From Phoronis australis (lineage: Eukaryota > Animalia > Phoronida): a stretch of 64,000 nucleotides of DNA. Positions 1 to 64,000 of the stretch are shown here, in pieces (position 1 is the stretch's first letter; each line of letters starts with the position of its first letter). The stretch spans positions 26,646 to 90,645 of the forward strand of contig NMRA01000519.1 in the NCBI GenBank assembly GCA_002633005.1, given 5' to 3'. A program made the translations under genes and the position numbers. The notes below the pieces were generated by a model. That model saw only the letters and a program-made list of their open reading frames with translations, was not told the origin of the DNA and did not search any database.

Positions 1-720
1 TTGCGTTGCATATGTACGATGGCGTCTTAGAAAAAGAACTTCGGTTTTTAAATAGTTAGGTTAGTTTCATTGATTCTACCTTTGACATTTTTCCAGAAAT
101 TTGGAACCGCGCATTATTGAGTCCAGTTCGATTGTTCACGAGTTCCACCTCATTGATTGTCTACTAAGGAGATTATTATATTGTTTCTGAAAAATAAATC
201 GAGGGCTGCGAACAAGTAAGCCACTCAAAATGACGAGTTTCTTTCTAGCATTTCCGCCACATGAAGTGATCCAAAGCATGCTTGCATGTATTCACGAACC
301 TTAACCGATACTCACCCAATACAACCAAAATCAAGATCTGTCTTTCGAAATTCAGCAAATTGCTCTTCAATCTCAGTTGCAAATTTTGTGAGAGTGCTTC
401 CGCTTTTTATAGAGATTGTATACAACGGCACTGTCATGCGCGGATATTTATTGCATTGTGGTACCTGAAGATAGTTGAATTACGCATCACATAATTATTC
501 AGTTTCGAATCTGACAGGGGTAAATTGATATCGCTTAGCAGGGTAGAAAGGGAAGATTCAGGGTTTATAGAAGGGGGACTTGGGGATATTGCGATCGTGT
601 GCAATCTGCCAAAGAGCTTGTTTGCGAAGCAATCACTGGAATTTTAACGAAATGCAGTAATATGTATACATGTAAATTGTGTTACAGTGAAATTAAAATT
701 GTTTGATAATTACCTACAGT
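1..720. repeat. Diverged direct duplicate of 60786-61375
   Basis: Shared blocks (tccagttcgattgttc, ttcaatctcagttgc, aattttgtgagagtgcttccgct, attcagggtttata). Confidence 0.85.
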
Positions 721-809
721 ACACTTACCAACAGACCTGTCTATTTAATAGTTGAATGCTTAGTCATGCTTTACCAACATCACAAAACACTGTCATATTT
801 TTATTTTTA

Positions 810-1865
810 GGTTGCAAATTTCTCAGTTCACCAATTGAAGTACTCAAGGTGAATTCAGAAAATTAAAACTCAGACGGATCTCTTTCCAGCTACCATGTGT
901 TTGGCAATGCTTTGTCAAATAAGCATTTATTAATTTTGCAGATGTAGTCAAAATTGGTGACTGCAGCATGTTTGGGCGGTTTATCGGTAGCAGGGAGGAG
1001 GAACTTGGGGCAAATTGTGCCTTAATGGTCCCATCGCAACATAACAGTGCCATAGGTGGTATTTTTCCACAACGCTGTGCACCAACAGGTCATTTGGTAA
1101 TATTTTGTATGATACATCATTTTAAAATTGGTTTATCGCTGCACAGTAACATGTAATAACGTCATCCCAAAATTCAGCAAACTATAAGCGAAGACCAATA
1201 TAACGATGATTGTGTGTTAGCTGGCTAGCTTCCCAAAACTAGGAGAACCGTCAGTTAGCTTCAGTTGACTACCTCCAGCAAAGAAGAAAGATAAATTAAG
1301 AACGTAGATATTTGTATCAATTTAACACGATTATCAACTTTTAATCAATCAGGTGACATTCTTGAGTGTTGCATGAAAATAGGGTCTTGAGGCAGGGGTT
1401 GGAAGTGTAAAGGCAGTACCGTTAGACTGAAAAGGAAGTACCCGTATGAATTGTCACAAAGCCAACAATTACATTAATTTTGATTCTTCGAAATGTAGCG
1501 CATTTTACGGTTGTCATATATTAATACAATAAATCAACAAAAACTAACCAAAAACCCCCATCTCATTCATATGCCTGTTGTTTAACTTCATTGGTAGATA
1601 TTATAAATGTGAAAGCAAAAAATTATTGGTGCCTCCATTTTTCGCAGCGCTCTTTACTTTGCCCCTATGGGTAATTAATTCACTAGCGTATCTCTTTGTT
1701 GAATGCTGGTACCATACACCCACACGTAGTTTCATAGTAGGCGTGACTAATGTCATGTGGAAAGCCATTTTTTCTAGGAATTGCTGCTAAAAGCCACAAA
1801 AGTACCAGCATAACAACGTGTGAAAATAAAACAGGGAAGTGGTTGGAAATTTTCTCTCTGCACTA
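810..1865. repeat. Diverged direct duplicate of 14955-16020
   Basis: Collinear shared blocks (gggcggtttat, aattaagaacgta, caggtgacattctt, gttgcatgaaaatag, gatattataaatgtgaaagcaaaa, tcatgtggaaagccatt, taccagcataaca). Confidence 0.85.
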
Positions 1866-3559
1866 CTCTAGGTATTGGCTCTGAATCCGATGAAGACCGC
1901 AGAAACATGATAACACTGATTTTGTGGGGGCAATAAATGAGGATACGTGTAGTAAATGTCCGCTAACTATTAAGGTCACTGAGCAAAGACTACGGATGAA
2001 TATCGACACTCTGTATGTGCGGAGCACTATAGGGTTACTTAGGTATTGCAGCCTATTTCGTACAGAAGCTATCAGCCTCGACATTGCAGTTGCAATTCCA
2101 AGGCATGTAGTGATTTGAAACTACACTGCACACGTGTTAGTAANCGTTGGTGCGAATGTCTGACAGGTGAATTTCTGGTTAGTAGAATGAACAATGACTA
2201 CGAATATATGTCGACATTGCGTCTGAGCCAAACGTTATATTATTTACGTAGGCTACTATGGTCTGTTTCGTAGTTATGAGCTTTCGCGATTGTACCTGCA
2301 AATTCATGCCATATGTTGGTTCACATTACAGTGCTCCTGTGGTTTTTCGGCAGTTAGTAAGAAAATATTTGCTGTACATATAAAACGTTTGGAAAAATAT
2401 TTATATCTACATATTTGTATGTGCAAGTAGAACCTTAATGTTTAGTGGTTCAACTTAACATTGGAATGAGCATCAGGCTGCTGACTTTGAAAAGTACAGT
2501 CTTAACCACGTTGTGAGAAAATCTTTGCAAAAAGCTTTTAACATGCAACTCATTTGTTTACCCAAATATCAGAAAAAAATGCAAAGCACCGAAAGTAAAT
2601 TGCGGAGAGAGCTTCTTTAATTTATTTCTACTGTCGGTTTTCGTCTAACCATTATTTGCACAACATCTTGTAAGCGGCCGTTTTATATCGATCCTGTGGC
2701 ATGTTTAAAACATTTAAATCAGTATTTAATACCACTAACGAAGTATCTCGTTATTCTAGAGTATCTGCCAAATTCACCCAATCCTGAAGCGTTAAAGGTC
2801 CATTTGCAAATTTTCAATATTCTTTAAAAGATGATTGGAACCCAAAAGCTCGTCAAAGACATCTCTTAAGGAATTCCTGGCGAAATTGCCATCTCCCAAC
2901 GTCTGTTACAAAGTAATTCACTTTTTTCTGTTAGGAAATTTCCAGGACAAATCACAGATTTTCTAACCCCCCTCCCACCTATGATAAATGCGCGCAGGCG
3001 CTCACAGTCAGTTACTTGAAGTCACTTGAGGTAAAAGGTCACGTGAGGAAAATGTGCTACGACTACGTCTTGTCATACGAAATAAGGAGAGGTGCTTTTT
3101 CTGGCGGGAAAAATCGACGAGGTTGCGAACAGTTGACAGATTGTTTTTTTTTTGAAATATGAACCTAAGAGGAAATGCTTTGATAACAACGAAATAAAAA
3201 TCTTTACGAACAAACATTAAAAATACCTTGTAAGCAGGTTAAATTCTTTTTAGTGTCAGAGAACCACTTTTTAATGCAATTTAGTCTGTTTAGTACGTTG
3301 CATGCCTCTTTAAACCCCAAATCTCACAACGCGAAATGGATCTTTTTTCAAATAACCGAAAGATAAGTTTTGGGGACATTTCAAAAAATTGCACTGTATT
3401 TTTAAAACACTTGATGCAGCTTTATTTGCTTGACAAGAAACAGTTTTGTCGCTGTGTACCATGATAAAATAAGTTATGAAAATACATGTACATGATATAC
3501 AGCATCAACATTTGTTTGTTAAGATACTATTTCGCATAAAGTATTAAGGGTCCTTAATT

Positions 3560-3705
3560 TTTAACAAAATTGTTTTGAATTTCTTTAAATCCGTAGTCAT
3601 ACCCCACGAATCACAACATGCGCTGGGACAATTCAACTTACGTTGAAAGATAGACGTTGTTAGAGAGCACAAAACTATGTCGTCTGCATAAAGTAGGAAA
3701 TTAAG
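3560..3705 (-). mobile_element. Decayed LINE RT fragment
   Basis: FLLYADDIVL...FQRKLN...CDSWGMTTDLKKFKTI (YADD catalytic region). Confidence 0.75.
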
Positions 3706-4188
3706 TATCAGTCCACGGAACCACCGACCACAGTACAGCCAAGAAGCGGATAGGTGGTGGGTTAGAACCGTCATTAGATTAATGGATCACATTAGGGGTG
3801 AAAGAAATTGGGCGAAGTGTGACAGCACAGAGATTGGTGGTTTAGGATATATTAGGGTAGTCTTCTGGTGGGGGGGGGGCAGAATGAGGCACTTTCTTGA
3901 TACGGAATGAGTCAGTTTTGACTGCATTTTCTACTGCAGTTTCTGCTTCAAAATAAGAACTTTTTTCTGAATAATTTTGATTTTGCATGATAGGTTCATG
4001 ACCGATGTAATCAAAAAGTCATGGTAACTCTGGAACTGTTTCCGTGTAGGTACATTTCCCGCTTGTGAAAAACTGGCAGTAAGTTATACCCTTGTAGCAA
4101 AGCAGCCCCCACGAGAAAACTAAAACTAATAATATGGGCATGTAGAAGACTCCACGCCCTTGAAATTAATACTGAAAAATAACTTTGT

Positions 4189-7100
4189 GAAATGCGATTT
4201 CGATTTTGGTGTTTTTTTATTAATTGATATGAGTATATTGTGTACTGAAGAGGATGTATTATTCTGTTGTGTTTATTTGCCACCTGAGGGTGCGACAGTG
4301 TATGAAAATCAAATTGAAAAGAATGGTGTAGAAATCTTGAGAAGTGGTACTGAAGATGCCCTTTTGAATGCCCACGACGATGTATCTCTTTTGGTTGCTG
4401 GCGATCTTGATGCTAGAATTGGCAAACTCTCCGATTATATTCAAGGAGACGCAGCAGAATTTTTGCCTTCAGGTGAATGGTACGACTCATATGCCTTTAA
4501 TTTTCCAAGGATTAGTAAAGATCATGTTATTAATTCATTTGGAAAATCACTTGTGAGAATGTGCTGCGAGCTAAATGTCCATGCATGTAACGGTAGATTT
4601 TCAGGTGATGAGGAAGGAGTGTTTACGTGTTTATCTAATAAAGGGTGTAGTGTAGTTGATTATGTACTATTGTCCACTGAATTGTTTGATTTTGTATCAG
4701 ATTTTAAAGTTGATTTATTGGATGTATCTGATCATCTTCCTCTTGTTTGTGTTTTTCACGGCTTCACTCAGTCACAGAATCACACTGTTCATAGCACAAA
4801 TTATGTCGTCCGTGAATATGACAGAGTTAGATGGAAGGCTGAAAGATGTAGTCAGTTCATGTACAAGTTTGTCAGTGGGTTCCAAGTGTTCTCTAGTGAT
4901 ATAGCGAATCTTTTTGAGAGCTGTCGGGTTGAAGACGCAGTTCAGTTGTTCAATGAAATGTATAAATCAGCTGCCTGCGACATGATTGTACACTCCAGTG
5001 CCGCGGTTAAATTTGTGAAAATCCAACCATCATGGTGGGATGAGGAGTTACAGGTGCTGAAAAGAGAGAGAAATAGTGCATTGACTGGTTTCCGACACCA
5101 CAGTAATCAGGTTAATTTTAATAAGTACAAAGAATTGCGACAAAAATTCAAAGTGACTTTTAAGTCAAAAGAAAAGTTATTTAAAGATGGACTGAGGAAA
5201 AACTTATTGAAAATGTTAACAATCCCAGAGCATTTTGGCAGCTAGTAAAATCATGCTCTAGGAAAATGACGTCAGATACTTCTATTTCTGCTGATGAATG
5301 GTTTTGCCACTTTCACTCACTCTTAAACCAAGAAAATCCTGATAATGGACGTATGATTGGACAAATAGAAAGTAACTTGGCAAGTCATGATGTGTATTGT
5401 AATGACTGTATGGTAGATGACCCAAATCAATTGAATCATGATTTTACCGAAAGTGAGATTTTTGTCGTTCTTCGAGACCTACCGAAAGGTAAGGCTTTCG
5501 GTGTTGACGGACACGTTTATGAACTCTTTAAGTCCACCAAAGATTATATAACACCTGTTTTGACAAACATTTTAATAGTGCTCTACGATCAGGGGAATTT
5601 CCTCAGTCCTGGTGTGACGCTATAATATGTCCATTGTATAAGCAAGGGGACGTCAATGACGTAAATAATTATCGGGGTATTTCACTTCTGCCTGTTCTCG
5701 GGAAAATTTTTACGAAACTCATAAACGCTCGTCTAACAAGTTGGGCCAACGATAATGACTTATTTAACGAAGCTCAGGCTGGTTTTAGAAAGGGGTATAG
5801 TACAATAGATCAAATTTTTACCTTACAAGGAATTGTTCATAAGTACATGTACTTGAGTAAGCGCAGGGGCAGATTTTATGCTATATACGTGGATTTTTCT
5901 CGGGCCTTTGACAGCATTTCACATAAATTTTTGTGGAATAGGCTTCAAAAAATAGAAATACATGGTAGTGTTTTAAAATTGATGAAAAGTATGTATTCAA
6001 AGCTAAGAGCGTGTGTAAGAACTGAGAGTGGGTTAACTGACTTTTTCAGTAATAATATTGGTACTCGCCAAGGGTGTGTGCTTAGTCCTTTTTTATTTAG
6101 TATGTATTTGAACGAGTTTGTTGATTACTTAAGAGAATGTTTAATTAGAGGAATTTACGTAAATGAGAATGTGCCTCAAATTTGTACAGTGTATGTTGCA
6201 TTACGCTGATGATATGGTTGGTTGTGCAGAGACAGCATTTAAACTACAGCAACAAATTAACGCTCTGCATGAATACTGTCAGGATTGGGGTATGAAAGCC
6301 AACCTTACAAAAACAAAAATAATGGTATTTAGAAAGGGCGGACCATTGAGAAAATACGAAAAATGGCATTTTGGAAATGTCAAAATTGATGTCCTCTCAT
6401 CATATAAGTACCTGGGTATTTGCCTTGCACCTAAGTTAGTCTGGACGCAAGCTACGGAAACTTTGTCTCACCAGGCACAGAAAGCAATTTTTTCACTTAA
6501 ACGTTTTAGTCAAAATGTGGACGACTTTCACCGAAAATTGCACTCGAGATTTTTGATAAAATGGTATACCCGATCATTAGCTATGGAAGTGAGATTTGGG
6601 GATTTAAAGAATACTCTAGTATCGAGCGCGTCCAATTGAAATTTTGTAAGCAACTGCTGGGTGTTGGAAGTAACTGTCCAAATCATGCTGTTCTGGGAGA
6701 ACTGGGAAGGTATCCAATTTTTGTAAAGCTGTTTGTTAAACTGATCAAGTATTGGTTTAAATTGTTAAAAATGCCAGCACATCGAAATCCAAAATCTGTC
6801 TATGACAAACTTGTCACAATGGATGAGGCTGGTAGGAAAAATTGGGCTTCATCTGTTAGGAATTTGCTGCAAAGGTATGGTTTTGGTTTGGTATGGTACA
6901 ATCAGGGAGTTGGCTGCGAAGCATCGTTTCGTGTCATTTTTGAGAGGCGAATTAAAGATTGTTTTTTACAAGACTGGATCTTTGCTGTCGAGAATAGCTC
7001 AAAACTTAATACATATTTCTCATTTAAAATTGATTTTGAAATGGAATCCTATCTGTTGCGTGATATACCATATATCTTTTTAGCAGCTATGGCTAAATTA

Positions 7101-7460
7101 CGTTGTTCCAACCACAACCTGATGATAGAGAAAGGTAGACATACATGTACTCTCGTGGACCAAAAATACCGTGTGTGTTGTTTCTGTGTGTCCTTATTTG
7201 AAGATGAATACCCTTTTAAACGTGTTTGTGAAATGTACTGCTCTCTGAGAACTGCATTTATACCTGAGTGGTGCTGGCGTGAACCAAATAAACATAAATT
7301 TGTAAAACTAATGAAAATGTCGGAGCCCATTGCTCAGATAAATCTAATGAAACTTGTATTTCACGCCACTGCTCTCAGGGAAAAGCTACTCAGCGTTATC
7401 CTGTAAATTTTATGTAACATGTGGGCCAAGGCTTTAAATGTTGAAATACATGAATTTGAG
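4189..7460 (+). mobile_element. 5'-truncated non-LTR retrotransposon (APE endonuclease plus RT, RTE/RTEX-like), frameshifted
   Basis: Consecutive ORF pieces carry APE motifs (GDLDAR, SVVDY, SDHLP), RT motifs (YRGISLL, QAGFR, DFSRAFD, GTRQGCVLSPFLF, YADD, YKYLG) and an RTEX-type C-terminus (YGSEIWG, GELGRYP, LRCSNHNLMIEKGRH, EDE). Bounded by a 56-bp direct repeat (4133-4188 / 7461-7516). The clade assignment comes from remembered motifs, not a search. Confidence 0.93.
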
Positions 7461-8400
7461 TATGGGCATGTAGATGACTCCACGCCCTTGAAATTAATAC
7501 TGAAAAATAACTTTGTCAGCCCTTCTTGCAAGCTGTAGGTGTCTGAAATTCTTTATTTTCAGGCTCCACATTAATTTTGTGTATTTGTCGTATTTAACCG
7601 GTCCCTACTGGTGCGCCGTTTTACGCATTAAAATGTCGTGGTATCATGGAACAGTTAACAGAGTTGGTTTGCTTAAATGCTTTTAAAGTTCACAAGCAGA
7701 TCCCACTAAAATATGAAATTATCCTAGATTTGTTGATCCAACTCATTGAATGCCAAACTAAAGCATACATGTACAATACAAGTTAGATGAATTATGGCTG
7801 ATCTAAAGTGCTGTGTTGCGCATTTATCTATTTATCTGGCACTGCCAGTCACATCAAATGAGGTATTCTTACAAATTGCCGAGATGAACAACTTTGAAAA
7901 CTCTCGGGAAATGCAGAAGGAAATCAGGGAGACATTTTAGGTGAGGGGAGGTGATGTGAAGGAGGTGGAACGTGTCTTCCCGAGAAGTTGTCTGTCTACC
8001 TCGGAGGCAGGTGTGCAGCAGGACCTAGATATTCTACCGTAGTAAATTCACTTGCTCGAATAATCGATAGAACCTTCGACATATTTTGGCGTCGCCAAAG
8101 ACACTGAGTGCCTGTACTGCGCACAAGAGCGGAAAAACGACAGAGGTCTGAAAAATGACCAAGGATATAAAATCAAGATTCGACCTCCTGCTTCGTGAGA
8201 GCTCATATAAGAATCACTAAACTCCAGGGTCTGCCCCTGACGAATATTTTTAGTAGCACGACATTAAAAAAAAAAAAAAAAAAANATTTTAAGGATTTAA
8301 TCACGTTTACATAATCACGTAATCAGTTACTGAAAGAGATCGGTGGGTACGCACGTGACAGAATGTTCAGGTAGTTTTATTGAATTGATTAAAAAAAAAA

Positions 8401-9090
8401 CAGTGCAGGTGGTCCGATGTCATTTGCGGTGCATCAGACGTGCGCAGGCCTCATGGTTGGGCCCATTGCACAAAACACCTGAGCAAAGGCACGAGACCCC
8501 AATTATGGCTCCTCGTGAAGAAAGTTTTCAAGTCTGCCAGTCTCCTTTAGGAAAACGGACAGACGTTTCCATTTGTTGCCATGCACTATATGTTGTAGGC
8601 ATGTAACAATGCCATCCAGTAGGTTGCTCCTTAGCCTATAAAAAGCTGGGCAAGACTCTACCAGGTGTTTAGGAGATTCTACGTCAGTACCACACTCGGG
8701 ACACACAGGGCTCCCCATATGCCCAGTAATGTGTCTGTGTCGGGCTAGGTTGCAGTGGCCCGTCAAAATTTGAATGACGTGTCTTATACCCAATCTATCT
8801 AGACTCAGAAGGCTTTTTGAACCTTTTGGTTCGATCACGTTGGGAAAATTCTCCTTGGTTTCTCTGCAGGAGTTAAGTGATGCCCACTGGGCTGCTGACT
8901 GGGTATGTACCCAGTTGCGTATACTCGTCCTGCAACATCCGTAAGATACCGGGATAGCAGGTTCAGGCACAAAATGCAGAACGCTTGCTCCTATCTTTGC
9001 GAGTCTGTCTGCATTCTCATTGCCATCAATTCCCACATGGGCCCTGACCCAGCGTATATTGACGGTTCTTTCAATTGCAAGAACCGTCAA
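8401..9090 (-). mobile_element. 3' fragment of an RNase H-bearing non-LTR retrotransposon (LOA/Lian-like)
   Basis: ORF 8503-9105 has the RNase H C-terminus WVRAHVGIDGNENADRLAK, LTGHC and a CCHC knuckle (CPECG...HLVESC). The 3'UTR contains caatgggcc...ggcct. Confidence 0.85.
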
Positions 9091-9100
9091 TAGCACGACA

Positions 9101-9200
9101 TTCATACATACATACTTTTATTGACGCACCTTGATTGCTTATAACTCGGGCCTTATTGCTTAAATGAAAGCCATACCAACAGTGCTAGCAATAACATGTC
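9101..9200 (-). mobile_element. Short retroposon 3' tail (AATAAA followed by (TATG)n)
   Basis: The minus strand reads caataaaagtatgtatgtatg and abuts the truncated 5' end of the LOA-like fragment. The far boundary is approximate. Confidence 0.4.
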
Positions 9201-12200
9201 TGTGAAAAATTTTGTTTGGTTAAGTTCATCAGTTTTGTTACGCAGGTAGGACTGCAACAGGTTTCCGTAATAACAGAACTGTTGTCCAGGGTTGTCGTTC
9301 GGTTGCGGTCCTCTAATCCTTCCCTTCGGTTCCGATAACGAACAGCGCCACTTAATGGCCAGTATGCTTACTAAACTGACATTGACATAGAAAATGGGTA
9401 GTCATCGCAAACTTTCGTAATAACCATCAAATGTGTTTAAACAGTTTACTCGACTTATGGCCCATGACCTACTTTTAGAGACTAGAGAGTATGTTATGTC
9501 CGCCAGTGAAGTTCTGAGATTGAATATGAAATCAATTAAACACACCGAAGCCGTCAAAAATATTGTGTATTCCTCTAAAAACTTTACATGTACATTGATA
9601 ATAAGTTGTGTTGGGTAGGCTAAAGAATGAAACGGAACACAAAAAAGTAGAACGGTTGTATCCGTATTGTGCAGTTCACGGTTTGCTCAATCACTCATCG
9701 CTGAGGTAGAAGACAGAGTCGCACATCGGAATGCACCCTCCCAAAATTGGAATAAAAAAGACAGGAAATTCCAACATGTCCTATAGGTTCCCGTAAGTGG
9801 TGCGCTGATTTAAGGCCCAGGAGGTCAATTGATCTGATAACCACATAAAGGATTCCGACGTTGTTTCATGCATGCTGAATTTGCAGTAGAGTTCAAAACT
9901 CCAGTTTAACTCATATGATTGTCAAGAAGCCGTGTACATGTATATTTCGGACTTTTAGGGTAAACTAATAAAAATAGTCAGTGGCTATTGTGAGGGTTCT
10001 ATGATATTTATCGAAGATTTTGAACCTATGGTTTCCATGTCACACTTGAGCATGAAGGATAGTGTATGATATGTATATAGTCAGGAAGAGATAACCAATC
10101 CTTGTTATCTCGTCCTGATATAATGGATTACAAAAACACAATTACACAAATCAGATGTTTGTTTGGAAATCTGTTTTGTTGAAATGGTTCACTTTTTGTG
10201 CTTATCATGGAGATGGTGTAAAGTGCAGAATGTAATTGCTCAGTTTTTGGGGTCGTGACAGCTGTCATCTGCAGTTCTGTGTTATACAAGGTCATAAATA
10301 ACCAGGATGATAGTGAACTAGGGTATGAAGATCTTGTACAGTTGAATTGGGGGATTTTAGATGGTTTTGCTACAAATTGCTTATTTAAATGCGTAGTATA
10401 CAGTGGCTGCTACTCAAGCACACTAGAGTAACCACCTTTACCAAGGCTCTGTTGCAGCCATGTATGGTATCTAGGTGAAGTCTTAGGTGGTAAGTAGTAA
10501 AACATTCAAAACATTCAGGAGGAGCATACTCATTGCAAACTATCAAAAAGTATTAAAGGCAATCTGACTTTACGTGCTGACGCAACGATCTTATATATTT
10601 TATTACTTTATTTTAGTACACTCGAGGTGCCAAAATGTATAACTAGTAAACTGTTTAACAAAGTTTTCATTTTATGCAATGACATTCAGATGTGTTGTCA
10701 ACATTTTGGCCAAGTTTCATTCTCATTGCAGCGGGGGCAGATTTGGTATAGCAGTGTATTGAACATACATGTACACGTAACCTCGAAATGGCGTAACTGG
10801 AGGGAGTGTAGTAAAACTTCCAAATGAGGGTGGTAAATCGTTATCTTTTTCAAAACATCTGTTCAACAATCTACTGGCGCCATCAAACAATGCCAAGTGA
10901 GTAATAGTTGAACAGCTTTCAATCAAGTAAACATATAAACCGTTAAACTGGACAGTTTTTACTGTGTGAAAATATGGCTGCGAAGCCGTAGAATGCGTTT
11001 GAGACTATAACTTTTGTTCAACGTAATGTTTTGAGGAAATATTTTACCACTGCGTATAGATCCCATAGGAATACATTTGCTTCAAATTTGTTGAACATCG
11101 GCTGACCCCCAACCTGCCTCTCGTGCTCTCGTGCTCTCGTGAACTAATGTGTAGCGTGCTCATCTGATTAGATGTTATTTGTGTCATTCACTGCGTGAAT
11201 TGGGTTGTTCTAAAAACTCATTATGATACATAAAATAGCAACGGTTTATCACACAGCCTATCATCCATAGTGTAATTAAATAAGTCTGTTAAATAATCAT
11301 TGAGTCTCAGCTTGCTATGCATTGATCGCAGAAGTGATAACATGGTGCTAAGCACATGGACCTGCAAAAGTGTATGAAAAGTAAACTATGTGGTAGTCGA
11401 TGAAATGCTTTAGAAATGTCAACAATTGCACTGTAGAATCTGCCACGTTTAATGCTTGTGCGTTTCCAACATGGCGCATGCAGAGTTCTTCGTTCAGGTC
11501 AGCACCACGTGTCCGACGACGACAACGAACTCCAAGATAAAGTTGAAACACAATTTGGTAGGAAGGCAGCATTTGACTTGCGCATATCAGCTGAGAATGT
11601 TCAGCAGGTAGCTTCTGGTTATGCTTGCTTTTCGGGTGAGGATGCGTGCATGCAACTGAGACATGATTTTGAAGATATATTTGTCTGCTACAGAGCAAGT
11701 CAAGGGACTTTCCCAGAAAGTGACCATTGATTCCGAGATAACGCGAGTTGCGCAGCGACCTCGTCGCAAATTCTACATGATGACTGACTGAATTGATGCG
11801 GAGATTGACTGCATATTGAATCTTAGGGTAATGGGATTATCGCCAACAGGATCCCATGGATATCAAATCTCATTGCAATCTCAAGAATAATAACGCAGGT
11901 CAAGTGTGGGCGGACATCGCGAACCTAGCAAAGCGAGAGTTCAACAACATCATCCACCCCCTCACGCAAAATATATAATTGATAGAGTTCAAAGTGTTGC
12001 AATGGCGGATCTAGGATATTATCAAGGGGGAAACATTTTATCTCGGGCAACCACGCAAAGCAAGAGTGCCCGCGAGCACCCAGCCTAACATAGGCAAATT
12101 TCTGAAGATGCGGATCTTCTGCTAAAAAAACCGAGGACTAAAAAAAAAGGGGAAATCGATTGATTGCGCACTTACAAGCGGGCATGAGCAAATTGGCAGA

Positions 12201-13873
12201 CTTAATCATATTTAACGGTTGTCAGGTATCTACACAACCAATTAACAGAAGCAAAACAAAACTCCCTCTTATCCATGTACTGGCTATTTTATCTCCCTGT
12301 TTCAAAGATCTGTTTGCTTTGCCATCTGAATTCAATTCCATTTTGTTTTTATTGAATACGGGTGCTATACGCGGAGAGCCGTTTTCATAGTGAATGAAAA
12401 GCCTCGAGTTGGCGGTTACAGCAATGAGTAGGCCCAACTTGCCGCAACAATTTTTTTCTGTGGGTTAATTTGCGTATGTATTGTTCGTACAAGCAAAAAC
12501 TAATACAACGGCTCAAACTGTTACAAAAACATTAGTTGCGTCAGTGGAATATTGTAGCTACGATTATGTAAAGTTTCACCAAAAAGACGTCCCACAATAA
12601 AAGGTACAGCCCGCAAAAATTCGAGATTTACATGGATACGGTTAATGCTGGGAATTTCATACATATTTAGCGTTTTGCACCCCAGATAATGTAAGCGATC
12701 AAGGCTGAGAATAAAATTGAGAATCCTAAGATGCTGCATACATCAACTGCTCCTGTTACCAAGGTATAGGGTATCCAGACTTCGCTGTCCCCGTACAAAA
12801 TTCCTCTAAGGAACGCCGTTCCTGCGTTACTTACGTACATACCACGGTGCCGCCTCACTTAGCGTCAGCTTGGTTGTAGTGTAGCTGTACGTGCTGCCAC
12901 CGGGGTGAGATGGAAGTGGGTCAGGGCAATAGGTCGTCTGGCTTGGATACCGAAATTACGTTATAAGAAGTCCTGTGTGACTGCATTACGACACAACATA
13001 ATGGCGACGAGGCAAACTTTTGGTTTTGCTTTTATTCCTAACAAGATTTGAATCGATGGCAAGTTTGCCGACGGCATCAACCGATAAGTATATGATTGGG
13101 CTTTCTGGCTCTTGATCATGAAACATTTAGGGCATTTTGATCCTTTGAACCGCTCATGCCCCCACGTAGCCAGCAGATGGCGCCAGTGCATGTCCTCGTA
13201 TGACATTTTACGAGATTAAGTTGGTCTGACTGACAAGAACGGCACTGTACGCAAGGCCATTTTTTACAGTACATTGTTCTGGGCTTAGTAAACAGATATT
13301 TTTTTCGCCTCCTTGGGGAGAAGTCCACTTAAGGAGCAATGGAGATTTGTAATGACTCAACACTTTGAACCAAAACAGAATGTCGTCGATGCAAGGTATA
13401 CAGTGTATGTTGACAGCGTCCTCAAGGTCAGCTTGAAAAGGTCGACATACACTGTATATGTAACCGCTGTGATAGCTTTGGTTAGGACGTGTGACTATGC
13501 TTCGTTAGAACAAGAATTTTTGTTCTATGACCAGGTTGTGGAGAAATGCAACAGTTACCATCTGCGTTTGAAACAATTTGGTCAGGACAACCTGACTCTA
13601 GATAAAACGCTTCATATCTCGCGAGTGCATCAGTCTGCACACCTCGATGCGATTACTATGCCGACCTATGTCACGTCAAAATCATGTGTCGTCATTTAAA
13701 ATACGGCAATGTCTCGTGTAATGACAGCGAAGCCTTGGCTTTTAGCAAGGACATAGCGTAGGTCCTTGTGTCACTGAAGCCTTTGCTCAACAATCCTACA
13801 CCGAATGGCCTCCAAAACATTGAAACATGGTTTAATAGATGCCTTTCCCTCTCCTCTCGAATATTACATGGTT

Positions 13874-13931
13874 GGATTTGGTCAATTGGTGACCGGTGGG
13901 ATTTGGTCAATCGGTGACCGGTGGGATTTGG
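13874..13931. repeat. 25-bp tandem repeat, 2.3 copies
   Basis: ggatttggtcaa(t/c)tggtgaccggtg-like unit at 13874 and 13899; single-copy in the paralog near 18007. Confidence 0.85.
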
Positions 13932-14055
13932 AGTAATGATGGACCTCGGGTGCTAGCAACTTTCGGTGATAATGCGTATACTGTAGACAATTGTACGTTA
14001 TCGTAAATCAGTTCTTCAGCTTATTCCAGCAAAATCTGAATTGACGATAACCGCT

Positions 14056-14726
14056 TTTAGTTTATTAAAATCATTTGCAAACAAATGCACGGAATTCGCC
14101 CACTACATAAACAGTGAATAAAGAATATCACACGGAGTTTCAATTTTTCTTTGTGTTTTGCTGCTGCATCTCCACCTTTCGTCTCAGTTCTTGCCATCTG
14201 TGTAAACCAAAAGCCGTTAATTACAACTCAGACATGGAACACCACCTGACTAATCGACTAGTTCCCTCCTTTTACAGATCGGACCGCCTACAACAGAAAT
14301 GTACTAACATAATGCGCAGCAGGGCAGTAGGTATAACTCGCACATTACATTTTTGCTTTAAAGTTATTGCAATATAGTATTTGTTCAATTAGTAACGTGT
14401 GATCTGCCACTGGGAAAATGACCAGCACGTGGAGGTATTATGTTATCCTTCATTACATGCAGTAATGTCAATCAAGATATGAGAATTTTGAAACACTTGC
14501 CAAACACTAATTTGTACACTTTTTGATAAAAAAGCTTTTTAATAGAGTCAAATCACAAGCCTTTTGACAGGTTGACATTAGTCATGCTCTCGATTATCTG
14601 CGGTTGTTTCTCCATGATATCCATTACCTCCCCTGTCACCTTAGGCACGCCCACTTTGCCATTGCCTCCGCTTACCATGGCAACCTTTTTGACAGATGCC
14701 AGTGGACACGCCAGTTCTGCAACCAT
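14056..14726 (-). pseudogene. Duplicated copy of the last two flotillin-1 exons (pseudo-exons or alternative terminal exon)
   Basis: 14726-14553 encodes [57 protein letters not shown], a paralog of 20651-20487 with an intact AG acceptor but an altered donor. The exon starting at 14197 is a paralog of 20133-20062 with two 1-bp deletions. Confidence 0.85.
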
Positions 14727-17274
14727 CTTTCCAAAAGAAGCTGATGATGAAACATATGGGGAAAGAGGTCCATTCATATGGGAATATTTGACGGACACGA
14801 AGGCTCACTTCGCACGACGTTGAGTTGTGTATGTAAAATAAAGTCGTGGCACATTAACGGATGGTTCAAGGTTGAAGTATAAGCATGTTATTGCAAGAAA
14901 TAAAACATTTGTTCCGATCGCACTTGCATTTATTGCTCTTCTAGTTCATGGCACAAATTGTAATTTTTTCAGTTTACCAACTGAAATACTCAAAGTGAAA
15001 TCAGGAAATTACAATTCATACAGGTCTTTCTCCATGTGTTCTGCAATGCTTAGTCTAGTAAGTACATGTACTTATTAATTTGACTGTTGTAGTCAAAACT
15101 AGTGACTGCAGCAATTTTGGGCGGTTTATTGATAGCACAGAGGAGTTCTGTTAGAGGAACATGAGGCAGATTGTGCCTGAAAGGTCCAATCACAAAATAC
15201 CCCAGTGCCTTTGTTGTGTACCAACAGTTCATTTGCTAAAAAGTTGTATGTTACATCATTTCACAGTTGGTTTATAGCTGCACATGTAATACCGACATCA
15301 CGAAAATCAACAAACTATAAGAGAACACCATGGTGGCAATGATTGGCGGACTTAAAAGTGCGAAAGCTGACACGCTTCTAAAAAACTAGAAGAACCGTAC
15401 ATTTTGTTGCTTGACTACATGTACATGTAATTCTAGTGAAGAAGAAATATGAATTAAGAACGTAAATATTTGTATCAATCATGATTATAAACGTTTAATC
15501 TGTTCAGGTGACATTCTTTGGTGTTGCATGAAAATAGCGGCTTGCGGCATTGATTGGCAGTGGAAAGGCCGTACCTTTACATGTATACTGAGAAGGAAGT
15601 ACTCGTATGAACTGTCACCAAGCCCACAGTTACTTTAATTGTGCTACTTTGAATTCTAGCGCATTTTAAGGTTGTCATTTATTGTACGACAAATTAACAA
15701 AAAAATAAGCAAAACCCCCATTTTATGCATATGCCTGTGTTTAACGTCGTTGTTAGATATTATAAATGTGAAAGCAAAACAAAACAAAAATAATCATTGG
15801 TTTCTTCCAGTTCTGTTCGCTCTTTGCTTTGCCCCAATGGGTAATTCATTCACTGGCATATCTCTTTCGTGAATGCGGATACCGCACACGTGACGCAGGA
15901 TGGGACTAGGGTCATGTGGAAAGCCATTATTCTGGGATATGTTGCTAAAAGTGGAAAAGTTACCAGCATAACACCGTGGCAAAATACACCAGGGAAGTGT
16001 AGAAACATTTTCTCTCCACGCTGTTTCAGCTCTTTGGCGACGTTTTAGCACACAGAACCTTGAAACTGCGTCTTGCATGATGCAAAGCCGTCAACTTACC
16101 AATAGCGTCTTGAAACTGTAATGTACTTGTACTGGGTACCATCAAATCGAAAATATATTACAGTTACACTGTACCTGTATTTAGGCAACATGTCGGTCCG
16201 GCGTTTTTCTGAGAATTTTTCGGGTGATAGTGCATTATTAGAAGTGCGTGCACAGGTATGGTTATTGGCATACTCTTCTTCTGTAAGCTTACTGTAGATT
16301 GGGCTTGAAATAAGAACTGATCGATTGTATGCTCAGCGCTCTGACCGCAAAAGAGGGAATGTTGATCAAGACCGTTGACGTCACACACATGCTGGCGCCC
16401 CTAGTGGAGGTCAACGAACGGAAATCACCAACGACTCGGTGGAAAAACCTGGTTAACCGATTTGTATTCTAGGATGTTGAGTCATTGTTTTGTGTAGAAA
16501 TGTCCGAAAATATAACGATATATAACATCAACTTCACCGAGATATTAGTAAATATATATTATAATGATTATCAGTCATCACTTAGGAGTTGTGAATCACT
16601 TGCCTGCCCGCGAAGCTGAAGGAAGACATTGCCGTGTAGTTTGAGCATCCTCGTCCTCTCAAGGAATGTCTAATCAATATGCTAATGTATTCTAACTGAA
16701 TGTCCTTTTGTTTTGACAGCATGTTTCATGTTGCTCCGCAAGACCTGTTGCTATCGCTATAGCATAAATGAAGGTTAGGCCCCGTGTGCAGTAAAGTGGC
16801 AGATCTACCTATTGGGAAAGGGGGGGGTTAGGATCCGCCCGAATCTGATGGGCGTAGAGCTGAACGGAGGGAAAGTATTTCCCACCTCTAATGTAAGATT
16901 ATTTAGTTTTTAGTAGCTACTTTTGTTTCCTTGGCGACATTTTTTAATTTTTGATTTCGGTCCTTTCCCGATCATAGCTATCAGGTTAGGGGGGTTGAAA
17001 CCCCTGTGCCCCCACCCCGTATATCCGCCTCTTATAAGTAATCGTGCCAAAAGCACGTGTTGTCGTTTAAAATAGACACCGGTGACCTAAAGTCCTGAAT
17101 ACAAGGACAAAAAGCAGCTACTACCCAATGTTCATTGGCAACTGCTCATGTCGTGTCAAGGACTTACATGTATATTAGCCTTCACAAATATACGTATTTT
17201 GTCAATCATAACCGTTGTTTGTCTCCGTAAGCAGAGTTTTGAAACGGTAGCTGATATCGGCAGCCATTTTAAAT

Positions 17275-17872
17275 GAGGCCCTAAAGTCTTAACCGTTCCG
17301 TTTAGACGAAAATGCACGAAGTAATACCACACAAATCAACAACAGTACTTACGGTTACTCTAGACGACATAAAAACGTATTAAAGTGTTTATAAATTCAG
17401 TTTCAATTGAAATATATCGTTACGTGTTTTGCACCCAACTTCAATGTGTCCAGAAGTTTTCAATGAGGTTGTTTACGGGAAACGCTAAGAACCCAGCATC
17501 AATTATCTCTCTGTATTTTATTGTTTTGGGCTTTTAAAACTTGACTGACCCTGGGACATTTTGAAACATTGCTCAAGCTACCCCTAGAGCGCGTGTTTGA
17601 GCAAATCTGAACGATGTATATTTTCGAAAATATATTCTGAAAATGCATAAAAAGGGGATTAGTGAAATATCCTGTTTTTAAGATACATTTGAAAAAGATG
17701 CCACTCACTCACTGTTTATTATCATGATGGGAATATTAACACATCCGGGTATTCGTTTGACGTTCGTAAGCAGACAAACGCTAAAAAACTTCAAAGGGAG
17801 ATGTCGCGAGACCGCGCAGAAGCGAAAATCAGATAGTTCACGACTTAAGGGCACACACGACTTTAGGACCTC
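17275..17872. mobile_element. Putative non-autonomous DNA transposon (about 600 bp, GAG...CTC termini)
   Basis: 14-bp TIR GAGG(C/T)CCTAAAGTC at both ends (13/14 match); no clean TSD. Confidence 0.45.
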
Positions 17873-20004
17873 CAACGTTACACAGCGATGTCTCGTGTGA
17901 TACACTGTAATGGCCTCCAATACATGGAACCATAGATTACTATAGTCTATGATGGATGATGGTTTGATAGATGACGTTCCCTCTCCCCTCGAATGCTATA
18001 TGGTAAGATTGGGTCAAAACCCGTGGTGTTTGGAGTATTTATCAATCTTGGTATCTAGGAATTCCTTCGGTGTATAGATTAATAAAATAGCCTGAAATTT
18101 AAACAAATCCGTTTCTAGAGTGCCTGTGGCTGGAGGTCAGATGATTTTTACCCCCAATTGTATACTGTGTACGGTGTGAATGTTTGCCATATAAACGCAA
18201 AATTACTCCTGCGTGCAAAGCTGCACTTGGTTGTATAGTTACAGTGTACACCACCTTCAGAAGAGGTGGAGATGTAAACTTACTCACATGCAAATATACA
18301 CCTGACGCAAGTAACCGCGACTGTAATAGTAAAGTATGCAGTAACGATCACTCAACTAAAAATTTCGTTTCTTACGGGTAATTATTTTTTCCGATCTCAT
18401 CTCTTCTTAAGGCCTAAAACCACTTACAATTCTCTTTAGATGTCAAAAGGAATATTTTATTGTCATGTATGGTTTGAAATTATAACAAGGTTGCGACTGG
18501 GCTGCTGCTGCAGGGTAAAATTTACGGTGCTGTGGTTCTACTAGATACTGCACTAAGAGTTACAAACACGTTCCCGTTTTTTTTTTTGGTCCAACGTCAG
18601 AATTCCTGACAGAAGTTATACATTTTCGGCACCCGCACCTTCCGGGCCGTCTGCGTACACATACAATCACGGTTTGTCCAATTCCCCGAGGCTGTCAGCC
18701 CCCCTCATGGTATCCTAGATCATCCACTGTATGCACATGTATTGATAACTACATAAGACCGAATCAGTCCACTCTGTAAAAGTTTGATGTTCACTTACAT
18801 GTAAGACGCCGAATTTCCAAAAGCCAGCACCCAGCTTAAACGCTTCTCGGCTAAGTCAATCTTGTATTTAAGCCATTAATAATTATATGAGTATCAGTAA
18901 TCACACACAAAAAGCAATAGTATACGTGTACTGAAACCATGTTGTTGAAACAAAATCCGCGAACAATATTTCGGACACAACTGTTTATATGCGATTTCCA
19001 TCGAGAATACTACTGGACCGACCAATTTACCACATCCGCTATGCCCTCTAGGAATTTTGCTCAACAAGACCTACCAAGCAATCGGCTGTGACTGAAATAA
19101 TTCCAAGAATTGTATACCTGAGAACAGACACTTGCGTTCTTGACTCCATCATGTTATCAAGACTGCGCTTTCAAAATCCTGTACCAATTTATTACAAGTT
19201 TGCTCAAACGGTCAATTACGGTTTTCGCTTATAATACGTTCGAAGAATACTAATTGCGAAACTAGTATACCTTGTAGAAGGATATCTACAATTTGACAAC
19301 TTTCAAACCACTCTCCATCTACGAAAATCCCATTATAAAATTTGTTTTTCCTCCAATCTTTCTAGATACAGTGTGTACTTTCCATTTACGAGATAGTTCC
19401 AAATGACTTTGGGGATCGACACCCGTGTCAAGATTCACGGAATGCATATTGTACATGTAGGTTCTATAAGTACATGCATCTTCATTTTACTATCTGTTGC
19501 TTGTGTCAACATTGAAGTGAAATCTATCGAGCACTGGCATCCAATATTAATTTTGTTTTCACTCGTACAAACGCGATGTAAATTGACAATAATGGGACCA
19601 TGTCTACCCACAGGTGTTAAGGTGCTGCATACATGTACGTGTACTGTACCTGTGTAGACGAGGTTTCCAACTGCAGACTACAAAACAAACGACAGCTTGT
19701 CAGCTCATTTCAGAAGAAGAAACTTCATGCATGTGACGCCTTCTTACTTGTTTCTGACTATGAACGGTTTCATGTATTTGACTTTTTACAAATGACATCA
19801 GACGGGAGTTTTCTTTAAGTTTAAGGAGGAAGTAATTCAGGTTGAATTAAGATACGGCAAGAATAGTAAGTTAGACATAGACCAGCATTGATCTTAGTGA
19901 TTTGCCTTCTGTGCAGTGCTTACTTCAAACTTTACGTTATCGTAATTCAATTCTTCAGCATATTCCAGAAAAAAATACAGTTTTAGATAACAAATTGTCC
20001 CCTT

Positions 20005-20010
20005 TTTATT
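20005..20010 (-). terminator. Polyadenylation signal AATAAA of FLOT1
   Basis: Plus-strand tttatt about 50 nt past the FLOT1 stop; also retained in the duplicate at 14061-14066. Confidence 0.5.
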
Positions 20011-20061
20011 AAAAATCACATACGAATAAATGCAAGCAATTCGCCCTCTACATCAAAAGTA

Positions 20062-23000
20062 TTACACGGGGGTTTCAATTTCTCTTTGTGGTTTGGATGC
20101 TGCAGCTCCACCTTTCGTCTCAGTTCTTGCCATCTGTGTAATCCAAACACGGTTAATTACAAGTCAGACATGGGGTACCACGTGACTAATCGACTAGTTC
20201 CCTCCTTTTACAGATCGGACCGCCTACAACAGAAATGTACTAACATAACAATGCGTAGCAGCGTAGTGTGCATATATATATACTCTTTGGTTTCAAATCT
20301 TTGCAAGATAGTATCGTTTGTTTAATTAGTAACTCGCGATTGGCCACTGGGAAAGGGACCAACACGTGGGGGTAATATGTTTTCAATCATTACATGCAGT
20401 TGTGTCAATCAAGATATGGGAAACACTAGCCAAACACTAATTTGTATAGTTTTGGATATTTTTTTTAATTGAGTCAAATCACAAACCTTTGACAGGTTGA
20501 CGTTAGTCATGCTCTCGATTATCTGTGGTAGTCTCTCCATGACATCCATTACCTCCCCTGTCAACTTAGACACGCCCACTTTGCCATTGCCGCCGCTCAC
20601 CATGGTCACCTTTTTGACGGAAGCCAGTGGACACGCCAGTTCTGCAGCCATCTTTTCAAAAAAGCTAATGATGAAACATACGGGGAAAGAGGCCCATTTA
20701 TATGTGACGAAGGCTCACCTCGCACGACGTTGAGTTGTGTTTGTAAAATAAAGTCGTGGCACATTAACGGATGGTTCATGGTTGAAGTATAAGCATGTCA
20801 TTGGAAGAAATGAAACATTTGTTCCAATCTCATTGCATTTATTGCTCTTCTAGTTCACGACACAATGTGTAATGCATCTTGAATTTCCAAACGTTCAACG
20901 GAGTAAAATCTCTTATGTTCAATTTGATTATAGTTACTAAATAACGTAAATAAGGAAACAACGAGTCAAAAATTTGGAGCCCGGAAAATCAGTGTTTAGA
21001 TATTCAATAGTTCATGTAGCATTATTGGGTATACATGAAGTTAGTGTACATGTAAGTTGCGTTATATGAATTCTGCGTGTATGGAGTCTACGTGGGTGTT
21101 AAACAGACGGTCATTGCTAAATCCTTTGCACTGCGTTTGGTTAAGGAAACTTAGCCCATGATAAAATGCAATATTTGAAGCTGACAGGTTAATACGTCCC
21201 CGCCTGGAAACATTCTCGTTGAGGCACCAATATACATGTATACGTGGGGTTTCACGTCATTGTCGTGTTAATGTACAGGAAGCAGTTAGTCAACAGTAAA
21301 CTGGCTAACCTTGGGAAGAGAGTCCAGAATCATCTCTACCACAGCCGCATCCTTGTATTCCTTAAAAGCGCTAGCCTTCATGGTGAGTTGTTCGGCATCT
21401 GCCTTCCCTTTAGCCTCTATGGCGATTGCTTCAGCTTGACTTCGCATCTGTATTGAAGGGAAGAGAGCAGGGCAAATTTCAGTAATATAAGGTTCACAAA
21501 TGAAGCATGGGAGAGACTTTAATTTCCTGTCGCATTGTGTCTACGATCCCAGTTTTTGAGATTTTGAATCAAGCGACCAGCTAAAACCACTCGAGTTTAA
21601 ATGAAAACCTTACCATAAAACTGTACTAGGGACGTTGAAGTCACTTGTAAAAAATACAACCCTTATTGCATTTTCACGTCTTGTTGAGATTGGAAGTGAA
21701 TAAGTGGTGAACTTGGATAATCTTGCTGGGCAAGTGAATCACATTTCTATCATCCGTATCACTGCCATATATTACTGTTTCCTGATGGTTCTAAGATTGT
21801 CTTTCTCTCGTTTCTCTTACGTACGTTAATGGCGTCAGCTTCAGCCTCGGCTTCAAGTACAACTCGCGTCCTGTGCAATAGGAAATGGAAAGTGTCGTCA
21901 CCATAGGAAAATTTGAAATAACAGTTTTGGAGCAAACTCAGAAAACATAAACCCGCGTTAATAGGCTAGAATGTGAAAGATTTCAGAGTTATTCTCATAT
22001 GACTGATTGCTTGACAAAATGGCTGACATTCGTTTCATAGGACTGATTGTATGGTAAGGTGGCTGACATTCTCTTGATATGACTGCTAGTAAAAGAAAAT
22101 GGCTGAGAATCTAATGATATGACTGAATGTATGACTCGAGGGCTGGGATTTTTGGGCACTCTGAAAATCAATTGCTCTTGTAAAATAGCGGTAATAAAAT
22201 GTATTCCACTGCATTTCCTATACATGTACATGTTCTAGATTTTTAACGGAATTTCGAAAATTTTAATGGATGTAAAGAAGCAAAGGTGGAAAACTGAAGA
22301 CAGCAGTGTGTTATTAATAGTAGAAACAACGACCCATACTCTAATACACTTAAATCACTTGAATTTGTTAAATGTTCCCATCCTCATCCATAAAGCATTG
22401 AAAAAATTAAAAGACATAGGTGTTTAGATCTTACTTTTCGGCGGCAGCGATGGTCTCCAAACGATATTTCTCCGCCTCTGCTGGTTGCTTCACGGTCGAC
22501 TCTAACTCCTTTTCCTTTCTCAAAATTTCCTGTTCTTGCACGAGAATTTGCTGCGCTCGTTCCACCACGACGATTTCCATCTCTTCCTCTTTAATCTTTT
22601 GTTTCGTTGTGGCTGCCTGTGTGTGCAATAAATCTTGTTAGCATTCTAGGTTAGGGTATAATTTTTGTTCTCGAAAATGAACTCTAAAAAACCCTTGTGT
22701 TTTACTCCAATACAGACTCAAAACAGTTATGATGTCGCTTACGTTAGGGTCAACGGGGATAACACGTACTTTCTAAACCTAGTTTGCACATAATCACCTC
22801 CGCAATAAGTATATACTTTAAATATCGTATTCATACATGTACTCGCGTTTGTAGCTCAAATTTAGATGTCACCAACTTAGACTATATGTGCAATATTACC
22901 GGGTGTATTCATAATGTGCATTCAATAACACACTTATCTTAGATCGCATTAAATCAGGGGGGGAATGGCAAACATAATTTCGAGTTTGATTTCAAGTTGA

Positions 23001-26000
23001 AAGATTAGACACCGATGCCGTATTTATCACACAGACATCTCCAGCTTGTACGCACTTCCCAGTGTAGTTTTTTACATGCTGAGTAAACTCGTCAAGCTAA
23101 ACATTGTGAAAAAACTTAAAATATATACGTCCTGTCATGATTGAACATTTTTTCTATTTATCTAAATCCTATCATTTATTCTTAAATAGATCAGCAGTGC
23201 TTGCCTACTGCTACCATGGAGTTTAGTTTTTACTAAATCTGTTGCTTACTTGAAGCTCGTACGCCAGATCCGCTTGTGCCTCTTTTGACCGAATATCTAT
23301 GTTGTACGACGCTTGCATCAGCTCAAAATCTCGCTTTGACTTCGCAATTTCCGTTTCATTGAAGTACTTTGCGGCCATTTCTTGCTCAAGAGCGAGAGAT
23401 TCCTGTATAGAAGAAATATCGTTAAAAGAAGCAATACAATTGTACAGAGAATATCAAGAGCGCTCACCTTTAGGCAACCTAGTAATGGAGGGCGATAGTC
23501 TTGTAAATCTATGGTGGGTCTCGAGCGGCTTTTATCTCGTCATCCCAGGGCCATTTGATTAATTGACCTATCGCAAGTTCCTCCCCCTTTCCTACTGTCG
23601 ACAAATAAGCAATACGTTTTACCCGACAACCTGGTGTTTGTCGGGTAAAATGGCCGCTTGGCAACGAAGGTGTGTCAAGAAGGCTGCGTCCCGATTGGTT
23701 ACTTAAGCCGTCACTCAAAGTGCTGGCGATGGGTCAATTCTCCGGTACCGCAAATTGACATTCGAAATTATTTTTTAATATGTCTCGTTCTACTTTGTGT
23801 CAACCTGTTGTTGTTTACGCATATGCGATTCTAGTACATGATCGCAGATACGAGCAACAAATTCGAGTAAACCCTCAGAGTTCGTATTTACACGCGAACA
23901 TTTACCTTTAGTGCTGGGGTCCATAAGTGCAAACTAGGAACCTACCATCATCCACGTAAATAAGATCGTATTGAATCACAGTATTAAAGGTACTTTTTTG
24001 AATTGGAAAAGTTGCAGAATGGCCAATGTCGAAATGATTTCACGGTCGTTTTCCAGAATGAAAAGAAGGCACTGGACCCATGACTTACAACCTGTCCCAT
24101 ATCGCCTCTCTTCAGTGCATCTTTCTCTACGGTCCTTAAATTTCAGTTGCTTTCCGCTGAGTTAAAATTATTTCAACGTAGAACTAATAGTCGACTGCAT
24201 CCCATTTTCCCGAAAGGTATTTAATACATTCGTCGGCGACATGATGATTTTTAGCACTGAATGACGCATTCATGTCTGATTATATTACTTCCTGACAAGA
24301 ATCACCGGCCGGGACGCGCACAATAAGAGGATGGGGGGCTATATATGCTGCACCGCCCATGGTTACAAGGGTGGCTCATCACAGGGCACTGGGGGGGGGG
24401 TTATATCGCCCACCAATTTCAGTGCTGTGCCGAACATGTTAGACATAGCACTGGGAAGAAAATGGAACTGGATCTGCAAAAATACTGAAGTTGATAGTAA
24501 CCTTGAGGATAGTGATGGTGGGAAGACATACATTTCATTGTAAGAAATGGAATTTGAAACTTTCAACAAATACAGTAAATGGTGGTAGGAGTAGAAAACG
24601 CGACAACGCCGATCACCATGGTAGCAACTGACTGGAGGCGATTACAAGGATATTTGTCCTGACTGTAACTGCAGTAAATACAGATACATCAATGACGGCG
24701 ATGATGACGACATTGCTGTCGTTACAATGATCATGTAGACTGTGGCGTCGAAAAGACAAAAAGTGACACTAGCCACAATGATGCATCTGATCACAACGTC
24801 AGAATATCTCACCTTGATCCCTGCATCCCGTCTGGCCTCAGCTTCGCCTATCCTGGCGGCAGTTTTTACTTCTTCTGTTCGCTTTTTGCCAAGACACTCT
24901 AAGTATCCCTAAAAATGTAATCGGCAGATGCACAGTGCTATTCATAAAAAATACAACGCGAAATCGAAGCCCGTTCCATACATAGACCCGGTAGGAAAAC
25001 ACAAAGTTCTATGTAATGCATATCATCTAAAAAGTGAATGTCCACCCTCCTGGCTACCATGTATGAGTATGAAGGGGCAGTTTCTACCAGGAATGGTTTC
25101 AGCGAAATAATTGCAGATGGGGTGTAGTAAAATTGCAATCACCGACGAATTGTTCTAAAACACCCTCGACCACCATACCCAAGACCCTCTCGACCATCAA
25201 CCCTGCTCGACACACGAACCCCTCGACCCACAACTTGCGGCGATGTAGATGGACATGTACGCTTTTTACACATTTCATGATCATATCACGTAGCTTAGTG
25301 ACTTTCTCACAAGACACGAATCTGTTTTGGCTCAAGTGTGGTGGTTAAAAACAGAAAGTGGCGTAAGAAAATGGTCTGTAATAGCGGAATCTGAGTCGTG
25401 CTATCGCTGTAGCGGAAGTAGTTCAGCGAGCGGCTACCAATGGCCACATTCTAGTAAATTTAGGGAGATTATACGTTAACGTGAATGCACATAACTTCAT
25501 ATATTTATTACATGTAGTTGCTTTCTGTGGTGTACTCGTTTGCAATATACTCTATATAACGTTGAGATACTATTCTAGTTTGTAATTTGTTTTTCAAATT
25601 GCATTTGTTAAGAAATTATATATTCATGGGTTCCTCCCTCTCTCTCCAAAAAAGCTAGAATTTGACATTCACAGAAAACCAGACGAGACGATTACATTTT
25701 GCCGAGAACGACATTTTTAACATCAGTAGGTCATTAATTTGATTTGGTGGCGTTGTTTTTTCTGTTTTTGATTTTCAAACTTGTCGAATCGACTCTTTTA
25801 ATTGAAAAAAACCTGGAAAAGCCAAGCAAGCTCTTGGCAAGATTTGTTGGTTCTGCAAGTCAGCGCTTGTTCTATGTTAGATCGATTTGAGGTTATCTTG
25901 AAATTCCGAAGCAGTGCGATGTTCAGAGGCGATGTTCGGAAGGGCAAAAACGGAAGTTAAAAACGTCACCACAACACGATTGCTGGAGGCAACATTTACA

Positions 26001-27760
26001 CATGTTATTCATAGGAACACCGACGTTTGTCCACTGGAGAGAGGTTAGCCGAAGAAATTTTGAAATCACGTGTTTCAAAGATTACTTGGGGTCATGTATT
26101 CCCTTGTGCACTACCAGTTCGCATTATTGTTGCTGGCTCCATTTTGTGGGGGTTAGACATTTGCGGAATATCTGCAACGGATCGTGGAACACTGGTTTTC
26201 CAAAAGATTGGAACAAAGCAATGGGGCCAGATAATATACTCTTCATGACAGAGAAAATGTATATGAACATCACAAATTGAATAGTTCCGACAAACGCAGT
26301 TCGGCCTCGCCCACCAAATTCGTATTAGTCGGCAAGGTTGGACAATTGACCACCTCAATCGAGTAAAAGGGGAAACCATAAAAGTCAGACAGAGGACATT
26401 TCAATGAAAAAAATGATAACGTATAGTAGAAGGCAATGATTGGCAGTGATCGGGTCGCGGTAAAAATGGGTAGCGACAGGGAGACGAAATTACAACGGTG
26501 GATGAGGGAAATCGTAGAGAGCCGGATGATGAAGTTTGGAGCAACCGAAAGATTAGTGTAAGGCTATGTCACATTATGACGCTCAACGTCAAGTCAAATT
26601 ACGTGCACGCCTCTGATCATTCCTTTGCGGAGAACTGCGAGTAACTAAGTACCAGTGTGTCGTAAATTGTAAGTAGTTTACCCCCATGGAAAGAGATTTA
26701 ATTCAAATCGCTCTGGGGAAAATACCTGCTACGCCAACAGTACATGTAAATCTACGTCATTAAACAATCAGCCGAACTTGATCCAGATATCTAAAATCTA
26801 CACAAGACTCAACACCTAGTGTAAGATTCGGGACTAGTCAGATAGAGGTTGGACTTCGAGTCAGGCTGTGGACGAACAACACGAAAACTACTTGGAGTTC
26901 TGTTACGAACTGCTCTAACAGTTTAGGATGCAAAGGACGTGGCTGATGAAGGTAAGTAGACGAAGGAATGTTAATAACAGTGCATCGGTTTCTATGAGGT
27001 TAATTTCACTGGTCACAAGCTCACGATTAGCGCATCCCTAGTCTCTTGCTTGAGAACAAAGAGTCATGAACTGATAGAAGTTATCATATGGTGCTGTCTC
27101 CCATTTCCCACAGTTTTATTTAGTCATCGTAAAGTTTGTTGATATCATTTTACTGCTTTGGTATGGTGAATAGGTATCCGTCCTCTATATACAACCTGTT
27201 TTGGTTTTTGACTGAAAAACAAATTAGACATTGACGTAAACCTGATATACAAACAGAGTTTTCTTTTGACGTTTTAAGGTCATATTTTGTAAGCAACGGA
27301 AAAAAGTCCATTGACAGTTTTAAAAACAAGCTAACGCAAGCTAGTAAATTAGCGAAGGCGCTCATTTTAACCTGAATGAGGAAGGTCCTATGACGTTAAC
27401 CGAATCCAGAGAACTACGCTCATGACGCAATAATTCTGTTCTGCGCAAATGATAAAAATAATTAATACATATTGGAAACTGAAGGTTTAACAATACCAGA
27501 TTTATCAAGCACCTGCGATGACCAAAACAGCCTCCAACCGTGAATATTTCAAGAACGTACTATGATATGTATTATTAAAACTGTGAACATTTTAATTCGT
27601 AGCAAACGCCACCTTGTGAAGAATAACCAGATACAATTTGTAAATTTAACGCGGTTTTAAAGAAACCAGCACTACAAGAGAGGGAGGGAGGGAGTGAGGG
27701 AGAGAGGGTGATAGAGAGAGAGAGAGAGAGGGAGNNNNNNNNNNNNNNNNNNNAGGGAGG

Positions 27761-27810
<50 letters not shown>

Positions 27811-30800
27811 GCTGTCTGGGTATTTCGTCTTCAATTTCTGAGAGGTTGCAAATTTCATAAAGCCTTTCTTCCTTTGGAATGTCATGGTGCCTACCAGTTT
27901 CTATTTTCAATTGATGTCCAGAGCACCTGAATCTGGCTAGTATTCTACGTAGAGTAAGCGGTAGACAGTAAAGAAATGATAAAAACTGTACCTTATTTTA
28001 TTAGGATAACGATGGCACACTACCCTACCCATGTACATGAACTACTCTCGCAAAACGAGACTTTCGCTAGATTGTAATGGTAACTAGTTCTCGGTTGGTC
28101 TCCGGCACACCGGGAGACTTGGGTTTGTTTGTAAACTAGTACTTTTTGCAAATTCAAAATTTTATGAGAAATAGCATCTTTAACGCCCTACAACTAGGCA
28201 CTCTGATTGACTTTCTGAATGTCAAACTTTCTAAAACTTGAACTTTGACTTTTCACCGATTTCCCATTATTTTGGTCACATGACCGTGTGATGTTAGTAA
28301 ATTATAAAAGACACATCGAAACCATGGTAACGTCAGTATCATTATCATGATCAAGTCTTATTTGCTATAAATGTTCAACAGTTGATCCCAAAAAACGGCG
28401 TTACAGTTATCGTTGCAAAGAACCTATTAGTGAGGTTGTTTTCATCAAAATCGTGTTAGTCCAACATTTTAAATCTCCTCGTTCAATAGTGTAAATTTTT
28501 GATACGAAATTTGAAGAACCATGGCCATAAGTGTGTACCTTGTCATGTTGGGCAGTATGAAGGTTTTTGTTCGTTTCAGGTCTTAGTTGCAACCATGAGG
28601 CATTTTAGCTGGACTGTAATCACAATAAGGTTGAGAATGTTTTGGAAATTGCAAAACAAGCCCACCATTTTACTTTTTAGTATGTACGTCCTTATCAAAA
28701 ACTAAAGGGAGACTACAATGTTTTCGTCCTTGTTGATATACATGTACATGTGGTCATTAAATTTAATGTAACTTCATTTGTACCCACATTTATTGTTTCG
28801 AAATGGAGGTTATTTGCGGGGTGCTGCATGATAAATTTGCATGATGTAGGATCTTAATGGCCACCATTATTTAAAATTTTGTAGTTTAAAATTCAGATTG
28901 TGCTCTTGACAACGCTTTTCTGCGCGCAACATGCAGATTTTTTATATCAGCACACATTTTTGGACAGTGAATTAAAGGAAATGGGGATGTAGATAGTTAC
29001 ACCATCAGATCCCATAGTTTATGTAATGAGACCACGGACAGTAGTTTGGATCATCATCCTGGTTAGACAACTATGGATGGTTTGATGAAGTCGAGAGATT
29101 GCGCGACTACTCCATCTTACAAACACTCTGAAATTATTGTCACTAAATTGTGCTACTAGTACGAAGATTAGTCCTACTTTTTGTGATCCTTCACCGGACA
29201 TCACGTGCATAGCTTCATATTCACCCCTGATTTGCTTTGCAGAATCAAGCTTAACTTACTTTAAAGTTTTGTTATTTCCAAATCCACCATTGGTGACCAA
29301 TTGAAGCACATACTGACATATTCTAATAACAACATTGGTTTGCGAAAAATTTATCCTCTAAAGACCTACAGACCGGCAGGTATGGGCCCTTCGTTCATTT
29401 TTGTTGGCATACTTTTGCTCAGTGTGTCGTTGCTATACAGTGTTAGTAGGCTGCTGTATATGAGTCCCAATTCGCATAACACAGTCGTAACTACAGATAC
29501 AGCAGAATATATAATGTTGATCTCAGAAGCATATTTTCGTATCTTAATTTGAAAACCTTAGTTAAGCACATCGTGGCTAGGAAATGCATAGTGACAAATG
29601 TAACTTATCTCTCCAACTTCGCTGCGTTGGAGTTACTTTTGCCGAATTAACTGAGCTGCAGATCAATAATCGTCTTTTGTATCTCGCAAAATTTCGTGTT
29701 TACAAAAAAGATTGGCAAAGAGAGCAGCATTTCCTAAAACGGTTTTAAAGGGAATTTCACGTCTACAGTATAATTGAAGTATATTCATTATTTACAAAGC
29801 GGTGTTTCGAGACACATACATGTACATGTACCTCATCTTCAGGCTACTATTTACAACTAGTTCACAGTGAAATGGCTTTGTAAATTATATCACCTACTGA
29901 TGTCCATTGGATGTTTATTGCACTGTTGTGATGTTATTGCAAGATTTCTATTTAGAGAGTTTGGGGGGACTGAAATTAAATTCGTAAAAACAGAACAAAG
30001 TCATGTCTTCAATGAAATATGCATACGAGAAAGATTACTGCCAAATTATAGTGATATACATATATCTGTATATGTATATGCGTGTATATGTATTTGTAAA
30101 TGTATATACATATATATACATGTAAATATCTTGCAATAATTGACAAAATGATGACTCCAATAATATCTTGGTTTTCTTAGTTATATTCATCCCTTTTTGT
30201 TTTCCATGGGATGTGTGACTCTGTGTGTATGTGTGTGCAGACTTTAACTTACATAACCTATATAAAATCAAGATTTATCCACCATACAAACTAGCTTCAT
30301 AAAATTCCGTGACTTTGGAACATAGATAAAATATCAAGTAATCTACTTATTATTCTTTGGTAAGGAAGTTATACAGAAAATAATATGTTCACATAATGAG
30401 AGTCTAATGCAAGTTGCAGATTTATTAAGCTTTTAAAATCCAAGAAGCGCACTCGCTAACCCTTATTACATGGTTAGAGGATGTTATAAGCATCCAAGTA
30501 GTACCTACCCGATACACAATCCGTAATTGAATAAAATTTAAATAAAAGCGCCCCTCACGATTTTGACCCGAAGAACACACCGCCATTTTGAACATACCGC
30601 GAACCCTGAAGTACAGTTCATACATGAACCTATGTGCGACTAGAGCAGTGTCTGTTACCAGTCTGCAAACGGGAATAAAATAATCAACAGCGCGCCTTTA
30701 CGTCAGTAAAATCGAAATACGGATAATTGTATCGAAATTACTGACGAAATGCGGCGAATAAATCATGAAAGAAATTGTTTTGCCGGAATTGAGCTGCAGC

Positions 30801-33800
30801 CGATCGGTCCCGGTGTGGACCGAGACTAGACACTGGCGAACGGTAAAGGCTTGCGGTTGCAGGCTGTTTTGTTGAAGTAAAAAAATCAAATCATACATGC
30901 CGTATACGTATAAAGGTAGTTTCAGACATTTGCAAGGGCTGGTTAGTCCTTTGTCACACTGCCGCGGCAGCGCTTAGTTTAGCTAGCCTAAAAAATTGCA
31001 ATAACTTTGCTCTTAGTAGGATGCATTATCTGTCCGACGATAGCAAAGTTCTTTTTCAAAACAAATAAAAGTTCAAAAGCGTAAAAAATTTGGTTCAACT
31101 GGTATTGGTTCTTAGGTTCGACCTCCCAACATAACAAGAACTAAACACCGATGGTATTTTAACATGATTAACAAAAGTACGCGTAACGTTCCAAAAAACA
31201 TTCAACGACCACGAGTGAATCACGAGATATTACTACTAAAACAAAATAATGAAGACTTTTCGAGCAAGCGATAGCACATTCAGTTAAGGCCCTGTCACAC
31301 CTTGACGATTTAGCCAGCGTATGCCGACATATCAGAATTTCCCTAAAACGCTGGCATACGCTGAATTATCGAATTATTTTTCAATTTTGGGCGTATACAT
31401 AGCGTATTCATAACGAGTTGGACGTATACATAACGTATCAGTAAATTATATAGAACGTTTCGATAACTTATAGATAACTTATTCCAACGAATGCCTAGCG
31501 TGTTGCCGGCGTACACAACTTAGGTCCAACGATAGTCTAACTTATGCATAGCGTGCAGCAGCGTATTGCCGACGATCGCGTGTCGTAGTCTATAAAAAGG
31601 CTAAGGAGAAAAGCTAGTAGGTATTCTCGTCTCAGCCTTGCCGGATCCTCCATCTCTCGGATGATATGAACATCCGCTCACCATGAAATCTAGAGGAGTA
31701 CTGACGGGTTCCTCCTGTGAACCCCATTTTTATATCCCAATTCCCTAAACACTACCAATACGCCATTATACGGCAGCTGTACGTTAGAAACACGTTCAGT
31801 AAGTTCTGTGGTCGTCCGGAACATGTTAAATACGTCTACATACGTCAATATGCGTAGGAGATAAGTTCGATATAAGTTATACATACGTTCAAAGCACGTT
31901 ACTCATAAGTTTTGGGTACGCTAGACATTATCTCGACGTATTTGGACTTATGAGTAATCTACACTTAACGTGTTTGAACGTGTGTCAACGATCGCATAAC
32001 TTACCTATTACTTATGGCCTGCGTATACGGGACGTATAGCCATACGCTGAAATATGTTGAGAAATTTTGAGCATGCACAAAATTTTTCGACGACCTCGAC
32101 GTACTTCGACGTATACCAACGTGCTTCAGCGTGCTGTTAACGTATACAAAACTTACCCATAACTTATTCGACGTACGCCAGCGTATTTGCCAAATTTTTC
32201 ATACGTCGGCATACGCTGGCTAAATCGTCAAGGTGTGACAGGGCCTTTACAAGGAAAAAATGGCGGGGCTCAGGACAAGTTCCTGAACTGACGAGCCGGA
32301 AATGTGGGTACGGAAATAACCGATGACAGCCGGTAATTGCCTGCTCACCGAGAAGGGTCAAATCCAGGTAAACAAACGCCTGTTGCACAAAAGGCGAAAA
32401 GAATATAACGAAAGGGTATCGAAAATAAGATTTTATATGTTAAGTATTTGTGGATACTGGAGCCACACTGGCATTTTAAGATAAGTACTTTAAGACTGTG
32501 ATGATAACAACCGAGCCCAAATGTTTCTGGGGTGTCAACCTTAACATGAAACATTTCTGCCAAGAACTTCTAGTTTCCTATGTGAACGTTATGCGCAGCA
32601 TTTTAACTATCAGCAGGACTTTGGGAGTTCCTAACAGTACCTGCAAAACTCAAGACAGAGCCGCCGCTGTCCTTTTATTGATACAGATAGATAACGACGA
32701 TGGTAACCTTTCAGACTGACAATAACTCGAAGCAGTCCCCTAGGACCATATGAACATGGCTAGCATGCTTTTTTGTTAATAAGTACTGTTGTTTCCGTTT
32801 CCAAACCAACAAGTTGGTCGGAACCCCTCGAAACTTTTGACACCCACGTCATACAGAATGTATCTTGGTATTTTACTTTAACAAAAACTAATGAACGTGC
32901 AATACAGTAAGGAACTATGTTAGTGCGACTTCACTTTTGAATAGGCGAGTATATACTAGCTCCTACTGTAGTCTCTATACAATACCCTATCTACAGGAGT
33001 GTAAAGCATCAGGAGACATCAGGGGCAAACAAGTTAAAATGGTTGCTATATTTCCAGTCTACATGTCTCATCATCAGGCAATAAATGGAATAAACGTTAG
33101 CGCGAATAATAAACTGAAGTAAACAGTGACAGCAGGTAGAAAGGCATGCAAGCATAGCGTTTGAACGTGTCACAGACTCTCTGGTTAAATGACGTGACAA
33201 GGTTTCACCACTTATATCACTGTTTATTTCGCATCTACTTTCGTTTAGCCTTTTCCCTGATGATGAGATAGGACGACTCTAAACACTAACGAGCCAAATC
33301 CAGAACATCCCAGCGTACATAATGATAGACACTTATCTTGAATTTGCACAAAAGTACTCTAGAACGTGAAATGTAAAACATAATTTCGAATTTAAGTTAA
33401 GATTAGACGAAAGGTGCAGGTCAAGAATCTCAACAGAAATTCTTACTCGTAGTTTTCGTGTTAGAAAAACCTGTCTGGGATAACATACACATTTGAATTA
33501 TTTGATGAAAATACAACTTTTGTTGAATTAAAATCTACGAGCCCAGTTGACACTGTTTCTAAATTGCTAAATGATATCGGTGACTTTGCAAAGGTGTCCC
33601 TGACTTTCCAACTTGACATTTGATAAGTTGTTTATAGTACATATGTTATATTGTAAACGGGCGGCGCGCTGAGTGTTTTTTAAACACTTTATAGCTAGAT
33701 ATGGCGACCTCAAAATGTTAATTATATTTACCTGGTGGTCAGTTAGATTTTTCAAGGTATAACTAACAACACTGAAGCCCATGTTGACCAAATCGGACGA

Positions 33801-36800
33801 GGCTACCTCAAAAACGGCCTTGGAGAACTTCTTTCGATCGAGATAGATTTCCTGGAAGGGACAACCAATATAACAGTTGTACATGTATGTACCCTGCAAT
33901 CTCATACCAACACTACACACACATAATGCATAGGGGAATCTGAACTTGATTCCTACTACAGACTGTTACCTGATGAGTAAGTAAGTAAAAACTTATGGTT
34001 CCCAGCCCCCGGAACGAGTCACGATAATCATCGATTGGCATTTTTAGACCGGTATCTTAGTTTAATTAAAGTCTAAAGCCTAAATCATGGCGTTGCACAC
34101 GTTTCCAGTCAAAACCGTTTGTCGAGATTTCGCTGCGAAACAAAGATTATGTTCGAGATCTTATTCTCAGAGCATTCACTAGGTGGCGTAAGTTGGAATT
34201 TTGAAATTCATTATATTCAAGGTTTTAACGTCAGGCGAGATAAGACCTAACGTAAAGATAATATTAAACAAAGCAAACATGCATTCAAAAACAAACTTAC
34301 CCCCCCCCGACCCCCCGTCTACTAACCTCCACCGTCATGTTTCCCATAATGGCCCTCTGGTGGCCCTCCATCGTCTCCATGGCGATCTGACAGATTTCTT
34401 CTTCACTTTTTCCCAAAAACAACTGACATGCCGATTCCAACATTTCTCTGTTTTGCCCCTGGATTTTCACCTGCACGACATTGACTTCAGACAAATACTG
34501 TACGACAAAATTTTAGTTGAAGGCATCACTACGCTTTATCACACAAAAGCCGATAGGTCATGACTTTGCCGTTGCCTGATGGTGTCTTCAAGAAATATTC
34601 ATTGTCTAAGAGATTGATATACGGATGTAGAAAATAGGAGAATAGAAACCCATTTCAAATTTACACCGATGAATTGGACGCAATTTTTAACTCTGTCACG
34701 TTCATTTAGCCAATTTCTTAAATTAAAGTTATGCTTAATATAGTGACAATTATAAAATTTTACAACAAAAGTTTTGAAAAGGAAGTCTACTAAAATTACC
34801 TTCAACACTAAAAAGTACAAAGCAGTGGTGGATCTAGGATACGCTACCGGTCCTGGTTACTGAACACGATACTCAATATTTCCTCGCGCTGTTGCCCTTT
34901 TGTTTTATGTTGGAGGTGGCACACCCCAAATCCGCCTATGCAAAGCAAGTTTTGTTAGCACACACAAAACTTCCTACTGGGCATGGTCAGAGTGACGAAT
35001 TAGCGAAAAATGAGAGGCCTCCTGGGTTGAACAACTTCGTTGGTAAAACGCTTCTTGGACATGCCTGCGCAGTTCCAGTTCAAAAGAGGTCACGACTGTT
35101 TCTGATGTCACGTTACGTAAGACTGCTATTTACATTGGTTGTGCATTTCCCGTCTATTTGTTGTCCTCCCTGCTTAGATTTACTGCTGATATAACAACAA
35201 ACAAGGAGGTGACCGACCCTGTAGAACACGCGGATTTTCAGTTGGTTCTGCTTTCACTTCCACTGATCTAACACAATGTCTTACTAGCTACTGAACACCG
35301 TCTTTAAGTTTCTCGGTTATTGTCGCTCTGTGTTCACAAATGATGTACATGTAAACACACGTGTCGGTGCGGGCCGTTTCACTTTACTCTCTGCTATTGG
35401 TAGTGGATGCAAGACAAAGTAACAGGGATTATTTAGCGGGAAAATATCTGTCCAAGAGTACCAAGAATAGGCAGGATAAGATTATGGATTCACTGTGTCA
35501 CATGTATATATTTGACGCCATGTTATTTAAATGAGTCACAAACACAAACGTTTGTACAATGTTAATCAATTTTCATCATCCTTTGGAGCAACAGTATCAA
35601 ATCACGACGGTAATTGTTAACTTTGTAACTCATCGAACTACCTAACCAATCGAAATCATCAACTGTCACTTCGTTGCTTCAGCACTGAGGATCACGAATG
35701 ACCATCGCTTGACAGGGCCTCTCCTAGCTAATTTGAGAAACTATAAGAGTCAGAGCATTTTGATGCCCTTTCGCCAACTTCTTGAATTCCCTGAGCAGGT
35801 TGTTTTCTGCATGAAATAAATAAGTAATTTCCACAAAACTGTAAATCTAGCGAAGTGAAATGATGCCAATTAAAATGGGCTTGTACAAGATAGAGTTGAT
35901 GTTGCAATTACCTGCGCCACGCCAGTGATAGAGACAGGGACCCCCTTCTCTGTGTAGACATCTGTACTTTCCACAATCAAAGTCATGGTTTTCAAAGACA
36001 GTTTGTCGAGCTGCATGCAACAGGGAACCACGAAGACCCTCCCTCCCGGTACCAGCAGGGGTTTTGTGTAACAACAACCTGAGTCAAGATAGTGTGGAGG
36101 TATTAAACATTCTGCTTCTCATCTTACAACCCTTTGAATCATTGCATTATCTGCGATAAAAATCACCGTTATTAATCAAATACAATGTAGAATACATACA
36201 AGCGTGGATCCAAAGACTACAGCCGGTGCAAGGAGTCAGAGGACTGGACGCCATCTTGGCACGCCATTTGCTAACAATCATTTAACGTCTCAACTCGCTT
36301 ATCAATGTTCTTTTGTCACCCGGGTTCGAAAAGAAGAACTTGCTTGTTATGCATCGTTTTGCATGTGTGATTGAAAGTTTACACGAAGGTAACCAGCTGC
36401 ATGGCTGCTGGCGAGAACAAAGCTCAAGCGCATGCTCATTGGCATAACGTATGTGGGCGAACCACCAGTACGGCTGATCAAATGATACATGCACGTTTAA
36501 AGAGTATCCATTAAAATCCCTACTCTTGAAATACCTGTACGTTAAAGTTGCACTTGCATGACCTGCTGACCAGTATCTGGCTCAAGACAACGACAAACAT
36601 TGAATTAATACTTTTTGCCCTCATAAGAACTGGGTCTTGTAAAAGTTTAAGGCTACTGGATTTCCGTTGTCGAATCGAACGTTGGAAACCATCGGCGACC
36701 CGAGAAAACTTATTAAAGATTATGGGGATGGAAAACCGTAGAATTGAGAATTTTAAATCGCGCTTGTATGCATGGCCTTTGTTTCGAGTTCCCAGCTCAG

Positions 36801-39800
36801 ACCGGTTTAGCGGGGTATTGCACACAAGCATCTCGTCATTGACAATAAAAATTGTGATTGCGAAAACCGAATGGAAAGGTGGCCGATTTGCAGGGGTCAA
36901 GGCGAAACCTTGGCAACTAGCATAGGCATAGGGACCGAGATGGGATTGTCGAGATAATAAAGAAAGAGCGACACAGTTCATTATTGGTGATGGTTTGCTA
37001 TTTTCGGGGAAGAATCGGGCTCTTTTTGTTAGGAGGCCCCAGTTTTTGCGTCTTATATACTATCAATGTTTTATTTTTAAGCGAACCATCTTATGAAAAA
37101 CACTGCCACTCGGTGTCCGGTTTCACATACTTGCCGAATGACCTATTTTATTGAATTCGTAACATTATGGTCGGTAAACACACAATTGACGCACAGAAGT
37201 TTTCGATTTTCTCGTCGGTCATTGAAATCAAGTCCTTTCGCGGTAAGGAACATTTTGAGAGACATTTCAAAAGAGTAAAATTCTTATCGAATTTTATGTT
37301 GGTTTTAAACCGACTTTTGCTCTTCAATCGTCTAGTTTTTGAGCGAACTTATTGGTCAGTACTTGAACATTCACCCGATAAACTTCATATAACAAATCAT
37401 TTCACCATGCCAAAATTAACCCTTTCGGTCAAAAATGCATCAAGAGCTTTGATAATTCACTTTTAGCTCATCCCGGCCCAGTGTTGACATTAAACATTCT
37501 GTCGGGTATTTTTCTGTCAGCAGTTTGTGCCAAACTAAACCTAAGTGTGTGAGGTGAAATTCATCTTACAATTTGCAGCCTACAATGTTGCAGTTCTTTG
37601 GGAAGCATGAGCCTGCTTGCCACCACACCAGCTTTTAAGGTGTCTACTAAACCGGTCCCGGCCACTTTTCCGCCCGGCGAGATTTTGGCAACTCAACAAC
37701 CATGATTTTAATTAGGTTGAAATATAACCACTATATTTTTTAAATTATGCTTGAATTATACATGGTGATATACATGTTAGGTTTTATTCTCTTGCGATAT
37801 TTTCTTTTTCATTCAGTGTCTCGTGAGTCCAGCAGACCGGACTGGCGTGGCACGGCAGCTGATGGTTCACCAAGTAGAAACGTCTGTAATATTTTATGTT
37901 CTATTAACACTAAGGTAAAAGAGAGTGGTTTCAACTTATATAGTGTCTATTTAACGAACTGAACCATGCACTATAAACATGTTGGTGGCCATAACAGCTG
38001 ACAGTATAAACAAAGAATGAAGCACTGAGGTCATTATGTTACAACGGCGATGTGACGTCAGCAGCTGTAGAATGTAGGTCAAGGTGCTGGATCAAGATTC
38101 AGTTCCCACAAGAATGTCACATGACTGTGAGCAGCACTACCTGTTAGTAAAGCATCGTTGCATCCAGCGCCATCTGTTTGTCGTAAAGGTTTTGGATGAG
38201 CGGGTACCTTTTGCGTTGGGCACTCGCCCAGGACCAAATCCAACGAAAAATGGTGGTTGAGTAGAACTTCACTGGATGGATGCCCAATTGACAAACTGGA
38301 ATTTTTAGAGCGGTTGTGCACTTCGTCGTTTTAGAATGTGTTCAAAGAAAAAAATTATGGCTTCACTGTGATTGCTGATGCCCTATTAAGTTTCTGAAAC
38401 ATCATAATTTACGTACACGCACGTGCATAAAACGGCAAAGGTGCGGAAACTAAATTTTGTGTAGCTGTCGTCGTTGCATCTAAGTAACCGGAGTTCCAGC
38501 AAAGTCACTGTGTTGGAGTGGAGCGCTTATCCAAACTAACGTTATTCACGAACCGTCCACTCTGAGGTCACAAGAAACTGTTCTATATGTTAGAATGGCC
38601 TTAATATAAAAAGATTCTTTTATCAGCAAACTAGGTTTATTGTTTTCAACTGAGAAAACTCGAGTGTTAGGGAGGTTAATGACTTGTCTGCAATAATACA
38701 ATGTACTATTCCAATGACCTTCTGTTTAACTTCCATTCGTTCAAAGTGCTATTTGTCAACCAACATAGAATTTGGGCAGTTTTTACATTATTACACGCAA
38801 ATTATTATTTTGTGGAGTTTTAATTAGGAATTTGATTTTGGATACATATACAAGTCTTGTCACAATTGGTCGTATATACATGAGTCTCTAACGTGTTTGA
38901 GCACTTTGTTTAAGGAAAAACTTCCATTTTGTTATCGCGGCATTTTCTGTCTACTCTTGGCGTTCTATATGTAATTGCATATGGAGACAATGAGTTTACA
39001 CAACTGGCAAGTATGCCGAAAGTGGATCTAAGTGATCCCGATCAGGCTTGACCAAAAAAGCGCCACTGGAATCCAGTTTCAAGGGACACGTCAAAATTCT
39101 TCCTACAAGAACTGCAGTTGCCCTCCCCCCGCATTGCACCTAGATCCAGTGCGTGCGTCGCTTAATTGCTGAGGAAAATTTTGCAAATTTGATGACTGGC
39201 GGCCCAGAGCTCTATGTAGTATCACATTCGTTTGAAAGTTGCTTTCTCGAGACAAAACATAATTTTCTACAAATGTCAGAGATTACGAACCCTATGAGAG
39301 CCGATTGTTTCTTACTGGAGCTGGGCCAGCTACAGAGGTTTGCTCCAGGTACACTTCTTATAAAAGTTCACCCAGTTACAGTATTTCAGAGTTGTTCCAG
39401 TACTTTGATAGTTTTTGGGACTGTAGGGTAAAATTGTGGATTACAGCAGTTGGGGCATCAGGTAGTAATTTTCGAAACTTCCGCTAATATAAATGGTACA
39501 CAAAACGGCCATTATTCGTTACACGAATACATCAACAGGTTAAAACTTCAGTAATTTAATGTACGCTGTAATATCGTATATCGGACAGCAAGCGCTAAAA
39601 ATTGATACGCCTAGTGCTAAACTACAGTTCGACAAGCGTTGAAGTTGGGGTGTTTTCAAGCCTGGGATCACAGCGAGAAATGGTGGGAAATCAGTCCAAG
39701 TCGACCTATCGTTTATTTCGTTGCATCTACCTGCTCGTTGGATCTGTTTTGGGACCAAAGTTTGGCCTATCCCATTATTGTTTGTTTAGGCTAGACTGCG

Positions 39801-40086
39801 TCTCACGCTAATCTAAAAAGCTAAATAGCTGCTTTGTACCTACATGTATGGCCGTCAGCTGTGTCTGAAGTCAGACTCATAACTGATGTATTTGGTATCC
39901 TGATTGTCGAATGTAGTCTCAGTTCAAAATAGGCCAAAAAATCAAAATCAAATCAAACTTTCGACCTTAATCTTTGTTCGAGTGCCTGTTTTTGGTTAGG
40001 GACTGCAAAGCTTTGACCACACCAGACTACTTACCGGAAACAACCATCACTTCATCTGGGCCGCAAGTATAAAATCCACCACACAT
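20062..40086 (-). CDS. FLOT1: Flotillin-1 (SPFH/band-7 plus flotillin coiled coil), 11 coding exons, 444 aa
   Basis: Exons spliced by hand, all GT-AG and phase-consistent: 40086-40035 ([17 protein letters not shown]), 36078-35912 ([17 protein letters not shown]...[11 protein letters not shown]), 34470-34327 ([11 protein letters not shown]...[14 protein letters not shown]), 33851-33732 ([10 protein letters not shown]...[10 protein letters not shown]), 24908-24813 ([11 protein letters not shown]...[14 protein letters not shown]), 23402-23250, 22616-22435, 21870-21825, 21447-21310, 20651-20487 (MAAELACPL...TGEVMD...NLSK), 20133-20062 ([23 protein letters not shown]). The TCGPx[16 protein letters not shown]-terminus fits flotillin-1 rather than MG-myristoylated flotillin-2. 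Confidence 0.96.
27677..27808. repeat. (GA)n/(GGGA)n microsatellite with a small N gap
   Basis: Directly visible in the sequence. Confidence 0.95.
27821..27973 (-). mobile_element. LINE (RTEX-like) C-terminal fragment
   Basis: [43 protein letters not shown], the same motif as the end of the 4189-7460 element. Confidence 0.8.
29798..30060 (+). mobile_element. Penelope-like element relic (pseudo-LTR with decayed antisense hammerhead plus ORF N-terminus)
   Basis: [19 protein letters not shown] resembles the N-terminus of Penelope-like ORFs and matches RVFNEVCVNEGLLPNYTDF at about 62870-62930 (-). A CTGAAGA...GAAA motif lies on the minus strand at 29798-29845. Confidence 0.55.
31287..32246. mobile_element. 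PIF/Harbinger-type MITE (960 bp) in FLOT1 intron 4
   Basis: Perfect 42-bp TIR AGGCCCTGTCACACCTTGACGATTTAGCCAGCGTATGCCGAC (imperfect out to about 80 bp); TTA TSD at 31284-31286 and 32247-32249; no transposase ORF. Confidence 0.92.
33040..33290. mobile_element. Inverted pair of Penelope-type pseudo-LTR fragments with hammerhead-like cores
   Basis: CTGATGAtgaga motif on minus (33043-33081) and plus (33257-33285); the left arm is homologous to 63061-63170. Confidence 0.55.
34823..34940. mobile_element. Mini non-autonomous DNA element with 5-bp TSD
   Basis: Termini CAGTGGTGGAT...ATCCGCCTATG, flanked by CAAAG on both sides. Confidence 0.7.
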
Positions 40087-40888
40087 TTTGATATTTTAGC
40101 TGCAAATTGAAAATGTCTGAGACTAACGTTTCACAGGGATATTTTTTTACATGCACGTGTCCGGCACGTGCATAGCTGAGATGTTCATTTTGTGCATTGT
40201 GCAACAAATGTTGCACGTGCGCGTGAAGGGTATATTAGGCCTACCAGGGAACTAAATCCGGACGAAGACGACAAACTTTGTATTGAAAGTCGGTGAGTTT
40301 AACCAAAAAGCGACTTGTGAATTTATATCACCGCTAAGACATCTGGTAGCTTGGGTCGTCCTTGTCAATTTCTTTGTATTTAGCATGTGCTTGGTTGGTC
40401 GCTTGTTACTTGTTACCCATTTCTATGTGAATGATGTCAAGTGAAAATGTGTTTATTTGATTTACAGACTTTCTGAAGCTTTTTCACTTACCGGTATAGC
40501 CCCCACCACTTTTTCAGAGCTTCGCCAGCCATGGTCTATGGGTGGCACAACACAGGGGTCTAGGGGCTATAGCCCCCACTTTTTTCAGTACTGCGCCGCC
40601 CATGACCCGTAAGAATTAATTTACGACATCATTATTTCCTTTTCGGTCTGTATGTACACGTTGCAAAACTATGACCACACAGACCGATTGATCCTAAACC
40701 ACTGTAAACGACTGTCTTTTACGGCACGCTTTCAAGCTCTACAAACTCCTATACTTATCGTTTGAATTAGAATTCTACCGATTTTGCTCCGACGTCAAAT
40801 CATAGAAACCGTTAACTTTTTCCAAAAGGGGAGATTGGAATTCTCAGAATAACCTAAGAATCTAAGCGGGAGCTGATTCTGATTGCAA
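40087..40888. promoter_or_regulatory. Candidate divergent (bidirectional) promoter / 5'UTR region between FLOT1 and the SLC1A-like gene, with three CACGTG E-boxes
   Basis: About 800 bp separate the two putative start codons. CACGTG occurs at 40154, 40165 and 40214; the first two lie inside the inverted repeat ATGCACGTG-tccgg-CACGTGCAT. Transcription start sites are not observable. Confidence 0.5.
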
Positions 40889-43800
40889 ATGTGGACTTGC
40901 GTGTATTTCCAGACGCAGGAATGCTGCAGGAGAAAGCTCCTCCTCCTCCTGACTATCAGCGGTGTAATTGGTGGCGTGGTTCTTGGACTGTGCCTCCCAT
41001 TGGTCCAACCGAGCGGCGACGTGATCTTATTGGTCAGTTTTCCGGGTGAAATATTCATGCGTGCATTGAAGATGGTCGTGGTTCCCTTGGTTGTCACTAG
41101 CATTGTCTCAGGTAGGCCAAACATGGTCGTCTTAGCTGTTTTGTGCTCCACCGGCAAATCACTTCATTTACTAGCAGCAGAATTGCCCATTAGAACAAAA
41201 ACGCTATCACTGTTGAAACGCCATTTGTACTTTTTATTTCAAACTCGAAATTAACGTGTACGTATGAAATCATATCTAAATTTGAGACTTCAACCTCTTA
41301 AAATCCGTGACATTCAATGAGGTCACTTCAGTCGTCACACATGTGGTTACCCTGTCTTTAACTCTCATCAGTTTTATTTATGCAAAATATCCATTTTGTT
41401 AAGCGTATCGGGTCTTGAAAAGGCTGCACGACCCTTAAGCATATTTGTGCATCAAAACAACTACAAATCTCAGTCACGAGAGCTGGAAGTTCAAAATTAG
41501 GCCAGTTGTTTGCCACATTGTATCCACGTGACCATTGTTAGATGCTTTTGCGACCCCTTATAGATGAAACGTTTTACACTTAGATCCTTGTAAAGTCTTA
41601 ATTAACATAAGTTAGAAGTATGCATGTCTGATATTTTTGTTGGGAAAATATTGATTTTTGAGATTCCTTTGTCTAGATCTTTACTTTATTTTTATAACTT
41701 TCAAGGTCATTGAACGTTAAGGTCTCGTAATAATAATTCATATATTTCCAAATGTTGCCAAAAATGTACATAACAGACACACCTTTATTTTGTCAGAATG
41801 CGAACTCCTGATGCATTCATATATTCATTTGAAAGAAGGTGGCATCATGTCTTGCCGCCGGAACACTTGCTATATTCAGTACTGCTACCGAATATTCCAG
41901 TCACTGAGTGACTGCAGAATGAACTGGCAGTCGCTTTCATCAATCAATAAACGTATAACACACTTGCTAACATCTCGCTGGGAATTTTGTAGAAAAACGG
42001 CTTGATCAGGTAGTAGCAGCATGTTAGCGTAGTAAGGATGTCGAATCTATTGAGGATTCTCATTGGCTGATTAATGTCAGACAAAAATGTGACTTATGTA
42101 TGACATAGAGCAATGGTTGAAATTAATTCAATTTATATCTGATTTCAAATGGTTTATGGATAGCAATTAATGAATTATGTACGATGTTAATAAGACCATT
42201 ATATCATAAATAGTTCTTTATGTCTGTAATAAGTCTGCAGTATATGTGTCTAACATGAGTCTGATTTATGCGTGAAACGAATCCGGATAATGTCTGATGG
42301 CAATAATTTTGTCAGACAAAAATCAAGAATTATGCCGCATAGCACCAACCATACGCGAGTGCCAGCTCTTCGGACTTCGCGTAAGTTCTTACTTCACATC
42401 TACATGTACATGTACAGCTGTAGTGTCGGGGTGTTCAATTGAAACATTCATGCACCCTGCTAAAGGAAAGCTATGAGTAAACTGTCAATTTTGGAAACTA
42501 CGAATTCTACTTTAATCTTGACCTTTATTGCAGAAACTGTGAAGTATTCTTTCGAACCAAACCATGCGACAAAATTAGTACAGTGCATGTACAAAACCAT
42601 TTTGTGACATTAAATAAATCAAAATTCACGATAAGGCTGCATGACGTCACAAAGAGTATTGAGTACAAGAAGGCCTGCGCTTGAGTTTTCTCAAAAACAC
42701 GCTGAAGATGTTTTTCATTTCCAAGTGAATTGAAATAAGTGCTCAGGTTCAGCTGCATGTAATGTGCATGTAGCTGGTATTCTGATTTTCGAAACCTATC
42801 ATCAAACTCAGCAACGAAGAAACTCATTGATCCTGAATTACAAAGTGCCGACTTTGTCGTACGCTATAATTTAATGCGGTCTCGCAAGGCGTCGTGCCTG
42901 CATGCTGCAGCTTACTTTGTTTCGTCCGATCACATTCCGTGGATAGTAATCGCGGCTTAGTGCGTGTGCCTTCTGACATAAAAAGGAAGAAGGTTTACCT
43001 ACAAAGCACGGTGATGTGATCTGGCACTGTGGCAACAGTTAAGGAGATGGCAAACCTTTCCAAACGTTATTTTTCGGGAAGTGTATTAAAAATTCAACGT
43101 ATTGTGTTTAATTTAAAGGTATTACCAAATTCACCCCCGGTTCACTTGGAAAGATCGGTGGTCGTCTGCTGCTGTACTACATATCGACAACAGTCGTCGC
43201 TTCTATACTGGGAATATTTCTAGCCTCGACAATTCGGCCAGGCAGTGGAAACGTAGAAAATACAGAAGATGACGTTCATTGGCTGCATGCGTCCAGTAAA
43301 TTAGGCACCCTCGATGCTTTTGTTGACGTAATCAGGTACTACGAAAATAGGGTACTCAAAGAACAAAAAAGATTTCAACATTTTTTGTCAGTAGATTTCA
43401 ATTTAACCTCGTGAACCGTTGTAGGTACATGTACATGTACGTCTGAAATGAGCAAACATATACCTTATTAGGAATGCCCCATCCCTCATATCCCGATTAT
43501 CTGTCAAAAATCTGCGAGCATGCCTGCGGAAATTGCTTATAACGTTCGGTTGGTTTCTGATTTACTTGTTTATATATCTACGAAAATCGATAGATTTTTG
43601 ACCATTAGAAGTTAACCTTGTAAAAATTGGTAATGTTTCAGTGATTTTAGTAGTAGTTGCTTGAAATTGAAAAACTTTTATCCGATCCGCAAATAGTTGT
43701 AAAGAATACCTACAGCAGGACCCAGTACACTTAGACGATATTTGCCTATCTAAAATAACTCGCAAACATTGATGTAATTCTCAAAAATATACTCACAATT

Positions 43801-46800
43801 CAATTGGTAATAAATACATTACATTTCGACTTAGGTACAAGATTTTTCTTTTTAAATTCACAAACAGGTAATCAAAACATAATTGAGTCATTAAATCATG
43901 GATTCGATTGTTGATTTCTGATCTACATGTTTATGTAACTACGGAAATCGGCTGATCGTAACTGATTTTTTGACAATTAGAGGCGAATCTTTTAATAAAT
44001 GACGAAGCTTCAGTGAACTTAGTTGCAGGCTGACATTGGGAAAATTCAATCTATCGTCAGATCAACTAGTAGCTAAGTACACTAAACTATTTTTGTCTGT
44101 CTGAAATAAGCCTCAAGGATATTGATGAATGTCGGTCGTGTTTAAACGAGATATTTTGAATGAGTCCCAGAGGCACTACATGTATACCAGGGATTTTGCG
44201 ATCTCACCTTTTCAAAAAAAATCTTCTTCCAAGAAGGACCATAAAGAAGTAAAGTATTTCCGAAACTGGATCACAATGAAATGAATCTTGACCTTAGAGC
44301 CAGCGCACGCAGGTGTGTACGAGCAAAACTGTCTGTGTCAGGTCAGTCATGGCAGAGCTGACCGGAAACTAGCTCTAGTTCATCGGGACATTCGTGTTTT
44401 CACACTGTTAGATCTCAGCAGCAGTTACTTGAGGCAGCTCCTCGTTACCCGTCGGTGCACTGGTCCTAAGCCCATTCTTACTCTCCGTGAAACTTTGGTG
44501 TTTCACGGTTTCTTAAATGGCTGCTTCCCCGGGATTGCCCCTCCCCCACCCACAGTAGGGCGGACGTGGGAGATTAGGTACAAATGTGGTTGCAACTGGA
44601 GCACGGGGTGTTGGCGGAGGCAGTGGCGATGAAGGGGGGGAGGATAGTTTGGCCAAGTCGAAATGGGTTGTGCCCCCCATAATTTTTGCTTCTCTACGAG
44701 CCTGTTACAGTATAATAGCACTTACGTGTACAATATACTCACAGAAATCTTACTAGGGTTGAATTTATTTTTTGAGAAATAATTAAGTGGAGGAGTGTGG
44801 TCTTTATACAAGAATTCGATATTATCGTAAGGATAAGAAAGGATCATTCAGCGAGTTTTGTAGCGCACCTTCCAAGCTAATGGTCGTTACACATCTGTCT
44901 AATTTTGCAACAAAACGTGTTTGAATGCAGTGCTGTTATCAGAGTTTCATGCGCTCATGACTAAAATATTGCATGCCCCGAGCCTACGACATTTGGTAAA
45001 ACATACATGTTGAGGGAAACGTCACTAAAGCATTTTACATGTAAGGTCAATGTGTGCATTTTAAGACGAGAAATCTTTAAACAGCTTTAAAAGAGGCAAC
45101 AAAAAATCTTAAACGGTGAATAACTTTTTCTGTGTCGCCTATCCGCTCTACAGTTATTTTTATTGAAGGACATTTAGAAAACGATTTCTATACGTGAAAG
45201 TTGAATTAAGATCTTTGTGATGCAAAATTATCACAGAAGTAGCTTTCACTTTCATTGGAAATTTCCAACACGTTCGATTGTCCGCGTGGAAGGTGTCTTC
45301 AAGGTTTTAAAACATCTTATATAGAATGGTGGTCTCTTTTTCATTTCATTGGTATTTTACTTTAATTTTTGTTCTATCAACGGAATGCGTCTGCATTTAT
45401 TTTGCATGGTAGAGGTATGTTTCCGGAGAATATTTTCGAAGCAACATTTCGGAGCCAGAGAACGTCATACCAGGTGAAAGCAAAGAAACCGGATATGACA
45501 GGCGAAATAATGGACCTAACCAATGATTCCTTGAGGAACAATACGGAAAGAAAACTCCGTGTATTGGAATATAAAAACGGAACTAACACTCTCGGTAAGA
45601 CTACAGGAATCTGTGTGACATGAGAACAGTTGTTAGGTAAACCATTTTGATATTTCTTGAGGGGTTGTATAAATGTATTAAGCTAATGGCAGATATTTCC
45701 AGATTATTAACTCATTGAATAAATAAACACAATATGCCAAATCTACGATTCCCTTGCGGCCTCTCGTCTGCTTAATGTTGAATTTTATTTTGAAATTTTC
45801 GTAATTGCTACCCTCTGAACAACACTTTTACCCTTTCATTATTTATGCCAAATATGTCTCTGGTTGTGCAATTGTTCATGAGATTTCATGCATTTAATGA
45901 TTTCGCTCACACGAGGGAGCTGCGACCAAGTCGGGTACAGGTCATTGGACCATTCATCACGGTATCAACGGAATTTCACCCTGAGTTACTTTAACACAAG
46001 TGAGAACTGTGTCTCGTGACATAGCAGCGTTTTAATGGGGGTTAAGCAGTTCTCTGACATGTATATTGTTCGAAGTACTTTTTGTGTAAGAACAAGTTTA
46101 GACTGTTGAATCAGGATCTAGTAGAATATATCGTACCTCTTTCCCAGCCTCCGAGGACATCAAATACGGTTCACCTGATTTTCTTTCGATTTAAACTGGT
46201 GAATGACTGTCCACGTCACTCAATCATGACTTACACGATTACTAGCTAACAAGTCAAGAATATTGTTCCCATCAAAATATTGTGAATGCATGGGTAATAT
46301 GCTATATTGTCAAGTTTAAAGTCTCCTACCGTTGCAGTGAGTACGTGCACCTTCAGTTGCCAATTTATAGGATACAGTAGGGCTATACTGTATCTAAACT
46401 TCCATTTTTATTGAACAGTAGCCTCCATTGGCTTAATTACAACATTTCTGTGAAATAGACACATACAGATCGTAACTAGGTGCTTGTATTTCATCAACCT
46501 ATTTCCTATTTGTGCACGGTTTTCCACACCTTTGGCCGATTCTAGCAGGGTAGTTCCCCCTGAAGAAATACTCCAGTGCAATGGCTAACATCCGCCCGTG
46601 AGTTACGATTATTTTCGACCTCTTATGTCTTAGTTGCAGGGCCACCACGTGGATTAGAAAGTGAAATTGCCCCATTGACGTGAGCGTTTACGCGAAAGAT
46701 CAGTAGGCGCTGTTGATGTTTCTTAAAAACAAGCAAATACCAAGGAATTTTGAAAACGTTTGCATTTTGTACAGAAATTTTATAAGCGTCTACTCTCGCT

Positions 46801-49800
46801 TCCAGGCCTCATTACCGTTTCCATAGTCATTAGTATTGTGATGATGAAGCTGAAAACGAGACCGGAAACGATAATGCGCATCTTTTGCGAAATGAATGCA
46901 GTCATCATGAGATTAGTTCAACTGATTATGTGGTAAGAGGACAAAGCATTACAATTTATCCATCTACAACTGGTAGTAAAGGGACTGAGGTGTTTTTGTG
47001 AAGATGTAGAAAACAGACAGTGCGTTAAAGCGTCCATTGCAATAACAGAAGTCAAATAAAACGTACGTGCTTGTAATTATGCGAGAAACTACATGTAAAG
47101 TGGTTTTCTGACTAAAATTTCGTTTTCTCTTGTAATATGTACCGGGCGCATTACAGACGTGCCACTTAATAATCTGCCGGAATGCATGGAAGTCCTTGTG
47201 GAGACTGAATGAAATTTTGATTTTAATAAGCGCCTCTTTCAACAAATCCAAGTACGTATATTTTTCATTGTAGGTGTTCTCCCATCGGGATAATGTCTTT
47301 GATAGCAGGCAAGCTGGCGACAGTGTCCGATAAAGCAACCGTTGCTAGGCAACTCGGAGTGTTCATGGCAACTGTGGTTGGAGGTATTGCTGTCCATACT
47401 CTTGTGACCTACAGTGTCTTATACGTGGCGTTAACTCGGAAGAATCCTTTCAAGATTCTTCGTGGATTGAGTCAAGCCTGCTTGACCGCGTTTGCAACCG
47501 CTTCAAGGTAATTTGACAATTATAACTCTGAGGCAATGTGAGGAAAACCGTCATTTTAAGCTTGGAAGAGGCACAGAGACTTGGAGTTTTTCGGACGGTT
47601 GTAAATCACGAGTGTTATTTTGAAGGTGACATGCAAGCAGTGGCGGATTAAGAGGGGTTCCAAGGGGGTCAAGCAACCCTTAAAATTCTCTGAGATTACA
47701 TTAAGCAGTACGGGGTTGCAAATGGCTGAGGCAAATTCCAGGCTAATACTCTGCCCTGCCCCCTCCCTAACTGAAAACCCTGGATCCGCCCATGGCAAGA
47801 TCAATGAAAACAGTTATTTATGAACCCTGATCTCAGTATACAGCTCTCCCACTTGGCCTCTGTAAGTAAACACAGCTTGCCAAAATTTATATAGTCCTGG
47901 CTGAAAAGATTGCTTTATTACCCCATATGGATCAGTGAATGGACAAATCCAAAATGTATGGCTTATTTCAATGAAATTAAAGCTGACTGTATAGGTCGTC
48001 TGAATTACCTAATTGCGCGTGCACACATTCAAAACACTTGGGACACAGTAGTAAAACGTTTACATGTTCTAAGCATTGTGAGGAAGCCGTGCATAAGTAA
48101 AAGGTTCCACCAAAGTAGCCTCAATATAAGCACTGATTAGACGGGCAGTAGAATTGTTTTAAAGTCAAACTTGTTTATTTTATAACTGCCTAGGGTTTTT
48201 GTAATAATAACTTTTGAAATCAGATTAAAAGCATATAACGTGTGCCTCATTTCGTCTAGAATTAATTCCATTGTTGCGTAGATCTGGGCAAAATTCAATT
48301 TCGAAATTTCGACAACGTCCTGCGCCCGATCATTCACAAACACTTACATGTATCGACAAGGTGTTAGGTCAATCGCCACATTAAACGCTTACTAAAATTC
48401 GACAAAAACGCTGCTTCATGATGTCTTCAACTCCCAAGTCCTACACAATACTACATGCACATTTACTTGAGCCTCTGCAGTTACTGAATACAGCATTTTT
48501 GGAATTAGTCTCGTTCTCAAAACACATCATGTTTTGCTAGAAAAAGAAGCAAATGGTATTTGTGATGCTTTGTGTATTGTTCATCGTTGTGGAATTGACC
48601 CCATGCAATCTAGCGCCTTAACTTGAGTGAAGTCGCTAATTTTCTAATTGTTGTTTCCAAAGCACCGTTTCGTCCAATTCTCTAGTGCCGCTACCATCCC
48701 TGCCACACTGCGATGTCTTGAGAACAACCTCTACATAGATCCTCGTGTGACCAGATTTACCATTCCTATTGGGGCCACGGTGAACATGGACGCAACGGCA
48801 CTTTATGAGACAGTGTCTACACTGTTTATTGCACAAATCCACGGGATTTCGCTGGATGTTGGACAGATTATCACCATATGGTATGGAAGAAAATTCACGA
48901 TATGCTCATGGACAGTGGTAGGGCTTAAAGAGATTCAGATCTTCGTTGTTAATGAGATTTCAGCCGCAGCTAGTTCTGGTATTGTACATTGGCTGGATCT
49001 ATTTCCTTTGAATACTAACATAGTCAGACGTGTTCAACACAGAGGGAAGAGCAAATGATATTGGTAACCAGAAGGTGAATTTAGTGAAAACTTGAAAGCA
49101 CTGTTCAAGAACAGTGGTGAAGCACAAATCAAAATTGTTTGGACGGGTCATGGCTTTTTGCAATCATTAGGAGGGCCATGACTCCGAAGCCCCCCTTGGC
49201 ATCGACGGGTGATCGTTGGTGTAGGATTGAGTAAACACAATTCATTTTCAAGTCTTAAAGTAGATTTTGTGGCTTAACGTGGGTTCTTTTCTCGATAATC
49301 ATCGATTAGGTCTCAGTCAAGTTGCTGTTACTACGGTGACCTGAAACACAAATCTTCATGTCTCTTTCAACCCCTCAGTATCGCACTGGTAAAACACCCA
49401 TTACGTACAACCCCGGTAATATAAAAGTATTCTTTATTTTTTTAAAATTTTTAGCAACAGGTAAACTAAAGGCTATTAAATCTCTTTAACTGTATTAATA
49501 TTTTTTTGAGGAACAAGCTCATGAGGGGAACTCTTGAAACAACCTGGTTATTATATTAGAAAAATTAAATAACATACATGTAACACTTTTTTACATACAT
49601 GTAACATCTAATCACTAAAAGACAGTACACTAAACAAAACATAGAAAACCTACTACATGTATTTAGTTAGACATGGCACTTTCTTTTACCAAGAGTTTCG
49701 TTTATGTTTATCGTCGTGACTATTACAAATTAGGCAGCTGTTATATTTCAGCTGTAGCTCCATACTTGCAAGTGTTGGAGCTGCTGCCGTGCCAGGCACA

Positions 49801-51105
49801 GCCATTGTAATGATGATCATGGTGTTAGGGTCGGCAGGACTTCCGGTTGAAAACATCAGCTTGATTTTAACAGTAGATTGGCTAATGTAAGTAATGCCGC
49901 CTTTTCTATAACACTAGTCGAGTGCCCATAAAGCATTGCTTGTCAATGTTTAGGGAAGAAAATCTTTTTGTCGCAGGAAAGATGCTAAACCCAAATTTGG
50001 CTTATCAACGGATACTGTTTAACTTTTTCCTTTTTCACTTTTAAATTTTTGAAATGCATTAATGGAACGGTAAGTTTTTTGAATATAAGATGTTTGAATC
50101 AAATATTAAAAGGGGTTGTGGAATACCTTTCAGCGGCAGCGGTGGCTAACACTTCAGGCGAATATTACGACTTGACACAGCATGCCTAAAAAGCAGCATT
50201 TGATTTAAGATGTACAGCGTCGAGGGAAAGTGTTTTGGCAGAACAATGCTTTCATCCATCAAGGGAGATGACATTGGTGCATCAACGGGCAACAACGCTA
50301 ACTTTATGTAAAATCGGTGCGGTGACGGCTTTGAAAATTATGTTTTTATGCTTTGAGGTGGAAGTCTTTATTTTGTTTCCCTGCAAAAGGTTTTGTTCTC
50401 AATCAGTCATGGGTATATCCTGGGAAAACACACCTCCGCAAACTTGATTTGTTCGGGTGAGGCAAAAAGCAGTCTGGGACTTCAGCTTGACCCACATGTA
50501 ACACATCTGTAGCGAAAGCTGCAATTTTGCAAGTAGCTGGTGTTCAATATGTGTAGTATAACAAATTAACATTAAAGCTTAGCAGTAATCGCGTGACCAT
50601 AGGTCATGAGTCGCCATCGTTGCTTGAGTGTATGTCTTTAATCTACAAAATTGTTTTGCCTTTCGTTAACAACATAACTGCATTTTTCGAAAATTTCAAA
50701 ATCCTAGAGGTATACGCAATGTTGTACAAACTGGGAAGTGTCCAAAGACATATGCTGCTTTAATTGACCTTTGCATAAGTGTTTGTGATTGAGCTACATC
50801 CTTTGACAGCAGCTACCATCCAGTTGGGGTCTATGGTGTAGGATCACGAGTTTCAGTTTTGAACACGACCGGGGGAAACAAAGTCAAGGATTAACGATGA
50901 CACGCTTTTTTGTTTCAGGGGACGGTTTCAAGCCGTTGGCAACATAGTTGGAGACAGCTATGGTGCCGCCATAATTTCACATTTTTCCGGCCACGAACAG
51001 AGGAACACAGGAGATAGAGTTGACGTCAAACAATCAGATGAACCAGAAAAACTGATAGACTTGCATCCCGTCGGCAGACTGATGGGTTCTAACACACTTG
51101 TTTGA
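40889..51105 (+). CDS. SLC1A / EAAT-like (dicarboxylate/amino acid:cation symporter family) transporter with atypical substrate site, 8 coding exons, about 499 aa
   Basis: GT-AG, phase-consistent exons: 40889 (first in-frame ATG; start uncertain, acceptor also at 40912)-41111 ([26 protein letters not shown]), 43119-43335, 45413-45594 ([12 protein letters not shown]), 46806-46932, 47274-47507 ([11 protein letters not shown]...RKNP...TAFATAS), 48686-48880 (SAATIP...[15 protein letters not shown]), 49752-49886 ([10 protein letters not shown]...VDWL), 50919-51105 ([16 protein letters not shown]...NTLV*). The HP1, TM7, HP2 and TM8 signatures of SLC1 are all present. Confidence 0.93.
47638..47794. 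mobile_element. Mini non-autonomous DNA element with 5-bp TSD (same terminal family as 34823-34940)
   Basis: Termini CAGTGGCGGAT...ATCCGCCCATG, flanked by GCAAG on both sides. Confidence 0.75.
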
Positions 51106-51727
51106 TTGAAAGATTTGTTTTTGTGAAAGGGTGTTAGTACACTTGTATATATCAGTACACACTCAATGTACGTAGTAATTATGTATTCAAATCAATCGAG
51201 ACCTAAAAAAGCAACGGAGGCATGAGTGAGTGAGGGAGCGGGCGTGCAAACACCGATATAATATGTGTCTGTACATACATGTATTTACTTCAACCTGCTT
51301 GTAATGCATCATACATGTACCAACAAAGACTCTATCAAATTGTCCAATTTACTTTCAAAACAGAAATGACAAACACATGTCAACATTACGGCGTGTCTTT
51401 AAATGCAGATTCTGCTCTAAATAAATTGGAATTCCAAGCGCTTCTCGAAACACCCGTGGTGGACCACGATTCTCGTGTTGGGGATTGGATTAGGAGAGCC
51501 AAGTAACGGATGCCAGCACTTCTTACTCGTTCTCTGCTGTATGTATTTATTTTTGAGCAGGCTCCATTTTATGTCTTTGCGGTCGGAATCAACACAGTCA
51601 GCAGCGTACAGCACAATCCCCGTGTTGCTGGGAGGTTGGGCCTGTCCCAGCCAAACATGAATACATTTTCCACTATAACGAAAGAAGTTCTGATGTATTA
51701 AACTTGTAAAGCAAGCTCATGATCATG

Positions 51728-52830
51728 GGGTGCAAAAAATTTTGAGCTAGACACTTTAAATTCACACAGCTGACTTAAACATGGAATTGAGTTCCAAATC
51801 CAAAGATTTAGGTCACTTGGTGCAACCATGGGGTCATTAGGTGTATTTTCCTTCTGATATTTGAACTGTTTATGCAACACGTATTCTTATATGACAGCAG
51901 TTAGACAACTCTGATTCTCAGCATTAAAGACAATTTTCATGTACAATAATTCCACTAAAAGGGATGGTAATTCACTGGATAAGGTCAATTAGTGCAGAGG
52001 TCATCTACTTTTCAAAAGGTAACTTCTCCTATAGTTTTCAAGGAATTTTTTTTCAATCTCAGCACACTGCTGTAAACCAACCTGCCAATCAAATTCCTTA
52101 CCTTACTAAGCAATAGGGCCATCCAATCAGAAACAATAGGTCAAGGTAAATGCATGCAAACTAAGATTTTGAGCTGGACATTTCAACTTTACTTATATGT
52201 TTAGTAAAGAATAGAGTTTGATATCTAAAGTTTCAGGTCATTTGGTGCAACAATGGAGTCATTAGGTGCATTTTTCTTCTAAATTTTTTGTCAGTTTATT
52301 CATCTTGTTTTCTAAAGTGCTTAAAGTGAGATATCTATGATTCTTACCACAAACCACATTTTTCATCGAGTTTACAATACTTCCCTCATCAGGGCTCATA
52401 ATGCTCAGCTAAATGTCAATTAGTGCAAAGGTCATCAGATTATTAACTTGTAATTTCTCTTACACTTTTCAAGAATTCTTTAACATATGGCTAAACGGGT
52501 AGTTGCCAATAACTTCCTATAACAATTCCAGTATAACGAACGCCAGAGTCCATTAGTTATTATTCTTATTCTTCTTCCGACCAAAGTTACGCTTAATAAC
52601 TCCAAGATGCGTGCAGGTATCTTTTTAAATTAAACATATTTTTAGCAATACATATATTTTGATTCAATATGAAATCTTATTCCTTAATCCACCGGAAGAG
52701 GTCATTTGGTGCAAAGGTCATCTCACTTTAAAATGCTAATCCTTCACTTTGAATGGTATTTTTTTAAATTCGCCGCTCAGGTACGCTGTGTAAGTCAACA
52801 AGTCAATTTAAAAATTACTTCTCAAGTTCT
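51728..52830 (+). mobile_element. Second, circularly permuted copy of the HINE-like element
   Basis: 51730-52555 aligns to 55450-56280 and is followed directly by 52560-52830, which aligns to 55140-55405. Confidence 0.75.
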
Positions 52831-55070
52831 AACTTACTGTACATTGAACGGTCACATACAGTTTGTTGCAACAATATCTTTTGCACATCTCCACGTGCAC
52901 ACCAGCAACATAAATAATCAAATATAATGAACGATAACTAAAGGCTTTTACCTTTATGTATAAATGCATTTATAGATATATAAATATAAGTATAGATATA
53001 CAATGTAGACATATAAAGTCATCAAGTATACATGAAGAAGGACACACTCAAATAATTGGTAAGTAAAATCAAAGCCCTAGGAAGCAAATGTTATTTTTAT
53101 GTAACGATAAGCAGCCCATTCGATTCTGCACATGTCATATTTTTGTGAAATTTAAATGTTACATGTAGTTGTGACAAAAGGCCGAGGAAGAGACAAATGA
53201 ACGATCGCATGGCTTACCTCGACATATGAATGATTTGACCTGTAGCAGTTAAGCCAAACATGATGCGCAAATGGTTTTCCCGTGGGTCAACGTCGCATGA
53301 TTGAAGTACGAGTGGCGTGTTATTCTGTGGGTCTTTACCGCCACCTAGCGGGTGAACACAGAGTCCTCCAGAGTGTCGGATGCGCCCAATTATCTCGAAT
53401 TTTGGCCAGGTTGCTGTAATGCAAAAATCAAAGAAATGAAACTGCCGCAAAAGATTGCATGAATGCGAGGGAACATAACCGTAGCTGAAGGAGATGAGGA
53501 CTGAGAATTTCAAAGGCAACAGAGAGAAGATTAGCCTCTAAAAACGAAATAGAAGAAATAATTGAAGAATGTGAACGAGAAACAGTGCAAACTGCATATC
53601 CGCGGAAAGAAAAAAAATCTACAACAGTTTCCAGATGTAATTTCTGAAACTCAAAGGAGGTACCGAGTATAAAGAAGGGTTTAGTGTTCCAAAGTTCATG
53701 TTTTGATGGTTCGACTAGTAGACATTATTAAATCATAAGTTTCTATCCAAAACCCATTGCCCTTCTCCCATTAATTGATAAAGAAAGACACTGGTGTGTA
53801 GAAATGAAACATTGTAAAAAGACATTCACTTCAAAGATGGGAAATTAATGCGTTTTATTTTTCTGAAGGACAACTAGCTTTAGAAGGAAGGATGACGACT
53901 CCCATACCCTGGTCCATAGCACCTCACTTTCATTTTCAATGGTTTAACACTGACAAAAACTTGATGCTTGTAAGTTTGAAAAGTTCAATCATGTGGTTTT
54001 TCATCAATAGACCCTATAAAACAATCAACGGGTATTACCGTAACAGTGGCCCACCAAAACCGTCAACAAAAGAGCAGCAGTAAGCTTCATCACGTCTGAA
54101 ATAGAAAAGATAATTTTTGACAAACGCCAAGAAATCACATTGTATATGTACTTCAAGAGATTAGTAAGGTAAGCTTAAACAAATGTTTTGAAGGGGCGAC
54201 ATTGATTGTGACCTTAATCGTTTTGTGCCGCTGTATGTCGTCACATTACTAAGTAGTTCCATACGCTCTGACAAACTTGTGTCGCAATACAACGCATTCA
54301 AGCTATCTTGGTTGATTAAGTTTTTTATTGCTGTTCATTACTGTAGGTGTCTGTTCTAGCCAGCTTGGGGCGTGGATCCTATTCCTACAGGTGGTTCTGT
54401 ACATGTTCAGGTAGCCATCGTGTACTTTAAGTTGATGGAGTTGGCTAAATGCCAATTTTGAGGCAGGGTGAAGGCTTTGCAGAAATTTAACAAATCTCGG
54501 TTGATTTGGACGTTCCAATTCAACCTTTTGTATCTGTCGGCGATTTTAATTTAGTGTTAACTCCAGTGCTCGGTACATGTGATTATCGTCATTTAAATAT
54601 CAACCAAACAAGAGCTGGAAATTTCCCACAGCTTTCCTCGTTTTCTAGCCTGGTGCGAGGTAAATAATACTTGTGTTTAATTCACTTGGCATTTTGGAGT
54701 CCACTTCTCGATTTTTGATAACTTTTGACAGTATACGGACTGAGATGTAAGAGTCCAGAATTGAAATTGGTTATGACCAGACCATATCAAGGTGTAACCG
54801 TTTTCCGAATTTGTTGTTCCACAAATAATATGTTTTATTAACATTCTTCCCTTGAATGATTTGTAATATGGAACTGTCTTGTAATCTAGCTATTTTTCAG
54901 AACTAATATTGATAATTTAATCAGTAGGTTTGCCCAAAGTGTGTGCTTATGTGTTACATTCATTGTGTATGAAAGTCATGGGTTCAAACTTCTATACATG
55001 TAGTTCCTCTGCGCGTGTTCCTGGCTTTTCTTCAATTTCATTCTTATTCTTATTCTTATTCTTATTCTTC

Positions 55071-56301
55071 TTATTACTCTGCGCGTGTAAGCGCACAGTA
55101 GTGTTTTTCCTGGGTTTTCTTCAATTTTCTTCTTCTTCTTCTTATTCTTCTTCCGACCAAATTTGAGGCTTAATAACTCCAAATTGGGTGTAGGTACGGT
55201 CTTTAAATTCAGCATATTACGTTTGACAATATATAAATTTTCATTGGTTATATAATCATATTCCATATTGCACCGGAAGAGGTCGTTTGGTGCAAATGTC
55301 TTATAATTTTCAAAATGCTACTCCTCCTTCAGTTTTAAAGCTATCTTTTTCAAATTCGATGCACAGGTATAAGTCAACATGACAATTTAAAAATTTACTT
55401 TTCTAAGTAATCAGGTCATCCAATCAAGTGAAATAGGTCAAAGGTTAATAGGTGCAAACTAAAATTTTGAGCTAGACACTTCAAATTGACAGGTCTGATT
55501 GCCACAGGCAAATCAAATCGGAATCCAAAGTTTCAGGTCATTTAGTGCAAACATGGGGTCATTAGGTGCATTATTCTTCTGGAAATTTGACTTTTTCAAT
55601 CAGCAAGTATTCTGATGTGTCAACCGTTAGACAACTGTGATTCTCAGCGTTAAACACATTTTCCATGGGCTTTGCAATAATTCTCCTAAATATGCTTAAA
55701 ATGCAACGGATAAGGTCAATTAGTGCAAAGGTCATGTAACGTTCAAAATGTCTTACGTTTTTCAAGGAATTCTTTTCAATTTCAGCACACTATTGTAAGT
55801 CAACATGTCAATTGAATACCCTACTTTACTTTGCAATAGACCTAACCAATCAGAAAAAATAGGTCAAAGGTAATTGAGTACAAACAAAATTTTGAGGTAG
55901 AGACTTCAGAATTACGTATCTGTTTACTAAGTGCGATTGAGTTTGAATTCTAAAATTTCAGGTCATGTGGTGCACCCATGGGGTCATTACGCGCATTTTT
56001 CTTCTGGAAGCATGACCACTTCATTCATCTTGTATTCTGAAGTGCTTAAAGTAAAACATCTGTGATTATTAGCATTAACCGCATTTTTAATCGAGATAAC
56101 AATTACCCCCTCATCGGGGCTCATAATGCACCGGGAGAGGTCAATTAGTGGAAAGGTCATCAAAAATTTAATAAGTAATTTCTCCAACAGTTTTAAAGAA
56201 ATCCTTTTCATAATGTTAAACGGGTTGCTGTCAGTAACTTCTCATAATAATTCTAGTAATACGCACGCGCAGAGTCCGTTATTGTCGCGCCGTGACAATA
56301 A
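55071..56301 (+). mobile_element. Helentron-associated non-autonomous element (HINE/DINE-1-like)
   Basis: 5' subTIR ACTCTGCGCGTG (55076-55087) with an adjacent inverted copy, a (TTC/TTA)n microsatellite, about 425-bp GGTCA-rich internal repeats, 3' subTIR CACGCGCAGAGT (56264-56275) and a terminal hairpin TTATTGTC...GACAATAA (56279-56301). Confidence 0.8.
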
Positions 56302-57684
56302 TCTTTCAAGTTTGACATTTACAATTACTTTGGGGGTAATAATTACCTGTTTTATTCCGGAGTCAATGCAATGCAAGGTTTCTGAAAATTTCTGAGATCA
56401 AATTGTAACATCCAATATGAGGTAGAAAAATCATGTGGTTTTGCTAGCCAATTGTTTTGTAAGTAAGCCCATTATCATAACTTGGGCAGTAGACTGTGGA
56501 CACAGTCAGAACTATGTATTTGAAGCCATAAGAATTGCTTCAGAGCACTGCAAAAATAATACAACAAAACCATCTCGAGGAAGATTCAAAACAAGTTCAT
56601 GCCAATGGAAAATGTTATCGGACAGCTGATGCGAGCCACTTGCATCGTGGCATGCTTATTGCTTACACGTGTTGCTTCGCGAAAGACTGCGACCAACAAG
56701 ACGGATTGTGGGTTGTCAAATACTGCTGAAAAGTGTCGGTACGTCACGATGGAATGAGACCAGCGTAGAATACTGTTTGTAGGGCAATACTACGAACTTG
56801 TGTTGCTTCACGAATTGTAGAAGTGCAGAGTGTGTGACAGCGAGAATCACCTACAGCGGATAAAGGATAAAGCAGTTGGTTGTTTATAGGTCATTGATTG
56901 AAGTTAACCCTACAGAGGGCGCCAGAGTAATATTCTTCATGATTGTCATTGAAATTTATTAACAAAAAATCATATGCATTAATTTGTGATTATTGAATAA
57001 TAAAATAGTTACTGTGTTTAATCGTTTGATCTCCGTCCATCCATAACCACACACCATACATGTAGCTACTTTTTAAACTAAACCTACAGAGAACTTCTGA
57101 CAGTTGTTTAGTCTGTCAATTGCTATGCTTCCATGATAAGGATGTTGTAATATGCAACATTTCCAATACTGTGTTGAAATATGTGTAAGTCGAGTATTTA
57201 GTTTTTAGAAACACTTGTGTTGGACATTCGTGGTGAAACAAAATCTTTTATCTGTTTTTTTGTTTTGAAAAAGCAGGCAAACCACTCTGAGCTTCTGCTT
57301 TTGCACAAAAATTGATTAACTAGAAAGGAAAATAAAAAAATCAATGCTAGTTTTGTCGCCGAGGAGCTCCTCAGTTGATCGAGGAAAAAACAACTTTACG
57401 GCTATGTGATTAGGTCCAAACCAAGACGAATCGAGGAGGGAGACGTGCCTCAAGACACGTTTACATTTTATAAAACACATGTTTTACAAGCAAACACACG
57501 CCTTTCTTATGGAAGCTTGACCATACAATAGATAATGAGCATGAGACTTGTCTAATGATGTCACTTTACAAAATCTCGTAGAAAAAACAATATGCCCGAG
57601 CCTGGGTGATGGAAATGAAAGGAGGACAGCTTCTGACTCATCAGAAATTTACCAATCCTTTTAAAAATTAAAAGTTAAGTCCTG

Positions 57685-58079
57685 AGCCCGGTCTCTTTTT
57701 ACTCGAAATGGAACTCGAAATTAGGTTTGGCATTTTCTGCTCTAGTTTTGGGCAAACTCAAGATAAAAGTCTATTATTCTATGCTCGAGTACACATTAAC
57801 TTACGTGATAATTTATTGCCCTTAGTTCACAGTTTGTAAACCCAAAATTAAAGCAATAAGTTCGAGTTTGAACTCGAAATTTCGAGTTTTTACTCAAGCT
57901 TGTAGCACGAATATAAGGGTCTTCAAGGGCAAACTTGAAGTAGAAACTCCTATGCATAAACTGTAATGTATTCGAGCACAGTCTGATAACCAAGTATCTT
58001 ATGTTCGCACAAACGGAGCAAAGAAATTGCCAGAAATAGTTTCGAGTTCGTTTCGAATACAAAGATTAGAGACCGGGCC
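57685..58079. mobile_element. Harbinger-type MITE (395 bp) with CTG TSD
   Basis: Imperfect TIR (A/G)GCCCGGTCTCT...AGAGACCGGGCC extending about 55 bp; CTG at 57682-57684 and 58080-58082. Confidence 0.75.
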
Positions 58080-58148
58080 CTGGTTTCGATGGGTTTACCA
58101 TGATTGAACTCTGTTTAATTCTGTTGGCGACAAAGGCAAGTCAGTACT

Positions 58149-60006
58149 TGTTGTGTATTGGCAATGCTACTTGTGGTTTTCCTTACAATATAGTCGCGTT
58201 TCAACATTCAAAACGTTTGTTAACATCCAAGATTTGCTTGTTCATTATCAATCGGAATATCCTTTATTGTTGAGCTGCGATGCTTCACCCTACGGTGTTG
58301 GCGCGGTATTATCACACGTCTTGGAAGTCAGTTCTGAAAGACCAATAGCGTTTGCTTCTCGGACATTAGCGCCAGCTGAGAAGAATTATGCACAGAGTGA
58401 TCGCGAAGCATTGGCTATCATCTTTGGGGTGAAACACTTCCACAGTTATTTGTATGGACGTAATTTCACAATAGTAACGGACCATTTGCCTCTTTTAGGG
58501 ATTTTACGTGAGGGCACCGCCATACCGGCTATGTGTAGCTCACGTATGAAACGATGGGCCCTAATGTTGTCAGGTTATAACTACGTTTTACGACACAAGT
58601 CTGGACAGTCTAACGGCAACGCCGACGCNNNNNNNNNNNNNNNNNNNNNNNNNNNNNNNNNNNNNNNNNNNNNNNNNNNNNNNNNNNNNNNNNNNNNNNN
58701 NNNNNNNNNNNNNNNNNNNNNNNNNNNNNNNNNNNNNNNNNNNNNNNNNNNNNNNNNNNNNNNNNNNNNNNNNNNNNNNNNNNNNNNNNNNNNNNNNNNN
58801 NNNNNNNNNNNNNNNNNNNNNNNNNNNNNNNNNNNNNNNNNNNNNNNNNNNNNNNNNNNNNNNNNNNNNNNNNNNNNNNNNNNNNNNNNNNNNNNNNNNN
58901 NNNNNNNNNNNNNNNNNNNNNNNNNNNNNNNNNNNNNNNNNNNNNNNNNNNNNNNNNNNNNNNNNNNNNNNNNNNNNNNNNNNNNNNNNNNNNNNNNNNN
59001 NNNNNNNNNNNNNNNNNNNNNNNNNNNNNNNNNNNNNNNNNNNNNNNNNNNNNNNNNNNNNNNNNNNNNNNNNNNNNNNNNNNNNNNNNNNNNNNNNNNN
59101 NNNNNNNNNNNNNNNNNNNNNNNNNNNNNNNNNNNNNNNNNNNNNNNNNNNNNNNNNNNNNNNNNNNNNNNNNNNNNNNNNNNNNNNNNNNNNNNNNNNN
59201 NNNNNNNNNNNNNNNNNNNNNNNNNNNNGCCGGAGATACGGTACTTGTGAGAAACTTCGCCGGCTCACCTACCTGGGTCCCTGGTATGATCATAGAACAA
59301 CGAGGACCCGTGTCATTCTCGGTGGAGTTGCCCGATAAACGGATTTGGAGGCGTCACGTAGACCACATAGTACGACGCACACCGGAAGACAACCCATCTT
59401 CAACCACGTTTGGCCCACCGCCAAGTAACTTACCGCCGCCACAAGCCTTCGTACCGCCAACTCCGTTGACGGAACAACCTTCTACGCCTGTGGTCGATCA
59501 TACACATCCCACTGCGGATTCGAACGCCACTACCGTACGATTACCCGTAGAAAATCCACCAACGGATTCGTCGGTAGTTGTGACACGTTCCGGAAGGAGG
59601 TCAATCCAACCAGACAGGCTGAACTTTTAATTACTACTTATTATAACTAGCTCCAGTCATCAGTAGGATCACCTTACAGCAAACAGCAGTGTAATACATC
59701 GTTTTAGTTATGACTGGACACTTAGTATCGTTTTACAAGCAAGACTGCTGACAGTGTGTTACATGAATGTTTGTGTTTAGTTTGAAGTGTTCCTCCATGT
59801 TTATTTACGTTTGCTGTAGTTAGCTAAGGGTAGAGGGATGTTGTGTATTGGCAATGCTACTTGTGGTTTTCCTTAGAATATAGTCACGTGGTATTTATGC
59901 CCACAAGCCACGTGCTCATCCCCTTCTTGTATTAGTTCTCCAAGCGAATAGACGTATTATAATTTACTCTCATCTGTGTTGTTTTACTGGTTCTACGAAC
60001 ACAACA
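58149..60006 (+). mobile_element. Internally deleted Ty3/Gypsy (Mag-like) LTR retrotransposon
   Basis: 5-bp TSD GTACT (58144-58148, 60007-60011). 3' LTR 59839-60006 (168 bp, TGTTGTGT...ACACAACA) follows the PPT aagggtagaggga. Only about 51 bp of the 5' LTR remain. RNase H (CDASPYGVGAVL...ERPIAFASRTL...EKNYAQ...DH) and the integrase C-terminus (WVPG...GPVSF...WRRHVD) are present. Confidence 0.93.
58629..59228. other. Assembly gap (600 N)
   Basis: N run inside the Gypsy pol region. Confidence 0.99.
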
Positions 60007-62379
60007 GTACTTCAATTTATTACACAGTTATTTGCCATCTTCCATACCCAATATTAAAGATAAATTGGCGTTTTAAAAAAACTGACATCCAAGCTCTCCT
60101 CTCATTGTCACTCACAACATAGCGTCAACAGTAATTGCAGAAAGCATAAAGACTGTGTTAGGCATTTTTTCATAAAGATCAGACCGCATACATTTCAAGA
60201 AATCATAAGGCTGACAACATTCGCGTGACATACGATCTTTTCATTACTTCCTGAGGACTGAAATAGCTCGGTATTACTGTACTTTTTGTAGATCTTGAGA
60301 AGGCTTTTGATTCGTTGTGGTGTTGGTGTTTTATTGAAAGAAATCAGTAGCTTTTTAATTTTGGGAGCCAATTAAGAGGTGTAGGTAGGTTTCCTATGAA
60401 AATATCGAATCTTGTGTTATTTTAAATGGCCAACCTTCTCACTGTTTTTATACGGACAGAGGAGATGGATAAGGTGACCCATTACATACCTACATACATG
60501 TATCTGTTAAATGGCCAGAAATGTAGGTTGATGTGATCAGAAACAGCAGAATTACACTTGGAATTGAAGTCAAGGATCGTGAGTTTTTTCTTAAAACAGT
60601 AGAAATAAAAGCTATCAAGCATTAAAACAAGTTTCATTTTCCTGGAAAACAATTAACAAGTCAGTTTTTTCCATTTGTGTAGAAACATATCTTTTTCTAT
60701 ACGGTAAATCACAATTAGTTAGCAAGGTGGATACATGTAGATAGTGAAAAAAATATGAAAACAAGCACCAACTCTTTGAAACGTGTTGTGTTGTTTATGT
60801 ACGGTAGCCTCTTATTAAAGGGAGTTTGGGTTTAAAATATTCAGGTTAGTTTCACTGATTCTACTTTTGAAATTTTCCTATAATTTTGGAACGTTGCGTT
60901 ATTAAATCCAGTTCGATTGTTCGCGAGTTCCAGCTCATTGATTTTTAAAACTTTATATAGCAAAATTGATTTTCTGTAAATTAAAGAGCTTATTCAATCT
61001 GTTTTTGAAAATCAAACTGCTCAAATATGGCGTTCTTTTCAATCTCAGTTGCGAATTTTGTGAGAGTGCTTCCGCTATTTATAGGGTTTGTATACAATGG
61101 CGCTGTCATGCATGGATTTTTATTACATGGTGGTACCTTAAAGTAGTTGCATTATAGAAGACTGGAGAAGTGCTCTGTTTCGAAACTCCCATGGTTAATT
61201 TGATATAGCTTGGAAGAGTATGCAGGGAAAATTCAGGGTTTATAAAAGGGGGGCCTTGGGGTTATTGCTGTCTTGTGCAAAGATTGTTTTCGAAGACAAA
61301 ATTTGAGATGAATGCAGTGATATGTATGTATTGTGTTACCGTGCAAAAATGATTAAAATTAACTTACATTTACCAAGCCCGTGGCCAGCACTGAGCGGGG
61401 GTGGTTTGTATTTCTAGAATGGTGCACCTTTTATATTTTACAAACATGGACACTATAGAGTTTTCGGTAAGGGTTTTGTCGCAGCTTGATTATGCGAGGG
61501 GATATGTGTACATAACGATGACTCTCAGCTCTATGTTATAGACGAGACAGATTTTGTAATACCAGAAATGAGGATGCTGTGAAGGTTACTAGAAAAGAAC
61601 GGGAGACAAATTCAGATGTATTGCGCTCCAGAAAGAGAACGTTCTCGGATTACCTCCTACCAAAACTTCAAATCAGCCACGCTTAAATGCATTACGGCGT
61701 TCTCCCGTTTCTAAGAACTTGTTCGATTCTATAGTCTAACAACAAATTGGGAAGATGACCCTGTAATCAATATCTTACACGAGTGATTAACACCATTCTG
61801 GCATTTATGGTTGGAGGGTCAACTCTCTTTCGTTCGTATATCTACCCTGCTGCTAAAATAAAAGTTAGAATATATTTTAACATAAACTAAAAGCATTTCT
61901 GAAATCCTCGTCAAATAGTGATCATGTTTAGTTTTTGAATTTCCAAAACTACCCAACTGCAACCGAAGTTACGGCAATACATTATTTCCGAATGTAGCCT
62001 ACTAATTCGCTCTGGGTTTTGTGTTCACACGTGATCTGTAATAAGCTTAGTAGATTATTGGCCGGCCTAATATCACACCAGACAAATGACTGTGCTTGGC
62101 AGTTAACAGAGAAGCTAGATGTTATCACACGCTCACAACCCTCTACGTCTGGTAAATTTACTTATCGGAAAAACGCCGTTATGGAGTGATTATACTCATT
62201 ACACACACGGAAGGAAATATAAAATATTTAAAAGGCGAATGACTTGACGAAATTATTTATCCGGTTGTAATTTGCGTGTTATCTAAGTTGCTTACATCGC
62301 TGGAAATGGGAACAGCCCGCTATTTCGAAGGTTCACTGCTTACTAAAAACGGTGGTCAGATTTCGGGTGCATGTGTCTG

Positions 62380-63200
62380 CATGCGAAATTGCCCGCATGT
62401 CGTAAAATGAGTACACACGTGCATTTTTAGAAAGATATGAATTCGGAATAATGATGAATTATCAACCACGACGTATTCATTAAATCCATGCCAAGATCGC
62501 AACGCAACGCGACTGAAGAGTTTAGGGTTCCTGAGCCACAACCTCACCCAAGGAACCTCGTACACGGCGGTTAGAAACGAAAAGTGATTAGTAGACCACT
62601 TTACTTGTTCCATATTTGCGAGTTACATCAATGGCGGTTCATTACTTCGAAGGTTCACTACTCCGAAAATATCTAAAATTTCGAACACTGGTATGATTGT
62701 TATGCTTTTGCACGCAACGGAAATAAACAATACTTCGGTAATTAGATGCGCTGAGTGGTGTACATGTACCTATCCCGAAAACAACGCACGGGTACAACTG
62801 ATTTCATGCACATACAAAATTGCCCGCATGTCGTACAAATACGGAAAAATGAGTACGTTCTTGCATTTTTAAAATCAGTATAGTTCGGTAGCAGCCCTTC
62901 GTTAACACAAACTTCGTTGAAAACACGACTAAACTTTTTCGTTGGAAAGCATGATACAGAGTCGCTAGTACATATAGCGTCAAAACGGTCTCCTGTCTTC
63001 AGGTGTGCAGATATATAGCAAAACATTGAGATACGTAACAAACAAACAAAGTAAAGCACTAGCTATGATTCGAAAGTGCCTGTCTCATCATCAGGCAATA
63101 AGTGGAATGAACATATAGGAAGCAAAATAAACAGTGAAATACACGTAACAGCAGGTAGAGGGCATACGGGAGTTGCAGGGAGTGTGAATGTATCACACGG
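62380..63200 (-). mobile_element. Penelope-like relics (duplicated ORF N-terminal fragment, hammerhead-like core at 63061-63098)
   Basis: VFNEVCVNEGLLPNYTDF; 62387-62480 repeats 62818-62920; homology to 33065-33150. Confidence 0.5.
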
Positions 63201-64000
63201 TAAGAAACCCACAAGCCTATCGAAACAGAGCCAACATGCGACACACACCTGTGAACTGCTCATTCACCATAGGTTTTGTCGTGACTGATCAATCGCAATT
63301 CCAAAATCTTTAGCCAAAATGTGACATTGTTTCGTAACTAATCATTAGCGATTCCAAGTGGACTTTTAGAGCAGTGAAACTGCGGAATAATGACATGTAA
63401 ATTTGGAAATCTTTACCATCAATTTCGTCTTGCGTATGAAGTCTGCGAGGCGGCGTACAGCCGACACTGATTAACAAGAAGTAATACTTTCTTCGGCGAA
63501 TTTCTAGTACGGTGGACCTTTGATGTTTTGCAAGCGTCGACGATGTAGGGTTTTTGGTAAGGCCCTTGACGCAACTTAAGTAGGGGGGAGGAAAATATAT
63601 ATACACAACGACGACTCTCAGCTCCTAAGTTCCCAAAATCAGACGGAATTCAGTTCGAAATCCCCTACCTCATATAATTAACACATTTCCTGAAATTGTC
63701 TCCCAAAAACGTTTTACCCATTCGTAATCCTCTGTTATAAATTATTTTAAGAATGTTTGTTTTGAAAAATTATGAACTTGAGTGCACTATTCCCAACTGC
63801 TTCGTGTGTAACTATTTTCGATAATCTATCCCAGTCTTTACACAAGTAGTTTTAAAGTACATTATCACCTAATTTTTATAGTTCTGATCATCTGTAACGC
63901 TGTATTTTTTCTTTCTTATTCTCTGGTGGCTCCGTGGCTAGCGGACCTCTCGGGTCATTCACACAGAGTCTCCATAAGCGTAAATCTGTATCAACTTTAT

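Follow-up and report, generated by a model that had tools for sequence, protein, structure and literature searches.

The window analysed here, a stretch of 64,000 nucleotides (64 kb) from Phoronis australis, is animal DNA, intron-rich and with a GC content of about 39%. On its forward strand lies a gene of the SLC1 family, whose eight coding exons, each with GT..AG flanks, join into one open frame of 491 codons with zero stops. Exon 1 (40913-41111) encodes TM1-TM2, matches positions 1-51 of Pfam SDF (E 2e-8) and opens with an in-frame ACG at 40913, a candidate non-AUG start, the first in-frame ATG being found at 41057. It is followed by exon 2 (43119-43335; TM2-3 loop and TM3), exon 3 (45413-45594; TM4 and the extracellular loop), exon 4 (46806-46932; TM4c-TM5), exon 5 (47274-47507; TM5-TM6 and HP1, with its serine motif), exon 6 (48686-48880; TM7), exon 7 (49752-49886; HP2 and the start of TM8) and exon 8 (50919-51105; TM8, the tail and the stop codon). 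The 3' untranslated region (51106-51425) is covered by RNA reads to about 51400, with a contig at 51082-51231 in run X1, and carries a candidate AATAAA signal at 51420-51425, identified in the letters only. Six of the eight exons match Pfam SDF (PF00375) in order, five of them scoring better than the curated cut-off; the remaining two, exons 3 and 8, have no match to it at E 0.1, and both nevertheless align to EAATs. Along the chain, HP1, TM7, HP2 and TM8 occur in the SLC1 order when compared with PF00375.

All seven joints between coding exons were read in RNA runs X2 and X3, among them those of exons 2, 3 and 4. The joint that builds TM8 (49886>50919), for which an RNA-seq check had been proposed in the preliminary description of this locus, was found in nine reads of X2 and 16 of X3. 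Two observations named in advance as telling against that description, a lack of expression and a transcript using another TM8 exon to restore D-R-x-R-T, were not made: the gene is expressed in X2 and X3, and no second TM8 exon of this kind exists within the 64-kb window or in the RNA reads. Expression amounts to some 200 gene reads per 12.8 million in X2, as estimated from the depth table, and differs between runs of one study, since run X4, which has its study and species label in common with X2 and X3, contains zero joints and almost no exon depth. Neither a stop nor a frameshift is present within the 491 codons or in the RNA reads.

The 5' end is less simple. A ninth exon at 40246-40292 on the forward strand (3' end exact, 5' end approximate) is connected to the coding exons by the joint 40292>40913, found in six reads of X2 and two of X3, with a longest side of 47 letters and the flag 'between: not known'. 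It contains no in-frame AUG, and its third-last codon is an in-frame TGA. Splicing removes an in-frame ATG that the genome has at 40889; the message spanned by the eight reads over the 5' joint has no in-frame AUG upstream of TM1, and the first one in the sampled message, at 41057, is codon 49 and lies within TM2. Moreover, an out-of-frame AUG opens a 42-codon overlapping frame (40921-41049, forward strand), which ends just before the ATG at 41057. The earlier statement that the gene is otherwise intact, with eight exons, holds for the stop-free frame; the 5' exon had been missed, and intactness is unproven at the start because codon 49 is the first in-frame AUG of the spliced message. The ACG at 40913 is common to the assembly and the RNA reads and, as the first codon of exon 1, is about two codons away from the starts of related proteins in abalones, with which the gene also has a very short N-terminus in common; the frame of TM1 is conserved, being 45% identical to the abalone protein along 64 residues. 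Translation probably begins either at this non-AUG codon or at an AUG in an unsampled 5' exon. ASCT2, we assume, uses non-AUG starts.

The RNA reads differ from the assembly at 16 sites, 12 of them exonic, with eight silent and four replacement differences, two of the latter located in the unconserved tail and the other two conservative (Leu-Val and Tyr-Phe). Across three transition biases the pN/pS was 0.16-0.20 (P 0.002-0.007), in a test that comprises 12 sites and in which the mixed sites of X2 and X3 are identical, possibly coming from one animal. As eight of the 12 exonic differences are silent, the protein looks selected, and the gene is apparently under purifying selection; where a dN/dS near 1 had previously been named as contrary evidence, the within-species pN/pS is below 1. 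Divergence from the rest of the family is nevertheless high: with a conserved column defined as one kept in 90% of 28 canonical representatives, the gene departs at 23 of 116 such columns, versus a median of 2 among those representatives, five of which differ at 17-27 columns. The seven departures at conserved columns in TM1-6 are mostly mild swaps, and the changes are not significantly clustered in TM7-TM8 (13 of 47 versus 10 of 69, P 0.10).

The most prominent departures concern the substrate pocket. Residue numbering was set against solved chains: the exon at 49753-49884 pairs with GltPh 344-376 and with EAAT3 403-442, the aligned spans being equally long. For TM8, the alignment with proteins of the EAAT3 and EAAT2 types is gap-free. 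On the forward strand, TM8 carries D394G (codon 50920, GGA), R397Q (codon 50929, CAA) and T398A (codon 50932, GCC), which correspond to D444G, R447Q and T448A of EAAT3; TM7 contains G313A (codon 48792), and HP2 has G354A, A358T and G359A (codons 49786, 49798 and 49801), the last being equivalent to G415A of EAAT3. In the spliced frame the TM7, HP2 and TM8 motifs have the same letters as first described, and the triple change is present as G, Q and A in both DNA and RNA. Assembly error as a source of the pocket changes is ruled out by the RNA reads, in agreement with the earlier opinion that a base-call error was unlikely: at 96% likeness they show no alternative letter at the pocket codons, none of which is among the 16 differing sites.

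Much of the transport machinery is retained. The sodium ligands, as listed in extracts of PMC10723334, are kept in TM3 (S/T), at N310, M311 and D312 of exon 6 and at D405 of exon 8, together with the TM3 sodium (Na3) motif YYISTT, while the alpha-carboxyl site keeps S278 (exon 5) and N401 (exon 8). Also retained are S277 in exon 5, T308, T314, Y317 and E318 in exon 6 (the latter two being the TM7 Y and E, codons 48804 and 48807), D390 in exon 7 and the Arg at 395 (EAAT3 R445), so that codons and alignment bear out the residues previously said to be kept (N310, D312, T314, N401, D405 and the TM7 Glu). In the TM2-3 loop, Thr takes the place of a conserved Asp that 25 of the 28 canonical proteins have.

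Extracts of PMC12036983, PMC10723334 and PMC6066518 assign the amine to D444, the side-chain acid to R447 and the alpha-carboxyl group to S333 and N451, and describe R447 as the only one of these ligands changed in ASCTs; specificity is attributed to D444, R447 and N451 in PMC12036983 and PMC10723334. Extracts of PMC10160106 place K+ at D444 and T448, describe a pairing of protonated E374 with the carbonyl of G415 (Ala in the gene) and count backbone atoms of HP1 and HP2 among the groups that coordinate the substrate. D444 mutants are described as transport-dead (extract of PMC2151622), and R447C locks EAAT3 in exchange (extract of PMC11297037). The mosquito transporter CuqDCT has D444N and T448A, keeps R447 and prefers dicarboxylates, with a Km of 51 uM for succinate and 1085 uM for glutamate, the latter reaching the same maximal current (PMC3737229). 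In the same work, EAAT3 D444S alone did not transport, D444S/T448A carried succinate, lost its K+ response and had a relatively larger chloride current, and dicarboxylate binding was ascribed to R447 (PMC3737229). EAAT-type coupling does not follow from the retained TM7 Glu, as the two residues that bind K+, D444 and T448, are lost (extract of PMC10160106). The residues support a pocket that would be incapable of EAAT-style glutamate binding.

By identity, the nearest proteins are of the EAAT2 type, at up to 44%. In trees which, like the AU tests below, were all obtained by a quick method, the gene falls inside an EAAT2-like group at SH-aLRT 89-94 on a very long branch (2.1-2.3, ranking first or second in length in both trees), without a firm sister and with no starred set containing it. 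TM8 could be aligned in 266 of the fetched relatives, a sample skewed by the choice of queries and cleared of gapped or unaligned rows; in it, the states at 394/397/398 were D-R-T in 162, G-R-T in 95 and nine single others, with G-Q-A in none; A359 occurred in three and T358 in five. G354A, at first counted as unusual, is not, as A is found at this position in 79 of the 266. G313A has a counterpart in one of the 266 and the Arg-to-Gln change is a single transition, two points that run against the best reading given below. The searches for an ortholog, made with single exons or a profile and not with the spliced protein, so that their blanks are weak, yielded none among 238 matches to exon 6 (mostly bacterial, best 67%) or 83 candidates for exon 7, at most 54% identity among the 150 matches listed for exon 5 against 50% representatives, and nothing closer than 44% in the best 120 of 7999 scored candidates of the profile search.

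Two DNA patterns, both of which required Q at 397, were used on metagenomes and prokaryote genomes. The metagenome pattern found 32 loci, 16 of them SLC1-like and belonging to a distant group (about 25-31% identity for those of sufficient length), with D-Q-T in 14 and G-Q-T in two, apparently one protein (L005/L013). In prokaryote genomes three of the 28 matches were SLC1: L039, a degenerate-looking bacterial DctA carrying S-Q-A; L044, a G-Q-T fragment; and L048, in a bacterial symbiont with three tandem SLC1 paralogs of states D-R-T, D-Q-T and G-Q-T. The gene neighbours of L039 and L048 gave no metabolic hint as to substrate. The preliminary description of a rebuilt pocket stands as regards the combination; the loss of D394 together with T398A was already known in CuqDCT (PMC3737229), and the novelty was overstated in that R397Q occurs in other SLC1s and D394G with R397 kept in 95 of 266 relatives.

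A comparable pocket exists in the abalone Haliotis asinina, whose XP_067675944 has S-Q-C at 394/397/398. Abalones possess an expanded, divergent SLC1 clade, nine fetched proteins of which are G-R-T beside the S-Q-C of XP_067675944; an atlas search with the abalone protein returned EAAT clusters only, and no characterised function for the expansion was found in the literature searched. The abalone clade (for example XP_067675944 and XP_048240288) resembles the gene in its small residue at 394, its changes at G359 and its short N-terminus, and 10 of the 23 odd columns of the gene are also odd in XP_067675944 (P 0.014). It differs in that identity is 37% and most abalone proteins keep R397/T398 but lose the TM7 Glu, which the gene keeps. 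In AU tests from which the four pocket motifs and 10 of 31 rows (long, redundant or outgroup) were left out, a sister relationship with XP_067675944 was rejected (p-AU 0.0003), while a clade of the gene with all five abalone rows, which the free tree separates, was not rejected (p-AU 0.25). Because that sister relationship is rejected, a pocket of the G-Q-A/S-Q-C type likely arose twice.

On these grounds the gene, a probable EAAT2-group paralog, is tentatively predicted to transport a small monocarboxylate that has no amino group, such as lactate, pyruvate or a different 2-oxo or 2-hydroxy acid, with dependence on Na+ but not on K+, a reading to which we give slightly less than an even chance. 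A monocarboxylate was also among the cargoes first suggested. Sodium at Na1/Na3 would prime the site, as in other SLC1s, and the single carboxylate would be held by S278 and N401. As in CuqDCT and EAAT3 D444S/T448A, the pair D394G and T398A would do away with the K+ site and with recognition of an amino group. R397Q with G359A would abolish the second-carboxylate site, leaving a neutral polar contact; it is from the loss of R447, the anchor of the second carboxylate, that a monocarboxylate is predicted. Without R397 and K+, exchange would be more probable than concentration. By its codons, the gene's loss of D444 with T448A is the same pair that restores dicarboxylate transport in the CuqDCT/EAAT3 work, and the monocarboxylate prediction sums two known effects that may be non-additive. 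Precedent exists for each single change, and the combination is without characterised precedent in the literature searched. That literature, mostly open-access, contained no SLC1 with all three changes and a known function, monocarboxylate transport by DctA being possible, no SLC1 with R447Q, R397Q or R479Q, and no description of a lactate- or pyruvate-type cargo for an animal SLC1 member.

A Na+-dependent carrier of some other cargo is a rather unlikely alternative: an N-substituted or neutral amino acid or osmolyte (opine, sarcosine, betaine), an amide-bearing acid bound through Q397, or dicarboxylates at low affinity. With Gly at 394 the pocket would be roomier than in DctA (Ser) or CuqDCT (Asn), the backbone of HP1 and HP2 also contributes substrate contacts, glutamate remains a substrate of CuqDCT at about 1 mM with an equal maximal current, and the pocket is varied in many ways among the abalone paralogs. 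Yet a neutral residue for D with T-to-A has so far meant a lost amine preference, the Arg to which dicarboxylate binding is ascribed is absent, and none of the pocket motifs has gained an aromatic residue that could hold a quaternary amine. Transport may also have been lost altogether, leaving an anion channel gated by sodium, a sensor, or a subunit that modulates mixed trimers with canonical EAATs, which we regard as fairly improbable. Three substrate ligands have gone together, G313A and G359A fall within coupling motifs, the chloride current of the EAAT3 double mutant is relatively larger, and the replaced TM2-3 loop Asp, so widespread in canonical proteins, is one that we take to participate in anion gating. 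Against this, S278 and N401, whose known role is substrate binding, are kept, the transport-restoring T448A is present, and comparable pockets are found in unrelated lineages, one of them bacterial. T448A, the retained alpha-carboxyl ligands and the sharing of the state by unrelated proteins favour a working carrier.

Finally, the gene could be a decaying duplicate that has lost its start codon and is transcribed with little or only truncated protein, its pocket changes being drift. The absence of an in-frame AUG before codon 49, the out-of-frame AUG that the sampled message carries at 40921, the very long branch, the blank ortholog searches and the lack of significant clustering all point in this direction. 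The explanation is quite improbable in view of 491 codons and reads free of stops and frameshifts, the predominance of silent differences although the ACG is common to assembly and reads, the mostly mild nature of the seven TM1-6 departures and an expression that varies between runs of one study.

If a small monocarboxylate is indeed the cargo, invertebrates would have an added route for lactate, pyruvate or similar acids. Two switches explain SLC1 specificity, an amine site (D444/T448) and a distal-acid site (R447), and three of their settings have characterised natural examples, namely EAAT, ASCT and DctA/CuqDCT. The fourth setting has a natural and expressed example in the gene, which bears on whether the code is modular. 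Genes named 'excitatory amino acid transporter-like', in abalone and others, are often without the residues that the name implies. The full proposal, that this is the first animal SLC1 monocarboxylate carrier, started at an ACG and representing a fourth setting of the two-switch code reached repeatedly in animals and elsewhere, is possible but doubtful.

Compared with known systems, the sodium ligands, the HP1 serine motif and the SDF matches along the chain place the gene in SLC1, while its defining residues indicate a protein that is outside the EAAT, ASCT and DctA/CuqDCT types. EAAT2 (SLC1A2) and its invertebrate orthologs share with it the HP1 type, the sodium ligands, the TM7 YE and R445, but have D-R-T at 394/397/398 where the gene has G-Q-A; of the EAAT features it has the TM7 YE and lacks both the D444/R447/T448 set and the D444/T448 K+ site. 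ASCT1 and ASCT2 (SLC1A4/5) and EAAT3 R447C likewise have a neutral residue in place of R447, for which an exchange mode is expected, whereas ASCTs combine it with the amino-group Asp and Thr (ASCT2 D464 and T468) and carry neutral amino acids, and the gene has lost both 444 and 448. With bacterial DctA it has in common a neutral 394 and Ala 398 (Ser and Ala in DctA); DctA keeps the Arg, and the gene is spliced and animal, keeps D405 and is 24% identical to the DctA-like protein of L039. CuqDCT and AeaDCT (PMC3737229) are similarly animal and EAAT-derived, with a neutral 444, Ala 448 and N451, D440 and D455 kept. CuqDCT, however, has Asn 444, keeps R447 for the second carboxylate and carries succinate, malate and 2-oxoglutarate, in contrast to the Gly 444 and Gln 447 of the gene, which adds G313A, A358T and G359A and is placed by the trees in the EAAT2-like group.

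An in-frame ACG (40913-40915) lies at the expected start position of the SLC1 gene and is followed, 8 bases downstream, by an out-of-frame AUG whose frame covers 40921-41049, an arrangement that points to a possible non-AUG start (ACG) under translational control. At the other end of the gene, minus-strand reads at 51412-51508, with a CT..AC joint at 51440-51508, overlap the end of the 3' region; these reads carry several differences and may derive from a repeat copy elsewhere.

The neighbouring flotillin gene (14556-40128, minus strand) was recognized by one exon matching flotillin-1 (E 3e-15). Spliced minus-strand RNA reads at 36076-38139/40033 and 38339-40035, which end near 40128, probably represent its 5' exons, and these read ends and the SLC1 5' exon stand head-to-head, about 120 bases apart. 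A stretch of 1 kb is duplicated (13994-14964 and 19933-20873, 82% alike), and each copy contains a similar minus-strand frame resembling the final coding exon of flotillin, so that the duplication possibly provides alternative or duplicated 3' ends. The window also holds retroelement remains, namely RNase H domain matches at 8506-9117 (minus strand) and 58108-58629 (plus strand), together with plus-strand frames at 4133-6636 that look like a broken LINE and gave no match in the Pfam comparison.

Among SLC1 relatives, abalone (Haliotis) exhibits an expanded set of paralogs (P0194, P0277, P0283-P0290, P0293 and P0299) with G or S at residue 394 (GltPh numbering), frequently accompanied by T314A/G and E318Q, and all labelled EAAT-like. 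In about 80 bacterial SLC1 proteins (within P0033-P0120, a set mostly bacterial and, among those named, largely from Bacteroidota), D394G occurs with R397 and T398 retained; no substrate test was found for these. Further, 16 SLC1-like loci among the metagenome loci L001-L032, which were found with a DNA pattern forcing Q at 397, form a distant SLC1 group with R397Q in all and with Phe or Tyr in place of the TM7 Glu. Finally, a tardigrade symbiont (L048, 931-6113) carries three SLC1 genes in tandem, with D-R-T, D-Q-T and G-Q-T at residues 394/397/398, a small natural series in which the pocket code, D394/T398 for the amine and R397 for the second acid, could be tested.
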